64,000 bases of DNA from an uncultured Bacillota bacterium (lineage in GTDB: Bacteria; Sysuimicrobiota; Sysuimicrobiia; Sysuimicrobiales; Segetimicrobiaceae), in the NCBI GenBank assembly GCA_963804645.1, contig CAWDRG010000009.1:716693-780692 (forward strand). The letters run 5' to 3'. Below the pieces are notes generated by a model. It had not been told where the DNA came from and made no database searches. It worked only from the letters and a program-made list of their open reading frames with translations. Below, in pieces: positions 1 to 64,000 of the stretch; position 1 is the first letter of the stretch; the number at the start of each line of letters is the position of its first letter. The position numbers were made by a program, and so were the translations under genes.

Positions 1-283
1 CGTACGGGGATCGAACCTGAAGCTTGACGGCCACGTCGCGCAGCCGTCTCAACATGTGGTCGTGCAGCCGCGCGACCTGCGTGACGATCACCTCAGGATC
101 CTCACCGTTTTCTGCCAGACACTCCATCATCGAACAGAAGAGCGCCTGGGGCAGACGCGTCGCGCAATCGAGCGCTTCCTCGACGGTCAGCTTCCCGGAT
201 CGTTCCGCGCCCTTGACCTGCGCCCAGAGCTTGTCGAAGAGCATGTACGCCACCTCGTCTGGGACGTCTGTGTGAGGGTTGCG
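1..283 (-). CDS. hypothetical protein, partial (runs off left edge)
   Basis: Reverse-strand reading from ATG at 283-281 gives a clean ORF (MRNPHTDVPDEVAYMLFDKLWAQVKGAERSGKL...) with coding-like third-position GC. No recognisable family. Confidence 0.45.
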
Positions 284-491
284 CATGCGGCGGTCGCGCG
301 TTGCGTCATTATCCTAAGGGCGGAGGTCGGTTGCGGCAAGCCACGTCGCGAACATGCTCGGTTCACTCCGCTAACGTGCCGCACCATTCGCGCCGGCGGC
401 GCCGATGTCGGCGGCGGCCGTGTAGTGTACTATTAGGCCGGGCCCCGCGTGGGGACGTTCGAGACAGACGTGATGTGAAAGAGGTGCTTGC

Positions 492-1337
492 ATGGATCAC
501 AGCCGCAACCTTGTCACGCCAGCCTGGCTGGCCGCGCACGTGGCGGACCCGGCGGTCGTGATCATCGACTGCCGCTTCGACCTGACGAACCCGCGTGCCG
601 GGCGCGAGGCGTATGACCACGCGCACATCCCCGGGGCCGTTCACTTGGACCTTGAGCGCGATCTTTCCGGACCGAAAGCGCCTCACGGCGGACGGCACCC
701 GCTGCCGGAGATGTCCCGATTCGCCGAGAAGATCGGCCGCGTCGGCATCGACGAGCGGGTGGTGGTGGTGGCGTACGATGCGCAGAACGGGTCCTTCGCT
801 GCGCGGCTGTGGTGGATGCTCCGCTATCTCGGGCACGATCGCGTCCAGGTGCTTAACGGTGGATGGCAGGCGTGGCAGCGGGGCGGCTTTCCGACGACCG
901 CCGATGTCCCGACGACTATGTCGCGCAGGTTCGTGCCGAAGCTCAGGTCCGGCGTGCTGGTGGACATCGATGACCTGCGGGCTCGGCTGAAGCGTCCGGG
1001 CACGCGCCTCGTGGACTCGCGCACGCCCGAGCGCTACCGCGGGGACGTCGAACCGCTCGATCCGGTCGCCGGACACATTCCCGGGGCCGTCAACCTCCCG
1101 TGGACGGACAACCAGGACGAGACGGGCGCGATGAAACCGGTGGAGGATCTGCGGCGGCGCTTCGCGGGCCTTCGAGAGGGAGACGCCCAGCCGATCGTCT
1201 ACTGCGGATCGGGCGTCACCGCCTGCGCGAACCTGCTCGCGATGGAGGAGGCGGGTCTTGCCGATGCCGTGCTCTATGTCGGCGGCTGGAGCGATTGGTG
1301 TTCCTATCCGGATAACCCGGTCGCGACGCGCGACTAG
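492..1337 (+). CDS. thiosulfate/3-mercaptopyruvate sulfurtransferase (tandem rhodanese domains)
   Basis: 281 aa with two rhodanese modules. The active-site Cys sits in CGSGVTAC, plus GHIPGA motifs typical of SseA/TST-type sulfurtransferases. Confidence 0.85.
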   Translation: MDHSRNLVTPAWLAAHVADPAVVIIDCRFDLTNPRAGREAYDHAHIPGAVHLDLERDLSGPKAPHGGRHPLPEMSRFAEKIGRVGIDERVVVVAYDAQNGSFAARLWWMLRYLGHDRVQVLNGGWQAWQRGGFPTTADVPTTMSRRFVPKLRSGVLVDIDDLRARLKRPGTRLVDSRTPERYRGDVEPLDPVAGHIPGAVNLPWTDNQDETGAMKPVEDLRRRFAGLREGDAQPIVYCGSGVTACANLLAMEEAGLADAVLYVGGWSDWCSYPDNPVATRD

Positions 1338-1555
1338 CGCGGCACGCCGGCCCGCACCGCGCAGCGATGGGGGCGGGACCACTCGGTGGCCCCATCCCGG
1401 TGACTGAGTGTATTCTCTCCTGACTTCTTGCGCTCGGCCGAGAGGGGTTGTCTCCGTTGATTCCGGCGCTCCGCGCCTCGCGGCCCCGAGCTGTCGGGCC
1501 AGGTCCGGATCTATTTAGTGGCGCTCGTTCGTTCGACAGCAGAGTAAAGTTCTGT

Positions 1556-1582
1556 TTGACAACATGACCGGGTGAATATAAA
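1556..1582 (+). promoter_or_regulatory. putative sigma70-like promoter of the XRE/TPR regulator gene
   Basis: TTGACA followed 14-15 nt later by TATAAA/ATATAA, about 35 nt upstream of the GTG start at 1618, in a locally AT-richer stretch. Confidence 0.3.
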
Positions 1583-1617
1583 CTCGTGCAAGAGTCTGAG
1601 CGCCGGGGGGCGCACCC

Positions 1618-2916
1618 GTGGTGTTGACGCTCGGGGAGAAGATCCGAACCGCGCGGCTCGATTGCAGGCTTACGCAGGAGCAACTGGCCGGCCGAGAGTT
1701 CACAAAATCCTACGTCTCCGAACTTGAACGCGGCACCCGAACTCCTCGCTTGACGACTCTCAAGGTGCTTGCCAGGCGGCTCAATCGTCCCTTGTCCTAT
1801 TTTCTCGATGGCGTGCTCGAGGACCGCGAGCCTGAAGCGTTTCTTGAGATCGGCGTCGCCCACATGCACGCGGGAGCGCTGTCAGAGGCGCAGGCCTCCT
1901 TCGATCGAGCGCTCGAGCTCGCGGCGCAGCACGATGACGAGGTGCTCGAGATTCGGATCGAGCTCTCGATGACGGTTGTCGAGCGCCAGTTGGGACGCGC
2001 CGGGGCGGCATGGAAGCGGGTCAACCGGTGCATTCAGGCGCTCGGCCAGAGCGGCGACCGGGCCCTGCTGGCCCAGGCCCAGGCGCTCCTTGGGTGGCTG
2101 CGCCTCGACGCCGGCGATGCATCCTCGGCGCTGTGGGCGTTCGAGGCGGCGCTCCAACTCGTGAAACTGCTGCCCCCCGACCCGGCCGTGCTGGCCGACC
2201 TTCACGCGGGACTCGGAGAAGCGCATCTGCAGCTCGGTCGCGGCGACGAATCCGAGCGAGCGTTCCGTGCCGCGCTCTCCACCGCGGAGCCGTACCGCGA
2301 CCCGTCCCACGTCGCATCATGGCATCTCGACCGCGCGGTCGTGGCGTCGCAGAGTGGTCACTTTGACGACGCGACCGAACAGGCCATGCGGGCCCTGGCC
2401 GTCTACCACACGATGGCCCACAAGCGCCGTCTGGCTGGAATCCATCAAGCGCTAGGGCGGGCCGAGGCCGCGAGCGGGCGGTGGGCCGAGGCGGAACATC
2501 ACTACAGGTCGAGCGTGGCGCTGCAGTGCGCGGCGGCGAACTGGCCAAAGGCGGCGGAGATTCTCGGCGTGATGGCGGAGACCGTGCTCGCCCGTACCTG
2601 GCCTGACGGCGCCCGGGCGATCGGAGAGACCGCGCTGGCGCTTCTGTCCTACGACGAAGGACACCGCGATCGGGCCGACTACCTGCGCGTGCGCGGGATG
2701 CTCTGTCGTTTGCTCGGGAAGGCCGATGAGGCGCGCACTGCGCTCGACGAGAGCCTGCGCTTGCTCGAAGCGACGGAGCGTGACCGCGAGATTGGAGTGA
2801 TCCGGCTCGAGCTCGCGCTGCTGGCGATCGAGACGCGGGATCTTGACGCGGCGCGCCATCAGCTCAAGATGCTTCGCGACAGCGCGCCGCCGCACCACCC
2901 GTCGAGTGGGTTCTAA
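1618..2916 (+). CDS. XRE-family HTH transcriptional regulator with C-terminal TPR-like repeats
   Basis: N-terminal Cro/C1-type HTH (LGEKIRTARLDCRLTQEQLAG...SYVSELERG) followed by ~350 aa of Ala/Leu-rich helical repeats. GTG start. Confidence 0.8.
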   Translation: MVLTLGEKIRTARLDCRLTQEQLAGREFTKSYVSELERGTRTPRLTTLKVLARRLNRPLSYFLDGVLEDREPEAFLEIGVAHMHAGALSEAQASFDRALELAAQHDDEVLEIRIELSMTVVERQLGRAGAAWKRVNRCIQALGQSGDRALLAQAQALLGWLRLDAGDASSALWAFEAALQLVKLLPPDPAVLADLHAGLGEAHLQLGRGDESERAFRAALSTAEPYRDPSHVASWHLDRAVVASQSGHFDDATEQAMRALAVYHTMAHKRRLAGIHQALGRAEAASGRWAEAEHHYRSSVALQCAAANWPKAAEILGVMAETVLARTWPDGARAIGETALALLSYDEGHRDRADYLRVRGMLCRLLGKADEARTALDESLRLLEATERDREIGVIRLELALLAIETRDLDAARHQLKMLRDSAPPHHPSSGF

Positions 2917-3467
2917 CTTCCGCCGCCCCTTCGGGGCGGTGATCTCTCGCCCCGCGGCAGGTGCGCCGTCACGGCGCGCGCGCGGTCGTCTCAGAAGAAC
3001 CTCCACTCCCCGTAGAGGAAGTAATAGGCGAGGACGCGAGTCAAATAGACGATCAGCCGCATGAGGACGTAGCTGATCGCCAGCAGTCCTAGAAAGAACC
3101 AAATCCGAAACTTCCACTCGGGCGCGGGGCGCCTGATCGACCGTCACCCAACCTTTCTTCGCGCTGGTGCCCGTACGTCAGGGTGGGCCGCGTCTCTGCG
3201 TCCGGGTGCCGATCGTTCGCGGACCGGCCGCCGGGGCTCCACGACACGGCTCTTCTGGCTCTTCGCGCGCGTTCCTGTCCGGCGCGCTGCGCCCGAGACA
3301 GGGGCGGACCTCCACAACTTCTTCGCAGGGTCCACGTGAGTTTTGCATGAGTTTGTCGCGGGAACTTCACGGGCAGTCGCTATCGTGGTGGGCGAGGCGC
3401 AGGAGACGGTTCGCCACAGTATCCGAGGCCGCAGCCGTCGACCCGCCCCCTGAAAGGAGATGGCGTC

Positions 3468-3653
3468 ATGTTGCGGGTACGCTGCCCTGAGTGCGGAGCT
3501 GAATCCGAGGTCATGCCACAGTATGGGCACGAAGTCGTGTCGGTGTACTGCCTCAAGCATACCGGCGGAGCCGAATGCCACACCCGCCCGGTGTACATGA
3601 CGCCGATCCCCGCGGTCCAGGGGGCAGCCGCGCGCGAGCCGGTGGCCGCCTAA
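3468..3653 (+). CDS. small zinc-ribbon protein (61 aa)
   Basis: Strong SD (AAAGGAGA) 7 nt upstream of the ATG. CPECG...C..H...CH arrangement suggests a Zn ribbon. Confidence 0.45.
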   Translation: MLRVRCPECGAESEVMPQYGHEVVSVYCLKHTGGAECHTRPVYMTPIPAVQGAAAREPVAA

Positions 3654-3754
3654 CCCCGGATGCGGCGTCCGGGGCTTGGTGACGGCGCGACACGAATGCG
3701 AAGCGGCCGGCCGACCAGGTGCGCCCCGGTGGCCGGCCGCCGTGGGCGAGGACT

Positions 3755-3783
3755 TTGACAGGCGATGCTGATCTTGGGATAAT
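3755..3783 (+). promoter_or_regulatory. promoter of tRNA-Val
   Basis: Consensus -35 TTGACA, 17-nt spacer, -10 GATAAT, about 28 nt upstream of the mature tRNA 5' end. Confidence 0.55.
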
Positions 3784-3811
3784 GTTGGGTGCTCGCGATC
3801 GCGGCGTCTGG

Positions 3812-3886
3812 GGGCGGTTAGCTCAGGGGTAGAGCGCATCCTTCACACGGATGAGGCCGCAGGTTCAAGACCTGCACCGCCCACCA
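3812..3886 (+). tRNA. tRNA-Val (anticodon CAC)
   Basis: Manual cloverleaf: acceptor GGGCGGT/ACCGCCC, D-arm GCTC-AGGGGTA-GAGC, anticodon arm CATCC-TTCACAC-GGATG, T-arm GCAGG-TTCAAGA-CCTGC, discriminator A, encoded CCA. Confidence 0.9.
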
Positions 3887-3924
3887 CACACCTCTTTGCA
3901 CCGGACATGACACGTGGAGCGACA

Positions 3925-4140
3925 ATGATCGTCCGATACGATAGCGACGCCGATGTGCTTCTTGTCAAATTGCGAGACGAGCCTCCGACCGACACTGTCG
4001 AAGAAGAAGGCGGGGTCATCATCAGCTACGGGGACAAAGGGCTCCCTGTGAGCGTGGAGTTCCTTAACGCTTCGCGGCACGGCTTTGTTCAGCGCCGGGA
4101 CCCAACTGTCACGTTGGCCGGTCTAAAGGCGTCAGCGTAG
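3925..4140 (+). CDS. DUF2283 family small protein
   Basis: MIVRYDSDADVLLVKL...GLPVSVEFLNAS matches the DUF2283 pattern (YDxxxDxLxIxL ... GxxVxxExxxAS). Sits directly downstream of tRNA-Val. Confidence 0.6.
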   Translation: MIVRYDSDADVLLVKLRDEPPTDTVEEEGGVIISYGDKGLPVSVEFLNASRHGFVQRRDPTVTLAGLKASA

Positions 4141-4149
4141 GCAACTCTT

Positions 4150-5830
4150 GATCTAATTTAGTTCGCCATGAAAAACGTGGGCGCAAACCCTTGTAAAATC
4201 TGGGTTTCCATGCGCGGTGCGAGCGCAAAATGATAGGATTCCCGACCCGAAGATCGAACTGATGCAACGGCCAAGCAACACCGATTCGACGCTCCTGGGA
4301 GGGAATCCCAATGCCGCTTCTTCGCGCTCCGGTTCCCGGCTCCTGCTCCCGAGGCCGGCCATGTTGAGGCTGCGGGACCCGCAAGGCTCGCTGTGGGATC
4401 AACTCCTCCCCGTCCAAGCGCGGACGCTGAGTGCCGAGTTGACCGCCGTGGATACGTGCTTGGCCGATGAGCGGTTCTTCGAGCCCTACCTGCAGCGCTT
4501 CAACACGCTGATCGGCCGGCCGACCGTCCGGTCGAGACGTACCTGCGCTTGATGTATCTGAAGCATCGGTACCGCCTCGGCTATGAGTCCCTGGTCAAGG
4601 AAGTCACGGACAGCCTGCACTGGCGCCGATTCTGCCATCTGGCGTTGGACGCGCCGGTGCCCGCACGCGACCACGCTGAGCAAGCTGACCCGGAAGTACG
4701 GGCCCGACGTCGTGCACGACTTGAATCGGGCCCTGGTCCAGCGCGCTCGCGAGCACAAGCTCATGCGGTGCCGCAAACTGCGCATGGATACGACGGTGGT
4801 GCAAGCGCCCATCGACTATCCGACGGACATCGGGCTGCTGGCCGACAGTGCGCGGGTCGTGACGCGAACGGTGCGCCAGCTCCAGGCCGCGGGCGTGGCG
4901 GTGCGGACGGGCTTGCGCTCCCGGGCCCGCAGCATCAAGCGCGCGCTGGCCACCGTCGGCCGCAGTTTGCGCATGCGGACGGACGAGGCGAAGCAGGCCG
5001 TGCTCAAGCAGACGGCCCGCGTGCTCACGGGCACGAAACAAATCGGCCGGCAGGCGGAGCGGGTGCTGCGCAACAGTCGGCACGTCGGGCAGCACATCGA
5101 CGCGAAGACGGCCGCGATGGTGAAGCGGACGCGCGTCCGGCTGCGGCGCCAACTCGAGTTGACGGCGCCGGGTCGTCACGCCAAACGCGGACGCGTCTCA
5201 AGGGGACGACGACGATTCCGGATCGGATCGTCAGCGTGTTTGATCCCGAAGCCCGTCCCATCCGCCGCGGCAAGCTGAGCGCGAAGACGGAGTTCGGCTA
5301 CAAGGCGCTGCTCACCGAGACCGAAGATCGGCTGATCACGCACTACGAAGTCCATATGCGAAATCCGGAAGACGGCAGTCTGCTGCCTGCGGCGTATGCG
5401 GGACACACCGAGACGGTGCCGGGGACGCCACACGTCGTCGCCACCGATCGCGGGTTTGGCACCAAAGACAATGAGGCATTTCTTGAACAAGGCCGGCGTG
5501 AAGCAGCATCAGCCTTCCCATAAAGGAAGGACGAGCGCGGCGCGCGCCGCGCATGAACGCCAACGATGGTTCCGTCGACAACAACGATGGCGCAGTGGGC
5601 AGGAAGCGACGATCAGCCTGGGCAGCCGCAAGTATGGATGGCGATACAGTCGATTGCGCGGTCGCAGCTGGTGCCGATACGTGGATCGGGTTCGGAATTC
5701 TGGCCCACAATCTGGACCGAATCGTGGTGTTGGGGACAACGACGATGAGCTTCAGCGCAAACGATCACTTCCACACTGGCCGCGCGAGCGCGTGCAGGCA
5801 CGATCTCGTGTTCGCCACCATTTAAGCCTC
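4150..5830 (+). mobile_element. degenerate IS5/IS1182-family insertion sequence
   Basis: About 1.6 kb carrying an IS5/IS1182-type transposase split over at least three reading frames. Boundaries are approximate; terminal inverted repeats could not be defined by eye. Confidence 0.6.
4361..5830 (+). pseudogene. IS5/IS1182-family DDE transposase, frameshifted pseudogene
   Basis: Hallmarks are spread over frames 2/1/2/1: N-terminal SLWDQLLP...FFEPYLQRF...GRPTV then YLRLMYLKHRYRLGYESLVKEV; mid PHATTLSKLTRKYGPDVVHDLNRAL...MDTTVVQAPIDYPTDIGLL; C-terminal IVSVFDPEARPIRRGK...EFGYKALLTE...ITHYEV...ATDRGFG...ILAHNLDRI. Confidence 0.7.
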
Positions 5831-5939
5831 TCGGCAGAACCGTGTCGACCGGAGCACCCGAGCACGCGGGCGGATCACGTCAGCGGAATGGCTTCCGCAG
5901 TCACCGTTTGCTCGGATCCTAACATGCGGTGGAGCGGCA

Positions 5940-6729
5940 GCAGCTCGTTCACGCCGCGCAGGGTACGGATGTACTGGATACGCGGCGCAGTGGATCACGG
6001 CGCGTGAACTCGCTGAACTGGAACCGGACATCGACCCAAACGTGATCGGCGACGGGCCCGTCATGTTTTTCCGCAACGAAGGGTGGCTTGACCCGGTTCC
6101 GCACACGCACGCAATGCTCTCTGCGGCGATCCGTACGGGTGCTGCGCTCCATACTGGCTCGCGGGTGATCGAAACGCGCATTGAGTGCGGACGCGTGGTG
6201 CAGGTGAAGACCGCGTCTGGCGCGACCTTCAATACCGAGGTCGCAGTGCGCTACGCCGGACGGTGGGTCAGTGACGTGGCCCGTCTCGCCGGGGTGACGA
6301 TCCCACTGGCACCGACCGTCGGGTTGCTCGTCACGACGACTCCGGCTCCCACGTGCCTCCGCCGCATCGTGCTCGTGCCCGATTGCGATCTTCGGCCCGA
6401 CGGCGCCGGCCGGCTGAGGCTGCACATGGAAGACACAGACGCCGATGCTTCCGCCGGCTCAAGACCTCGTTCGCCGGGCCGCCCGGGTGCTGCAGGGGTT
6501 CGACGGAGTCAAGGCGGAAGCGGCCAGAAGCGGCATACGACCAATGCCGGTAGACCGTCACTCGGTGGTCGGGCCGATTCCGGGTGTCGACGGATACTAT
6601 GTGGTGGTGACGCACAGCGCAGTGACACTGGCCGCCTTCCTCGGCCAAGCGGTGGCCGAGGAGATCGCGCATGGCCGTGTCGACGTTCACCTGACGCCCT
6701 TCCGACCGGCGAGGTTCTTTGTGGCGTAG
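5940..6729 (+). pseudogene. FAD-dependent oxidoreductase (DAO family) C-terminal fragment, truncated and frameshifted
   Basis: ELAELEPDIDPNVIGDGPVMFFRNEGWLDPVPHTHAMLSAAIRTGAALHTGSRVIE...VQVKTASGATFNTEVAVRYAGRWVSDVARLAGVTIPLAPTVGLLVTT is typical of the DAO C-terminal half. The C-terminus continues in another frame (GIRPMPVDRHSVVGPIPGVDGYYVVVTHSAVTL...), the N-terminal FAD-binding half is absent, and the fragment abuts the IS. Confidence 0.6.
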
Positions 6730-6970
6730 GAGGGACAGCGATCCGCTCGGAGCCGTGATCGTCGTTCGCAGTTTCAGAAGCGCAGGGACGTCACACCGCA
6801 CGCGCGAAGGAACGCCTAGGCTGCCGTCCCCACCGGGACGTCCTTGCTCGTGGGGCTCGGTTGTGATTGGCGAGATGAGGAGCCCGTCGATATGACGTAC
6901 GAACCTGTCCGGCCAAAGAGTTTTGCGGACCGACGTTCGATCGTCCCGGACCCGGGAGCCCACCGATCCC

Positions 6971-8710
6971 ATGGAATCTAATGAGTCTCATCCATCGACG
7001 AGTCTGGCACCGACATTTCGAGTCCGCGCGCTGGAGATCCACAGTGACTACGCATGGAATTTCGAATGGGTGCAAAAGGCGCTCGCCTTCATGGAACGGC
7101 GGGCGCTCAACGCACTAATCCTCCATCGGAACGACATCGTGGACAATGTCGTGTATCCGGGGCGATATTTCGGGGCCGATCGTCGTCCCTACCGGAACAT
7201 CGTGGAGCGCTACCAGGACAGCTTCAGGACATTGTACCGGTACACGCCGACGCGGCGAAGCCGGCCGCTTCAACATCGGGACTATCTGGTGCGGGTCATC
7301 GAGCAGGCCCGGCGGCGTGGCATCGACGTGTATCTCCAAAATAAGGAGCTGTGGTTTCCGGACATCCTGCTGGAACTCCACCCCGAAGTGTGGATCGACG
7401 GGACCGTCTGCGCCACGCACCCGTTTTGGTGGGAGTTCGTCGAGACGAAATACACCGAGCTGCTGGAGGACTTTCCGGGACTCGCCGGCATCATCACCTC
7501 GCCGGGCACGGGGGAGAGCCGGGTGTCGATCGCCGCGAATCGCTGCGCGTGCGATCGTTGTCGAGCTACCGCACCGCGCGACTGGTATCGCCGGCTGCTG
7601 GACGCCATGCGCGGCCCGATCGTACGCGCCGGGAAGCGCCTCGTGGTTCGAGACTTCGTATTCGACGCCGCGGCGCAGGGCGAATTGGCCGCGGCCATGG
7701 AAACGTTCCCACCAGACGTGGTCGTCTCCCTGAAGAACACGCCCCACGACTACTATCCAACGTTTCCCCACAATCCCCGCATCGGACGCGTTGGGGACCA
7801 TGCGCAGTGGGTCGAGTTTGACGTGATGGGTCAATACTTCGGCTGGGGGCTGGGGATCAGCGTGATGACCGACGACCTGCGCGCGCGGATGCGCTACGGG
7901 CGCGCCCGTGGGGTCTCCGGTGTGATCTTTCGGACCGATTGGGAAGGGCTCGAAGCGCACACGGCGTTCCACACACCGAATCTCCTCAGCCTGTACGCGG
8001 GATCGGCCCTGGCGGTGAATCTCGACACGCCCGCCGCGACGATCGCCGGCGACTGGCTCGACGGAGAAGATCTCCTCCGCCCCGATTTGGACGCCGCCTC
8101 TCGTACCGCCACCGCCGCGCGGGTCGCCGATGCCTTCGGGCGTACCTGGGACATCGTCCGGCGCAGCCTCTATCTCAACGATTGCGTCTTTTCCGACTCC
8201 AGCCTGTACCCCGTCAGCCTCGAACACGCGTGGTGGCTGGCGGAAGAGAAGAACAGTTTGCGCAACTGGGATCCGTCGAAATCGGACGCGCTCTCGGTCG
8301 TCGACGAGGCGCACGTTCGTGCGCTGCTCGAGGAGAAGGACGAGGCCGTCCGGTTGGTCGCCTGGCTGGCCGATGCGGTGGGCGAGCTTCAGGACGTGCT
8401 GACCGACGCCGCGTGGCGCGACCTCCAGTGGCGCGTTGATGTCTTTCGACGTTACGTCTTGGGATTTCGCACGATCGCGCACGCCTGCGTCCTGACGAAG
8501 TACCTCGCCGACGAGGCGGGGCGCGCCCGAGTCCCATTTGCCGACACGGCGGATGCGTTGTGGCAGGCGCGGCTCGGCGACCTCCGGGCGCTCGCCGCCG
8601 AATTCGACGAGTTCGCGGCGGCGACGTCGCTGCCGTACACGGTCTATCTGGTTCTGAATCCCGAACGCCTGCGAGCGCTCGCGAACGACCTCGAGGCTCG
8701 GCGAAGGTAG
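6971..8710 (+). CDS. uncharacterised ~580-aa protein, paralog A (putative TIM-barrel glycosidase-like; conserved C...CxCxxC)
   Basis: Long ORF, about 70% identical to paralog C and about 35-40% to paralog B in this window. Shared motifs HRNDIVD, GRYFG, NKELWFPD, SPGTGESR-x9-CACDRC, RLVVRDFVFD, KNTPHDYYPTFP, GQYFGWG, RGVSGVIFRTDWE. Start is taken at MESNESHP by alignment with paralog C; the alternative ATG at 6923 cannot be excluded. Confidence 0.7.
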   Translation: MESNESHPSTSLAPTFRVRALEIHSDYAWNFEWVQKALAFMERRALNALILHRNDIVDNVVYPGRYFGADRRPYRNIVERYQDSFRTLYRYTPTRRSRPLQHRDYLVRVIEQARRRGIDVYLQNKELWFPDILLELHPEVWIDGTVCATHPFWWEFVETKYTELLEDFPGLAGIITSPGTGESRVSIAANRCACDRCRATAPRDWYRRLLDAMRGPIVRAGKRLVVRDFVFDAAAQGELAAAMETFPPDVVVSLKNTPHDYYPTFPHNPRIGRVGDHAQWVEFDVMGQYFGWGLGISVMTDDLRARMRYGRARGVSGVIFRTDWEGLEAHTAFHTPNLLSLYAGSALAVNLDTPAATIAGDWLDGEDLLRPDLDAASRTATAARVADAFGRTWDIVRRSLYLNDCVFSDSSLYPVSLEHAWWLAEEKNSLRNWDPSKSDALSVVDEAHVRALLEEKDEAVRLVAWLADAVGELQDVLTDAAWRDLQWRVDVFRRYVLGFRTIAHACVLTKYLADEAGRARVPFADTADALWQARLGDLRALAAEFDEFAAATSLPYTVYLVLNPERLRALANDLEARRR

Positions 8711-8756
8711 GGGTCCCGCCGTCGCGGCGTTCGCGGCGCGCGGCGGCCGACGTATC

Positions 8757-10379
8757 CTATGGGGCGCGGTACACCGCGAGGCCGTCCTCCAACACGGTGC
8801 GGGCACGGCCCAGACTCAGCAACATCCTGAACTGATGCGGGTACTGGTGACGCTCGAGCGTTGGGGCCAGGCCCGTGAGATACTCGTCGAGGGCCCGCAG
8901 GCTCGCTGCCAGCGCGGTGTCCACGCTCGCGCGCGTCAGCGCTCCTTGACGCAACCCCTCGACGTAGAGGCTCACCTCCGTCAGCGCACGGAACCCGGCG
9001 ATGTACTGGACATACCATCCGAAACACTCCCGCAGCCATGCGTGAAACTCGGCCGGAATCGCACCCGACGAATGCTCCACCTCGCGGCGGAGCGCCGTGA
9101 TCTCCGACATGGCCTCGTCCTTCTCCGCCAACGCCGCGTCGATCCCGGAGGCATCCATTCGAAGATCGTTCGCTCTGGCCGGGTCCCAATCGACCAGCGA
9201 GTGCTTCCGCTCCATCGTCCACCATGCCTTACGCACGCTCAGCGGAAACTGACTGCTGTCGTGAAACACAAAATCTCGAAGGTAGATTCCTTTGCGGATC
9301 ACCGCCCAGGTGCGGTCCCACACCCCGGCCACGAAGCTGGCGGTATCCGCGTCAGCGGGCCACCCAGCTTCCTCCAGCCACGTCCGCAGGATCGATGCCG
9401 CGGGGGCGTCGTCGCCGCCCGCCAGTCGTGCCGCGGCGATCAGGTTCGCGCGGTTGGGCGTCTCGAGACACCACCAGTCGTTGACGCGCTCCCATTCGGT
9501 GCGGAAGAGGGCGCCGCTCACGCCCCTGGACTGAGCGTGGCGGAGGCGCTGCGCGAGATCGTCGCGCATGAAGACCGGAAAGACCCCCCATCCGTAGAAC
9601 TGCCCGTACACATCGTATTCCACCCACTGCTCGCGGCGCAGGGCGCCGATCGCCGGGTTGTCGGGAAACGTCGGGTAGAAATCGTGCGGGGTCACCTTCA
9701 TGCAGAAGATGACGTCGGCGGGGGCACGATTGACCGCCTCCGTGAGGGGACGGTGATCGGCCGGTCGGTAGGCGAAGTCCCGCACCGCCAAGCGGAGCCC
9801 CGCGTGCGCCAACGGGGCGTACACGCTGGCGATGATCTGCTCATACCAATCCGCGAGGGTCGTGTGCTCGCAGAGCGGACATCGACACTTGTGCTGCGCT
9901 CTCGAGGCGCGCCCCTCCGGGGAGCCGGGGCTCATGATCACGCCCGCCAACTGCGGGAAGTCCTCGGCCAGCTCGGTGAACTTCGCCCCGAGAAACTCGA
10001 ACCACACCGGCTCCGACGGGCAGATGCGTCCGTCTTTCAGCAGATGCGGGAAGCGCTCGAGCACCTCGTCGGGGAACGTCAGCTCCTTCAGTTCGAGCCA
10101 CACCGGGATGTCCTGGCGCGCCGCCAGTTCGAGAATCGACGTCAAGTAGGCGCGATTGTTGTGGATCGCGTTCTCGCCGCGACGCACTGGGGTGCTGTCC
10201 CATTCCGTGTACGGGTCGAAGTAGCGCTTCGGGAAGATAAGGCGTGGCCCGAGATCGGTATCGTGGAGGACGAGCGCGTTGAGATCGTGGCGCTTGGCGA
10301 AGGTGAGCGCTTCCACGATCCGCGGCCGCTCCCACATCCTCGTCCCGCAGAGCTCAAGACCCCGAAACTTCAGCGGCAC
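8757..10379 (-). CDS. uncharacterised ~540-aa protein, paralog B (same family as 6971-8710 and 12118-13839)
   Basis: GTG start with AGGAGG 6 nt upstream. Conserved NALVLHDTDL, KRYF, LKELTFPDEV, SPGSPEGR-x9-CRCPLC, LRLAVRDFAY, KVTPHDFYPTFP, GQFYGWG, RGVSGALFRTEWE. Convergent with paralog A. Confidence 0.7.
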   Translation of the reverse strand: MPLKFRGLELCGTRMWERPRIVEALTFAKRHDLNALVLHDTDLGPRLIFPKRYFDPYTEWDSTPVRRGENAIHNNRAYLTSILELAARQDIPVWLELKELTFPDEVLERFPHLLKDGRICPSEPVWFEFLGAKFTELAEDFPQLAGVIMSPGSPEGRASRAQHKCRCPLCEHTTLADWYEQIIASVYAPLAHAGLRLAVRDFAYRPADHRPLTEAVNRAPADVIFCMKVTPHDFYPTFPDNPAIGALRREQWVEYDVYGQFYGWGVFPVFMRDDLAQRLRHAQSRGVSGALFRTEWERVNDWWCLETPNRANLIAAARLAGGDDAPAASILRTWLEEAGWPADADTASFVAGVWDRTWAVIRKGIYLRDFVFHDSSQFPLSVRKAWWTMERKHSLVDWDPARANDLRMDASGIDAALAEKDEAMSEITALRREVEHSSGAIPAEFHAWLRECFGWYVQYIAGFRALTEVSLYVEGLRQGALTRASVDTALAASLRALDEYLTGLAPTLERHQYPHQFRMLLSLGRARTVLEDGLAVYRAP

Positions 10380-10389
10380 ACCGCGCCTC

Positions 10390-11226
10390 CTATCTCAGCG
10401 TCCCGACGGTAAAGCCGTGCAGCATGTACCGGCGCAGCAGCAGGGCAAAGGTCAGGACCGGCAGGATGGTCAGGCACCCGGCGGCCGCGACGATGCCCCA
10501 ATTGAGCTGCTCTTCCATCTCCATGAACGAGAGGATGGAGACCGGCGCGGTCACCGCGTTGAAGTTCGTCAGGACCAGCGCCGCGAGAAACGAGTTCCAG
10601 ATGTCGATGAACGACAGGATCGCCACCGCGACCAACCCCGGAGTGGCGAGGGGCATGACGATCCGGAAGAACGCGCCGATGAGGCCGCATCCGTCCACTT
10701 CGGCGGCGTCGATCAGTTCGCCGGGCACGGTCCGAAAGAACCCCAGCATGATCCAGATTACGAACGGGAGCCGCACCGCGACCTCGAACGCGGTCAGGGT
10801 CGAGACCCGGTCGATCAGGCCGAGCGCCCGCACGGCGAAATAGACCGGAATGATCGTGGCAACCGGCGGAAACCCATTCGGTATCAGTACCGCCAGCAGC
10901 AGCCACCACCGTTTGCCCCGGAACGGCAGGCGGGCGAACGCGAAGGCGACCATCGCGCCCAGCACGACCGCGGCGGCCGTGCCCCACACGGAGACGTTGA
11001 TGCTGTTCAGATAGTAGCGGCCGAACCCCGACTGGATCAGCTGCACGTAGTTCGTGAGCGTCGGCGGGAACCAGAACCGCGGCGGCTGCAGGAGGAGCAC
11101 CCGGTCGGGTTTCAACGACGTGAGTAGCATGTAGTAGATCGGGAACAGCGTGACGAGGACCACGAGGACCACGAGCCCGATCACCCCGGCGCCACGGAAC
11201 GTCCACCGCCGCCCGCGCCGCGTCAC
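10390..11226 (-). CDS. carbohydrate ABC transporter permease (MalG-like)
   Basis: Six-TM permease with the EAA-like loop (IDAAEVDGCGLIGAFFRIVMPL). GTG start with GAGGG SD, 11 nt after the upstream permease stop. Confidence 0.8.
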   Translation of the reverse strand: MTRRGRRWTFRGAGVIGLVVLVVLVTLFPIYYMLLTSLKPDRVLLLQPPRFWFPPTLTNYVQLIQSGFGRYYLNSINVSVWGTAAAVVLGAMVAFAFARLPFRGKRWWLLLAVLIPNGFPPVATIIPVYFAVRALGLIDRVSTLTAFEVAVRLPFVIWIMLGFFRTVPGELIDAAEVDGCGLIGAFFRIVMPLATPGLVAVAILSFIDIWNSFLAALVLTNFNAVTAPVSILSFMEMEEQLNWGIVAAAGCLTILPVLTFALLLRRYMLHGFTVGTLR

Positions 11227-11236
11227 CGCCGGACCC

Positions 11237-12121
11237 TCATTCGGCCTCGACCAGCCGCAGGTATAGAACATACAGCAGCACGAGCACGCCGAGCGATACC
11301 ACGACCATCGCCGCGGCGCTCCCCATCTGGAAGAACTGGAACGCCGCTTTGAAGATGTGCACGCTGAGCATGTCCGTCGCGTTTCCGGGCCCGCCCCCGG
11401 TCATCACAAAGGGCTCGGCGAACAGGCGAAACGCCTCCATCGCGCGCAACAGCGCGGCGACCAGCAGCGTGTCGAAGATCACCGGCACCGTCACGCGGGT
11501 AAAGCACCCCCACCGCGAGGCCCCGTCGAGCTGCGCCGCCTCGTAGAGTGCGCCCGGCACGGTTTCGAGCGCGGACAGGCTCAGCAGAAACGTGAACGGC
11601 GTCCAGTGCCAGACGTCCATCAGCATCACCGAAACGAGCGCCAGCCGCGTGCTGGTCAGCCAGGCCACGCCCGGCAGCCCGAGTAGCCGCAGGCCGGCGT
11701 TGATTGGACCGAGGGTGTCGTTGAAGAGGATGTACCAGATGAGTCCGACCACTGCCGGCGTGATTACCATCGGGGAGATCACGACCGTCTTCAGCAGGTC
11801 GTTGGCGCGCGCGCCCCCGTGAACGAAGACGGCGAGCGCGAGCCCCAGGGTGACCTCGACCACCGTGACGACGACCATGAAGCCCAGCGTGCGGCCGATC
11901 GAGCCGACAAACGCGGGATCGGCCGCCAGTTGGAGGTAGTTCTGCACGCCGGCGAACACCGGCGACGACTGCTCTTGCAGGTTCCAGGTCGTCAGGCTGA
12001 GGTAAATCGTGTACAGCGCCGGCAGGATGCGCCCAACGACCAGGTACGCCATCCCGGGTACGAGGAAAAACCACAGCGCGAGATCTCGCCGCCGCCGGAC
12101 CGAGACCGCCGGCGCAATCAC
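11237..12121 (-). CDS. carbohydrate ABC transporter permease (MalF-like)
   Basis: TM-rich with the ABC permease signature (YEAAQLDGASRWGCFTRVTVPVI). GTG start overlaps the stop of the upstream paralog C gene (GTGA), indicating translational coupling. Confidence 0.8.
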   Translation of the reverse strand: MIAPAVSVRRRRDLALWFFLVPGMAYLVVGRILPALYTIYLSLTTWNLQEQSSPVFAGVQNYLQLAADPAFVGSIGRTLGFMVVVTVVEVTLGLALAVFVHGGARANDLLKTVVISPMVITPAVVGLIWYILFNDTLGPINAGLRLLGLPGVAWLTSTRLALVSVMLMDVWHWTPFTFLLSLSALETVPGALYEAAQLDGASRWGCFTRVTVPVIFDTLLVAALLRAMEAFRLFAEPFVMTGGGPGNATDMLSVHIFKAAFQFFQMGSAAAMVVVSLGVLVLLYVLYLRLVEAE

Positions 12122-13839
12122 CGAAGGCGCGCCCGCAGGTCGTCCGCCAGCGCCCGGAGGCGCTCCGGGCTGAGCAGGATGTAGACTACGTGGGACAAGG
12201 ACGTGGATTGCGCCAACGCGTCGAACTCGGCCGCGAGCGCCTCGAGGTCGCTGAGCCGCGCATCGAGGGTCTTCCGCGCCTCGTGGACCCACTGTACGCG
12301 GTCGCCGGCGCCGTCCTCAGTGACCGCCTTGGTCAGGACGCAGGCGTGTCCGGCGGCGCGAAACGCGGCCGTATACCGGCGGAACACGTCGAAGCGGGTC
12401 ACGAGATCCCCGTGCGCGCTGTCGCTCAAGACGTCACCGAGGTCCGCGACCTCCGCGCAGAGCCTCTCAACCAGGCGCAGCGCGTCATCCTTCTCCTCGA
12501 GCAGGCGGCGGACGTTGTCGGGGTCGTCGACCCGGAGCGCGCCCGCCCGGGATGGATCCCAGTCCTTCAGGCTGTTCTTTTCTTCCGCCAGCCACCACGC
12601 GTGGTCCAGGCTGACCGGCAGGTTGCTGGAGTCCGAGAAGACGCAGTCGTTCATGTACAGGCTCCGCCGCACAATCTCCCAGGTTTGATCGAGCACGCGC
12701 GCGACGCGGTCCGCCGCGGCCAGCCGGACCGCGGGCGCCAGGCCCGGGCGCAGGAGGTTCTCCTGGTCGAGCCATTGCCCGACAACCGCGGCCCCGGGCG
12801 TTTCCAGATCCTGGGCGAGCGCGGCACCGGCATAGAGGCTGACCACGTTCGGGCTATGAAACGTCGTGTGCGCTTCGAGCCCTTCCCAGTCGGTGCGGAA
12901 CACCACGCCGCTGGCTCCGCAGGCGCGCGCATGGCGGAAGCGCACGCGGAGATCCTCCGTCATCACGGCGATCCCGATGCCCCAACCGAAATACTGACCC
13001 AACACGTCGAACTCGATCCACTGTTCGTGGGCGCCCACCCGTCCGATCCGGGGATTGTTGGGGAACGTCGGGTAGTAGTCGTGGGGTGTGTTCTTGAGTT
13101 CGATGACCACGTCTGCCGGCAGCGCCTCCATGGCGGCTACGATCTCGGCCTGTGCCGCCGCGTCGAAGACGAAGTCCCGCACTACGAGGCGCTTGCCCAC
13201 CCGCGCGATCGGCTCGTACATCGCTTCGAGCAGCTGCCGATACCATTCCCGGGGCGTGGTGGAGCGGCACCGTGCGCAGGTGCACCGGTTCGCCGAGATC
13301 GAAACGCGGCTCTCCCCGGTTGCGGGCGAGGTAATGATCCCTGCCAGCCCGGGCAGGTCTTCAAACAACTCCGTGTACTTCGTCCGGACGAACTCCCACC
13401 AAAACGGGGCAGTCGCGCACACCGTGCCGTTCTTCCAGAGGTCCGAGTGCAGTTCGAGCAGGATCTCCGGGAACCATAACTCTTTATTCTGGAGATACAC
13501 GTCGATGCCGTAGCGGTGGGCTTCGTGGACGACCCGCCGCAGATAGTCGCGCCGCTGCAACGGTCCACTGCGCCGCGTCGGCGTATACCGGTACAACGTG
13601 CGGTACATGTCTTGATACCGCTCGAAGATGTTGCGATACGTCCGCCGGTCCGCGCCGAAATATCGCCCCGGGAACACCACCTGATCGATGATGTCGTTCC
13701 GCTGCAGGGCTAGCGCGTTGAGGCCGTGCGCCTGCGCGAATCGGAGTGCTCGCTGCACCCAGGGAAAATCCCATACGTACTCGCTGTTGATTTCGAGCAG
13801 CCGGGTACGAAACACGGGCTCCGTTTCGCTGGTTTCCAT
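12118..13839 (-). CDS. uncharacterised ~575-aa protein, paralog C (same family)
   Basis: METSETEP start. LQRNDIIDQ, GRYFGADRR, NKELWFPE, SPATGESR-x9-CTCARC, RLVVRDFVFD, KNTPHDYYPTFPNNP, GQYFGWG, RACGASGVVFRTDWE. First gene after the solute-binding protein in the operon. Confidence 0.75.
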   Translation of the reverse strand: METSETEPVFRTRLLEINSEYVWDFPWVQRALRFAQAHGLNALALQRNDIIDQVVFPGRYFGADRRTYRNIFERYQDMYRTLYRYTPTRRSGPLQRRDYLRRVVHEAHRYGIDVYLQNKELWFPEILLELHSDLWKNGTVCATAPFWWEFVRTKYTELFEDLPGLAGIITSPATGESRVSISANRCTCARCRSTTPREWYRQLLEAMYEPIARVGKRLVVRDFVFDAAAQAEIVAAMEALPADVVIELKNTPHDYYPTFPNNPRIGRVGAHEQWIEFDVLGQYFGWGIGIAVMTEDLRVRFRHARACGASGVVFRTDWEGLEAHTTFHSPNVVSLYAGAALAQDLETPGAAVVGQWLDQENLLRPGLAPAVRLAAADRVARVLDQTWEIVRRSLYMNDCVFSDSSNLPVSLDHAWWLAEEKNSLKDWDPSRAGALRVDDPDNVRRLLEEKDDALRLVERLCAEVADLGDVLSDSAHGDLVTRFDVFRRYTAAFRAAGHACVLTKAVTEDGAGDRVQWVHEARKTLDARLSDLEALAAEFDALAQSTSLSHVVYILLSPERLRALADDLRARLR

Positions 13840-13867
13840 GTGCGTTCGACGCGCCAACCGCGCGTCC

Positions 13868-15271
13868 TTAGGAGAGCTTGATCGTATCCAGAGTGGTTTG
13901 AATCTGCCGCTGCGCGGTGCTCAAGGCGCTCTGGATGTTACCGCCGGTTAGCACCGACGAAATCGCCGTGCTGACCTGGTCGGCGATTTCCTGCGCGCGG
14001 AGGATGCTCGGATACGGCAGGACGCCCACGTCGGTTTGGGCGCCTGGATCGGCTTCCGCCCGGAGCACGTATCCGGCCGCAGGGTACTGCGCGATGGTCG
14101 CCTCGATCGCACGCGCGCGGCTCGGCATGTACCCGGGATGCTTCTTGGCCATGTCCACCTGTGCCTCCGTGGTCGAGGCCGCGATCAGCAGCTGCAGGGC
14201 GGCGGCTTTGTGCTCGGACCGCGACGACACGGCAATCACGCCCGGGCCGTCCCGGAAGGCATGCTTCCATCCCCGAGGGTGGTTCGGCTCCGCAGGGGGC
14301 AGCGCGTAGCCGATTTTCCCGTATACGGGCACGTCCGGCTTGATCGTGTTGAGCACCACGCGGTCAAAGTACTGCACGATCATCGCGGCGTGACCGCTCG
14401 CGAACAGGGCCGTGGATTCCGCGCTGCTGTCGTTGAGGTTGCTCGACGGCTGGATGGCCAGCAGGGCCTTGTACATCTGGGCGGCCGCGAGGCCGTTCGG
14501 CCCGTCAAACTCAGCCTTGCGGGTGCGCGGATTGTACAGATTGATCCCGTACGCGAGGATCATGTTCTCGTAACTGTGCCACAGATATACGCCCTTCTTG
14601 TTCGGGAACGCGCTCCCGTAGAAATCGGCATCGAGCGGCTTCCCCGCGAGCAGCTCGCCCCGCTTGCGGGTGAAGAACTGACCGATTTCCAGGAACTGCT
14701 GGTAGCTATTGGGCGGGGCGAGATCGTACCCGAAGCGTGCTTTGAACGCGGCTCGTTCGCGGGGATCCTCAAACAGATCCAGCCGATACGCCACCGCCGG
14801 CGTGCTCGTGGTCGTCGGGATTCCCAGGGTCCTATTCTGGAATCTGACCGCTCGCTGCGCCGCCTGCGTGAATTCGGGCCACGCAAGCGTGCTTTGGCTC
14901 CCGGTGCTCGCGATCAGGCCGTCCAGCACGTCGATCATCCCGCGATTGTAGAACTCGTACATGTTCTGAACGCCGAGGGTATAGATCAGATCCCAGGTGT
15001 TCGCGCCGCTGACAAAGTCGAGGACCACCTTTTGCGTCAGTTCGTCGCCGTTGAGGAATCGGGCCTGCAGGATCATCCCCAAGGTCTTCGCAATCTCGCT
15101 CATCTTATCGGCGAGCGCGACCTCGTGGACCTCAGGCGACGTGATGAAGTTGATCGTGACGCCTTGGAACTGTCCTTTCGGCTGTGCCGTAACCGGCCCA
15201 GGGGTCACCCCTGCGACCACGGCGGCCCCGCTCGCGCCGACTGCAAGCTTCAAGAGCGTCCGTCGGTCCAT
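13868..15271 (-). CDS. ABC transporter substrate-binding protein (family 1, sugar-type) with Tat-like signal
   Basis: MDRRTLLKLAVGASGAAVVAG twin-arginine-type signal peptide, followed by a family-1 extracellular solute-binding domain. Confidence 0.8.
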   Translation of the reverse strand: MDRRTLLKLAVGASGAAVVAGVTPGPVTAQPKGQFQGVTINFITSPEVHEVALADKMSEIAKTLGMILQARFLNGDELTQKVVLDFVSGANTWDLIYTLGVQNMYEFYNRGMIDVLDGLIASTGSQSTLAWPEFTQAAQRAVRFQNRTLGIPTTTSTPAVAYRLDLFEDPRERAAFKARFGYDLAPPNSYQQFLEIGQFFTRKRGELLAGKPLDADFYGSAFPNKKGVYLWHSYENMILAYGINLYNPRTRKAEFDGPNGLAAAQMYKALLAIQPSSNLNDSSAESTALFASGHAAMIVQYFDRVVLNTIKPDVPVYGKIGYALPPAEPNHPRGWKHAFRDGPGVIAVSSRSEHKAAALQLLIAASTTEAQVDMAKKHPGYMPSRARAIEATIAQYPAAGYVLRAEADPGAQTDVGVLPYPSILRAQEIADQVSTAISSVLTGGNIQSALSTAQRQIQTTLDTIKLS

Positions 15272-15599
15272 TGTCCGCGTCGCCACTGCCTTCACCCCAT
15301 TCATCGGCAGGTCTGCACGCCACTTAAAAACATGCTACCGGGTGCCGTTGGAACCTCATATCGGATCGCGACCTGATTTGCCCGTACGATGCCCGCCCCA
15401 TGCCATGCTCGGCCGGGATCGTGTCCAATCGTGTCCATTAGAAGCGCCCACCGCAGGCCACAACGATTCCAGAGACCGAGGCAATCGTCGAGCGTGCCCG
15501 GCGGATCTTGCGGTGGCTACTCTGATGCTGATATTCTGAATTAGGAAGCTGCAAGATCAGCCCGGGGGGCCCGCCGCCATTTACCTGGATCTGCAGGTT

Positions 15600-16175
15600 C
15601 CTGCGTCGCACGTCAAGGCGTACTGCCGTACACGTCGGCTGGAGCTCGGTGACAATCGAGGACCTCGATTCGGTCACAGCTCACGTGGCGCAGGGACCGG
15701 TCCCGACGAGCTCGGTGAGGGGCTTCGCCCCGGCGCCGTCGACGAGCTCGTTGGGCATCATCGCGGAGGCCCCGGCCGGCGGCGGCATCAGCGACAGCAG
15801 CGGGGCGAACGGTGTCTTGAGCTTCAGCACCACCGTGTCGCTGCCGGAGGCCGTGACCGACTCGACCGACTGCTACACGAACGTGCCGTACGAGTTGACC
15901 CGGCCCCACCGATTCAGCGAGGCGATCACATCGTCCGGCCCCATCGTCTTGCCGTTGTGGAACGGGACGTTCCGCCGGAGCGTGAACGCGTACGTCAACC
16001 CGCCCTTGCTGACCTCGTAGCCGGAGACGAGCGAGGGCTGCACGCGCCAATTGGCATCGAACGCGAACAGTTCCTCGAATACGCCGAGCGTCATGTTCGC
16101 CGTGAGCGAGGCCGGCTGGACGATCACGTCGAGCGTGAGCGGTTCGCCGACCGCGTCGATGCCTCTCAGACTCAC
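15600..16175 (-). pseudogene. ABC substrate-binding protein family 5 (Dpp/Opp-type) remnant
   Basis: N-terminal family-5 SBP motifs (FEELFAFDANWRVQPSLVSGYEVSKGGLTYAFTLRRNVPFHNGKTMGPDDV) terminate prematurely. A downstream piece with LVGTGP lies in another frame and about 60 aa too close, indicating deletion plus frameshift. Confidence 0.5.
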
Positions 16176-16211
16176 TCGGCGTCTGCCCGCCTCCGTTCGC
16201 GGTCGGCGCCA

Positions 16212-16946
16212 CTACAGATGCAGGGAGCGTTCCATGTTGAACTTGTAGCGGTCTCCCCGATACACCGCCTGGCGGTACTCGACTCTGTCGCCGTCGGGAC
16301 CATAGATGAGCGACGTTACGTTGAAGACGGCCGTCGGCGCGACCAGGTCCAGCATGTCGGCCTCCTCCGCGGTCGCCATGCGGGCCTCAAACGTCTGCTC
16401 CGCTTTGAGCTCGCGCACGCCGGCCCGCAGCGCGTAGTGCTCCGACGGCGCCGCCACGTCGCAGAACGCGACCAAGACCTCGTGCATCTTCGGCGCGGAG
16501 AAATAACTCTTGTAGAGGACGAGCGGTTCGCGGTCGCCAAGCCCGAGCCACACGAGCCGAATGAGCATGGCATTTGGCGGCACCGAGAGCAGGCGGCCGA
16601 GCACGAAATCGGCGGGCTCCTGCGTGCGCGCGATTACCCGCAGCGCGGGCGCCATGTCCTGGGCCGCCACCGTCTCGCGGAAGACGGTCGCATGCGCGAG
16701 CGGCTGATTGATCGGTCCGTGCCCGGTGACGAAGGTGCCGCGTCCCTGGACCTTCTTCAACATCCCGACCCGGGCGAGTCCGTCGAGAGCTTGGCGGACC
16801 GTGGAGCGGCTCACGCCGAACTGCTCGGACAACTCCCGTTCCGAGGGCAGTTGAGCGCCCGTCTCCCAATCCCCCCGCTGGATCCGGGTATTGATCGACC
16901 CGACGAGCTGCCGGTAGAGCGGCTGCTGGTCTTTGCTGTCGATCAC
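16212..16946 (-). CDS. GntR/HutC-family transcriptional regulator (wHTH + UTRA domain)
   Basis: PLYRQLVGSINTRIQRGDWETGAQLPSERELSEQFGVSRSTVRQALDGL is a GntR HTH. The C-terminal UTRA-like effector domain puts it in the HutC subfamily. Confidence 0.85.
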   Translation of the reverse strand: MIDSKDQQPLYRQLVGSINTRIQRGDWETGAQLPSERELSEQFGVSRSTVRQALDGLARVGMLKKVQGRGTFVTGHGPINQPLAHATVFRETVAAQDMAPALRVIARTQEPADFVLGRLLSVPPNAMLIRLVWLGLGDREPLVLYKSYFSAPKMHEVLVAFCDVAAPSEHYALRAGVRELKAEQTFEARMATAEEADMLDLVAPTAVFNVTSLIYGPDGDRVEYRQAVYRGDRYKFNMERSLHL

Positions 16947-16989
16947 GATGGCAGGGGCACCTCGGGCAATGGGTTAAAAGTGGGTCATC

Positions 16990-17011
16990 TGGTACGTACC
17001 AATGGATACCA
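16990..17011. promoter_or_regulatory. candidate GntR/HutC operator (perfect 12-bp palindrome plus adjacent half-palindrome)
   Basis: TGGTACGTACCA (16990-17001) is immediately followed by TGGATACCA, about 45 bp upstream of the regulator start codon in a locally AT-richer intergenic region. HutC-type operators typically have GT...AC cores. Confidence 0.4.
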
Positions 17012-17128
17012 CGTATACAACAGACTTTTCTCGATTCCTTTTCTGCGCTCTGACAGCTGGTTTAAGCCGCGCTCGAACCTGTGTTCGATATGTGTCCGCA
17101 TGTTTCTCCGTCAAGTCACGATCCGCAC

Positions 17129-17518
17129 TTAGGACGGACTCTCCAGATGCTCCGGATCCTCGACGGGGACAAAATCGTTTCCGGCTGGCGCGAAAATTTC
17201 GACCAGACATAGAGTGTCTGATCCCGCAGCGCTGAGCGCATGGCGTGTGTGCGGAGGAATGAAGACGACATCGTCTTTGTCGACGAAGCGCTCCTCCCCC
17301 TCCACCGTGAGCCGGCCCCGACCTGATAGAATCCAGTAAATGTTCTCAGAGTGATCGTGCGAATGGTATGGTCCTGGAGGTCCGGAGGGTGCAAGGCGTA
17401 CGATGCGCACATCAACGTGCCGCGCCCCGATGGCGTCTGTCGCCAAGAGGATCGCCGTCCCGCGGTTGTTCCTCAGCGGCACCGTCCCGCACTGCGAAAC
17501 GTTCATCACCCGGTACAT
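17129..17518 (-). CDS. cupin-domain protein
   Basis: GPYHSHDHSENIYWILSGRGRLTVEGEE...DVVFIPPHTRHAL contains both conserved cupin motifs. Confidence 0.7.
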   Translation of the reverse strand: MYRVMNVSQCGTVPLRNNRGTAILLATDAIGARHVDVRIVRLAPSGPPGPYHSHDHSENIYWILSGRGRLTVEGEERFVDKDDVVFIPPHTRHALSAAGSDTLCLVEIFAPAGNDFVPVEDPEHLESPS

Positions 17519-17605
17519 GCTCGGCCTCCCCTGTTCATACACGCAGCGGGACCCGCGCGCAGCGTCGCGACGCGGACCGCGCTTCATGCCGGCGCGACGT
17601 CCGTC

Positions 17606-18295
17606 TCAACCGGCGCTGATGAACTCGCATCCCTGCTCGCGCAGCCCGCGTTCGATGTTGGCAATATTGGTGACGTCGCCGCGTCGCAACACATCTTGGA
17701 CGCCGGCATAGTGTCCCAGCAACTTCTGCGTCTCCTCGGCGATCTGTGCCGCGTCGGCAGCCCGCACGGCCACGATGCCGTCGAGGTCGGCCACGATGAT
17801 ATCCCCGGGATGGACGACCACGTGTCCGCACGCGATCGGTACGTTCACCTCACCCGGACCGTCGATTGGTCCCATCATCGCCGACACGCCCCGGGCGAAG
17901 ACTGGGAGTCCGTCCTCCTGAATTTCCGTGACGTCGCGCACGGCGCCGTCCATGACAACCCCGGCCAGCCCCCGGTGCAGTAATCCCCGGCAGACGTTCC
18001 CGCCGATGAGCGCTCCGCGAAGGCTTCCGCGGGCGTTGATGACAAGCACGTCGCCGCGGCGGGTCTGCTGCATTGCGGCTTTGATCACATTGAAGGCTCC
18101 GGTTGGCACCGAGACCGTGACGGCGGACCCAATCACCCGCCCCATCGGGCGGTAGGCCGCTTGAATTCCGTTGTCCATGGTGCCAGCCCGATTCATCGCG
18201 TCCGAAATATCCGGCGTGCGCAGTCCGGCAAACTTCGCCAAGAGCGTCGGCTCGGCGCGCAGCGCGGTCGCGTACACACGAAATCCTACTGGCAT
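17606..18295 (-). CDS. RraA-family protein (4-hydroxy-4-methyl-2-oxoglutarate aldolase / oxaloacetate decarboxylase-like)
   Basis: RraA/MenG-like fold signature. Start is at MPVGFRV (codon 54 of the 17606-18454 ORF). Confidence 0.7.
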   Translation of the reverse strand: MPVGFRVYATALRAEPTLLAKFAGLRTPDISDAMNRAGTMDNGIQAAYRPMGRVIGSAVTVSVPTGAFNVIKAAMQQTRRGDVLVINARGSLRGALIGGNVCRGLLHRGLAGVVMDGAVRDVTEIQEDGLPVFARGVSAMMGPIDGPGEVNVPIACGHVVVHPGDIIVADLDGIVAVRAADAAQIAEETQKLLGHYAGVQDVLRRGDVTNIANIERGLREQGCEFISAG

Positions 18296-18450
18296 CTCAG
18301 CCTCCTCTACCTCGCAGTTTGGCTCCGTCCGATCCATGCTCGCTCGCGGTGTTGCGCGTCGGTGACGCTGAGGGAGCCTACGGGGGCCTGCAGCGCCGGG
18401 GCAGATTCCGGCGGCGTGGCGGAGTTGTACGACGAACACTCCGTTCCATG

Positions 18451-19332
18451 TCATCCACTCCGCTTCAAGCGCGGGTCTAGCGCGTCCCGAAGTCCGTCAC
18501 CCATCAAGTTGAAGCTGACGGCCACCACGAGAATGGCGAGCCCCGGAAACGTGATCAGTAACGGTGCGCTCGTAATGAAATTCCTCGCCGTCGACAGCAT
18601 CGCGCCCCACTCCGGCGTGGGAGGCTGTGGACCGAGGCCGAGAAAGCTCAAACTCGAGGCCGTGAGCATTGCCGTGGCAAGCAACAGGGTGGTCTGGACG
18701 ATTAAGGGAGGGACGATGTTCGGGGCCACGTGACGCAGCATAATGCGCCCGGGTCCCGCACCCATGGCCGTGGCGGCGAGCGTATACTCCTCTGCTTTGA
18801 CGACCAAGGTAGAGCCGCGGGCAACCCGGGCGAACGCCGGAATCGAATACATGCCGACGGCGATCATGACGTTGGTCGTGCCGACGCCCAGCGCTGCGAT
18901 GATGCCGATGGCCAGCAGAAAGCCCGGGAGCGCCATGAGGATATCGAGCACGCGGGACAGCACCGCATCCACCGCGCGCCCGAAGTACCCGGCTGCAAGC
19001 CCCGCGAGTGCGCCGATCGGCAGGGCTAACGCCACGGCTCCAATGGTGATGAACAACGTCTCGCGAGACCCCACGATGATCCGCGAAAGAAGATCACGTC
19101 CCAATTCGTCGGTCCCGAGCCAATGGCTGCGCGAGGGCCACTGGAGCTGATGTCCGAGACTGATCGACGTCGTCGAGTAGGGAGCGAGCGAGGTGGCAAA
19201 GCATGCGGTCAGCAGAACCACTCCGATCACGATCATCCCGGCTGCGGCCGGGCGATGGCGCAGAAATTGCCGCGCTGCGATCCTCGCATACGAGGTGGGC
19301 GGCGCGGGCGGCGTGCCGTAGGTGCCGATCAT
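18451..19332 (-). CDS. ABC transporter permease, DppC/OppC-like
   Basis: TM-rich with the binding-protein-dependent transport signature. N-terminal start is uncertain. Confidence 0.75.
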   Translation of the reverse strand: MIGTYGTPPAPPTSYARIAARQFLRHRPAAAGMIVIGVVLLTACFATSLAPYSTTSISLGHQLQWPSRSHWLGTDELGRDLLSRIIVGSRETLFITIGAVALALPIGALAGLAAGYFGRAVDAVLSRVLDILMALPGFLLAIGIIAALGVGTTNVMIAVGMYSIPAFARVARGSTLVVKAEEYTLAATAMGAGPGRIMLRHVAPNIVPPLIVQTTLLLATAMLTASSLSFLGLGPQPPTPEWGAMLSTARNFITSAPLLITFPGLAILVVAVSFNLMGDGLRDALDPRLKRSG

Positions 19333-19443
19333 GGGCCGCGGCGGCTGCGGCCCAACCGCGCGCCGAACCTGACCCGACGCGGGAGTGTTCCCGCGCCCGG
19401 CGGGACGGCCCGCGGGGGGCAGCTCGTTCCGTCCCGCATCGGA

Positions 19444-20364
19444 CTAGTCGTAGCGGACACGGGGATCGAGGTACGCGTACAAGACGTCGACGGCGGCGTT
19501 CATCACCACAAAGGCTGCGCCGAGGATCATCAACCCGCCCTGCACCACCGGAAAATCACGCGACCGGATCGCGTCCACGAGCATGCGTCCCAATCCCGGG
19601 CGAGAAAACACGGTCTCGGTCACGACCGCGCCGCCGAGGAGGTATCCAAACTGCAGACTGATCACGGTCACGACCGGGACGAGCGCGTTGCGAAGTGCAT
19701 GCCGGAAAATCACGGCGCGTACCGAAAGGCCTTTGGCGCGCGCCGTGCGTGTGAAGTCCTGCCGGATGACTTCAAGCAGACTCGAGCGCGTCATCCGCGC
19801 AATGATCGCGACGGAGGCTGCGCCGAGCGCCAACGCCGGAAGCACCAGCGCGCGGATGCCAGCCGCACCGCCTGTTGGGAACCAGCGGAGCTCCACGGAG
19901 AACAAGAAGATCATCATCAACCCGACCCAAAAGATCGGCAGCGATACCCCGAGCAGCGCGCCTACCATCGCCACATGATCCACGAACGAATACTGATACG
20001 TCGCAGACACCACCCCGATGATCACCCCGAGCACGGTCGCCAACACCATCGCGGCCGTGGCCAACTCGGTTGTCGGCCAGATCCGGCTGCGAATCTCCGT
20101 AATCACCGGGCGGCGCGTGATGATGGACCGGCCGAGATCGCCCCGAACGACGCGGCTCGCCCACAGTTCGTACTGCACATACAGCGGCTTGTTCAGGCCG
20201 AGATTGACCCGAATTTGTTGGATGTCCGCGGGGGCCGCGTCTTCTCCGGCGAGGACAAACGCCGGATCACCGGGCGCGAGATGCAGCAGCCCGAACACGA
20301 TCAACGAGATCGCCACCATGACCGGAACGACATACAGGAGCCGACGGAGAACGACCCGGTGCAT
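19444..20364 (-). CDS. ABC transporter permease, DppB/OppB-like
   Basis: 306 aa, six TM helices, conserved permease loop (ARAKGLSVRAVIFRHALRNAL). Confidence 0.8.
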   Translation of the reverse strand: MHRVVLRRLLYVVPVMVAISLIVFGLLHLAPGDPAFVLAGEDAAPADIQQIRVNLGLNKPLYVQYELWASRVVRGDLGRSIITRRPVITEIRSRIWPTTELATAAMVLATVLGVIIGVVSATYQYSFVDHVAMVGALLGVSLPIFWVGLMMIFLFSVELRWFPTGGAAGIRALVLPALALGAASVAIIARMTRSSLLEVIRQDFTRTARAKGLSVRAVIFRHALRNALVPVVTVISLQFGYLLGGAVVTETVFSRPGLGRMLVDAIRSRDFPVVQGGLMILGAAFVVMNAAVDVLYAYLDPRVRYD

Positions 20365-20449
20365 CAGCGGGCGCGCGAGACGCCGCCATAGCGTTGCCGG
20401 ACGAGGCCGTATGCCCTCGGCCGGCGGTGGACGGCCATCGCGGAAACGC

Positions 20450-22000
20450 CTATTTGGTGACGTTCGTCAATCGTAAGTCCCCGATCGGCAGATAATCGTA
20501 GCCCTGCACGCCCTTGCGCGTGGCCAGGAGGTTTGCTCGAATGAACACCCAGACGAACGGGGCGTCATCCCAAATCAAGCGCTGCGCCTCGGCGTAGGGT
20601 GGTTTGCGCGCGTTCAAGTCGAACGTGGAACGCCCTTTGGTGATGGCGGCATCGACGCCGGGATCGCAGTAGCCGGACCGCGAGTCACTCTGGGGGATCG
20701 ATGTCGCGGCGCATGTAAACAGCCGGTACAGATGAAAGTCGAGATAGGCGCTCGACCGGATCTGCATACTCGTCCATCCCGCCATCGTATCGGGATCTCG
20801 CTGCAGATAGTCGCCCAGTCCCGGATTGTCCGTCGTACGAAGATTGATCTTAATCCCGACGGCGGCCCAGTTGGCCTGCATCGCCTCAACGACCTGCTCG
20901 TCACCGGCCCACCGTCCGGGGACGTAGAACAGGTTGCCCTCAAAACCGTTCGGATATCCCGCGCCCGCCAAGAGCTGTTTCGCCTTCGCCGGGTCGTACG
21001 TGTAGGGGCTGAACGCCACGTAGCCCCACGCGCCCGGTAGCCCTGGGCCATCCGGCACCCGTCCGGCCCCATGCATGATGTTCTTGATGATGCCTTCCTT
21101 GTCGATCGCGTAGTTCATGGCCTGCCGCACGGCCTTGATGCTGAACGGTGGCTTGGATTGGCGCATCTCCGACGTCACGTGCACGAGCGAGTCCGTCTGA
21201 ATGACGACGATGTTCGGATCCGCCCGCAGGGAGTTGAGGTCCCCCGGCGCCACGTTCATCGCCATGTCAATTTCTCCGGTCTTCAGCATCGCGCTCCGCG
21301 CCGCGTCCTCGGGAACCTGCCGATAGATGATCTGAGGAATCTTGGGCGTCCCGCGCCAGTAGTCGGGATTCGCGACGAATGTCAGATGATCGTTTGGGAC
21401 CCATTCGACAAACCGGTACGGTCCGGTACCGACTGGATGATGTCCAAAGTCGGCCACACCGTATTTCTTGAGCGCCGTCGGGCTGACGATCAACGCGGTC
21501 TGGTCCATCAACAGGAACGGCAGGTCGGGAAACGGCTGCGCCGTGATGATCTGGACGGTGTACGGATCGACCACCCGGACTTCTTTGATGATCAGGAAGA
21601 CCGCCCGCCGGTAGGCTCCGGTGGCCGGGTCGTTGATCGAATCTAGGGTGACTTTGACGGCGTTCGCGTTGAACGGCGTCCCGTCCTGGAATTTGACGTT
21701 TCTCCTGAGGTGAAACGTCCAGGTGACGTTGTCCGGGCCGACCCCCCAGGACGTCGCCAGGCCAAACCTCGGATCGGGTTCCATCTTCGCGTTGAAGCCG
21801 ACCAGCGGATCGTATAAGAGGTAGAAGAGCGAGCCTGGCGGCCCGATGCCAGGAGGCGGATAGAGCCCGATCGGCTCGCTTCCGTCGGCAAAAATGAGGG
21901 TCGATTGGAACAGCGGAGCAGTGGCCCCAACAGCAGTGAGGACCAGCGGGACCAGCATGATCGCGATGACCTTCCACAGCCTCGACACCAGCCGAGACAA
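20450..22000 (-). CDS. ABC transporter substrate-binding protein, family 5 (peptide/nickel/oligosaccharide type)
   Basis: 516 aa with N-terminal signal/TM. Family-5 motifs present (FHLRRNVKFQDGTPFNANAV, HPVGTGPYRFVEW). Confidence 0.85.
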   Translation of the reverse strand: MSRLVSRLWKVIAIMLVPLVLTAVGATAPLFQSTLIFADGSEPIGLYPPPGIGPPGSLFYLLYDPLVGFNAKMEPDPRFGLATSWGVGPDNVTWTFHLRRNVKFQDGTPFNANAVKVTLDSINDPATGAYRRAVFLIIKEVRVVDPYTVQIITAQPFPDLPFLLMDQTALIVSPTALKKYGVADFGHHPVGTGPYRFVEWVPNDHLTFVANPDYWRGTPKIPQIIYRQVPEDAARSAMLKTGEIDMAMNVAPGDLNSLRADPNIVVIQTDSLVHVTSEMRQSKPPFSIKAVRQAMNYAIDKEGIIKNIMHGAGRVPDGPGLPGAWGYVAFSPYTYDPAKAKQLLAGAGYPNGFEGNLFYVPGRWAGDEQVVEAMQANWAAVGIKINLRTTDNPGLGDYLQRDPDTMAGWTSMQIRSSAYLDFHLYRLFTCAATSIPQSDSRSGYCDPGVDAAITKGRSTFDLNARKPPYAEAQRLIWDDAPFVWVFIRANLLATRKGVQGYDYLPIGDLRLTNVTK

Positions 22001-22295
22001 GGGACACAGCCCCCTTTCGATGCCAGTCGCTAGGATTGGTGCAGACGGTTCGCCAGGGCGCCACGTCCTCCTGCCGCGCGATGATCGGCCAGAGATTAGG
22101 TGGGCAGCGCGCGGCGGTTGGCACCGATGATGACTCGTGACTTGGCATTCTCTCGCGCGAGATGCCGTGAGTGCGAAGGGTTCGGCGGACTCCTGTCCCC
22201 GGTGATATTGTCAAACGGTGGGGCCCAGGAGGGCGCGCCAATCTCTGGTCGTGTGCGGGCAGGCTGAGATATTGCAGCGGAGGAGATGCGAATCC

Positions 22296-23183
22296 ATGAA
22301 GATCACACAGCTGGGCAGTGGAACACCGACGCCATCGCTCGTTCGCGCGGGCTCGGGCTACTTGGTGGAGGTGGGCGATGATGTGATCGTCATTGATCAC
22401 GGGCCCGGCGCCCACCACCGGCTGCTGCAGACCGGCAAGCGCGCGGTGGACGTCACGCACCTGTTTTTCAGCCATCTCCACTACGATCACTGCTGCGACT
22501 ACGCGCGTCTGCTGCTCACGCGCTGGGACCAGGGGGCCGATCTCATTCCCGAGCTCAAGGTGTACGGGCCGGCCCATACGCAGCGGATGACCTCGCTCTT
22601 GTTCGAGCCCGGCGGCGTGTTCGGCCCGGATCTGAACGCGCGCATCAACCATCAAGGCAGCATTGACATCTTCGAGAAGCGGGGCGGGAAGCCGCCGCGG
22701 AAGTGGCCGAAGCCGGACGTGACCGTCGTGAAGCCCGGCGCGGTCATCGACGGCGAGCGCTGGCGCGTGACCGTCGCGGAGTCGTCGCACGTGCAGCCTT
22801 ATCTCGAATGCTTCGCATACCGATTTGACACCGAGGAAGGCTCGCTCTGCTACTCCGGCGACAGCGGTGGCGTGTGCCCGAGCGTCGTCAAACTCGCGCA
22901 GGGATGCGACGTCCTGATTCACATGAACCACTACATGAGCGGTACGGAACCGACGGCCGCCTATCGCGCCGCGTGCGGCAATCATCTCGATACGGCTGAG
23001 GTGGCGAAGCAGGCGGGCGTGAAGACCTTGGTGCTGACTCACATGCTCGAGCAGATCGACCATCCGGGCGTACGCGAGCGGATCCTGCGCGAGATGATGG
23101 CCATCTATCCGGGGGACATCATCTGGGGTGCCGACCTCATGGAGTTCACGCTCGCCGGTCCGCGGCTCGGGAACATGGAATAG
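22296..23183 (+). CDS. MBL-fold metallo-hydrolase
   Basis: HxHxDH motif (SHLHYDHCCD) and downstream His/Asp ligands. GGAGGA SD precedes MKITQLGSG. Confidence 0.75.
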   Translation: MKITQLGSGTPTPSLVRAGSGYLVEVGDDVIVIDHGPGAHHRLLQTGKRAVDVTHLFFSHLHYDHCCDYARLLLTRWDQGADLIPELKVYGPAHTQRMTSLLFEPGGVFGPDLNARINHQGSIDIFEKRGGKPPRKWPKPDVTVVKPGAVIDGERWRVTVAESSHVQPYLECFAYRFDTEEGSLCYSGDSGGVCPSVVKLAQGCDVLIHMNHYMSGTEPTAAYRAACGNHLDTAEVAKQAGVKTLVLTHMLEQIDHPGVRERILREMMAIYPGDIIWGADLMEFTLAGPRLGNME

Positions 23184-23249
23184 CGGCGCCCACGGTACAC
23201 GTCCGCGGCCGCCGCTTCACCGCGCCGCGGTCAGGATCCCGCCGGGCCG

Positions 23250-24185
23250 TCAGACCTGAGCCAGCGGGGCCGGGGTGAATCCGATCTCGTCGAGCGCGGT
23301 GCGCAGCCGGAGTCCCACGGCGTCATTCAACTCGACCAGCGGCGGGCGGACGGTCCGCCACCGCGGCTCGTTCTTCCAGACGGCGAGCAGATACTTCTGC
23401 GCGACGATCTGCCCGAACTCTTGAATCTTCAACCGGAGCTTCTTGACGGACTCGTGCAGTTGTTTGGCTTCGGCTTCCCTGCCGCTCCGCTGGAGCTCGA
23501 TCGCCTTCGCGATCTGCGTGGCATTGATGTTGGCGGTCGCGGTGATGCACCCGGCCGCGCCGAGCGCCAGCGCCTCGAACAGCGGCAGTTCCGAGCCCGG
23601 ATAGACGATGAGCCCGGGGACTTCGGTCAGGAGGCGCCGGGTATTGGCCCAGTCGCCCGAGCTATCCTTGATGCCGACGATCTGCGCCGGGAACGCCGAG
23701 TGGAGCCGCTGCACCAGCTCGATCGACAGGCCGACGTGAGCGACCGGCGGAATGTGGTACAGGTAGATGTGGAGGTCATTCGAGCCCACGCGCTCGATGA
23801 GGCGAGCGTAATACGCGAACAAGCCGTCGTCGGTGACATCCTTGATGTAAAACGGGGGCAGCACCATCGCTCCCGCACACCCACGGTCGACCGCATGGCG
23901 GGTCAGCCGCGCCGTGTCGATCAGGTTCGTCAGACCCGTCCCCGGAATCAGCCGCTTCGGATCGACGCCGCGGTCGATCAACCGATCGAGGGCCCCGATG
24001 CGCTCGTCGATGCCGGCCGACAGCGCCTCCCCCGTCGTCCCGAACGGGGCCAGCCCCGCGCATCCCGTCGCGAGCAGGTGCCGCGCGTGGTCGACGTAGA
24101 GGTCCAGCGCGATCGAGAGATCGTCGTTGAACGGGGTCAGGGTCGGTGCGATTACGCCACGAATCGGCTCAACTCGGGCTGCCAT
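23250..24185 (-). CDS. dihydrodipicolinate synthase-family lyase (DapA/KDG-aldolase-like)
   Basis: DapA-family TIM-barrel signature (GVIAPTLTPF, FGTTGE, Schiff-base Lys region IVGIKDSSGD). Confidence 0.8.
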   Translation of the reverse strand: MAARVEPIRGVIAPTLTPFNDDLSIALDLYVDHARHLLATGCAGLAPFGTTGEALSAGIDERIGALDRLIDRGVDPKRLIPGTGLTNLIDTARLTRHAVDRGCAGAMVLPPFYIKDVTDDGLFAYYARLIERVGSNDLHIYLYHIPPVAHVGLSIELVQRLHSAFPAQIVGIKDSSGDWANTRRLLTEVPGLIVYPGSELPLFEALALGAAGCITATANINATQIAKAIELQRSGREAEAKQLHESVKKLRLKIQEFGQIVAQKYLLAVWKNEPRWRTVRPPLVELNDAVGLRLRTALDEIGFTPAPLAQV

Positions 24186-24279
24186 GGACGACTCGCCTCC
24201 GGAGAAAAGTCAGTCGTTGCTCTTCTGTGTTACCTGCTTTCATATTACCACGCGCACGGGCGCCCGCGCATCGTGTGGA

Positions 24280-24702
24280 TCAGGCCAGTCCTTCTCCCTT
24301 CGCCGCGACTGCCAGCCGCGCATCGAAGGAGAGGAGGGCTAGTTCGGGCAGTTCGCCCTGAAGGCTTTTCGCGACGGCTAAGTGCCACAGGTCCGCGCCC
24401 CGCAGGGGCCACTTGAGCGACAGGTCCCGGACGACCTTCCAATCGGGTGCCGCGTTCAGCCGCCGCCAGGGGCCGTCTTCAAGCGCCTCGCGCGATGCGG
24501 CAACAAGGCTCTTGCCCAGAGCGCGCTCACGTTGCAGTCGTGCAATCACCGCATGTACCTCAGACCACGCAAGTGTGGAAAGGAAATGCACCGCAGGGCT
24601 GCGGGCATGACGGCCAGCCTCGTCACTGTGCTCGTCTCGAAAGAGCGCGGACAGGATCGCAGAGCTATCCCAATACAGCGCACTCGTTACCTCGGCGCTC
24701 AC
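24280..24702 (-). CDS. vapC: PIN-domain toxin VapC
   Basis: PIN motifs (LYWDSSAILSALF ... DLWHLAVA ... FD). GTG start shares GTGA with the antitoxin stop codon. Confidence 0.7.
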   Translation of the reverse strand: MSAEVTSALYWDSSAILSALFRDEHSDEAGRHARSPAVHFLSTLAWSEVHAVIARLQRERALGKSLVAASREALEDGPWRRLNAAPDWKVVRDLSLKWPLRGADLWHLAVAKSLQGELPELALLSFDARLAVAAKGEGLA

Positions 24703-24983
24703 GAGCCGCGGTCCTCGCGTAGCCACCTCTGTGCCAGACTACCTTCGAGAGGTAGCGGTGGAGGGAGGTGCCGCGCCTCGCGGCGCGCAGGTTCCACCAA
24801 CCCCGCATCTTCCAGCCGACGGACGCGCTCGGTAAGCGGCAAACTCGGACCCGAGATCGGCACGAGCCGTGCCACGGGATTGCCTCGTTCCGTGATGAGC
24901 CATTCCTGTCCACGTTGCACGTCCCGAAGGAGCCTGCTCAAGTGCGCCTTCGCGTCACGCACCCCGGTCGCTCTCGTCTTCAT
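24699..24983 (-). CDS. Phd/YefM-type antitoxin
   Basis: RDAKAHLSRLLRDVQRGQEWLITERGNPVARLVP is a typical Phd/YefM N-terminus. Lies immediately upstream of, and coupled to, the PIN toxin. Confidence 0.7.
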   Translation of the reverse strand: MKTRATGVRDAKAHLSRLLRDVQRGQEWLITERGNPVARLVPISGPSLPLTERVRRLEDAGLVEPARREARHLPPPLPLEGSLAQRWLREDRGS

Positions 24984-25124
24984 AGAACTTCTCCCTTAAT
25001 TATTGTAGATACTAAGACCACATTGGTAGGATAGTCTTTTGGACCACATGTGTCAAGGTTCCGGGTGGCGTCGCGCCGAGGAGGTCCGTGCGTGCCGGAC
25101 GAAAGCGGGGTCTCAAGGGCAGGC

Positions 25125-25766
25125 ATGATAACGTCTTCCGACACGGAACGCATCCGGAGCGTCTACGAGCGGTTCGCGCCGAGCTACGACCGGTGTGGAT
25201 CGGCCGGCGAACTGCTCGTCCTGCGCGGCCTCCGGCGCAAGCTGATCGCCCGCGTCCGGCGCCAGCACGGGTGCAGAGTGCTCGAGATCGGGATCGGGAC
25301 GGGCATCAACCTCCCGTACTACGATCCCACGTGCGTCGTCACGGGAGTCGACTTGAGCCGTGCCATGCTGGAACGTGCGCTGGCGCGCGCCTATCGGCTC
25401 GGCCGGCAGTTGACCGTCGAGGTGATGGATGCCGAGCAGCTGGCGTTCGGGGACGCCACGTTCGACTCGGTGGTGTCCACGCTGACGTTGTGTACGACCC
25501 CCGACCCGATTCGAGCGCTGCGCGAGATGGGGCGCGTCTGCCGGCCGGGCGGCCGCGTGCTCCTGCTCGAACACGGCCGCAGCCGCCGCCGCCCTGTGAA
25601 CTGGCTCCTCGACCGCCTCGCCCCCGGGCACTTTCGACGGCACGCGTGCCACCTGACCCGGGACGTGGCCGCCCTCCCGGCAGAGGCCGGGCTTCGCGTG
25701 TCCCGCCTGGAGCGGCACGTCTTCGACATGCTTGTGCTGGTCGAGGCCAGCGCCGCGTCGGCATGA
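25125..25766 (+). CDS. class I SAM-dependent methyltransferase
   Basis: Motif I VLEIGIGTGINLPYY, plus post-I and motif II regions of the Methyltransf_11/25 type. Start is assigned at MITSSD. Confidence 0.75.
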   Translation: MITSSDTERIRSVYERFAPSYDRCGSAGELLVLRGLRRKLIARVRRQHGCRVLEIGIGTGINLPYYDPTCVVTGVDLSRAMLERALARAYRLGRQLTVEVMDAEQLAFGDATFDSVVSTLTLCTTPDPIRALREMGRVCRPGGRVLLLEHGRSRRRPVNWLLDRLAPGHFRRHACHLTRDVAALPAEAGLRVSRLERHVFDMLVLVEASAASA

Positions 25767-26908
25767 TCCCCGCAATCGGCAGCGCGCTCCGTCTGGCCTT
25801 CGCGATGCTGTGGGAGATCCTGTGGCCGCTCGTCCTCGGCTTTCTGCTTTCCGCGATCGTGCAGGCGCTCGTGTCCAAGAAAGCGATGGTGCGGCTGCTC
25901 GGCAGTGACTCGCCGCGCTCCATCGCGCTCGCGACGCTGTTCGGGTTCGCGTCGTCGTCCTGCTCGTACGCCGCCGTGGCGCTGGCGCGCGCGCTCTTCC
26001 GGAAGGGCGCGGACTTCACCGCGGCGATCGTCTTCGAGTTCGCCTCCACGAACCTCGTCGTCGAATTGGGCATCATTCTGGCCGTCCTGCTGGGCTGGCA
26101 GTTCACCGCGGCGGAATTCGTCGGCGGGCCGATCATGATTCTGATCCTCTGGGGCGTATTTCGGGTCACGCTGCGCCGCTCTCTGGTGAGCGAGGCGCGG
26201 CGCCAAGCCGGGCGCGGTGCCGTCGGCCGCATGGAAGGTCACGCCGAGATGGACATGTCGGTCGTCGACGGGCGACCCTTTCTTGCACGGTTGATTTCTC
26301 CTGAGGGAATGACGGCGGTCAGCCACTACTTCATCATGGACCTGGCCGCGGTGTGGACGGATATCCTGGGCGGATTGCTGATCGCGGGCGCGATCGGCGC
26401 GTGGGTCCCGGCCACCTTCTGGAAGACGTTCTTCCTGGTCTCTCACCCGACCGCGGCGCTGATCTGGGGACCGCTGGTCGGGCCGCTGATCTCCGTCGTG
26501 TCGTTTGTGTGCTCGGTCGGTAACGTCCCGCTGGCAGCCGTCCTGTGGAACAGCGGCATCAGCTTCGGCGGGGTCGTCGCCTTCATCTTCGCCGATCTGC
26601 TGATTATCCCGATCCTGAACATTTACCGCAAGTACTACGGCGGCCGCATGGCGCTGTATCTGTTCGCCACGTCGTACGCGGCAATGGCCGCGGCCGGGCT
26701 GGCGGTCGAACTGCTGTTCCGCGCGGTGGGCGCGGTGCCCGCCGTGCGCCACGCGATCGTGCCGGAGGCCCATCTCACGCTGAACTACACGACCGTGTTG
26801 AACGTCGTCTTCCTTGCGATCGGTGCCGCGCTGCTGATCCGGTTTCTCAAGACCGGCGGCGCCGAGATGCTGGCGATGATGAACCGGCCGATGGGATCCC
26901 CCGAGTGA
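25763..26908 (+). CDS. DUF318/UPF0718-family permease
   Basis: About 380 aa, multi-TM, with the family-typical LFGFASSSCSYAAV segment. ATG overlaps the methyltransferase stop (ATGA). Confidence 0.7.
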   Translation: MIPAIGSALRLAFAMLWEILWPLVLGFLLSAIVQALVSKKAMVRLLGSDSPRSIALATLFGFASSSCSYAAVALARALFRKGADFTAAIVFEFASTNLVVELGIILAVLLGWQFTAAEFVGGPIMILILWGVFRVTLRRSLVSEARRQAGRGAVGRMEGHAEMDMSVVDGRPFLARLISPEGMTAVSHYFIMDLAAVWTDILGGLLIAGAIGAWVPATFWKTFFLVSHPTAALIWGPLVGPLISVVSFVCSVGNVPLAAVLWNSGISFGGVVAFIFADLLIIPILNIYRKYYGGRMALYLFATSYAAMAAAGLAVELLFRAVGAVPAVRHAIVPEAHLTLNYTTVLNVVFLAIGAALLIRFLKTGGAEMLAMMNRPMGSPE

Positions 26909-26947
26909 CCGCCGCGGCCCCGTCGGAGCCGCTGAGACCCTGCGCGC

Positions 26948-28225
26948 CTACAGCAGCGCGTGGGCCACTTTCCGGGTGGCGCGCACGATATCCGACTCGT
27001 CGCGTTCCGTGAAGAGCGGGTTCAGCTCCAGGAGCAGCACGCGCTTCAACAAGTCATCGCTCTGCGGGAACATCCCCTTCTCGAGCCGCGCCCGGCCCTT
27101 GTAGCGCGGGCACTGCCAGGAGCAGGGGTGCTCCGCGAACATCCGGCGCTCGATGATCTGGTCGAAGTGGTAGTAGACGTGCTGGCCGCTGTCCCACGCG
27201 ACCCCGACGTGCACCCCCTCGGCCGTCAGCGCGGTGCTGAACTCCCGCGCCGACTCCGCGGTCGGCAGGTAGAACATCAGCGTCGCCCCGGTGTCGCCGT
27301 CGGGGTCGGGCAGCCGGCGGATCGTCAGGCCGTCGATGCCGCGCAGCCCGTCGATCATCGCGGCCTTGTGGCCGCGCATCTGCTCGAGGATCCACTCCAT
27401 GCGCGCGAGCTGCACGAGCCCGAGCGCGCCCGTGATCTCGTTCATCCGGAAGTTGATGCCGATCATCAATTCGGTGCCGCCCGGAAACGTCTCGTCCAGC
27501 TCCTCCATCCGGATCGAACCCTGGTCGTGGTAGCGGACGGCCCGCGTCCACAGCTGGGGCGAGTCGGTGACGACGATCCCGCCTTCGCCGGTCGTGATGA
27601 CCTTGTGGTACTGCATGCTGAAGGCGCCGATGTCCCCGATCGTGCCGAGGCGCCGGCCCCGGTAACGCCCGCCGAGCGCCTGGGCGGCGTCCTCGACGAT
27701 GCGCAGGCGGTGGCGCTTGGCGATGTCGAGGATCGGGTCCATGTCCGCCCCGGCCCCGCGCATGTGCACCGGCAGGATGACCTTGGTGTACGGGGTGACC
27801 GCGGCCTCGATCTTGGTGGGGTCGAGGGTCAGCGTCTCGTCGATGTCGACGAACACCGGCACGGCGCCCAAGTGGACCACCGCGTTGATCGTGGCGATCC
27901 ACGTGTACGTGGGGACGATCACCTCGTCCCCCGGGCCGACGCCGAGCGCCGCGAGCGACGTCAGCAGCGCCGCGGTGCCCGAGGTGACCCCGACCGCGTG
28001 CTGCGCGCCCACGGCCTTCGCGAACGCCTGCTCGAACTGGGTCACCTTGTGGAGCGGGCGGGGACCATAGTGACGGAACAGACTCTGGCTGTCCAGCACC
28101 TCGAGCACCGCGGCTTTCTCCGCGTCCCCGATCAAGAGCCCTCCCGGGTACCCGGGCAGCAGCGGTTCCGTTCGAACCGGCGTCCCGCCGTGGACGGCCA
28201 AACGTTCCTCGGTGCCCTTTGGCAT
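26948..28225 (-). CDS. DegT/DnrJ/EryC1/StrS-family PLP-dependent aminotransferase
   Basis: Characteristic fold-type I sugar aminotransferase motifs (GVTSGTAALLTSL, DAAQALGG, FSMQYHKVITTGEGG). Confidence 0.85.
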   Translation of the reverse strand: MPKGTEERLAVHGGTPVRTEPLLPGYPGGLLIGDAEKAAVLEVLDSQSLFRHYGPRPLHKVTQFEQAFAKAVGAQHAVGVTSGTAALLTSLAALGVGPGDEVIVPTYTWIATINAVVHLGAVPVFVDIDETLTLDPTKIEAAVTPYTKVILPVHMRGAGADMDPILDIAKRHRLRIVEDAAQALGGRYRGRRLGTIGDIGAFSMQYHKVITTGEGGIVVTDSPQLWTRAVRYHDQGSIRMEELDETFPGGTELMIGINFRMNEITGALGLVQLARMEWILEQMRGHKAAMIDGLRGIDGLTIRRLPDPDGDTGATLMFYLPTAESAREFSTALTAEGVHVGVAWDSGQHVYYHFDQIIERRMFAEHPCSWQCPRYKGRARLEKGMFPQSDDLLKRVLLLELNPLFTERDESDIVRATRKVAHALL

Positions 28226-28252
28226 CTCTTCCCTCCCGGTTGGTCCGGCGGA

Positions 28253-29068
28253 TCAGCTCGCGTAGTCGGCGATGTGCTTTTTCATGCGGGCGGCGAGGCG
28301 CTCGACGTTGCGCTCGAGCCGCGCCGCGCCCTCTTCACGCGTCGCCAAGCGCGGGTCTTCCTCGGCGGGGAGCATGAAGTCGGGGGTCGGGTGCCCGTCG
28401 AACGCGGCGCCGTTGACGATGCCGAAGTCGCGGTAGCGCAGCGGCGTGCCCTTGGGCGGCAGCGCGCTCAGATCGACGCTGCCCGGCGCCTCCACCATCA
28501 TGAACGCGGTCTCGCCGCGTCCGGCGTGCCCCGGATCCTGGCCGGCCGGGGCGGGGGAGCCGCCCGCCGATTCGTACAGGACGGTGACCCGCGGCGTCTC
28601 GTTCTCCTCCAAGGCGACGCGGCGCAGCGCCCGCTGGTGGTTCGGGGCGCCGTGCCCGTTGATGATGACGATCAGCCGCCAGCTGTCCTGCTTCAGCAGC
28701 CGGACGATCTCGCGCACGACGACGGCGAACGTCCCTTCCTCGATGTAGAGGCTCTTGACGGGGAAGCCCGGGAAGTCCATGCCGACGACCCGCTCGTGCC
28801 CTTCGAAGCCGAGCGGGCGCAGGCCCTGGGGGCCGTCCGGGACGCGCACGGTCTCGGAGCCGAGGTGGTAGGCGGGGAGGACGACCCCGCCGACACGCTT
28901 GGCGACTTCGACGGCGACCCGATGGGCGGCCATCGCGTCCGTGCCCATGGGCATCGCGGGGCCGTGCCACTCGAGCGGCCCGAACGGCACGTACACGACC
29001 GGACAGCGCCGGCGCGCCTCCGCGATCTGCGGGGGGCGCATCAGCTCAAACTCGACCAACTCTGCCAT
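28253..29068 (-). CDS. creatininase-family amidohydrolase
   Basis: Creatinine amidohydrolase family metal-binding motifs (PFGPLEWHGP...GTD, INGHGAPNH). Confidence 0.8.
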   Translation of the reverse strand: MAELVEFELMRPPQIAEARRRCPVVYVPFGPLEWHGPAMPMGTDAMAAHRVAVEVAKRVGGVVLPAYHLGSETVRVPDGPQGLRPLGFEGHERVVGMDFPGFPVKSLYIEEGTFAVVVREIVRLLKQDSWRLIVIINGHGAPNHQRALRRVALEENETPRVTVLYESAGGSPAPAGQDPGHAGRGETAFMMVEAPGSVDLSALPPKGTPLRYRDFGIVNGAAFDGHPTPDFMLPAEEDPRLATREEGAARLERNVERLAARMKKHIADYAS

Positions 29069-29152
29069 GGGATCCTCCTCTGGAAACGCGGCTGCGCGGC
29101 CGCGCGGCGCGTCCGGACGGCTCCGCGCGGCTCACTGCTCCGTACCGGGCGG

Positions 29153-30622
29153 TCACGAAGACGTTTCGTCGTACCCCGCGACGTTCGTGATGATCGGGTG
29201 CCAGTCGAACTTGGTATCGAGCGGGTAGATCGGCCGCGTCACCTGCCGGTACGGCAGCCGCGTGAAGTCCATGTCCGCGTAGCCCGGGGTCAGGGCGAGG
29301 ATTTCCCTCGGCGCGATCGCCCGGATCGGCGCCATGAGGTAGCCGAGCTTGATCACCACCATCTTGTGCTTGAGCGGATCGATGCCCGCCTTCTTGAAGT
29401 CGTCCGGGTGCCGGTAGATGTACCGCCGGTCGGAGAGGATGACCCGGATGCCGTTCGCGTTGAGCGTCGCGAGCCTCGCGTCCCACGCCCCGGCCGCCGG
29501 CTGGTACAGATGCTCCACCGTGCCGGTCAGTTTGACGGGTCCGCCGCGGACCGTGTCGAGCTTGCCGCCGACCTCCACGGTGACCTTGGCGCCCTGCCCC
29601 GCCTTGAAGCACGCGTCGGTCGCGACGGCGTCGGGAAACCCCGCGACGACCGCGTCCGGCACCTTCTTGGCCACGAGCCGCGCCAGGAAGTGCGTCGAGT
29701 CGCCGGGTGCGCCCGCGGTCGGGTTGTCGCCGGAGTCCGCGATGAACACCGTGCGCTCCGACTTGAGCGCCTGGTCGATCGCCTCGTCGGCGGTCGCGGC
29801 GACCTCCTGGTCGAACACGAAGTGCTCGCGCTGATCCCACATCGCCTGCGCCATCCGGCGCGCCTGGCGGCGCGCCAGCGGGAGGGCCGCGTCGTTCTCG
29901 GCGGTCACGAGGACGTTGGCGCCGGCGTGCCAGGTGTCCGCCCACCCGAAGCCGATCAGCACCTCGGCGTTCAGGATGCCCGGCATCTGCTCGATCTCGA
30001 GCGCCATCTTGAGCATCGACTTCATCGGCTCGACCGCCATCGTGGACCGCTCGCCCGGCAGCAGGAGCGGAATGCGGATGAACACCGGCCGGGGCCGCAG
30101 CCGCCCGCGGACGACCTTCGTCAGGATGCCGAGCGTGCGCTGCAGCGTCTCGGGCGCGTCGGCGTGGGGCGCTGTGCGGAAGCACGCCCAGGTGTCGGCC
30201 TTGTTCGCGAACTCCTCGGTCAGGTTCGCGTGGGGATCCAACCGCACGGCGATCGGCAGGTCGCGCCCGACGGCCGCCCGGATCATCCGGACCTGATCGG
30301 TCTCGCCGCTCCAGACGTTCTCGACGAGCATCGCGCCGTGCAGGATCATGCAGATGCCGTCGAGCTTGCCGGCGTCCCGCAGCCGGGCGAGCGTCTCGTC
30401 CCGCAGCTCGAGGTACGTCCGCTCCTGCACCACGCCGGAGGGACAGCGAGCCGACGCGACGAGCAGCGGCACCGGCTCAAACTCGAACTTCTTCGCGGCC
30501 TCCGCCAGTCCGGCGTAGCCGAGGATGTCGGGCTCCCGCAGGACCCGGAAGTCCTCCATCGTCTGCGGGATGGGCGAAAACGTGAGAGCCTCGTGGCTGA
30601 TGCCGGCGATGCCGATGCGCAT
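29153..30622 (-). CDS. M81-family metallopeptidase (MlrC-like; DUF1485 + MlrC C-terminal domain)
   Basis: 489 aa. N-terminal MRIGIAGISHE and an overall architecture matching the microcystinase C (MlrC) family. Confidence 0.75.
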   Translation of the reverse strand: MRIGIAGISHEALTFSPIPQTMEDFRVLREPDILGYAGLAEAAKKFEFEPVPLLVASARCPSGVVQERTYLELRDETLARLRDAGKLDGICMILHGAMLVENVWSGETDQVRMIRAAVGRDLPIAVRLDPHANLTEEFANKADTWACFRTAPHADAPETLQRTLGILTKVVRGRLRPRPVFIRIPLLLPGERSTMAVEPMKSMLKMALEIEQMPGILNAEVLIGFGWADTWHAGANVLVTAENDAALPLARRQARRMAQAMWDQREHFVFDQEVAATADEAIDQALKSERTVFIADSGDNPTAGAPGDSTHFLARLVAKKVPDAVVAGFPDAVATDACFKAGQGAKVTVEVGGKLDTVRGGPVKLTGTVEHLYQPAAGAWDARLATLNANGIRVILSDRRYIYRHPDDFKKAGIDPLKHKMVVIKLGYLMAPIRAIAPREILALTPGYADMDFTRLPYRQVTRPIYPLDTKFDWHPIITNVAGYDETSS

Positions 30623-30632
30623 GCGTTCCCTC

Positions 30633-31502
30633 CTATTTGATCGCGCCGCTTCCCAGTCCCTGGACCACCCACCGCTGCAGGAGCACGAAGATGACCACGA
30701 GCGGGAGGCTGGACATGGTGGTGAGCGCCATGATGCCGTTCCAGTCGCGCACGTACTCGCCGAAGAACGAGGACATGCCGACGGTCAGCGTCTGCGAGTG
30801 CGTGGTCTCCGTGAGCACGACGGCGAGGAGATACTCGTTCCAGGCGCCGATGAAGATGAACGCGGCGACCCCTACGACCCCCGGCACGGCGAGCGGCGCC
30901 ACCACCTTCCAGAGCGTCTGGAGCCGCGTGCACCCGTCGATGAGCGCCGCTTCGTCGAGCTCGTGCGGAATCGAATCCAGGTAGGCCTTGATGAGCCAGG
31001 TCGACAGCGGCAGGAGAAACGCGGTGTTGGCCACGATCAGGCCGGGCACCGTGTCGTACAGCCCGACGACGTGGGCGAGGCGGAAGTACGGGATGATCAG
31101 GACGACCCGTGGCAGCATGAGGAGGCTCAGGATCGCCATCAGCATGACCTGGCCGCCGGGCAGCCGGAACCGGGAGAACCCGTAGGCCGCGAGCGAGCCG
31201 AAGAACAGCGCGAGGACGAGCGCGCCGAACGACAGCTCAATGCTGTTCTTGAAATAGGACTGGTACGTGGGGTTGTTGAGGATCTTTTCGAAGTACACGA
31301 GCGTGATCGATCTCGGCCACAGGACCGGCGGGTAGTTGAGCACTTCCCGGATCGGCCGCACGGCCGCGCTCACCATCCACGCGACCGGCACCAGGATCAG
31401 CACGGTCGAGAGGACCGTGAGGCCGACGACCCAGATCTGCCGGGAGACCTCCGCACGGCGGCGGCGCGAGCCCGCGGCGGACGCGACCGTGGAGGCTACC
31501 AT
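30633..31502 (-). CDS. carbohydrate ABC transporter permease (MalG-like)
   Basis: 289 aa, six TM, EAA loop (LDEAALIDGCTRLQTLWKVVAPL). The tool ORF is N-terminally over-extended. Confidence 0.8.
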   Translation of the reverse strand: MVASTVASAAGSRRRRAEVSRQIWVVGLTVLSTVLILVPVAWMVSAAVRPIREVLNYPPVLWPRSITLVYFEKILNNPTYQSYFKNSIELSFGALVLALFFGSLAAYGFSRFRLPGGQVMLMAILSLLMLPRVVLIIPYFRLAHVVGLYDTVPGLIVANTAFLLPLSTWLIKAYLDSIPHELDEAALIDGCTRLQTLWKVVAPLAVPGVVGVAAFIFIGAWNEYLLAVVLTETTHSQTLTVGMSSFFGEYVRDWNGIMALTTMSSLPLVVIFVLLQRWVVQGLGSGAIK

Positions 31503-32428
31503 GATTCCTGCTGCCGGCGCTGGAGGACGCGCAGGTAGACTTGGGTGATCACGGTAAGCAGCAGCAGCATGATCGTGCTGGCCGCGGCCCCTTCGGTCAG
31601 GTTCCCGTCCATCAGCCCCGTTCGGTAGATGTAAAACGCGACCGTTTCGGTCGCGCGGCCGGGCCCGCCCTGCGTGAGCATGTTGACGAGGTCGACGTGC
31701 CCGAACGTGGTGATGATGTCGAGCGTCGAGAGGGCCACGAGCACCCCCCTGAGCTGCGGCAGCGTGACCGCCCAGAACCGCTGCCACCCGTTCGCCCCGT
31801 CGACCTTCGCGGCGTCGTACAGCTCCGGCGGGATGTTCTGCAGACCGCCGAGCAGGGCGATCATGTAAAAGGGATAGCTCTTCCAGGTGTTGACGAAGAT
31901 GATCGAGGCGAGCGCGAGGTTCGGGTTGCCCAGGAAGTCGATCGGGCGGGTGATGTGCAGGACGCCCGTCGCGATGTAGTTGAACAGGCCGTACGGGTCG
32001 TACAGCAGCGACCACATGAGCGCCGCGGCCGCGGTGGAGAAGACCCACGGCAGGATGAGCGCGCCCCGCATGACGTTGCGCAGCGAGTGGCTGAACCACA
32101 CCTCGTGCAGCAGGAGCGCAAACGCGAGGCCGATCGACAGCTGCAGGACGACGGACGCCACGGTAAAGATCGACGTGTTCCAGACCGCGTTCCACCAGAT
32201 ATAGTCGCCCAGGATCTTGGTGTAGTGGGCCACGCCGACGAAGTGCCACACGCCGTTGTTCACGTCCTGCAGCCCCATGCCGATGACCGTGACGATCGGG
32301 TAGATCGCCGTCACGATCAGGTAGAGGATCACCGGCCCGACAAAGAGGTACCCGGTGGCATAGGCGGGCAGCCGGCGCCGGGACGGCGCCGTTGCGGCCG
32401 CGCGGGCCGGAGCTATCGCTCGTGCCAC
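31496..32428 (-). CDS. carbohydrate ABC transporter permease (MalF-like)
   Basis: 310 aa, TM-rich, permease signature (YDAAKVDGANGWQRFWAVTLP). Confidence 0.8.
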   Translation of the reverse strand: MARAIAPARAAATAPSRRRLPAYATGYLFVGPVILYLIVTAIYPIVTVIGMGLQDVNNGVWHFVGVAHYTKILGDYIWWNAVWNTSIFTVASVVLQLSIGLAFALLLHEVWFSHSLRNVMRGALILPWVFSTAAAALMWSLLYDPYGLFNYIATGVLHITRPIDFLGNPNLALASIIFVNTWKSYPFYMIALLGGLQNIPPELYDAAKVDGANGWQRFWAVTLPQLRGVLVALSTLDIITTFGHVDLVNMLTQGGPGRATETVAFYIYRTGLMDGNLTEGAAASTIMLLLLTVITQVYLRVLQRRQQESW

Positions 32429-32500
32429 GTGGGAGTCACCCGCTCTCGGAGACGCGCGCCCCGGCGCCCGTATCGGGCGCCGGGGCGGCGTCTGCGCGCG

Positions 32501-33772
32501 CTACTTGGACTGGTCGATCGCCTGCTGCCAGCCCGCGGCGATCTTGTCGAGGCCCTGCTGCGCCGTCTCCTTGCCGCTCATCATGTCCTGCCAGTCGCTC
32601 TTGAAGCTGTCGAACAGCCCGCCGGTGGCCGGCAGGATCGGCAGCGTGATGTTCGCCTTCGGGTCCTGATTCGCCATCTGCCCCGCGTACTTGAGCATCG
32701 GATCCGTGCTGCTCGACAGCGAGTCCATCGAGAACTTGTCCGCCCACGGGAGGCTGACGGCCTTGGTCATCATGATCGACGCCGGCTGGGAGTAGAGGTA
32801 CTTGAGGAACGTCCACGCCGCGTCCTTGTTCGGCGACTTGGCGCTCATCGCCACACCGCTGCAGCTCCACAGGTAGCCGCCCGTCCGAGCGTGCCACGGC
32901 GGCGCGTACGCGATCTTGATGTTGGGGTCGATCTGCTTGGCCTTGCTCCAGATGAAGGGCCCGTCGATGATGCTGTCGACCTGCCCGCTCGCGAGGTACT
33001 CGAGCATGCGGGTCTGGTCCTCGCCCATCGATCCGGGAACGGCCAGGCCCATGTCGTAGAAGCTCTTCCACCAGTTGACCGCTCGGACGCCGGCCGCGCT
33101 GTTCAGCGTGATGTGGCCGCTGGCGTCCATGAACTGACCGCCCTCCTGCGCGAGGCGGAAGCCGAAGTACCGGGTGGCGACAAACCCGCCGTCGCCGAAC
33201 GTGAGGCTCATGCCGTACCGGCTGCTGGAGGTGTGCATCGCCTTCTCGACCGAGACGAACTGGTCCCAGCTGGTCGGGGGCGACAGGTGCGCCTGCTGGA
33301 AGAAGTCGACGTTGTACGCGAACTGGTACGGGATCAGGTACAGGCAGAACGACAGGGTGTCGCCGTTGATCTTGCGCAGCGTGGTCGGCAGCAGCGTCTG
33401 GGCGAACGGCTTGTCCTTCGCCAGCCACGGATCCAGGTTCTCCACGTAGCCGAGCTTCTTCAGGCCGATCAGCCACGCGCCCTCGGTGCCGAAGACGTCG
33501 TAGTTCTCGCCCGCGGCGGCCGCGGCGTTCAGCTTGGTCGGCATCTCGGGGTAGGGGGTGTCGACGACGTCGACTTTGATGTTGGGGTTATCCTTCGCAA
33601 AGCCGGCCATCAGGGCGTTGAAGTTGTTGGGCCCCCACTCGTTGACCCACCACTCCATCCATTTGATCGTGACCTGCGAGGTGGCGGCGGTGGCGAACGT
33701 GGAGATCGACAGACTCAGGATCGTCGCAACGGCGACCAGGACGGCGGTACGCAGAACCGGTTTGTGCCGCAT
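32501..33772 (-). CDS. ABC transporter substrate-binding protein, family 1 (sugar-type)
   Basis: Signal peptide (MRHKPVLRTAVLVAVATILSLSISTFATAA) followed by a family-1 SBP domain. Confidence 0.8.
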   Translation of the reverse strand: MRHKPVLRTAVLVAVATILSLSISTFATAATSQVTIKWMEWWVNEWGPNNFNALMAGFAKDNPNIKVDVVDTPYPEMPTKLNAAAAAGENYDVFGTEGAWLIGLKKLGYVENLDPWLAKDKPFAQTLLPTTLRKINGDTLSFCLYLIPYQFAYNVDFFQQAHLSPPTSWDQFVSVEKAMHTSSSRYGMSLTFGDGGFVATRYFGFRLAQEGGQFMDASGHITLNSAAGVRAVNWWKSFYDMGLAVPGSMGEDQTRMLEYLASGQVDSIIDGPFIWSKAKQIDPNIKIAYAPPWHARTGGYLWSCSGVAMSAKSPNKDAAWTFLKYLYSQPASIMMTKAVSLPWADKFSMDSLSSSTDPMLKYAGQMANQDPKANITLPILPATGGLFDSFKSDWQDMMSGKETAQQGLDKIAAGWQQAIDQSK

Positions 33773-33893
33773 CGCGCTTCCCTCCCGAAGTGACGCCTTC
33801 GTGCGGGACACGCGGAGGAGCGCTGCCTCCCCCGCGTGCTTTCGCGTGGGATTAGGCGTTGGGGCGGCCGGTTCCTCCCTGCGGGGCGGGGGG

Positions 33894-34817
33894 TTATTTC
33901 CAGACGTGCACGTAGCTCGGGGGGAGGGTGAAGGTCTGCCGGCTGGCCTGGGCCGCCACCGTCAGGGCCGCCCCGGCCGCGCCCGCGGGCGTCTGATCCC
34001 AGACCCCGATGTCGAGCCGGGGGAGCCGGGCCGGGTCCGCGTGCCGTCCGACCGTCCAGCCGATCGTGGTGAAGAGGTAGTGATACCCGGCGGTGTTGGC
34101 GAGCGCGATCAATTCCGGGGTGTACTGGCCGTACGGGTACACCATGGCGTCGACGGGTTGTCCCGTTTCCTGTTCGACGATGGTGCGCGCCTTCACGAGA
34201 TCGGACGAGACCCGCGCGCGGTACTCGGCGTCGGTCTCGCGGCGCCCGTCCGGCAGGACGGCGATCCCCACCGTGGCGGCCGTGGTCGCGCCTCCCCCGA
34301 TGCCGATCCCGCGGTGCAGGTCGTAGGTCTCGGTGTAGAAGCGGACGAGGCCGGTCTGGCTCATCGCCTTGATCTCGTCCCAGGTGAAGTCGTGCGCGAT
34401 GCGGCCCACGTTGGCGACGATCAGGAACACCGCCGCGGGGATGCGGTCGTGCTCGAGGACCGGCAGCGCGTAGCGATAGATGCCCGCATACCCGTTGTCG
34501 AAAACGACGCAGACCGCGTTGGGCGGCACCGGCGCGCCGGCCGACACGAACCGCTCGAGGTCCGGGACGGACACGAAGTGAAATCCTTCGCTGAGCAGCA
34601 GGTTCATCTCCGCGGCGAACTCCTGCGGCGAGACCGTGTCCGTGTCGCGGGGTACCGTCGGCGAGACGTCGTGGTAGGTCAGAACGGCGATCTGGTCTTG
34701 ATAGTGGACGGGCGCCTCCGGCGCTGCGCCCGCGGGGGTGCCGGGCGCCGCGAGCAGCGCGGCGGCGCCGAGTACGAGCAGCGTGCCCCGTGCCCATCCG
34801 AGCCGCATGCGCTCCAC
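33894..34817 (-). CDS. polysaccharide deacetylase (NodB-homology, CE4) with signal peptide
   Basis: Secreted. NodB motifs VLTYHDV and VVFDNGY, plus downstream His motifs. Confidence 0.75.
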   Translation of the reverse strand: MERMRLGWARGTLLVLGAAALLAAPGTPAGAAPEAPVHYQDQIAVLTYHDVSPTVPRDTDTVSPQEFAAEMNLLLSEGFHFVSVPDLERFVSAGAPVPPNAVCVVFDNGYAGIYRYALPVLEHDRIPAAVFLIVANVGRIAHDFTWDEIKAMSQTGLVRFYTETYDLHRGIGIGGGATTAATVGIAVLPDGRRETDAEYRARVSSDLVKARTIVEQETGQPVDAMVYPYGQYTPELIALANTAGYHYLFTTIGWTVGRHADPARLPRLDIGVWDQTPAGAAGAALTVAAQASRQTFTLPPSYVHVWK

Positions 34818-34938
34818 CTCTCGTGCTGTCGCGCGAATTCGATCGTGACAGTTATAGCAGTGGACGCGCGGGGCCGCAAGCGGAGGCGCGCGCGCTCCCG
34901 GCGTTGCGGGCGCGCCCGGGGCGCGCTATGCTGGACCC

Positions 34939-35454
34939 GTGACCCGCCGCCGTCGCACCGCCGGCCGCAGTGACCGCGGATTTTCGCTGGTCGAGCTCGT
35001 GATCGCGCTCGCGGTCCTGGCGCTGATCCTCGGCATCGCGGTGCCGGCGTACCTGGGCAGCCTCGGAGGCGGCAAGCCCGGCACGAGCGTCGTCAACACC
35101 AAGAGCAACAAGGCGGCGGTCGACGAGGCCGCCGCCACGGCGGATGCCTGGCGTACGACCGCGTATACCTGCTACCTCCAGAGCCAGAACGCGACCTCGT
35201 GCAGCAGCAACGAGGCGATCGGATTCACGCAGCCGGCCGGCAAGTACTGGAACTGGACGTCGCAGCCGCAGAACGGGGTGGCGGGGGCAACGTACACCGT
35301 CGTCAACGCGGAGGGGGAGCCGGCCGCGCTGACCGTCTCCTGGCCGTCCAACAACGCCGGCCTCGAGAACGGCGAGACGTACGTTGTCAGTCTCTTCATC
35401 TCCGGGACGAGCCGGGGCCAAACGACCGCGACCTGCCTTCCGATCAGCTGCTGA
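34939..35454 (+). CDS. prepilin-type N-terminal cleavage/methylation domain protein (type IV pilin / pseudopilin-like)
   Basis: Class III signal (RGFSLVELVIALAVLALILGIAVP), with the Cys pair near the C-terminus typical of pilins. Confidence 0.75.
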   Translation: MTRRRRTAGRSDRGFSLVELVIALAVLALILGIAVPAYLGSLGGGKPGTSVVNTKSNKAAVDEAAATADAWRTTAYTCYLQSQNATSCSSNEAIGFTQPAGKYWNWTSQPQNGVAGATYTVVNAEGEPAALTVSWPSNNAGLENGETYVVSLFISGTSRGQTTATCLPISC

Positions 35455-35602
35455 CGATCGTCCGCCGGCGCACCCCGGCGGACGATCTGCATCAGATCTT
35501 TACTCCGCATTCACAGCTCCTTCGATGGATCTTCAAGCCGTGATTTTACCGTATTTCTGAGGCGTCCATTCCGCAGTTCGGTGGCGTCCAGGAGGTTCGA
35601 AG

Positions 35603-36337
35603 ATGTTCAAGCAGTGGAGATGGATGATCGGGATCGCGCTGGTGAGCCTGGTGGGGCTGGTCGGCGCGCAGGCGTGGGGGCAGGCTCCGCCGCCCTCCCA
35701 GCCGCAGGGTCCGGGCCAGCGGCCGCAGGGTCGGCCGCAGGGCGCGGGCCAGCGCCCCGCGTTCCGCGGGCACGCGCGTCCGGTGATCGGGACGATCGCG
35801 TCCGTGTCCGGAAGTTCGTTCGTAGTCACGACGTGGGCGAACCGCCCGGTGACGGTGCAGACGACGTCCACGACGCGCGTGCTGACCCAGCAGCAGGGTA
35901 CTGTGGCCGACCTGCAGTCTGGCGATCTGGTGCGCATTATGGCAACCAAGGCCGCGAATAACGGGGTGGTCGCGGTCCGCCTGAGCGACACACCGGCCGC
36001 GCTCGCGATGGCGCGGGGCGGGCGTCCCGGGGGCGGCCCCGGCGGTCCGCAGGCCGGCGCGCCGCGGAGTGGTTTGTGGGGCGGCCGCGGGACGATGGTC
36101 ATGATCGACGGGCCGCTGGCCGGGGCCCCGTCGGGCGGCGCCGTGATGGTCGCGCTCCCGGTCGGGGCGCCGCTGGCGGTGGCCGTGCCCTCGACCACGC
36201 GCATCTCGCGGACCGTCTCGCTGCCGGTATCGGGGCTCGCCGTGGGCACCCACGTCGCGGTGGTCGGCACTCCGGCGGCGGCCGGCGGCGGCCTCACGGC
36301 CGTGACGATCTACGTCCCGGGCGCGCCGACGCGGTAA
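35603..36337 (+). CDS. secreted protein with Pro/Gln/Gly-rich linker and two DUF5666-like beta repeats
   Basis: Signal peptide, then PPPSQPQGPGQRPQGRPQGAGQRP low-complexity stretch, then two repeats of the pattern GTIASVSGSSFVVTT...VTVQTTSTTRV and SLPVSGLAVGTHVAVVGT. SD GGAGG is present. Confidence 0.6.
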   Translation: MFKQWRWMIGIALVSLVGLVGAQAWGQAPPPSQPQGPGQRPQGRPQGAGQRPAFRGHARPVIGTIASVSGSSFVVTTWANRPVTVQTTSTTRVLTQQQGTVADLQSGDLVRIMATKAANNGVVAVRLSDTPAALAMARGGRPGGGPGGPQAGAPRSGLWGGRGTMVMIDGPLAGAPSGGAVMVALPVGAPLAVAVPSTTRISRTVSLPVSGLAVGTHVAVVGTPAAAGGGLTAVTIYVPGAPTR

Positions 36338-36416
36338 GCGGTGCGGGCCGAACGGATCGGGTGATCGCCGTGCAGGGGGCGGCGTCGGCGCGAGCCGAAC
36401 GCCGTCCCTCTGCGTC

Positions 36417-38003
36417 TTACTCCTCGGCGGCCGCGCGATCGGCCGCCGTGCCGCGGCGCATCAGGAGCACGAGCGGCAGGCAGAGGAGCGAGATCCAGCC
36501 GATCACCGCGAACGCGTAGTCGTATCCCACCACCGTCGACTGCTGCTGGATCAGCGTCCGCAGCCAGCCGAGCGCCTGCCAGTGCGCGGTGGTCGGGTCG
36601 CTGCCGCGGGTGATGAACATGTGCTGGTACATGTTCCACCAGCGCATGAAGTTCGGATTGGACGTCGACGCGTAGCGGACGAGGTTCGCGCTGGAGGTCG
36701 TCGTCTTGTGGTCGGCGACGGTGATGACGAGCGCCGTGCCGAGGCTGCTGCCGAGCTGCCGCAGGAGGCTGTTCATCCCGGTCGCGCTCTGCATCTGCGC
36801 GCGGGGAATCGTCGAGAGCGAGGTCGTCGTCAGCGACACCCAGACAAACGACGAGCCGAGGCCCTGGATGAACTGCGGGAGCAGGAGCTGCGCCGGCCCG
36901 CTCGCCAGGGTGAAGCCGGCCATCATGAAGCAGGAGACGGCGCTTAAAATAATCCCGATCGGCAGCATGATGTACACGCCCAATCGGTTGTAGAGGTTGC
37001 CCAGGATCGGCATCGTGAACACCATCGTGAGCGTGCGGGGCATGACGGTGAGCCCCGCCTGCGTCGCGCTGTAGCCGAGGCTCTGCTGCAGGAACAGCGG
37101 CAGCAGGATGAAGCTGCCGAACCGCGTCATGCTCACGATCCCCCCGACGAACGTGCCCGCGGCGAACGACACGTTGCGGAGAATCCGGACGTTGACCGCC
37201 GGCTCCGGCACGCGCAGCTCCCAGAACACGAACGCGGTCAGCGACACCACCGCGAGCACGATGAGCGTCAGGATGAAGTCGCTCTGAAACCACCCGTTCC
37301 GCTCACCCTCCTCGAGGACGACCTGCAGCGACGCCAGCCCGACCGCGAGCAGGCCGATGCCGACGCCGTCGATCTTCCGGATCTTTCGCCCCCGCATGTA
37401 CGGCGGATCGACGATGTACCGCAGTCCCATGATCAGGCCCAGCACGCCGACGGGGACGTTGACGAAGAAGATCCACGGCCAGGAGAACGTGTCGGTGAGC
37501 CAGCCGCCGAGCGTCGGGCCGATCGCCGGGCCGAGCAGGACAATCACGCCGTAGTATGCCATCGCCTGGCCCTGCTCTTCCACCGGAAACGTCTCGCGCA
37601 TGATCGCCTGCGCGGTCGGCTGCAGCGCGCCGCCGCCGATCCCCTGGAGCACGCGGAACGCGATGAGCTCGCCGAGCGTGCGCGAGAGGCCGCACAGGAG
37701 CGAGGCGACGGAGAAGATGGCGATCGCCGCGAGAAACATCCGCTTCCGGCCGAGGATCGACGCGACCCAGTTCGTGAGCGGCAGCGTGATGACGAGGGTG
37801 ATCAGGTAGGACGTGGTGACCCAGGTCACTTCCTGCGTGGTGACGCCGTAGGACGCTTCGATGTGGGCGAGGGAGACGTTGACGATGTTGGTGTCGATGG
37901 CGGACATCATCGATCCCGCCAACACCGACGCGGCGACGATCCATTTGCCGTGCTGCGCAAACTGATTGTCGCTGCGTGCCGCCAGCGTGATTCCCGCCGC
38001 CAC
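36417..38003 (-). CDS. MFS transporter, DHA2 (EmrB/QacA) family, 14 TMS
   Basis: 528 aa. Motifs LDTNIVNVSL, GRKRMFL, and 14 predicted TM segments. Confidence 0.85.
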   Translation of the reverse strand: MAAGITLAARSDNQFAQHGKWIVAASVLAGSMMSAIDTNIVNVSLAHIEASYGVTTQEVTWVTTSYLITLVITLPLTNWVASILGRKRMFLAAIAIFSVASLLCGLSRTLGELIAFRVLQGIGGGALQPTAQAIMRETFPVEEQGQAMAYYGVIVLLGPAIGPTLGGWLTDTFSWPWIFFVNVPVGVLGLIMGLRYIVDPPYMRGRKIRKIDGVGIGLLAVGLASLQVVLEEGERNGWFQSDFILTLIVLAVVSLTAFVFWELRVPEPAVNVRILRNVSFAAGTFVGGIVSMTRFGSFILLPLFLQQSLGYSATQAGLTVMPRTLTMVFTMPILGNLYNRLGVYIMLPIGIILSAVSCFMMAGFTLASGPAQLLLPQFIQGLGSSFVWVSLTTTSLSTIPRAQMQSATGMNSLLRQLGSSLGTALVITVADHKTTTSSANLVRYASTSNPNFMRWWNMYQHMFITRGSDPTTAHWQALGWLRTLIQQQSTVVGYDYAFAVIGWISLLCLPLVLLMRRGTAADRAAAEE

Positions 38004-38145
38004 GGCCTACCCCCCGCTGGGGAGCGAATCGACCGGCGGCGGCCGGTCCGCGGCCGCCGCCGGGGTGAGCGACGATGAATTCACCGGATGACGCGCCGGC
38101 GCCTTCAGGCGCCGGCGCGGTCCCGCGGTCCGTCGGAGTCGGCGG

Positions 38146-38913
38146 CTAGCGGGATCCCCTCGAGCGGCCCGTGTACCGGTAGGCACGCTCCAGGAACTCG
38201 CGATCACCGCCGCGTCCCGGAAACCGGAGATGCGCCCGCGGGGTGTCCGGGGTGATGACGGTGCCGTTGATCCGCCAGTGGCGCTTGATCATCGCCGCGA
38301 TCTTTTCGAGGACGGGCTCGGCGCCGTGCAGGACCACGCCGTTGCGCCGTCCCCCGGGCGGCGCCGGCCAGTTGCCGTCGAGGTAGCCGCGCAGAAACGG
38401 CGCGGCGAGGTCCGACGGGACGTCGTCGAGCAGGGCCGGATCGTCGCCGTGGATATCCGAGGAGATGCCCCATGGGAGCAGCGCCTTGCACAGCGTTTGG
38501 TCCCGGATGTAGAGCTGCCACCCGAGCAGGCTGCTCTGGCAGAACTCGTGCCGGACGTGCGGCTCCGTGAGGTCGGCCATCAGCGTGTCCACGTACGCCT
38601 GCGACCGGCCGCCGAGCGTGATGATCAGCGCGAAGGACGTGCCCTGTCCGCAGATGCGCGCCGCGGCGGTCAGGAATCCGACCCAGTACACCTGCACGTC
38701 GGCCGGCGGCAGTCCGGGCTCGGCGACGCGCGTGCGGAGCAGCGGCACCGGATCCGACAGGCGGGCATCGGCCACCGGCGACAGGATCTGCTGCACCATC
38801 TTCAGCGGCAGGTGCTGGTTGTCGGCGATCTCGCTCGGGCTGCGGCCCTTCCGCGCTGCCCCGCGGATCTGCGTGACGTGCACGCGCCGTTCGAGTTCAG
38901 CTGCGCTTCGCAT
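38146..38913 (-). CDS. hypothetical protein with N-terminal HTH-like segment
   Basis: Start at MRSAAELERR. HTH-like RGAARKGRSPSEIADNQHLPLKMVQQIL. C-terminal domain has two weakly LAGLIDADG-like segments (YWVGFLTAAARI and FLRGYLDGNW) about 100 aa apart. Confidence 0.45.
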   Translation of the reverse strand: MRSAAELERRVHVTQIRGAARKGRSPSEIADNQHLPLKMVQQILSPVADARLSDPVPLLRTRVAEPGLPPADVQVYWVGFLTAAARICGQGTSFALIITLGGRSQAYVDTLMADLTEPHVRHEFCQSSLLGWQLYIRDQTLCKALLPWGISSDIHGDDPALLDDVPSDLAAPFLRGYLDGNWPAPPGGRRNGVVLHGAEPVLEKIAAMIKRHWRINGTVITPDTPRAHLRFPGRGGDREFLERAYRYTGRSRGSR

Positions 38914-38938
38914 GCGCCCGCGAATCACCACGGGCGGC

Positions 38939-39148
38939 CTACGACTCGTTCCCGGGCAGCGACTCTTGCTGAGGCGCGGCCGGGTCCGTCGGGATGGGGG
39001 CTGCGGGGACGCCCGATTCTGACGCCGGAGCCTCGTCGGTCGGGGCCGTGTGGCCGCGAGACTGCCGCCGCGCGAGCTTGGCGTCGCGCTTCGCCTTCTG
39101 CTTGAGTTCGCGCGCACGCTTGGCCGCGTTGTAGTTTGGACGACTCAC
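38939..39148 (-). CDS. small basic protein (about 69 aa)
   Basis: VSRPNYNAAKRARELKQKAKRDAKLARRQSRG... with AGGAGCG SD before a GTG; an alternative ATG lies 11 codons upstream. Co-directional with the HTH protein, 25 nt upstream of it. Confidence 0.35.
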   Translation of the reverse strand: MSRPNYNAAKRARELKQKAKRDAKLARRQSRGHTAPTDEAPASESGVPAAPIPTDPAAPQQESLPGNES

Positions 39149-39510
39149 CCAGCACGCTCCTGCGAATCCGAAGTACATCATAGTATACCACTCGGGCGCG
39201 CGCTTCCCGGAAGTCTGCGCGGTCCGCGGGCCCGCGCGGGGCGCCGCGCCGCACTCGTGAACCGGGCCCGGACTCGCCCACCCGTACGCGTGTTTGACGC
39301 CGCAGGCCCGTCTTGGTACAATAATCGTGTCGTCATACATGCGTTCGGCGGGGGATGTTGACACCGTCCCTCGCGGTGTGTCGCAGGCCTTCTTCGTGGC
39401 GAGTTGGTCCCGGCGAGACACGCGCAGGATGCCGGCACTAACTTGAGCGGCTCAGCCGCACCCGGCCCTTCAGGCCGGATCACGAGGAGGCGATTTGTAT
39501 TAGTACTGTA

Positions 39511-40686
39511 GTGACAGACACCGTTGTGACAGACGTGGAAGTGACCGATCCCCTGAGTTCGTTCGACAGCCTCGCACTTCGCCCGGAGACTTCCCGGGCC
39601 ATTCACGCGTTGGGCTGGACCACGCCCACGCCGATTCAGGCCAAGATCATCCCGATCATGACCTCGGGCCGGGACGTCGTCGGGCAGGCCCAGACCGGAT
39701 CGGGCAAGACCGGCGCGTACGGCATCCCGCTCGTCGAGCGCCTCGATCCCGCGAAGCGCACCATCCAAGCCCTGGTCCTGGTGCCGACGCGGGAACTCGC
39801 CCTGCAGGTGGCGGGCGACGTGCGGGCGCTCGGCCGCGGGCGCGGGCTTCGGGTCGTCGCGCTGTACGGCGGGCAGTCGATCGACCGGCAGTTCGCGGAC
39901 TTGAAGCGGCATCCCCACATTGCGATCGCGACCCCGGGCCGCCTCTTGGACCACATGGAGCGGCGCACCGTGAACATCGGGACGGCGGAGATCGTCATCC
40001 TCGACGAGGCGGACCGCATGCTGGACATGGGGTTCCTGCCGGACGTGTCCCGCATCCTCGGCAAGACGCCGAGCTCGCGCCAGACGGCGCTGTTCTCGGC
40101 GACGATCCCGATGGAGATCCGGTCGATCGCCTCGCAGCACATGCGGCTGCCGGAGTGGGTGGCGATCGAGGCCCGGGCACGGACCGTCGAAACCGTCGAG
40201 CAGTTCTATCTCGAGGTGGCGGAAGAGGACAAGGTGAAAGCGCTGCGCCGGCTGATGCGGGACGAGCCGATCACGTCCGGCCTCGTGTTCCGCCGGACGC
40301 GGCACCGTGCCGACCGGCTCGAGCGGGCGTTCGCCCGCGAGGGCGGGGTGGGCGTGATCCACGGCGGGATGCGCGAAACGGCGCGCCTTCGGGCGCTGCG
40401 CGACTTCGAGGAGAAGCGCGTGCGCCTGTTGATCGCCACCAATGTCGCGTCGCGCGGGCTCGATCTTCCCGAAGTCTCCCACGTCATCAACTACGATATC
40501 CCCGAGGACGTCGACACGTATATCCACCGCATCGGCCGGACGGCGCGCGCGGGACGGCGCGGCGTCGCGATCACGTTCGTCGGCCAGTACGACATCGATC
40601 TGTTCGATCAGCTGCAGCGCGGCATCGGGTCCGCACTGCGGCGCCACTCCCTCAATATCTACGAGAGCGGCCACCGGGCGCGTTAG
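39511..40686 (+). CDS. DEAD-box ATP-dependent RNA helicase
   Basis: Q motif, Walker A AQTGSGKT, PTRELA, DEAD (ILDEAD), SAT, and HRIGRTAR motif VI. Confidence 0.9.
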   Translation: MTDTVVTDVEVTDPLSSFDSLALRPETSRAIHALGWTTPTPIQAKIIPIMTSGRDVVGQAQTGSGKTGAYGIPLVERLDPAKRTIQALVLVPTRELALQVAGDVRALGRGRGLRVVALYGGQSIDRQFADLKRHPHIAIATPGRLLDHMERRTVNIGTAEIVILDEADRMLDMGFLPDVSRILGKTPSSRQTALFSATIPMEIRSIASQHMRLPEWVAIEARARTVETVEQFYLEVAEEDKVKALRRLMRDEPITSGLVFRRTRHRADRLERAFAREGGVGVIHGGMRETARLRALRDFEEKRVRLLIATNVASRGLDLPEVSHVINYDIPEDVDTYIHRIGRTARAGRRGVAITFVGQYDIDLFDQLQRGIGSALRRHSLNIYESGHRAR

Positions 40687-41245
40687 CCTCGCCGGGTCGC
40701 GAACGGATCGGGCCCCGACGGCGCATCGCGCGCCGCCGGGGCTCTTCGTGTGTGCGCCCGGTGCGCCGGGGCGGCCCCTCCGCTCATCGCGCGCGAGGTC
40801 GGTCGAGAGGTCGCCGCGCACGTGCACGTCCCCGCGTGCCGGGGCACGGCTCATGTGAGACATCACACCACTCCGTTCGTCTGTATACATGTAGTGATCA
40901 TGCGCGGCGATGTCCGTGCCGCGCGCCGCTCCCCAGGCGGGGGAGCCGTGAGAACGTGTCTCATCGACCGGCCACACACGAGCCCGATCGGATGAGACCG
41001 CGTTCTTGATGGGCGGGGTAGGACGGGTGTTCTGTATGGGGTCAGCGGCGGATCTTGCAACCTATCGCCGCGCCGCGATTCGGGCGAATTCTGGGGCTGC
41101 TCGACGGAGGCCTCTGGTTCTCTCAAAATCTTTCAAGATTCCTCCGAGTTCCAGGAGGAAAAAAGCAAGTAGTGTCGTATGTAGGGTATGCGAGGGCCAA
41201 AATAGGCCCCCCTGGACACCAAATATCGAAAGGAGGGCCCAATTC

Positions 41246-41290
41246 GTGGCAACCAAGAAGAAGGCAGCCAAGAAGGGTAAGAAGCGCTAA
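41246..41290 (+). CDS. 14-aa lysine-rich mini-ORF (candidate leader peptide)
   Basis: GTG start 9 nt after a GGAGG SD. Peptide VATKKKAAKKGKKR carries 7 AAG Lys codons. A GC-rich hairpin lies 24 nt downstream. Confidence 0.3.
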   Translation: MATKKKAAKKGKKR

Positions 41291-41313
41291 ATCGCAATTA
41301 GGTACGGCTTTTC

Positions 41314-41350
41314 CCGGGGGGTGCTGCCCGAATGAGGCAGGGCCCCCCGG
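41314..41350 (+). terminator. GC-rich hairpin (terminator/attenuator-like)
   Basis: CCGGGGGG-(TGCTGCCCGAATGAGGCAGGG)-CCCCCCGG with an inner CTGCC/GGCAG pairing, followed by ACGTTTTCC. Confidence 0.4.
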
Positions 41351-41431
41351 ACGTTTTCCCGGGCGGCGCGCGCATCGCGGCGCGCCGAGGCGGCGGAGGA
41401 TGATGTCCGCTCCGGGCGAAACCTTCGCCGT

Positions 41432-42538
41432 ATGACGGATCCCAGGATCGAGAAGCTCGCCCGCGTCCTGATCCACTACGCGCTCCGCCTGGAACCCGGC
41501 CAGCTCCTGCGCATCCGCGGGCCCGCGCTCGCCGCGCCGCAGATTCTCGCCGCGTATCGTGAGGCGCTGGTCGCCGGCGCGCATCCGACGGTGCGGATCA
41601 GCGTCGAGGGCCTCGACGACATCTACTACCGCACGGCCACGGACGACCAGTTGCGCTACGTCTCGGCGCTCGACCGGCACGAGGTCGAGACGCTCGACGC
41701 GGAGCTGTCGTTTCTCGGCGCCTACAACACCCGGGCGATGACGCGGGTCGATCCCGGCCGGATGCGGATGCGCCGCGAGGCGACGCGGGAGCTGAGCCAG
41801 CGGTTCATGGAGCGGGCCGGCGCGGGCACGCTGCGGTGGTGCCTCACGCAGGCGCCGACCCAGGCCGACGCCCAGGAAGCGGAGATGTCGTTCGGCGAGT
41901 ACGAGGCGTTTGTATACGGCGCGGGGCATCTCGATGAAGACGATCCGGTCGCGGCGTGGGAGCACGTCGCGCGCGAGCAGGCGGCCGTCTGCGAGCGGCT
42001 CGCGCGCATGCGGACCCTGCGCATCGTCGCGCCGGACACCGATCTGACCGTGCACGTCGCCGGCCGCAAGTGGATCAGCGCGGCCGGGACGCACAACTTC
42101 CCGGACGGCGAGGTCTTCACGGGGCCGGCGGAGGACGCGACGCGCGGCACCGTCCGCTTCAGCTTCCCGGCGCTGTACGGCGGGCGCGAGGTCACCGACG
42201 TGCGCCTCGTGTTCGACGGCGGACGCGTCGTCTCGGCGACCGCGGCGAAGGGCGAGCAGCTCCTCCAGGCGATGCTCGACGTCGACGCGGGCGCCCGGGT
42301 CCTGGGCGAGTTCGCGTTCGGCCTCAACTACGGCATCCAGCAGTTTACGCGCAACATCCTGTTCGACGAGAAGATCGGCGGGACGCTCCACATGGCGCTC
42401 GGGGCCGCGTACCCGGAGACCGGCGGGAAGAACACGTCCGGCCTGCACTGGGATATGATCCTGGATCTGCGGGAGAACGGCGCGGAAGTCTTCGCCGACG
42501 GCGAGGTCGTCTACCGGAACGGCCGCTTCCTCACGTAG
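41432..42538 (+). CDS. aminopeptidase, M29 family (AmpS/PepS/aminopeptidase T-like)
   Basis: 368 aa with M29 family hallmarks (LARVLIHYAL, GTHNFPDGEVFTGP, FDEKIGGTLHMALG). Confidence 0.8.
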   Translation: MTDPRIEKLARVLIHYALRLEPGQLLRIRGPALAAPQILAAYREALVAGAHPTVRISVEGLDDIYYRTATDDQLRYVSALDRHEVETLDAELSFLGAYNTRAMTRVDPGRMRMRREATRELSQRFMERAGAGTLRWCLTQAPTQADAQEAEMSFGEYEAFVYGAGHLDEDDPVAAWEHVAREQAAVCERLARMRTLRIVAPDTDLTVHVAGRKWISAAGTHNFPDGEVFTGPAEDATRGTVRFSFPALYGGREVTDVRLVFDGGRVVSATAAKGEQLLQAMLDVDAGARVLGEFAFGLNYGIQQFTRNILFDEKIGGTLHMALGAAYPETGGKNTSGLHWDMILDLRENGAEVFADGEVVYRNGRFLT

Positions 42539-42827
42539 GCCGCTCCCCGCCGCGCGCGCGCTCGACGCGCTCGAAGAGGGCGGCGAACTCGGCCTCGGTG
42601 CGCTCGGTCACCTCCTCCGCCATCTCGGCGTAGCGGCGTCCCTCACCCGCCTTGATCTGGATGTTGGAGAGGACGCGGCCCTCGAGCTCGCGGAGGAGTG
42701 CGAGCACGTCGTCGGCCGGGACGCTCCCCCAGTCGCCCGCGAGCACGCGGTCCACGAACTCGTCGAGCGGGCGGGCGTCGTCTTCGCACACCTGCGCGTA
42801 CAGCTCCCACAGGCGCGCGCTCATTCG
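42531..42827 (-). CDS. hypothetical acidic small protein (98 aa)
   Basis: ATG overlaps the upstream debranching-enzyme stop (ATGA). Acidic, helical sequence. Confidence 0.45.
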   Translation of the reverse strand, partial: RMSARLWELYAQVCEDDARPLDEFVDRVLAGDWGSVPADDVLALLRELEGRVLSNIQIKAGEGRRYAEMAEEVTERTEAEFAALFERVERARGGERPT

Positions 42828-44809
42828 CCTGCGCCCCCGAGTTCCCACGCCTCGAGCAGCGCGGCGACGCTCCACGCCTGGGCGATGCATCCGGCCGCGC
42901 CGTACGGGGACGCTCCCTCGAAGATCTCGCTCACGGTGCCGAGTCCCGCCTCCAGCAGGTGCGCCCGGAACGGCTCGATGAGGCGGCGCGCCGCCGCGCG
43001 GTCGCCGGTCGCGCGCACGAGCGCCGTCGCGTACGGGCCGAGCCACCACGCCCAGACCGTGCCCTGGTGGTACGCCTCGTCCCGGGAGACGACCCCGCCC
43101 CGGTACCGGCCGCGGTAGGCCGGGTCGTCGGGGGCGAGCGACCGCAGGCCGAACGGCGTCAGCAGCTTCGCTCCCACCGCGCCAAGTACCGCGCGGGCCG
43201 CCGGCCCGTCGACCAGCGCGTGGGGCAGCGAGAGCGCGAGCAGCTGGTTCGGGCGGAGCGACCGGTCGGGCGTGCCGTCCGGCGCGATGACGTCGTACAG
43301 GTAGCCGCCGGCGTCGTAGAAGAACGCGCCCGAGAACGCGCGGCGAACCGCGGCCGCGCCGCTGGCGTACGCGGTGCCGTCCCGGCCGAGCATCTCCGAC
43401 CAGCGCGCCGCGACACACAGCAGTTCGTGCCAGAGCGCGTTCAGGTCGACCGCTTTGCCCATGCGCGGCGTGATCGCGCGGCCGTTCACGCGGGCATCCA
43501 TCCAGGTCAGGGCGAGCCCGGGCTCGCCCGCGGTCAGCAGGCCGTCGGCCGGATCGACGCGGATGCCGTGGCGCGTGCCGGACCGGTACCGTTCCGCGAT
43601 CTCCCGGATCGCCGGGTACACTCGCTCGAGGAGCTCGCGGTCCCACACGCGCGCGAGGTACCGGTCGAGCGCGTGCGCGTACCACAACGCCGAATCCGCG
43701 CTCGTGTACTCCGGAGGGGCGCCGTCGTCCGGGAACCGGTTCGGCAGCATGCCCTCGCTCACCACGTCGGCGAAGGAGCGGAGGATCTCGCGCGCGTCGT
43801 CGAGCCGGCCGGTGGCGAGCGTAAGCCCGGGCAGCGAGATCATGGCGTCGCGCCCCCAGTCCTCGAACCAGTGGTAGCCGGCGATCACCGAGTGCCGGCC
43901 GGCGCCCTGGACGAGGAACGCGTCCGCGGCGAGGACGAGCGCGTCGCGGAGCCCGCCGGGCCCCGGCAGCGTCGTGGGATCGCGCGGGAGCGCGCCGGCG
44001 CGGTCGATCAGCGTCTGCTGCCGGCGGCGCTCGTCTTCGTAGGTGGTGCCGGCCGCGGACGCGTCCGGCTCCGCGGAGACGCGCAGGGTGAGGTCCTCTC
44101 CCGGCTCGAGCGACGCCTCGAACACGCCGGGCACGTAGAGGTCTTCGATCGCGTCGAGCCCGCGGTCGCGCTCGACGCGGTGCAGGACGCGCCAGTACCA
44201 CGCCGGGGAGTCCGCGAAGCGGCCGCGGTCCACCGTGAGCGTGTACGGGACGGCGCCGGGCCAGGGCGTGACGCGGATGCCGCCCGGGATCGGCGCGACG
44301 TCGAACTGCCACCCGGGGTCGCCGTAGGTGTGCGTGTGGTGATCGCGCTCGGTCAGGTAGGGCCGGATCGCCATGCGCAGCGCCGGGCCGCCCGGGAGCA
44401 GCCGGTACCGGACGCAGGCGGTGTTCCGTCCGCGCGGCATCCAGACCGCCTTCTCGAGCACGGCGCCGGAGACCGCGAACGTCCAGACGGGAATCGAGCC
44501 GTCGAGCCGGAAGCCCGCGAGCGAGCGGTACCCCTCCGGGTCGATCGTCCCGTCGGCGTACTCGTTCGTCCCGAGCTCGACGAGGCGGCCGCGTCCATCG
44601 CGGAGATCGATCGTCTCGTCGACCTTCGCGACCAGCACGGTGCGGCGGACGGGCGGGGCGAGCGCGGCGACGAGGAGGCCGTGATAGCGGCGGGTGGTCG
44701 CGCCGGACACGGTCCCGGACGCGTAGCCGCCGATGCCGTTCGTGACGAGCCACTCGCGGCGGAGCGCCGCGTCGAGAAACGAGAGGAGGGAGTCCGGCAG
44801 GCTCAGCAT
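42821..44809 (-). CDS. glycogen debranching enzyme family protein (amylo-alpha-1,6-glucosidase, GDE N- and C-terminal domains)
   Basis: 662 aa. N-terminal GDE_N-like region (TNGIGGYASGTVSGATTRRYHGLL) and C-terminal (alpha/alpha)6-barrel region with GYHWFEDWGRD, typical of archaeal-type GDE/GH133. Confidence 0.8.
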   Translation of the reverse strand: MLSLPDSLLSFLDAALRREWLVTNGIGGYASGTVSGATTRRYHGLLVAALAPPVRRTVLVAKVDETIDLRDGRGRLVELGTNEYADGTIDPEGYRSLAGFRLDGSIPVWTFAVSGAVLEKAVWMPRGRNTACVRYRLLPGGPALRMAIRPYLTERDHHTHTYGDPGWQFDVAPIPGGIRVTPWPGAVPYTLTVDRGRFADSPAWYWRVLHRVERDRGLDAIEDLYVPGVFEASLEPGEDLTLRVSAEPDASAAGTTYEDERRRQQTLIDRAGALPRDPTTLPGPGGLRDALVLAADAFLVQGAGRHSVIAGYHWFEDWGRDAMISLPGLTLATGRLDDAREILRSFADVVSEGMLPNRFPDDGAPPEYTSADSALWYAHALDRYLARVWDRELLERVYPAIREIAERYRSGTRHGIRVDPADGLLTAGEPGLALTWMDARVNGRAITPRMGKAVDLNALWHELLCVAARWSEMLGRDGTAYASGAAAVRRAFSGAFFYDAGGYLYDVIAPDGTPDRSLRPNQLLALSLPHALVDGPAARAVLGAVGAKLLTPFGLRSLAPDDPAYRGRYRGGVVSRDEAYHQGTVWAWWLGPYATALVRATGDRAAARRLIEPFRAHLLEAGLGTVSEIFEGASPYGAAGCIAQAWSVAALLEAWELGGAGE

Positions 44810-44846
44810 CGCGCGCCGCGCGGCCGCCGGGACCCGCGGCGTCGCG

Positions 44847-45767
44847 CTAGTGGCCCTCGAGATAGCGCTCGACGTCCATCGCGGCCATGCAGCCCCAGCC
44901 CGCGGCCGTCACCGCCTGGCGGTACCGCTGGTCGTGCACGTCGCCCGCGGCGAACACCCCCGTGATGTTGGTCATCGTGTGCTCGCGAAGCCGCACGTAC
45001 CCCTGCTCGTCCAGTTCGACCTGGCCGCGGAACAGCTCGGTGTTCGGATGGTGGCCGATCGCGAGGAACAGCCCGTCCACGGGAAACTGCTCGACCGCGT
45101 TCGTGCGGAGGTCGCGCAGTGCGAGGCCCGTGACCTTGTCGTCCCCCAGCACGTCCTCGATGACCGTGTTCCAGCGCACACGGATCTTGCCGTGGTTGAG
45201 CGCGCGCTCGGCCATGATTTTGCTCGCCCGGAACGCCTCGCGGCGGTGGAGAATCGTCACGCGGGTCGCGAACTTCGTGAGTACCAGTGCCTCCTCCATT
45301 GCCGAGTCCCCGCCGCCGACGACCGCGACCTCCTTGTTGCGGAAGAAGAACGCGTCGCACGGCGCGCACGAGGAGACGCCGTGGCCGATCAGGCGCTGCT
45401 CGTTCGGCAGCCCGAGCCAGTTGGTGCCCGCCCCGGTCGCGATGATCACCGACTCGCTGGTGAGCGTCCGGCCCCCCACGGCGATCTCGAACGGGCGCCG
45501 GCGCAGCTCGACCGCGGTCGCGTCCTCGTCGATGAAGTCGACTTCGAAGCGCTCCGCCTGCCGGCGCATGACCTCCATCAGCTCCGGCCCCTGGATGCCG
45601 TCCGCGAACCCCGGGAAGTTCTCGACGTCGGTCGTCATCGTGAGCTGCCCGCCGCGCTGGCTGCCCGAGATCACGAGCGGCCGCAGCTGCGCGCGGGCGG
45701 CGTAGACGGCCGCGGTCAGTCCCGCGGCGCCCGACCCGATGATGACCACCTTGAGCGTGTCCGCCAT
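44847..45767 (-). CDS. trxB: thioredoxin-disulfide reductase
   Basis: FAD motif GSGAAG, redox-active CAPC (SSCAPCD), NADPH motif GGGDSA. GGAGGTG SD. Confidence 0.9.
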   Translation of the reverse strand: MADTLKVVIIGSGAAGLTAAVYAARAQLRPLVISGSQRGGQLTMTTDVENFPGFADGIQGPELMEVMRRQAERFEVDFIDEDATAVELRRRPFEIAVGGRTLTSESVIIATGAGTNWLGLPNEQRLIGHGVSSCAPCDAFFFRNKEVAVVGGGDSAMEEALVLTKFATRVTILHRREAFRASKIMAERALNHGKIRVRWNTVIEDVLGDDKVTGLALRDLRTNAVEQFPVDGLFLAIGHHPNTELFRGQVELDEQGYVRLREHTMTNITGVFAAGDVHDQRYRQAVTAAGWGCMAAMDVERYLEGH

Positions 45768-45862
45768 GCCGTGCACCTCCCGGCGGGGGTGGTCCCGCCG
45801 CCTGCTTTCACAACGTGTCCGGCCCGCGAATTCTTCCCCGCCCGGGGAGGCCCGCCGCGCGA

Positions 45863-47311
45863 TCAGGCGCGGGCGGCGAGCACGCGGTGGTGCTGGACGA
45901 AGTTCGTCCGGCCCCGCGCTACGATCGGGACCGAGCCCATGATCACCACGGCGTCGCCGGGGCGCGCGAGGTGCCGGTGGAGCAGCTCCCGGTCGACCGC
46001 CCGGATCATCGCCTCCGTGCTGTGCTGGAACGGCACGACGAGCGGCCGGACGCCCCAGCAGACGCTCAGGAGGCGCGCCACGCGCTCGTCCTCCGTGCAC
46101 GCGAGGGCGGGGACCGAGGGGCGGAGGCGCGAGATCGCCCGGGCCGCCCGGCCGGTCGTCGTCAGCACGACGATCATGCGCACCCGGCAGTCCTCGGCGA
46201 TCTCCTGCGCGGCGGACGCGATCGACTGTAAGAGTGTCGGGCGCGCGAGCGGGCCGGGACCGTCGAAGCGCGTGCCGGCCTCGACCGCCTGCGCGATCCG
46301 CACCATCGTCGCGACGGCCTGCACGGGGTACCGGCCCACCGCGGTCTCGGCCGAGAGCATCACCGCGTCGGTGCCGTCGAGGATCGCGTTCGCAACGTCG
46401 GAGGTCTCGGCGCGCGTCGGGCGCTCGTCCCGCACCATCGACTCGAGCATCTGCGTCGCGGTGATCACCGGGACGCCCCGGTCGTTCGAGACGCGGATGA
46501 TCCGCTTCTGGAGCAGCGGGACCTGCTCCGGCGGCAGCTCGACGCCGAGGTCGCCGCGGGCGACCATCACGGCGTCGGACGCGGCGACGATCTCCTCGAG
46601 GTTGCCGATCGCCTCGAAGCGCTCGAGCTTCGAGACGATCGGGACCGACCGCCCGAGCCGGCGCATCACGCGCCGGGCGTTCTGGAGGTCCCGGGCCGAG
46701 CGGACGAAGCTCAGCGCCACGAAGTCGACGCCCGCGCGCAGTCCGTAGCGAAGGTCCGCGAGGTCCTTCGGCGTGAGCGACGGGCCGCGCAGCGGCACCC
46801 CCGGCAGGTTGACGCCCTGGTGGCTGTCCAGCACGCCGCCCTCGACGACGCGGCACCGGACCTCCTGGCCTGCGCGGCCGAGTGCGAGGAGCTCGATCAT
46901 CCCATCGCGCAGCAGGATGCGCTGGCCGCGGCGGACGAGGCCGGTGAATCGGGGAAACGCGATCGGGATCCGCTCCGCGCCGCCGATCACGCGCCGCGTG
47001 GTCAGGATCACCTCGTGGCCCGGGACGAGGTGCACGGGATGCGCGAGGCGGCCCACCCGGATCTTCGGGCCCTGCAGGTCTTGCAGGATCGCGAGCGGCG
47101 CGTCGGCGCGGCGGGCGACGCTCCGGAGGCGCGCGATCAGGCGTCCGTGGTCGGTGCGTGCGCCGTGGGAGAAGTTGATCCGCGCGACGTCCATCCCGGC
47201 CGCGAGCAGGCGCTCGAGCACCTTCTCGCTGTCGCTCGCGGGGCCGATCGTCGCGACGACTTTCGTCCCGTGGGAAGTGATGGGGCGCGGTACCGCGTGC
47301 GCGCTCGGCAT
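45863..47311 (-). CDS. pyk: pyruvate kinase
   Basis: TKVVATIGPAS, MVARGDLGVE, and the C-terminal allosteric domain. GGAGGAG SD. Confidence 0.9.
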   Translation of the reverse strand: MPSAHAVPRPITSHGTKVVATIGPASDSEKVLERLLAAGMDVARINFSHGARTDHGRLIARLRSVARRADAPLAILQDLQGPKIRVGRLAHPVHLVPGHEVILTTRRVIGGAERIPIAFPRFTGLVRRGQRILLRDGMIELLALGRAGQEVRCRVVEGGVLDSHQGVNLPGVPLRGPSLTPKDLADLRYGLRAGVDFVALSFVRSARDLQNARRVMRRLGRSVPIVSKLERFEAIGNLEEIVAASDAVMVARGDLGVELPPEQVPLLQKRIIRVSNDRGVPVITATQMLESMVRDERPTRAETSDVANAILDGTDAVMLSAETAVGRYPVQAVATMVRIAQAVEAGTRFDGPGPLARPTLLQSIASAAQEIAEDCRVRMIVVLTTTGRAARAISRLRPSVPALACTEDERVARLLSVCWGVRPLVVPFQHSTEAMIRAVDRELLHRHLARPGDAVVIMGSVPIVARGRTNFVQHHRVLAARA

Positions 47312-47551
47312 CAGGAACCACTCCTCCCCGCGGCCGTCCGGGCTCGCGGGACGCGGACCCGCATCGTGCCGTTCCTGCGTGACGGTCCGGGCATGTGCCA
47401 TCGTCCCCACGACAGGTCTTCGCCGCGGGACCGCCCATTCCCGACCAGGCGGCGAATATTGTTGGCGCGGGTCGGGGGAGGAGCGCGGCGCGGGCGGATG
47501 CAATTGCAGGAAGGGCCGCGGTACGGCGCGTTCGGCGGCCGGGAGATGGGC

Positions 47552-47857
47552 ATGGCGATCATGGCGATCAGCGTCACCCCGGTGGGGACGGGGTCCCCGA
47601 GCGTGGGGGCCTACGTGGCGGAAGCGGTGCGGGTGCTCGAGGAGAGCGGCCTCCGGTACGAGCTGCGCGCGATGCACACCGAGGTCGAAGGGGATCTGGA
47701 ACGGCTGCTCGCGCTCGTGCCCGAGATCCACCGCGCGTGCTTCGCGCTCGGGGCCCAGCGCGTGTCCACCGTGATCAAGATCGACGAGCGCCGGGACGCC
47801 CCGTCGTCGATCGCGGGCAAAGTGCGGTCGGTCGAGCACCGCCGCCGGCGCGCGTAG
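47552..47857 (+). CDS. MTH1187/YkoF-family (DUF77) protein
   Basis: MAIMAISVTPVG...YELRAMHTEVEGDLERLLALV fits the DUF77 thiamine-binding/ion-tolerance fold. Start is chosen at the ATG with the best SD spacing. Confidence 0.6.
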   Translation: MAIMAISVTPVGTGSPSVGAYVAEAVRVLEESGLRYELRAMHTEVEGDLERLLALVPEIHRACFALGAQRVSTVIKIDERRDAPSSIAGKVRSVEHRRRRA

Positions 47858-47871
47858 GCGGCACCCGGGCG

Positions 47872-48483
47872 ATGGGCGGATTCGCCTCCGGGTGGCTCGA
47901 GCGCTGGTTCGAGCGCACCTACAAGATTCAGCCGATCGGCTCGGGCGGGTATATCCTGCGCATCGGGTTGATCCGTTATCGCGGTCCTCGCGTGGAGCTC
48001 GCCGACGGGACGGTCGTCACCGCGGGCGATACCGTGGGCGAGCTTCACATGGACAACGCGCGGGCGCAGGCCCTGCACCAGGAAGGGCACGGCGGCCTCA
48101 AATTCCGCCGCGAGGTCTTCCGGGCGCTGCCCGCGCTCGGGGCCGAGCTCTCGATGAAGCCGGAGTACGGACCGGTGCAGGCGTTCTGCGGTGCGAGCTT
48201 GTTCTGGCACGGGGCCGCCCGGGCCGGATTCGAGGACCGGCCGCTCCCGGCGTTCGAGCGGTGGTGGCTCACGTGGTGGGAGCGCCACTTGATGGCGAGA
48301 TACCATCCCGAGGGTCGACAGCGCCTCGACGAAGGAAATCGGACGGAACTGCGCCAGATCTGGATCAGCCGGAAGACGCTGCTGCGCTACGCGGAGGCGG
48401 CGGCGCGGCGCGGCGGGGCCGCGGACGGCGCGGCTGCCCCACAGAGTTCCGCGGAGGCCGGCGCGGACGACCGGGGCGGGTGA
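47872..48483 (+). CDS. hypothetical protein (Trp-rich, WW-ERH motifs)
   Basis: Clean ORF following the DUF77 gene. No confident family assignment. Confidence 0.45.
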   Translation: MGGFASGWLERWFERTYKIQPIGSGGYILRIGLIRYRGPRVELADGTVVTAGDTVGELHMDNARAQALHQEGHGGLKFRREVFRALPALGAELSMKPEYGPVQAFCGASLFWHGAARAGFEDRPLPAFERWWLTWWERHLMARYHPEGRQRLDEGNRTELRQIWISRKTLLRYAEAAARRGGAADGAAAPQSSAEAGADDRGG

Positions 48484-48535
48484 GCCGGCGGCGACGGTGT
48501 CGCCGGCCGCGGTGTGACGGGGACGGGCCGCTGCG

Positions 48536-49882
48536 CTACGCGGGGGCCGGTGCTTCGACCGGACGCGGCGGCGCAGCCGGCCGTGCCGTGGGGTGGCCGA
48601 TGCGCAGCGCCAGCCCGGCCGCGAGCAGGCAGAGCAGTCCGGAGCCGGTAAACGCCATCTGATAGCTCCCGAGCCAGGTGTGGACTAGCCCCGCGCCGTA
48701 CGCCGCGGTCGCGGCGCCCAGCTGGTGCGCGGCGAAGATCCATCCGTACATCACCGCGGCGTTCTCGCGGCCGAACAGATCCGCGGTGAGGCGCACGGTG
48801 GGCGGGACCGTCGCGACCCAGTCGAGCCCGTAGAAGACGGCGAACACGGCGAGCCCGATGACGCTCGGGCCGAACGAGTTCAGCCCGAACGGTAGGAACA
48901 CGAGCTGGGCGCCGAAGGCGACCGGAAGAAATACGAGCGACAGCCCCCGCAGCCCGTAGTACCAGCACAGGAGATAGCGGCTGTTCAGGCGGTCGGACAG
49001 CCATCCCGAGAACGTCGTGCCGAACATGTCGAAGACGCCGATCGCGGCGAGCAGGCCCGCGGCGGTGACCTCGGGGATGCCGACGTCCATGCACGCCGGG
49101 ATCAGGTGCGTCCCGATCAACCCGTTGGTGCTCGCGCCGCAGATGTAGAAGGTGCCGGCCAGCAGCCAGAAATCCCGCGAGCGCAGCCCCGTGCGGAGCG
49201 CACCGAACGCGGCGCCGGCCGCGCGGCGCGGCGGCGGGGGCGGCTCGGGACCGTCCGTCGGCGCGCCGAACGGCCGCAGGCCGACGTCGCGGGGGGCGTT
49301 GCGCATGAAGATCGCGACGAGCGGGATCGCGACGAGGGCCGCCGCCATGACGACCAGCGCCGCGGTGCGCCATCCGCTGGTCACGACGAGCCGGGCCAGT
49401 CCGGGGAGGAACACCAGCTGCCCGGTCGCGCCGCTCGCCGTGAGCATGCCCAGTACGAGGCCGCGGCGCTTGTCGAACCAGCGGTTCGAGATCCACGCGC
49501 CCAGCACGCCCGCGACGGCTCCCGCGCCTGTCCCGACGACGAGGCCCCAGAGGAGATAGAGCTGCCACGCCGCGTGCATCTGCGTCGTGAGTCCCACGCC
49601 GATCGCGAGCAGGGACAGCGCGCCGAGCGCGACGTACCGGGCGCCGAAGCGATCCATCAGCGCCGCCGCGAACGGCCCCAGGAATCCGTACAGCAGCAGG
49701 TTGATCGAGACGGCGAGCGACACGGTGGCCCGGCTCCAGCCGAACTCCCGCTGGAGCGGGACGATGAGCACCCCGGGCGTCGAGCGGACCCCCGCGGCGA
49801 CGAGCAGCGTGAGGAACGTCGCGCCGAAGACGATCCACCCGTAGTGGATCCGGCCGCGGGCGATCGCGGGCGCGTTGATCAT
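48536..49882 (-). CDS. MFS transporter (oxalate/formate antiporter-like, 12 TMS)
   Basis: 448 aa. MFS motifs (GPFAAALMDRFGARY), 12 TM. Confidence 0.8.
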   Translation of the reverse strand: MINAPAIARGRIHYGWIVFGATFLTLLVAAGVRSTPGVLIVPLQREFGWSRATVSLAVSINLLLYGFLGPFAAALMDRFGARYVALGALSLLAIGVGLTTQMHAAWQLYLLWGLVVGTGAGAVAGVLGAWISNRWFDKRRGLVLGMLTASGATGQLVFLPGLARLVVTSGWRTAALVVMAAALVAIPLVAIFMRNAPRDVGLRPFGAPTDGPEPPPPPRRAAGAAFGALRTGLRSRDFWLLAGTFYICGASTNGLIGTHLIPACMDVGIPEVTAAGLLAAIGVFDMFGTTFSGWLSDRLNSRYLLCWYYGLRGLSLVFLPVAFGAQLVFLPFGLNSFGPSVIGLAVFAVFYGLDWVATVPPTVRLTADLFGRENAAVMYGWIFAAHQLGAATAAYGAGLVHTWLGSYQMAFTGSGLLCLLAAGLALRIGHPTARPAAPPRPVEAPAPA

Positions 49883-49907
49883 GCCGCCGCCGTCCTCGCC
49901 GCGTCCA

Positions 49908-50522
49908 TCACGCGCCCTCCAGGGCGGCCAGCCCGAATGCCGCGACGATCCCGCCGGAGACCACGTTGATCCAGCGCATCAGCGGGGCGCCGATCCGTCG
50001 GTGGAGCGCGCCGACCGCCGTGCTGAGGCACAGCCACCACGCGGCCGACCCGAGGAACGTCCCGGCGGTCAGCAGCGCCGCGTAGGCGGCGTTGGGACCG
50101 TTCGCCGGCGCGATCGCCGTGAAGATCGCCGCGAACATGAAGATCGTCATCGGGTTGGTGATCGTCAGGAGCACCGTGGACGCGTACGCGCCGAACCGGC
50201 TGTCCGCCGGCGCCGCGCCCGCCGCCTCGGACGGGCGCGGCGCGAACGCGGTGCGCGCGCCGAGATAGAGAAGCAGCAGGCCGCCGATGAGATGGAGCGG
50301 GCGGGCGTGGTGCACGAAGAACTGCGACAGCGCGGTCAGCCCGAATCCCGCGACGGCCGCGTAGAACGCGTCCGCGGTCGCCGCTCCGAGCCCCGAGACG
50401 AACCCGATGAGGCGCCCCTGCGTCAGGCTGCGGCGGATGCACAGCACCCCGATCGGCCCGACGGGCGCCGCGATGGAGGCGCCGACCAGGAACCCCTTCA
50501 CGAGCGTGGTCAGTTCGTGCAC
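49908..50522 (-). CDS. LysE/RhtB-family amino-acid exporter
   Basis: 204 aa, six TM, family N-terminus (LVKGFLVGASIAAPVGPIGVLCI). Confidence 0.8.
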   Translation of the reverse strand: MHELTTLVKGFLVGASIAAPVGPIGVLCIRRSLTQGRLIGFVSGLGAATADAFYAAVAGFGLTALSQFFVHHARPLHLIGGLLLLYLGARTAFAPRPSEAAGAAPADSRFGAYASTVLLTITNPMTIFMFAAIFTAIAPANGPNAAYAALLTAGTFLGSAAWWLCLSTAVGALHRRIGAPLMRWINVVSGGIVAAFGLAALEGA

Positions 50523-50552
50523 GCGCGCATCCCCGGACGATGACGTACCGCG

Positions 50553-51323
50553 CTAAACGCGCGGGGTGAGGCCGGGATTCCTCGTGTCGCCGCGCGGCGC
50601 GGGATCCAGCAGCTCGCGCAGCGGCACGACCTCGAACCCGCGGGCGCGCAGCCCGGCGATCATCTCGGGGAGCGCGTGCCGCGTGTTCTCCGGCGTCGAG
50701 GGGTGTCCGCCGCGGTCGTGCAGATTCACGATCGCGCCTTCGTGCGCCGCTCGGACGACGTGCACGGTCATCCGCGCGGCGGACGCCGCCGCGGCCCAGC
50801 CCTCGGAGCGCACGGACCAGAGCACCCGCGTCTCGCCGAGCTGCCCCGCCCGCACGTAGGCCGCCCAGTTGAAGGTGCCCCACGGCGGCCGGAAGTAGTG
50901 CGGGGCGGCGCCGACCGCATCGGCGATCTCCTGGGCGCCGCGGTCCACCGCGGCGATCGACGCGCCGGGGGTGAGCGTCCACAGGTGCCGGTGGTCGAAC
51001 GTGTGGTTTCCGACGTCGTGCCCGGCCGCGGCCACGCGCCGCGCGAGCGCGGGGTGCGACGCGACCTGGCGTCCCACCATGAAAAATGCCGCGCGGACGC
51101 CGGACGCCGCCAGCACGTCGAGGATCCGGGGCGTGTGCTCCGGGTCGGGGCCGTCGTCGAAGGTGAGCGATACCTGCGCGCGGCGCGGGCCGCGTTTGAC
51201 GACGCCGACCCTCAACCCGCCGGCGAGCGTCTGGGTGCCGATCGTGTACGCGAGCGCTCCCGCCGCGAGGACGGCGGCGGCGTCGAGGCCGAGCTGGACG
51301 GGGTCGCGAAGCGTGCGGGGCAC
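50553..51323 (-). CDS. polysaccharide deacetylase (NodB/CE4)
   Basis: TFDDGP, HTFDH, RPPWG motifs. Confidence 0.85.
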   Translation of the reverse strand: MPRTLRDPVQLGLDAAAVLAAGALAYTIGTQTLAGGLRVGVVKRGPRRAQVSLTFDDGPDPEHTPRILDVLAASGVRAAFFMVGRQVASHPALARRVAAAGHDVGNHTFDHRHLWTLTPGASIAAVDRGAQEIADAVGAAPHYFRPPWGTFNWAAYVRAGQLGETRVLWSVRSEGWAAAASAARMTVHVVRAAHEGAIVNLHDRGGHPSTPENTRHALPEMIAGLRARGFEVVPLRELLDPAPRGDTRNPGLTPRV

Positions 51324-51336
51324 GCGGTTCCGCCCG

Positions 51337-52491
51337 CTAGCCCTCGACGGCTTCCATGCGCCAGCGCGTGGACGTGCCCGCGGCCAGCAACAGCAGCCCG
51401 CCGCTCAGGTAAAACGGCGAGGAGGGGTTGGCCCACTGCCACAGGTAGCCGCCGACGAGGGGACCGATCACCCCGCCCATCCCCTCGATGGTCATCGCGA
51501 TCCCGAGTCCGGCGCCGCGGACGTCGTCCGGCAGGAGGCGCAGCAGGATGCTGTTCCAGGCGGGGAGGACGAACGCGTACGCGATGCCGATCCCCAAGAA
51601 ATCGAGCAGCAGCAGCGGCAGCGACTGGCAGAACGGCAGGGCGATCAGCAGCAGCGCGACCGCGGCCAGCCCGAGGCTGTAGGTCCGCCGCCGGCCGAAG
51701 CGGTCGCCGATCCGGCCGGCGCGCGCCATCAACGCGAGCGCGGTCCCCACGCTGAGGAGCAGGAGAAGAAACAACTCGCGCTCCTCGAGCCCGCGCACGT
51801 CCTCCAGGTACGGGACGATGATCGGGATCAGCACGCCGGCCGCGATGATCTGCGGGATGATGCTGGTCGCGAGCGCCGCGAGCGCCCGCATGACGGATGG
51901 CACCAGATGGCGGATGCTGGGGGTCGCGAGCCCTTTCGGCTCCGGCGCGCGCTTCGGCACCCGGAAGCCGAGCAGGGCCGCGGCGAGCAGCGGGATGATG
52001 AATACGCCGAGCGAGATCGGATGGGCGGCCCGGCTGATGAGCGTCGCGAGCCCGATGCCGGCCCCGCCCCCGAAGAACCACGTCGAGAACACGCGCCCGA
52101 GCGCGCCGCCGACCCCGGCGCCCGCGCCTTTGGTCAGGCGGGTGAGCGCGGCCGGCCATAGCGGTGCGGCCGCCGCCCCCATGACCGCGAGCGACACGAA
52201 CACCTGCCAGGTGGCCTGCGCGAGGACGAGGGCGACGAACGCGAAGAGGTACAGCCAGAGACCCCACAGCAGCATCGAGCGGGTCCCGACCCGGTCGACC
52301 GCCCATCCCGCGGCGAGCTTGAGCGCGACCTCGGCGAAGAAGTAGGTGGAGACCGCGGCCCCGGTCGTGCCCATCGGCCATCCGAACCGGATCGTCAGGA
52401 TCGTGGGGAGGAGGACGAACAGCAGCGCGCCGTGGACGAACTCCACCATGGCGATCGTAACCGCCAGGAGATCGGTTTCGCTTCGCAGCAT
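51337..52491 (-). CDS. MFS transporter
   Basis: 384 aa, 12 TM. Start ATG overlaps the upstream glycosyltransferase stop (TGATG). Confidence 0.75.
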   Translation of the reverse strand: MLRSETDLLAVTIAMVEFVHGALLFVLLPTILTIRFGWPMGTTGAAVSTYFFAEVALKLAAGWAVDRVGTRSMLLWGLWLYLFAFVALVLAQATWQVFVSLAVMGAAAAPLWPAALTRLTKGAGAGVGGALGRVFSTWFFGGGAGIGLATLISRAAHPISLGVFIIPLLAAALLGFRVPKRAPEPKGLATPSIRHLVPSVMRALAALATSIIPQIIAAGVLIPIIVPYLEDVRGLEERELFLLLLLSVGTALALMARAGRIGDRFGRRRTYSLGLAAVALLLIALPFCQSLPLLLLDFLGIGIAYAFVLPAWNSILLRLLPDDVRGAGLGIAMTIEGMGGVIGPLVGGYLWQWANPSSPFYLSGGLLLLAAGTSTRWRMEAVEG

Positions 52492-53667
52492 CAGGGGGTC
52501 GCGGACGGCAGCGCGAGCGGCTCGTGAGACGCCACCCCGCTGCGGTTCGCGATCCGGGCGAGTTGGGCGAGTTCGTCGACGACCACTTCCGCGGCATCCG
52601 GCCGGCCGAGCCCGGCGGCCGCCTGCCGCATCGCGGCCAGACGCTCAGGATGCGTCAGCAGCGTTTCGAGCTGGACGCGCAGCGCTCGTGGGCTGGCCGC
52701 GGCGAGCGCCGCGCCGCGCTCCACGAGGAACTGGGTGTTGCCCTCCTCCTGTCCGGGAATCGGCCGGAAGATCAGCATCGGCAGCTGCTTGGCGAGCGCC
52801 TCGCTGATCGTGACCCCCCCGGCCTTCGTGATGAGCAGGTCGCTCACCGTCATCAATTCCTCGACGTTGTCGATGTAGCCAAACACCTGGACGCGGTTGT
52901 CGGACCGCGCCATTTTCGCGCGCACATCGTCCTCGAGACGCCGGTCGTAGCCGCAGACGACGAGCGCCTGCACCGGGCGCGGGAACCGGCTGAGCATGCG
53001 CACGACGTCCCCGACCCCGCCGAGCATCGCGTACGCGCCGGCCATCACGAGGATCACCGGTACATCGGGCGCGAGGCCGAACTTTGCCATCAGCCGTCCG
53101 CGGTCGAGCGGGCGGATGAATTTCCGCTCGATCGGGAGCCCGGACACGACGATGTGGTCCGCCGGGATGCCGCGCTCGATGAGGCCGTCCCGCACCAGCC
53201 CGTTCGGCACGCAGTACCGCTCCACGCACGGGTGGATCCACTGGCTGTGGGTTACATAGTCGGTGATCACGGTGAGGCAGGGGACGGACGTCCGCCCCGC
53301 GATCTTGAGGTCGGACATCGAGCCCGCGGGCGTGCAGTGGACGCAGCAGACGGCGGCGGGCTGCTCCTCGTCGAGATACCGAGCGAGGCGGTCCATCCCC
53401 ATGCGGTTGATCGCGCGCTGCACGAACGAGTCCGGACGGATGTCGCCGGTCAGCTTGTAGAACATGCCGTACATCATGGGCGCGCGCCGGACGCTCGTGA
53501 TGTACGAGAACTTGGTGACCGCGTCGAATACCGGGTGCACGAAGCGGGCGAAGTAGTCCACCATCTCCGCGCGGCCGCCGGTCCGGGCTTCCCACTCCGC
53601 GGCGATGGCTTCCCCTGCGCGCTTGTGCCCGCCGCCGTAGTTGCAGGACAGGATCGAGAGCAGCATG
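52491..53667 (-). CDS. diacylglycerol glycosyltransferase (MGDG synthase / UgtP-like, GT28)
   Basis: N-terminal MLLSILSCNYGGGH (MGDG_synth domain) and a C-terminal GT-B domain (KAGGVTISEA). Confidence 0.8.
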
Positions 53668-53671
53668 CGGC

Positions 53672-54643
53672 TCACCCGCGCGCGCGTCCCTCGTCCGTGG
53701 TGGCCGGATCGGCGCGGCGGCGGCCGGCTCCGGCGAGCGCCGGCGGCGCTGGGTGGATCACCCGGATGCGCCGCGGCAGGATCGAGAGCGTGAACACCTG
53801 GCTGGCGTCGAGGAGGCTGCCGTCGACCTGCGCCTCGCGCTTCTGATCGAGGGTGATCGTGGCTTCGGCGCACCGCTGCACGCTGAGCTCGGGAACCGGG
53901 AGGCGCCGCAGGAGGCGGGCGGTCTTCCGGAATCGGCGGCCGCCGAGCTCCTGCAAGAGGTACAGGTCGAGCAGGCCGTCCGAGAGGCTGGGGGCCGGCA
54001 GCGCCTGCAGGCGCTCCCCGTACATCCGACCGTTCGCGGCCGCGATCATGGTCGCGCCGCCGCTGTACACTTGGTCGCCCACCCGGATCTCGACCTCGAA
54101 CGGATCGAAGCCGGACGACAGGAGCGCGAGCGCCGCGACGTAGTACACGGACCGGTTGCGCGCGAGCCGGTAGCGGGCGCGCAGCGTGTTCACCATCTTT
54201 ACGACCTGCACGTCGGCGCCGAGGCCGAAAATGTGCAGGAAGTGGCGGCCGTTCACGACGCCGACGTCGATCGCGCACTCCCGGCCGCGCCGCAGGACGG
54301 CGATCGCCTTCTCCGGATCCTTCGGGATGCCGAGGGAGCGGACCATTTCGTTGCCGGTCCCGCACGGGATGATGCCGAGCGGGAGCGCCGAGCCGCTTTG
54401 GATGATCCCGTTCACGGCGCCGTTGATCGTCCCGTCGCCGCCGAGCACGACGACGCGGTCGAACTTCGACCCGTCGCGCCTGAGCGCCGCGGCGAGGAGG
54501 GTCGCCGTCGCCTCGCCCGTCGGGGACACGACGAGGTCGTAGTCATGCCCGGCCCGCTTGAGCGCGTTGGTGAGGAGCGGGAGCGCGTCGCGCGAGCGTC
54601 CCCCACCCGAACGGAGATTCGCGACGACTAATGTGGCCGGCAT
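53672..54643 (-). CDS. diacylglycerol kinase-family lipid kinase (DAGK_cat; YegS/BmrU-like)
   Basis: GGDGT motif (VVLGGDGTINGAV), GTGN. AAGGAG SD. Five nt upstream of the ugtP-like gene. Confidence 0.8.
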   Translation of the reverse strand: MPATLVVANLRSGGGRSRDALPLLTNALKRAGHDYDLVVSPTGEATATLLAAALRRDGSKFDRVVVLGGDGTINGAVNGIIQSGSALPLGIIPCGTGNEMVRSLGIPKDPEKAIAVLRRGRECAIDVGVVNGRHFLHIFGLGADVQVVKMVNTLRARYRLARNRSVYYVAALALLSSGFDPFEVEIRVGDQVYSGGATMIAAANGRMYGERLQALPAPSLSDGLLDLYLLQELGGRRFRKTARLLRRLPVPELSVQRCAEATITLDQKREAQVDGSLLDASQVFTLSILPRRIRVIHPAPPALAGAGRRRADPATTDEGRARG

Positions 54644-54948
54644 CGCATCACTCCTTCACGATGCCCGCGGGGAGACACGGCGTGGTCGAACGGGAGGCGG
54701 TCATAACCGCGCTCATTATGTTCCAGAGTGGCACGGAGTGTCAAACCACACATGCTTTATCATTCGCGCCGCACCGCGCAATCCCCCCTCAGCGCACGAG
54801 CGCCCCGCCGAGGGAAACGCAGGCGGCACGTAGAACGGGAAACACGTTGCGCGGCGCCGTTCGTCGGCACCGCATTCGAGTCGAGGCGCGGAGGTGCGGT
54901 GTGGCGTACGCAGGAGGCGCGTCCGAGTTCGGGCCGCGGCCGGTCGCG

Positions 54949-56640
54949 ATGGGGCGCCGCGGCATGGTCGCGTCCGCCAACCCGCTCGCGACGCAGGCCG
55001 GGCTGCGCATGTTCGCGCAGGGCGGGAACGCCGTGGACGCCACAGTGGCGACCGCGGCCGCCGTCACCGTCGTGGAACCGTACTTTTCATCGGCCGGCGG
55101 CATCGGGATCGCGGTGCTGTCGCTGCCGGACGGTAGTACGCGCACGCTGAACTTCATGGGCCCCAGCCCGCGCGCGGCACGCCCGGAGCAGTTCAACGTC
55201 AAGACGCAGGACAGCGGGATCCTCGCGCCCATGATCCCGGGCAACGTCGCCGGGTGGGGCCGGCTGCTCGATGAGTTTGGCAGCCTGCCGTTGGCCCAGG
55301 TGCTTGAGCCCGCGATCGAGCTGGCGGAGCGCGGGATGCCGGTGACGCTGTTCGACTATGTGCGGACGACGCAGGCGCTGGACCGGCTGACGTGGCCGGA
55401 TGCCGCGCGCACGTTTCTCCGCGACGGCCAGCCGTACCAGCCCGGGGAGATTCTGCGGCAGCCGGGCCTGGCGAGGACGCTTCGCACGCTCGCGTCGGAG
55501 GGCTGGATGGCGTTCTATCGCGGCAGCCTGGCCCGTACGATCGGCGCGTACTTCGCCGGCCACGGGGGCCTGATCACCGAAGAGGATCTGCGTACCTATC
55601 CGGACGCGATCACCTGGGAAGCGCCGGTCACGGCCCGGTACCGCGGCTTCGAGATACGGACGACGCCGCCCCCGACCAGCGCCGTGCAGGTGCTGCAGAC
55701 GCTTCGGATCCTCGAGGCGTTCGATCTCCATGACGAGGACCCGCTCGGCCCCGACGCGCTCGCGACGATCGCCGAGGCGATCCGCCTCGCGCGGATGGAC
55801 TGTCACAAATACGTCGCCGATCCCCGGTTTGTGGACGTGCCCCTCGCCTGGATGATCTCGGATGAGCGGATCGATGAGCTGCGGGCGGAGGTCGTGAAGC
55901 GTGTGAAGGCGGCGCGCCGCCGCGGCGCGCGCAACGGGAACGCCGGCCGCCGCCCTGCCGCGCGCATCCGCCGCGCCCGCCGGGCGCCGGAGCGTTCGAC
56001 GACGCATCTCGGCGCCGCGGATGCCAGCGGGCTCGCCGTCAACATCACGCAGACGGTCGGGAGCTCCTTCGGGTCGGGCGTCGTGGTCGGGGACACGGGG
56101 ATCACCATGAACAACGGGCACCATTGGTGCACGCTCATTCCCGGGGACCCGCGCGTGCTCGCGCCGGATAAGCGCCGGGAGTCGCCGACGTCGCCGGTCC
56201 ACGGGTTCGCGGTCCACGAGGCTCCGGTGGCGCCGACCCACTCGTTCAACGTCGACCCGCACGGGCCGGCGCAGGGGTCGCGGGGTCCACGCCTCGCGTT
56301 TCTGGTCGGCACGCCCGGCTCCTACAGCATTCCGCAGACCACCGCCCAGGTCATCGTCGGGCTCGTCGAGTACGGCCGGAACATTCAGGACGCCATCGCG
56401 GCGCCGAGGTTTAGATGGAAGGACGACGTCGGGGATCCGCTGCCTCCGGACACGCTGCTCTTCGAAGGACGGTTCGCGCCGGCGACCAGGCGCGCGCTGG
56501 CGGCCCGTGGGTACAAGATCGAGGTGCTCGAGGATTGGTCGATGCGGGTCGGCGGCGCCCAGGGGATCGTGTTTCGTGATGACGGTTGGCTGCAGGGCGG
56601 CGCCGATCCCAGACGCAACGGGTATGCGATGGGCTGGTAG
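54949..56640 (+). CDS. ggt: gamma-glutamyltransferase
   Basis: GGT family. Thr nucleophile context ERSTTHLGAADASGLAVNITQTVGSSFGSG. No signal peptide detected. Start is uncertain (54949 or 54964). Confidence 0.8.
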   Translation: MGRRGMVASANPLATQAGLRMFAQGGNAVDATVATAAAVTVVEPYFSSAGGIGIAVLSLPDGSTRTLNFMGPSPRAARPEQFNVKTQDSGILAPMIPGNVAGWGRLLDEFGSLPLAQVLEPAIELAERGMPVTLFDYVRTTQALDRLTWPDAARTFLRDGQPYQPGEILRQPGLARTLRTLASEGWMAFYRGSLARTIGAYFAGHGGLITEEDLRTYPDAITWEAPVTARYRGFEIRTTPPPTSAVQVLQTLRILEAFDLHDEDPLGPDALATIAEAIRLARMDCHKYVADPRFVDVPLAWMISDERIDELRAEVVKRVKAARRRGARNGNAGRRPAARIRRARRAPERSTTHLGAADASGLAVNITQTVGSSFGSGVVVGDTGITMNNGHHWCTLIPGDPRVLAPDKRRESPTSPVHGFAVHEAPVAPTHSFNVDPHGPAQGSRGPRLAFLVGTPGSYSIPQTTAQVIVGLVEYGRNIQDAIAAPRFRWKDDVGDPLPPDTLLFEGRFAPATRRALAARGYKIEVLEDWSMRVGGAQGIVFRDDGWLQGGADPRRNGYAMGW

Positions 56641-56697
56641 ACGAAGAGCGCGGCGAGGCGCTCTCGGGCACTGCACTACGCGGGCGGGGGGGCGACC

Positions 56698-56862
56698 GTG
56701 CGAGGGAACTGGGGTTTCATCGTGCTTGCCATCTACTTGATTCTGAGCGCGTTCAGAGAGTTTGGCATGTTCTTATACGTGGGCAGGTTGTTCGGCGTCC
56801 TCGCGTTTTTCGCGGGTGTCCTGATCCTGTACGAGCAGGCGCAGCAAGCACAGCAGAAGTAG
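56698..56862 (+). CDS. small hydrophobic membrane protein (54 aa, two predicted TM)
   Basis: GTG start after a G-rich SD: VRGNWGFIVLAIYLILSAFREFGMFLYVGRLFGVLAFFAGVLILYEQAQQAQQK. Below the 60-aa cut-off of the ORF track. Confidence 0.4.
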   Translation: MRGNWGFIVLAIYLILSAFREFGMFLYVGRLFGVLAFFAGVLILYEQAQQAQQK

Positions 56863-57082
56863 GGCGTCCTGCCCGGTACAACCGCGAGCGGGCCGAGATC
56901 ACCAGCGGATGTCTTCCCACGGGCCGTCCGCGCGGTGTTTGCCGGGCGGTCCGTGGGCAATCCGAAAGGGGTTCCCTTACGAAGGGATAATATGGTGCGG
57001 TATCTCTGTTCCCTGAGATCGCCCGCATCGGCTCGGAGCGGTAGCACGCGGGACCACATTCGCCATACGGGGGGGACACTGA

Positions 57083-57535
57083 ATGCAGAAGTCGATCACG
57101 AGGCTCGTCGTGTGCGTCCTACTGGTCTTTGCTACGGCAAGCATGAGCTCGGCGGCCACAATGCAGCCCTCGCTGTACGATCGTTTGGGCGGCCTGACGG
57201 CCATCAAGGCCGTGGTCGACCAGTTTGTCACGAACGTGGGTGCCGACAACAAGATCAACAAGTTTTTCACGGCGACCGTCGCGGATCCGCAGCGCCTCGC
57301 CACCTTCAAGACGAACCTCGTGAACCTGATCTGCCAGGGCACCGGCGGCCCGTGCAAGTACACCGGCAAGACCATGAAGGCTGCGCACGAGGGCATGGGA
57401 ATCACCGACGCGGACTTCAACGCGCTCGTCGGCGATCTCGTCGCCGCGCTGAACAAGTTCAAGGTGAGCGCCCAGAACCAGAAGGACCTGCTCGCGCTGC
57501 TTGGTCCCATGAAGGGCGACATCGTCGGACAGTAA
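57083..57535 (+). CDS. group I truncated hemoglobin (trHbN-like) with N-terminal signal peptide
   Basis: LYDRLGG...AIKAVVDQFVTNVGADNKINKFF...QGTGGPCKYTGKTMKAAHEGMGI matches 2/2 hemoglobin group I. Preceded by the hydrophobic signal MQKSITRLVVCVLLVFATASMSSAA. Confidence 0.8.
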   Translation: MQKSITRLVVCVLLVFATASMSSAATMQPSLYDRLGGLTAIKAVVDQFVTNVGADNKINKFFTATVADPQRLATFKTNLVNLICQGTGGPCKYTGKTMKAAHEGMGITDADFNALVGDLVAALNKFKVSAQNQKDLLALLGPMKGDIVGQ

Positions 57536-57616
57536 CCGTATCCTGGAATTCAGAGGGATGAGGCGTCCTGAGTTCCGCCCACGCGGCTCGGGGCGCCTCT
57601 CTGTTGGGCGGGCGAG

Positions 57617-58357
57617 ATGACCGGGCTGCTCGGAACCGGGGCAACGCGCGCCGCCGATCTCAACCTGCTGGCGCAGCTCGCGATGGCGGCGGCCCTGACG
57701 GTGGGGATGTTTCTCGCGCGAGCCGGGCGCTTTCGCGCGCACGCTTGGACCCAGTCGACGGTGCTGCTGCTGAACCTCGTCGCGATCGGCAGCGTCATGC
57801 TGCCGTCGTTCCGCCGGCAGGTCGCGCCCTCAGTGCCGTCGGGCCTGCACGATCCGTATTACGTGGTGGCGACGATCCACGCGGGGCTCGGGACCGTGGC
57901 AGAGCTGCTGGGACTCTACGTCATACTCGTGGCGGGGACCAAGATGTTGCCGAGCCGTTTGCGCTTCCGGAACTACAAGTTGTGGATGCGGACGACGTTG
58001 GGTCTTTGGTGGGCGGTTGTGCTCCTTGGCATCGGTGTGTACACCCTCTGGTATGTGGTGCCGTCGCCTGCCGCGACGCCCCAGGCTTCGCAGCCGGCGA
58101 TGATGATGGTGTCATTGAAGAACTTTGAGTTCACCCCCACGCAGATCACGGTTGCTGTCGGGACCACGGTGCAGTGGACGGATACCGGCGGACGTCATCA
58201 AATCGTCGCGGATGACGGTTCGTTCAAGTCCGACGTGCTGTTGTCGGGCGCCACGTTTCAGCAGAAGTTCGACAAGGCCGGCACATACCTGTACTACTGC
58301 CAGTTTCACGGCGGACCGAAGGGCCAGGACATGTCCGGGTCGGTTGTGGTGAAATAG
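57617..58357 (+). CDS. membrane-anchored cupredoxin (DUF420-like 4-TM domain fused to a plastocyanin/azurin-like domain)
   Basis: Four N-terminal TM helices. C-terminal type-1 copper ligand set (GRHQIV ... YYCQFHGGPKGQDMSG: His, Cys, His, Met). Confidence 0.75.
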   Translation: MTGLLGTGATRAADLNLLAQLAMAAALTVGMFLARAGRFRAHAWTQSTVLLLNLVAIGSVMLPSFRRQVAPSVPSGLHDPYYVVATIHAGLGTVAELLGLYVILVAGTKMLPSRLRFRNYKLWMRTTLGLWWAVVLLGIGVYTLWYVVPSPAATPQASQPAMMMVSLKNFEFTPTQITVAVGTTVQWTDTGGRHQIVADDGSFKSDVLLSGATFQQKFDKAGTYLYYCQFHGGPKGQDMSGSVVVK

Positions 58358-58601
58358 GCCTGCCACTTAACGCGAGAACGCCTGGTCGGCCAACACGGCG
58401 AAGCGGTCGCGCGCGGGTGGGTCGCCCTATCCATGGCCGTGTCTCCTGTTGTGGGTATTTGTCCCTTATTGGGCTGTACGGCTTGGGCGCACCCTGATTG
58501 GGACCGCGTCGGTTGCGCTTGAGTCCCGACTCGGATCTCAGTAAATGTCTTCTCGAAGACCTGCTAGAGTCGTTCGAAGCCGCGACGTGCCAATCTCTTA
58601 T

Positions 58602-58629
58602 TGTTGCTGGTCCGGATCTCTTGTATACT
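58602..58629 (+). promoter_or_regulatory. promoter of tRNA-Thr
   Basis: -35 TTGTTG, 17-nt spacer ending in TG, -10 TATACT, about 18 nt upstream of the tRNA 5' end. Confidence 0.5.
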
Positions 58630-58646
58630 GACACCTGGCTCGACGA

Positions 58647-58721
58647 GCCGGCGTAGCTCAGCGGTAGAGCAGCTCATTCGTAATGAGCAGGTCATCGGTT
58701 CAAATCCGATCGCCGGCTCCA
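58647..58721 (+). tRNA. tRNA-Thr (anticodon CGT)
   Basis: Manual cloverleaf: acceptor GCCGGCG/CGCCGGC, D-arm GCTC-AGCGGTA-GAGC, anticodon arm GCTCA-TTCGTAA-TGAGC, T-arm ATCGG-TTCAAAT-CCGAT, discriminator T, encoded CCA. Confidence 0.9.
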
Positions 58722-58860
58722 CGTATTTCCCGTAGATTCCGCGTTTTCTGCACCGCTTCCGAGGCTTCGCCGAGCCACGTTCGCGTGAGATCTTGAGAAT
58801 ACATTGCTTCTCCCAACCGGACAGTGGTATCGTCAAAGCAACACCCCCCAGGAGGACATC

Positions 58861-59349
58861 GTGAAGCTTCTGATCATACGCCACGCGATTGCCGTCGCTC
58901 GGGACACGGCGCAGGTGCCGGACGAGGATCGTCCGCTCACCGAATACGGGAAGCGACGCTTCAAAACGGCGGCGCGCGGTTTGGTCCGAATCTGCGGGCG
59001 TCCAGACCTGCTGCTGACGAGCCCGCTCCTCCGTGCCGTAGCCACGGCTGAGATAGTCGCCGAAGCATGGGGCGGGATCACCCCGACCCATGAACCAATT
59101 CTCGCCCACGGCAGCCCGCAGGACCTCATCAACGTACTGTCGCAGCATACGGCACACCAGAAGATCGCCATCGTGGGGCACGAACCGTTGCTTTCGGGGT
59201 TGCTGGCCCGGTTGTTGGGTAGCGGGGAGCACCGAAGCCTTACCCTTCGAAAAGGCGGGGTCGCCCTCGTCGACATACCAGGCCCGCCCTCGGAGGGAGG
59301 ACGACTCGACTGGTTGCTGCGTCCGAGGATCCTCCGCGAGCTCGCATAG
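58861..59349 (+). CDS. histidine phosphatase-family protein (SixA-like phosphohistidine phosphatase)
   Basis: GTG start 5 nt after AGGAGG. LLIIRHAIA (RHG motif) and the conserved His in IVGHEP. Confidence 0.75.
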   Translation: MKLLIIRHAIAVARDTAQVPDEDRPLTEYGKRRFKTAARGLVRICGRPDLLLTSPLLRAVATAEIVAEAWGGITPTHEPILAHGSPQDLINVLSQHTAHQKIAIVGHEPLLSGLLARLLGSGEHRSLTLRKGGVALVDIPGPPSEGGRLDWLLRPRILRELA

Positions 59350-59465
59350 ACCTCTGCAGCGTACCGCTGCGCGCTCGTGCACCTTCCCGGCGCTTCCTTT
59401 GCTGAAAAGACAACCTGGACTTTGTCGGGATACTGTCAGAGCAGCGCACTCAGAAGGCGCGGGTC

Positions 59466-59490
59466 ACGAGTTCGAATCTCGTCGGCGGCT
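59466..59490 (+). other. orphan tRNA 3'-half (T-arm + acceptor 3' strand) without a matching 5' half
   Basis: ACGAG-TTCGAAT-CTCGT followed by CGGCGGC-T. No complementary GCCGCCG within 120 nt upstream. Differs from both tRNAs in the window. Confidence 0.4.
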
Positions 59491-60040
59491 CTAGTGTTTA
59501 GCAAGGGTTTCCGCACGTTCCATCCAGCCGTCCCCCGCGCTTTGCGTAATCTTACTAATCCGCGCGTCGGAGCCCGACCCCAGCATCCGTTCAGCCACGA
59601 GTGCTGCCGGCCGTGCATCTGCTGGTGATGTGGGCGCCACCGGATCCACGGACCGAGCGTCCATTCGGGACTGCTGGACCCGTCCGTCGGGTGTTCATCG
59701 CCTGTGGATGTTGAGCAGTGCCAGTGTGCTCGATGCGGCCGGCACCTGCGAACACCTTCGCACCAGAACCGTCGGGCGCGGTGAGCCGTGGTCGGTCACG
59801 GCGCGCACGCTCGAAGTGCGCGCCGGCGACGGGCTGGCGCCCGATGCCGTGCAGGCGCTGCGGCGGACCGTCCACAAGGAATAGGTTCTGAGATGGGGCC
59901 AGACCATCGAGTGTGCAACTCTGCACAGTGGGCCAATTCGTGCCGTGCTACACTCAACACAAAGGGGTGCTTGCTGAATCGGCAGGCGGTACCTCTTGCG
60001 TCAGCCGACGAATCTCAGAGAGGGAAAGGGAGGAACGGCC

Positions 60041-60274
60041 ATGGCGCTCGACAACGATCGGAACCGTGTGTTGGCCTCGCTACGAGATCGATCGGAAAGC
60101 GTCGACTGCGCTGCTTTGGCCCAGATCGTTGGGCTCGCCCAACAAGCGGTGGAGCGTCATGTCCTCTACTGCGCGGACTACGGTCTGGCCACATGGAAGC
60201 GGCAGCGCGATGGCTTGGGGCGGGTGGCGATTACTGCCAGGGGCCTCGACTATTTGGGCCGGCAGAGCCTGTAG
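60041..60274 (+). CDS. small winged-helix-like DNA-binding protein (77 aa)
   Basis: SD AAAGGGAGGA 6 nt upstream. MALDNDRNRVLASLRDRSESVDCAALAQIVGLAQQAVERHVLYCADYGL is wHTH-like. Sits in a lower-GC block. Confidence 0.45.
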   Translation: MALDNDRNRVLASLRDRSESVDCAALAQIVGLAQQAVERHVLYCADYGLATWKRQRDGLGRVAITARGLDYLGRQSL

Positions 60275-61018
60275 GACGCCCGATCGGATGCCCATCGAAC
60301 TTGGTGGCGCGTTCGGTCACCCACATCCATGTTCACCGCGCCTTTACGCAAATCATGGACATCTGGCCTTAGGACACAATCTGTGGCGAGGTGCCCCGTG
60401 GGCAAATACATCCGGGCGAAGTCTGGGTTACCGTGGCCCGTGAGCGGAACGTATGTCTGCGATAAGTGCCACGCGCGCACACGAGCCGCATCGGTGTCAT
60501 CGCACCGCGATGTCCCACCCCTCGTGGAGACCAGCGTGCGTGTAATTGTGCCTACTTCGTGTTGAGTGAAGATGCTCGCCGCCAAGATGACACGTCGCAA
60601 AGCCTCAAGGTGACTGCATCACGTGATGCGGCGCCACCGATGCCCGGTACTGTCCTGATAGGATACTTCCCAACGAAGCACGTGCGTCGCGTCGTCAAGG
60701 GAGGCAAGCAAGCACTCCACGCCTGAACCGCCAGTGCCACCGCTGCCGTGGTAGCGGATACAGCGGACGGCAGCATACGAACAAGACGCAGCCGCCGGTA
60801 ACGTAGATCCAGCACCAATCTGAGCTTACATCTTGGCGTGTGCCTCTGGAGTGAGCGAGATGTCGTCCACGACCATGCGTATCGAGGACTACGGACAATA
60901 AGCGTCTCTACACACACCAGTTGGCAGACGTTTGCTCGCCGAGTCGATGGTCTAAGATTAGGGGCGGTTCAATCGGGCAAGGTTATGCGGGCCGCGAGGC
61001 GCTGCGCGGGAGGGACCG

Positions 61019-62062
61019 TTGATGAAAGCTGTGAGGAAGCTCGCTCCCGGATTTGGACATGTGGATTATGTTGACGTTGCGAAACCGGAACTTACACGTG
61101 GATATGTGACGTTGCAGGTGGAGGCAGCCGGGATCTGTGGTACGGACCTGCATATTCACGATGGCGAGTATGCAAGTCAGCCACCTGTCACGATGGGTCA
61201 CGAGGTATCTGGAACCGTATTCGAAGTCGGTGAAGGGGTGACTGGATGGCGGCCGGGCGATCGTGTCACCACAGAGACTTTCTTTTCCGTGTGCGGCCGA
61301 TGCCGATACTGTCGAGGTGGGCAGCCCAATCTCTGCCCGGAGCGCCACTCGATCGGATCTGGGGCCAATGGAGGGTTTGCAAGGTACCTTATGGTGCCCG
61401 CGAGTAACCTTCACTTGCTTCCCAATGAAGTGTCATTTGCGGCGGGGGCTCTCACGGAACCCCTCGCTTGCTGCGTGCATGCCGTTCAACGCGCGGGCGT
61501 TGTTGTTGGGGATGTGGTTCTCGTCTCAGGCCCTGGCCCGATTGGACTCCTATGCGTGCAACTCGCCCGTATCGCAGGGGCGCACGTGGTCGTTACGGGA
61601 ACCGACGCGGATGCGATCCGGTTGAAAAAGGCCGCCGCTTTAGGAGCGCACACGGTGCTGAACACTCAGCATGACCCCGAGAAACTCAGGCCCGTAGTTG
61701 GGGAACTCACGGATGGGGCCGGGTTTGATGTCGTGATGGAGTGCGCCGGCGCACCGGCGTCAGCAGCCAGTTGTCTCGCCTTCGTACGCCGTGGCGGCCG
61801 CTACGCGCAGCTGGGTCTCTACGGAAAAACGATCCCGATTGACCTCGACGCAGTGTGTTTCAAGGAGCTGACGGCCACAGGGACATTTGCTCAAATTCCG
61901 TCGGCGTGGCAGACGGCGATAAGGCTGATGGCTTCGGGCCAAGTAAGCACGGAATCCTTGATTTCCGAAATGGTCCCGCTATCACAGTGGGACAGGGCAT
62001 TCGACAGTCTCCGTCGGAAGAACGCGATCAAGATCTGCCTCTTCCCAGACGCTGACAATTGA
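61019..62062 (+). CDS. zinc-dependent alcohol dehydrogenase (MDR family; threonine/sorbitol dehydrogenase-like)
   Basis: Catalytic Zn ligands (C..GTDLHIHDGE...GHEVSG), structural Zn CGRCRYC...C, Rossmann motif GPGPIGL. Noticeably lower GC and atypical codons. Confidence 0.85.
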   Translation: MMKAVRKLAPGFGHVDYVDVAKPELTRGYVTLQVEAAGICGTDLHIHDGEYASQPPVTMGHEVSGTVFEVGEGVTGWRPGDRVTTETFFSVCGRCRYCRGGQPNLCPERHSIGSGANGGFARYLMVPASNLHLLPNEVSFAAGALTEPLACCVHAVQRAGVVVGDVVLVSGPGPIGLLCVQLARIAGAHVVVTGTDADAIRLKKAAALGAHTVLNTQHDPEKLRPVVGELTDGAGFDVVMECAGAPASAASCLAFVRRGGRYAQLGLYGKTIPIDLDAVCFKELTATGTFAQIPSAWQTAIRLMASGQVSTESLISEMVPLSQWDRAFDSLRRKNAIKICLFPDADN

Positions 62063-62324
62063 GCGGTCCACCCGGCGTCGTGGCGCCATAGATCCTTGTC
62101 CGAGTCCAGAGTGACGTGCTGATTCCGTGAATCTCGCGGGCGACCTCTCTACATCGCACGTCAGATGGGGCGGTTGTGGGAGATTCCCCGAAAACGCACT
62201 CGGAATACGCACGCCAGTGGCCGGATCTCCATGTCCACTCCGGATTTCCGCACCAAGCTGACGGATTCCGCTCGGGACTCCTTCGTATACGGTGGTCGTG
62301 TCTTCCCCACGGTGTCGCCCACTT

Positions 62325-62420
62325 CTCGCGATCGAGACGCGGGATCTCGACTCGGCGTGCCACCACCTCAAGATGCTTCGCGACAGTGCCCCGCCGCGCC
62401 ACCAGTCGGGCGGGCTCTGA
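62325..62420 (+). pseudogene. fragment duplicating the 3' end of the XRE/TPR regulator gene (compare 2821-2916)
   Basis: About 85% nucleotide identity over ~96 bp, by hand alignment, to the last 32 codons of the 1618-2916 gene. Reads IETRDLDSACHHLKMLRDSAPPRHQSGGL* versus AIETRDLDAARHQLKMLRDSAPPHHPSSGF*. No upstream coding continuation. Confidence 0.6.
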
Positions 62421-62542
62421 GTTCCGGAATGCGCCGCGGCACGGCGCCGACGGGTCGCGCAGAGACGCCGCTCCACCGGCAGGATCGTTCTTACGCGCCT
62501 CCGAAGGGTGCCCACGCCGACGGGCTGAATCGGGGAGGCGGT

Positions 62543-63922
62543 ATGTTCGATCTGGTGATTCGGGGCGGCACCCTCGTCACGGCGGGGCAGACCGGCGTGG
62601 CCGACGTTGGCATTGAAGAGCAGCATGTGGTGCAGATTGGCGGCGAGATGCGCGGACGGCGGGAGATCGCCGCGGCGGGCCTGTACGTATTTCCTGGCGG
62701 TGTCGACGCGCACGTGCACCTGAGCCAGCCCGCGCCGCCCGCGCCCGGGCGTGAGTTGTGGGTAGATGACTTCTTCAGCGGCTCCCTCGCCGCGATCGCT
62801 GGCGGGGTGACCACCGTTGGCAACATGACGTTCCAGTGGCCGGGCGAAACCCTCGTGGACGCCCTCGAGCGGGATCTCAAGGCGGCCGCCCGCGAAGCCG
62901 CGGTGGATGTCATTCTGCACCCGGTTCTCACGGAACCAACCGACGCCGTGATCGCCCAGATCCCCGCGCTCGCGGATTCCGGCCACACGAGCCTTAAGAT
63001 CTTCATGACCCGCTCCAACTTCGAGCCCCAGCTTGAGCGGTATCTCGAGGCGATGCGCCAGGCCGGGATGGCGAAGATGCTGACCCTGGTGCACTGTGAG
63101 GATGGGGCGGTGATGCGGTTCGTCCACCAGCGGCTCGCGGCCGAGGGGCGCGATGCTGTCCGCTACTATCCGGACAGCCGGCCGGTGTACACCGAGGCGA
63201 GCGCGACGGAACGTGCGATCGCGATGGCCCAGGCAGCAGGCGCTCCGATCTACGTCGTGCACCTTTCATCGGCGGCGGCGCTCGCACACTGCAGACGCGC
63301 CCGCGCCGCGGGCGAGCGGGTGTACGTCGAGACGCGGCCACTCTACCTATACCTGACGCGGGAGCGGTTCGAGGAGCCGGATGGCGCGAAGTACGTGGGC
63401 GCCCCGGCCCTTCGGGAGCCGGCCGACGTGGCGGCGCTCTGGGGCGGCCTCGAAAGCGGCGACATTCAGTGCGTCTGCACCGATCATGCACCGTGGAACC
63501 TTCGCCAGAAGCTCGACCCCACGCTGACCGTCGCGAACGCGCGACAGGGGGTCGCGGACCTCGAAACCCTGATGCCGATGCTGTTTTCGGAGGGGGTCGT
63601 GAAGCGGGGCCTGTCCCTCAGCCGGTTCGTGGAGCTCACGAGCACGAACGCCGCCAAACTCTTCGGCCTGTACCCGCAGAAAGGCACGATCGCCGTCGGC
63701 GCCGACGCCGATCTCGTGGTATGGGACGCCAAGCAGCGCCGCAGGATCGACGGTGCGTTGATGCAGTCCCGTGCGGGTTATTCCGTGTACGACGGGCTCG
63801 ATGTGCAGGGATGGCCAGCGTACACGATCAGCAGGGGAGAAGTCGTGCTGGACCATGGAACCATCTCTGCGCCGCGGGGCCGCGGCCGGTGGGTGAGGCG
63901 GGGCCCGACAGCAGCGCTCTAA
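62543..63922 (+). CDS. dihydropyrimidinase/D-hydantoinase-family cyclic amidohydrolase
   Basis: Metal-binding motifs GGVDAHVHL, carboxylated-Lys region SLKIFM, HCED, CTDHAP. GGGGAGG SD precedes MFDLVIRGG. Confidence 0.85.
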   Translation: MFDLVIRGGTLVTAGQTGVADVGIEEQHVVQIGGEMRGRREIAAAGLYVFPGGVDAHVHLSQPAPPAPGRELWVDDFFSGSLAAIAGGVTTVGNMTFQWPGETLVDALERDLKAAAREAAVDVILHPVLTEPTDAVIAQIPALADSGHTSLKIFMTRSNFEPQLERYLEAMRQAGMAKMLTLVHCEDGAVMRFVHQRLAAEGRDAVRYYPDSRPVYTEASATERAIAMAQAAGAPIYVVHLSSAAALAHCRRARAAGERVYVETRPLYLYLTRERFEEPDGAKYVGAPALREPADVAALWGGLESGDIQCVCTDHAPWNLRQKLDPTLTVANARQGVADLETLMPMLFSEGVVKRGLSLSRFVELTSTNAAKLFGLYPQKGTIAVGADADLVVWDAKQRRRIDGALMQSRAGYSVYDGLDVQGWPAYTISRGEVVLDHGTISAPRGRGRWVRRGPTAAL

Positions 63923-64000
63923 CCGCCTCGACCACGGCCTATTGCTGGTGCCCGGCTCCCCGGGGACAGATTGGATAGAGCGAATTTAGGTTTGCACACT

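Follow-up and report, generated by a model that had tools for sequence, protein, structure and literature searches.

Near its right end, the stretch of DNA analysed here (the window, 64,000 nucleotides from an uncultured Bacillota bacterium) carries a low-GC patch that begins beside an orphan piece of a tRNA and lies just ahead of a duplicated gene 3' end. Does this patch derive from a mobile element, and do both features mark its edges? The initial annotation took the patch for a decayed integrated element bounded by the two features. We find a discrete foreign segment that lacks an integrase and has a tRNA-like left end, as that proposal implies; the proposed right boundary, and the reasoning from two edges, did not survive. 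Positions 59443-62216 (Table 1) are probably a horizontally acquired islet: either the gene-poor remnant of an integrase-type element or a single unit of a tandem array of such elements, at a tRNA(Thr-like) site.

Table 1. Features of the islet and its surroundings, in order of position in the window
Feature	Position	Strand	Evidence and remarks
Full-length XRE-HTH + TPR regulator	1618..2916	+	Pfam HTH_3, TPR; source family of the 96-bp copy
tRNA-Thr(CGU), intact, native	58647..58721	+	ARAGORN; Rfam 72.7 bits; ~720 bp upstream of islet
SixA-like phosphohistidine phosphatase, native	58861..59349	+	Pfam His_Phos_1; NCBIfam sixA 67 bits, below cutoff
Left repeat (DR-L)	59437..59492	+	Anticodon arm, variable loop, perfect T arm, acceptor 3' strand and discriminator; nhmmer repeat profile E 5e-11
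Winged-helix DNA-binding protein, 77 aa, stand-alone, intact	60041..60274	+	AlphaFold2, wHTH core matches
Amidohydrolase pseudogene stub (Xaa-Pro-dipeptidase-like, C-terminal end)	60571..60726	+	Internal 219-bp deletion at 60670/60671
Zn-dependent medium-chain dehydrogenase, intact, L-threonine/L-iditol dehydrogenase-like	61022..62062	+	Pfam ADH_N, ADH_zinc_N
Right repeat (DR-R)	62182..62237	+	Eroded second copy of the anticodon-arm part; nhmmer E 2.9e-11
Pseudo-3' end of XRE-HTH/TPR regulator (last 31 codons + stop)	62322..62426	+	89/105 identical to 2818-2922
Dihydropyrimidinase/D-hydantoinase	62543..63922	+	NCBIfam TIGR02033 396 bits vs cutoff 393; native-type GC3 0.80

Extent, recurrence and composition of the islet

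The islet is a unit of 2.8 kb. Other metagenome contigs carry it too, at about 98-99% identity and beside different neighbours. Positions 208-3167 of contig L021 correspond to window 59445-62216 with ~45 substitutions plus indels (~98.4%), and matches of L022 and L023 stop at this right end as well. On the left, homology between the window and L021 begins at ~59443, and the flank of L021 is unlike that of the window. On the right, three unrelated flanks (window, L021 and L023) all start at the same base, ~62217. The unit is known in two left and three right contexts. The left junction of the window is confirmed by L018, an independent contig from the same species; the right junction (62217-62321) is seen in the window sequence alone, with no independent contig spanning it.

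Relatives carry other DNA at this site. L026 (83-85% nucleotide identity) is collinear with the window through globin, cupredoxin, tRNA-Thr and SixA to position 59373, and then encodes an HNH-like gene; the islet is absent. L024 and L025, in which the regulator is followed by the hydantoinase, also lack the block. The comparison with relatives that had been suggested as a check favours the initial proposal, the block being not syntenic. No match was obtained in plasmid and phage collections (blastn 'distant'), or in viral scans with the repeat core and the winged-helix protein. A promoter and terminator scan of 58.5-62.7 kb gave nothing above shuffle expectation.

Composition, the second suggested check, also favours it and is non-uniform in GC, GC3 and tetranucleotides. 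The islet has a GC content of 0.609, compared with 0.675 for the whole window, and is the lowest stretch of its length; only 0.2% of 2774-bp windows have a GC content as low. The low-GC patch of the initial annotation is real, but the surrounding value of about 70% that was set against it holds only for 42-56 kb, and 1-24 kb is at ~0.65. The tetranucleotide distance of 59.5-62.0 kb is the second highest in the window (z=2.8); its dinucleotide signature, once normalised for GC, stands out little (z=1.6 only). The block might also be native DNA of unusual composition that was never acquired horizontally, with the tRNA-like piece a decayed duplicate of a local tRNA. Total GC is indeed lower already from 56.6 kb, where genes have a normal GC3 of 0.84-0.89, and the dinucleotide signature is unremarkable. 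We nevertheless regard this as the least probable of the readings weighed here, because the block is missing at the syntenic site of L026 and present elsewhere with other flanks, and because the GC3 of the dehydrogenase gene (0.62) falls below that of every other ORF call (50 in all; mean 0.84, sd 0.10), 2.2 sd under the mean of the window.

The codon usage of this gene is atypical, as had been noted. AAA makes up 50% of its Lys codons versus 19% in reference genes, GGA 29% of Gly codons versus 13%, and GTA and GTT together 39% of Val codons versus 9%; TTA, which had been listed with AAA and GGA, occurs only once.

tRNA-like repeats at the ends

The left end carries ACGAG-TTCGAAT-CTCGT-CGGCGGC-T at 59466-59490, in which a T arm and the 3' strand of an acceptor stem, without a 5' half, had been recognised. 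A perfect 5-bp stem around TTCRANY has a chance expectation of 0.06 per window. That identification holds, and the remnant is longer than described. The Rfam tRNA model aligns to 59432-59490, anticodon arm and variable loop included, at 18.3 bits (E 4.2), which falls short of the gathering score (29). Neither this alignment nor L021 has a D arm or a proper 5' acceptor strand, and ARAGORN does not call the left remnant as a tRNA. The repeat profile matches tRNA-Thr (E 0.0017) and not tRNA-Val. The loop can be derived from Thr(CGU) or from Met(CAU) with about equal parsimony; a Thr origin would be favoured only by overall similarity, DR-L being identical at 37 of 48 positions to the 3' part of tRNA-Thr(CGU), the best match in a sample of eight tRNAs. 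An intact tRNA gene with the 3' half of DR-L was not found by exact 25-mer search of JGI metagenome contigs and IMG/VR; the 25-mer occurs in a single JGI contig, the same-species L018, and nowhere in IMG/VR, so the suggested search for the intact tRNA yielded no source. A tmRNA origin of the fragment was rejected. There is no Rfam tmRNA match and, judged by eye, the acceptor end CGGCGGCU misfits the ends of tmRNAs (GGGG.../...CUCCA).

At the right end, the core AAAACGCACTCGGAA lies at window 62191-62205 and is an exact 15-mer common to both repeats of L021, where it stands at either end of the block (204-218 and 3142-3156). A third copy in L021 (4008-4022, three mismatches to AAAACGCACTCGGAA) lies beyond a PhdYeFM/PIN cassette. 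The two main repeats of L021, DR1 (196-255) and DR2 (3133-3189), are both clear, and DR2 runs on into a degenerate T arm and acceptor; the right copy of the window is truncated past the anticodon-arm part. The copies carry the loop CTCGGAA (anticodon CGG, A37), and the arm of DR-L is listed as GCGCA-CTCAGAA-GGCGC. To our knowledge, CTCGGAA with anticodon CGG and A37 is no natural anticodon loop.

Repeat-profile matches range from E 4e-14 to 5e-11. Smith-Waterman scores of the repeats are 36-47, with a null distribution that averages 14. Of 3000 random windows, 2-7 score as high as observed, and these are probably the window's own repeat copies. Taken from the window alone, the similarity of DR-L to DR-R is not significant (Smith-Waterman 17, with 444 of 3000 random windows as high). 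Between the repeats of the window and L021, four of 19 anticodon-arm positions differ and none of the next 37 bp. Mismatches confined to the anticodon-arm part, with identity directly behind it, are as expected at a crossover. Between repeat copies, the anticodon-arm part is better conserved than the T-arm part.

Genes in and beside the islet

The sole ORFs in the islet are the winged-helix gene, the dehydrogenase gene and the amidohydrolase stub. Gene calling on L021 picked up ORF 59494-59884; with 13 substitutions and indels of 27 bp and 1 bp separating the window from L021, it was rejected as a coding sequence. Scanned with Pfam in six frames (E<=1), 59350-61021 yielded no recombinase, transposase or integrase domain, which agrees with the earlier statement that an integrase is lacking. 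Among the called genes of the window and of the 10-kb contig L021, none has an integrase domain, and the islet unit has no relaxase or conjugation gene.

The AlphaFold2 model of the winged-helix protein (pLDDT 84.7) has the topology H-H-H-beta-beta-H and is matched by MarR-type wHTH cores at TMq about 0.8; Pfam and PHROG HTH matches are weak. Only 11 clusters of relatives were identified in 1.84 billion proteins. Compared with L021, the gene has one synonymous change in 234 bp, while flanking non-coding DNA is ~2.5% different and has indels. The dehydrogenase gene differs from its L021 counterpart by five substitutions in 1041 bp, two of them non-synonymous. Both genes appear to have stayed under purifying selection. 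No NCBIfam equivalog cutoff was reached by the dehydrogenase. Its nearest non-self homologues are 63-68% identical, followed by proteins at ~55% in Chloroflexota MAGs. Distant homologues are encoded in sugar-acid operons, behind MR_MLE dehydratases; here the gene is an orphan. The amidohydrolase stub has its 219-bp deletion relative to L021, L022 and L023. The corresponding ORF of L021 (1303-1677) matches Amidohydro_1/3 and positions 321-395 of 398 of NCBIfam XaaProDiPepCaul.

Beside the islet, SixA homologues form a graded series (99/85/71%). ARAGORN calls no tRNA near the islet other than tRNA-Thr, from which it is separated by SixA. In annotation terms, the genes for the dehydrogenase and the small winged-helix protein would not be core metabolism; they would have been acquired recently by horizontal transfer, in a hot spot that varies between strains.

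The regulator copy and the dihydropyrimidinase module

The second feature, a ~85% copy of the last 96 bp of the regulator gene, is present as described. Positions 62325-62420 are identical to 2821-2916 at 82 of 96 positions (85%), in frame and with the stop codons aligned; the homology spans 105 bp and stops abruptly at both sides. By tblastn, it covers regulator residues 401-432 (E 1.5e-9). The initial annotation placed the right edge of the element here and read the copy as an insertion scar. Instead, the block ends at ~62216, inside the eroded repeat and ~105 bp earlier, and the copy belongs to a module of 1.61 kb (62322-63931), made up of the regulator 3' end, a spacer and the dihydropyrimidinase, that is collinear with the regulator-hydantoinase junction of L024 and L025.

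The gene order of relatives accounts for this module. In both L024 and L025 the hydantoinase lies directly behind the regulator. L025 2744-4363 corresponds to window 62322-63931 at 81%, with a collinear regulator-hydantoinase junction, and L025 4454-4870 corresponds to a region X at window 2990-3410, so that L025 has the contiguous order regulator-hydantoinase-X. Behind the full-length regulator of the window, whose relatives are at 98/89/88/78%, stands X and not the hydantoinase (no non-coding RNA was found in 2917-3811 at Rfam gathering scores). Because relatives have regulator, dihydropyrimidinase and X contiguous, the 96-bp copy is, judged from gene order, a vestige carried with the relocated 1.6-kb module and not an edge of the islet. 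The module would have been moved from its ancestral site right behind the regulator, or a relative would have supplied it anew. Among species-representative genomes scanned with the hydantoinase, the best matches are 68-71% identical and have neither common neighbours nor tRNA-Thr, and so say nothing about synteny.

It is therefore very improbable that one element left the tRNA half as its left scar and the regulator copy as its right one, although both features are real and bracket low-GC DNA. Homology of the shared block stops at 62216 and not at 62325, the copy runs on into spacer and hydantoinase in just the way the regulator does in L024 and L025, and any one site-specific insertion duplicates only one target; one element cannot scar two different target genes, so the copy is not a scar of the islet. 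Separate, unrelated histories lie behind the 'tRNA half' and the 'gene 3' copy'.

Surrogate 3' ends in protein genes are carried by prophages, as with e14 and phage 21 in icd of E. coli. The locus resembles this type in having a full-length regulator and a diverged, displaced ~100-bp 3' copy in the same orientation. An insertion of the whole 59.4 kb from the regulator stop (2916) to the copy (62322), bearing a surrogate 3' end, would explain direct 105-bp repeats in the same orientation, with the complete regulator at the left and what looks like a displaced fragment by the hydantoinase at the right, and relatives do have regulator and hydantoinase contiguous. Even so, we find such an insertion harder still to credit. 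The copy is attached to the dihydropyrimidinase, and X adjoins the regulator in the window and follows the hydantoinase in L025, so it is not element DNA. The interval is ordinary chromosome, with genes for pyruvate kinase, a DEAD-box helicase, glycogen debranching enzyme, gamma-glutamyltranspeptidase and ABC transporters, it lacks an integrase, and globin to SixA is syntenic in L026. A surrogate-3'-end scar was rejected on this gene content and, decisively, on the order regulator-hydantoinase-X in L025 versus regulator-X ... copy-hydantoinase in the window.

Origin of the islet

Sharp boundaries, end repeats, recurrence with different flanks, absence in relatives, foreign composition and a missing integrase are together read as an integrative islet in decay, one that resembles a cis-mobilizable element within a tandem array. 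Crossover would have occurred at, or just 3' of, the anticodon arm of a tRNA(Thr-like) attachment site. The left end (anticodon arm to acceptor end) and the eroded right copy could be the leftovers of attL and attR. Deletions would then have removed the integrase and most cargo, and left the small winged-helix gene, the amidohydrolase stub and the intact low-GC3 Zn-dependent dehydrogenase gene. The islet occupies a hypervariable spot that starts 24 bp past native SixA, downstream of tRNA-Thr(CGU). We infer both the order of these events and the involvement of a tyrosine integrase in the junctions. The tRNA-Thr gene gives no sign of having been a recent target, since SixA intervenes and is syntenic in L026, and since the tRNA differs from that of L026 by one D-loop position only, with an identical 3' half.

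The pattern fits what has been published on islands, whose ends are marked by the regenerated tDNA and by a displaced fragment of it, and in which attP sites centred on the anticodon are frequent (PMC4383910). The islet resembles tRNA/tmRNA islands of the Islander type (Williams 2002; Hudson et al. 2015, PMC4383910) in its tRNA 3' portions as direct repeats in tRNA orientation, an identity block that begins at the anticodon arm (the 'anticodon-centred attP' class), foreign composition, variable presence and a site downstream of a tRNA gene. A displaced anticodon-arm copy lies at the other end, although its similarity to the left copy is not significant within the window alone. In contrast to such islands, the islet has no integrase and no matched source tRNA, native SixA lies between it and the nearest intact tRNA-Thr, and the distal repeat is eroded. 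The canonical 'regenerated tRNA' at the proximal end is also missing, and the left repeat lacks a 5' half in both of its contexts, which counts against the preferred reading. So do the missing integrase, the failure to find an intact tRNA gene with this 3' half, the absence of any sign that tRNA-Thr was a recent target, the unnatural loop CTCGGAA, the insignificant similarity of the two repeats within the window, the modest dinucleotide signature and a right junction that no independent contig spans.

The likeness to cis-mobilizable elements (CIMEs) and tandem accretion (Pavlovic et al. 2004; Bellanger et al. 2011; PMC5704250) lies in putative att-type repeats at both ends (clear in L021), the lack of integration and transfer genes, a tandem arrangement with another repeat-bounded unit, and att-junction neighbours that vary between strains. 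The three right neighbours of the islet hint indirectly that it may move together with an element integrated beside it. In contrast to CIMEs, no partner integrative conjugative or mobilizable element was seen, the host is an uncultured high-GC soil bacterium and not a streptococcus, and the putative attR of the window is truncated. The repeats may still be usable in trans or in cis, as those of a CIME would be. If they are active sites, integrase-less units would be shuffled in this uncultured soil lineage.

A less likely, though credible, history is that homologous or illegitimate recombination brought the foreign block into a hot spot behind SixA; it could, for instance, be part of an island array from a different strain. 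The repeats would then be old donor scars and not the sites of this insertion. Several observations fit: SixA is native, tRNA-Thr is unchanged in its 3' half, there is no integrase, and in L026 the spot is occupied by a different accessory gene without a repeat. Unrelated sequence also lies outside both repeats: 63-69 bp separate the left repeat from the end of synteny at 59373, and about 85-105 bp follow the right repeat before anything recognisable begins. However, three independent right flanks diverge at the exact same base inside the repeat, and the left divergence lies inside the repeat too. Such shared divergence points would be unexpected if the repeats were uninvolved in the exchanges.

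The fixed point of exchange also bears on a more unusual idea, which we consider improbable: that a 12-17-bp hairpin-like ACGCACTCGGAA(TGCGC) with a degenerate tRNA-like tail is a recombination site for stacking small cassettes, exchanged at a constant position through a recombinase whose gene lies elsewhere, loosely like integron attC. In its favour, the three repeats of L021 bound small units (2.9 kb and 0.87 kb, the second a toxin-antitoxin pair only), the anticodon-arm part is better kept than the T-arm part, and flanks are exchanged at a single point. Like integron arrays, the locus has short imperfect repeats with hairpin potential between small units that include a toxin-antitoxin pair. 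Unlike them, it has no intI, attI or Pc, and its repeats align to the tRNA model and tRNA-Thr and form no attC-type palindrome. Only three array members were seen (two or three units), which hold pseudogenes and several genes instead of single promoterless ORFs, and tandem accretion followed by deletion gives the same picture without a new system (PMC5704250). If cassette stacking were true, the ACGCACTCGGAA-type motif would be a tRNA-derived functional analogue of attC and not a passive scar, and the orphan dehydrogenase unit, the toxin-antitoxin pair and others would be swapped at a fixed point.

As a decayed integrative islet, the phenomenon is an ordinary one, a common kind of scar in bacterial genomes. 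The islet is invisible to integrase-based island finders and could still be exactly delimited via short metagenome contigs.

The flanks of the block in L021 have an equally low GC content (0.53-0.66). In this contig, the PhdYeFM/PIN toxin-antitoxin cassette is set apart from the block by the repeat.

A strain-variable islet downstream of SixA

Metagenome contigs reached via homologues of the dehydrogenase protein delimit the low-GC stretch near the right end of the window. Three of them (L021, a 10.2-kb ENA contig, and the JGI contigs L022 and L023) hold the same DNA as window 59445-62216. Window and L021 differ there by about 45 substitutions and a few indels (~98.4% identity), and the window lacks 219 bp at 60670/60671 relative to L021. 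Beyond the limits of this block, each contig has no relation to the window or to the other contigs. The right flanks of the window, L021 and L023 are three different sequences that diverge at a common base, ~62217, and the left flank of L021 departs from that of the window at ~59443. The right flank of L021 carries small accessory genes, a PhdYeFM/PIN pair among them; that of L023 carries what looks, from its translation read by eye, like an XRE-type antitoxin gene.

The left junction of the window is repeated at 98% in L018, an independent JGI contig of the same species, as tRNA-Thr, SixA, remnant and block start. L026, a more distant relative (83-85% nucleotide identity) without the islet, is collinear with the window through globin, cupredoxin, tRNA-Thr and SixA to window 59373, 24 bp beyond the SixA stop. 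There it continues with a different accessory gene (2804-3850), which had no family match in NCBIfam and which, judging from the translation, we take to be HNH-type nuclease-like. Thus, the accessory genes acquired at this spot differ from lineage to lineage. SixA itself is native, as shown by a graded series of homologues (99, 85, 71, 69% and so on) and conserved synteny. From the shared block, the unrelated flanks, the L018 junction and the L026 gene order, we conclude that 59443-62216 forms a discrete, strain-variable unit, and that the variable spot opens just after a native gene.

Composition and gene content

The GC drop described in the initial annotation is borne out: 59443-62216 has a GC content of 0.609 against 0.675 for the window, the minimum for that length in the 64 kb. 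The accompanying figure of about 70% GC elsewhere applies to 42-56 kb only. Total GC is already lowered from 56.6 kb, where the globin and DUF420-cupredoxin genes keep a normal GC3 (0.84-0.89). For 59.5-62.0 kb, the tetranucleotide distance is raised (z=2.8, rank 2 in the window), and the GC-normalised dinucleotide signature reaches only z=1.6. The L021 flanks share the low GC (0.53-0.66) and low GC3 of the block. The strongest dinucleotide-signature outlier (z=4.1) is window 42000-48000, which also has the highest GC (0.72-0.75).

Three coding features were recognised in the islet (see table). The dehydrogenase is intact, with five changes in 1041 bp relative to L021, two of them non-synonymous, and its GC3 of 0.62 is the lowest among 50 ORF calls (mean 0.84, sd 0.10). 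Its codon usage had been called atypical on the strength of AAA, TTA and GGA; AAA and GGA, together with GTT/GTA and ACA/ACT, are indeed 2-5 times commoner than in 31 reference genes of the window, but TTA occurs only once. It reached no NCBIfam equivalog cutoff, the closest models being those for L-threonine and L-iditol dehydrogenase. The nearest non-self homologues are 63-68% identical, followed by a group at ~55% from Chloroflexota MAGs. These homologues sit behind MR_MLE dehydratases in sugar-acid operons, whereas the islet gene is an orphan.

The winged-helix ORF shows one synonymous change in 234 bp relative to L021, against ~2.5% plus indels in the surrounding non-coding DNA. AlphaFold2 predicts a stand-alone winged helix (pLDDT 84.7), and this model can be superposed on the DNA-binding cores of MarR-type proteins (TMq ~0.8). 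The family is very small, with 11 clusters at E<=1e-3 among 1.84 billion representatives, all of ~55-100 aa. In the window, the 219-bp deletion has trimmed the amidohydrolase stub further. A perfect 9-bp GC hairpin, GGCGCGCAC-GCTCGAA-GTGCGCGCC (59801-59825), also lies in non-coding DNA of the islet; it surfaced by chance in a minus-strand T-arm motif scan and has two L021 substitutions in its 3' arm.

Features of the islet and of other parts of the window
Feature	Position	Strand	Remarks
tRNA-Val(CAC)	3812-3886		Upstream of IS5-type remnant
IS5-type transposase remnant	4217-5523	+	Frameshifted; DUF772 N-terminal domain
FAD-dependent oxidoreductase (DAO) fragment	6042-6758	+	
SBP_bac_5 solute-binding protein stub	15873-16175	-	100-aa N-terminal piece
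Glycogen debranching enzyme and pyruvate kinase	within 42000-48000		Pyruvate kinase of 658 aa, N-terminal extension ~190 aa
Winged-helix gene	60041-60274		77-aa ORF
Amidohydrolase C-terminal stub	60571-60726		Xaa-Pro-dipeptidase-like
Zn-dehydrogenase	61022-62062		True start is the ATG one codon past TTG

tRNA-like repeats at the islet ends

The T arm and acceptor strand fragment reported at 59466-59490 is present; motifs of the T-arm type are expected 0.06 times per window by chance. The remnant extends past that fragment, as the Rfam tRNA model aligns to 59432-59490, including an anticodon arm and variable loop (18.3 bits, under the gathering score of 29). It lacks only a D arm and the 5' strand of a proper acceptor stem. 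An exact search with the 25-mer of the 3' half in IMG/VR and JGI metagenome contigs found no intact tRNA that carries it.

This tRNA-like remnant forms the left end of the unit, and a further copy of its anticodon-arm part lies at the right end. The repeat motif consists of ACGCACTCGGAA and a tRNA-like tail. Its 15-mer AAAACGCACTCGGAA is found exactly at window 62191-62205 and at L021 204-218 and 3142-3156, and a third L021 copy (4008-4034), past the toxin-antitoxin pair, has three mismatches in the 15-mer and the same ACGCACTCGGAATGCGC core. L021 copies 2 and 3 run on into increasingly degenerate T-arm and acceptor sequence. A repeat-profile search found the copies at E 4e-14 to 5e-11; its sole further match was the genuine tRNA-Thr(CGU) gene (E 0.0017), and tRNA-Val was not matched. 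The L021 repeats reached Smith-Waterman scores of 36-47, where the null mean was 14. In an ungapped alignment, the 3' portion of the repeat agrees with tRNA-Thr(CGU) at 37 of 48 positions, the best of eight tRNAs compared, a small sample.

Erosion has left the two repeats of the window without significant similarity to each other, and the case for paired repeats is one of sequence comparison with L021. In the left repeat, the window and L021 disagree at four of the initial 19 positions and agree at all of the following 37, a pattern that fits a junction within the repeat.

Repeat copies 2 and 3 of L021 (the third at 4004-4057) bound a 0.87-kb unit with a PhdYeFM antitoxin and a frameshifted PIN-domain toxin (3235-3960); further right, L021 carries additional small accessory genes, including a DUF433/DUF5615 pair.

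Origin of the islet

The ends of genomic islands are marked by a regenerated tDNA and a displaced fragment (Islander papers, PMC4383910), and about half of all attP sites are anticodon-centred (PMC4383910). The islet shares two characteristics with Islander islands, a displaced fragment in the right orientation and variable presence with atypical composition, and lacks two, the integrase and the regenerated tRNA. The absence of an integrase, already remarked in the initial annotation, holds in a six-frame Pfam scan of 59350-61021, in which no recombinase or transposase was found.

Direct repeats, at both ends, of a tRNA 3' portion that starts at the anticodon arm, foreign and variable DNA, the lack of recombination genes and a small tandem second unit in one strain lead us to regard the islet as probably the relic of an element that integrated site-specifically at a tRNA-type site and then decayed by deletion. 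The boundaries, repeats, variability, composition and missing integrase are observed; we infer that the junctions are the work of an integrase and that the repeats may still function in trans. Several observations speak against integration: no integrase was seen in the window or in L021, SixA intervenes between tRNA-Thr and the islet, the 3' half of tRNA-Thr is the same in L026, the proximal end is without a tRNA 5' half, and no intact tRNA with a matching 3' half was found. In addition, all copies have the loop CTCGGAA, which is not known among natural anticodon loops.

As the main alternative, the repeats could be old scars carried along with foreign DNA that was inserted by another route. 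The divergence of three flanks at one fixed point argues against this explanation, which we consider unlikely. Still more improbable, in our judgement, is a cassette-stacking system that uses the repeat motif as its site. The islet works like a decayed tDNA-type island or, as an alternative likeness, like a CIME within a short tandem array; it does not qualify as an integron. Islets of this sort are ordinary; the one described here, from an uncultured high-GC soil bacterium, is confirmed and its limits are now precisely set.

A displaced dihydropyrimidinase module

The copy of the 3' end of the XRE-HTH/TPR regulator gene exists as described (82/96 identical, in frame, stop on stop). Over 62322-62426 it is identical at 89 of 105 positions, with a sharp end of homology on either side. 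It had been read as the insertion scar at the right edge of the element; it instead belongs to a hydantoinase module and starts ~105 bp past the islet end. In the relatives L024 and L025, reached through regulator homologues (98, 89, 88, 78% and so on), the gene order is rhodanese, then regulator, with a 459-aa amidohydrolase immediately after it. Window 62322-63931, a sharply bounded 1.61-kb module comprising the regulator 3' end, spacer, dihydropyrimidinase and 9 bp more, aligns without interruption (81%) with L025 2744-4363. L025 4454-4870 then corresponds to window 2990-3410, a segment that follows the regulator directly in the window. The order in relatives is therefore regulator, hydantoinase and this segment, and in the window it is regulator and segment, then, 59 kb away, copy and hydantoinase.

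From this difference in gene order, we conclude that the 96-bp copy is a vestige of a former regulator-hydantoinase adjacency. The regulator end came along with the module, which presumably was either copied to the variable spot and then lost at its original site, or re-acquired from a relative. For the 105-bp piece, the window regulator matches the window copy at 89 and L024 at 90 positions, and the window copy matches L024 at 87; these distances are about equal, so the event is old. The same comparison with L025 rejects the whole 59.4 kb between the copies as an element. That interval encodes a pyruvate kinase, a DEAD-box helicase, a glycogen debranching enzyme, a gamma-glutamyltranspeptidase and several transporters, and no integrase was found in it. 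Right after the regulator stop, a hairpin (GCCGCCCC-TTCG-GGGGCGG, 2923-2941) sits at the precise point where the homology with the relatives' spacer between regulator and hydantoinase breaks off.

Other remnants in the window

The IS5-type remnant is a second sign of mobile-element decay beside a tRNA gene in the window; its C-terminal part, in another frame, appears DDE-like when the translation is read by eye. An ORF of 1226 aa (26960-30640, + strand), which matches no Pfam family and has a GC of 0.94 at first codon positions, is either a highly biased repetitive protein or no real gene. Judging from the oxidoreductase fragment and the solute-binding protein stub, pseudogene remnants seem to be fairly numerous in the genome.
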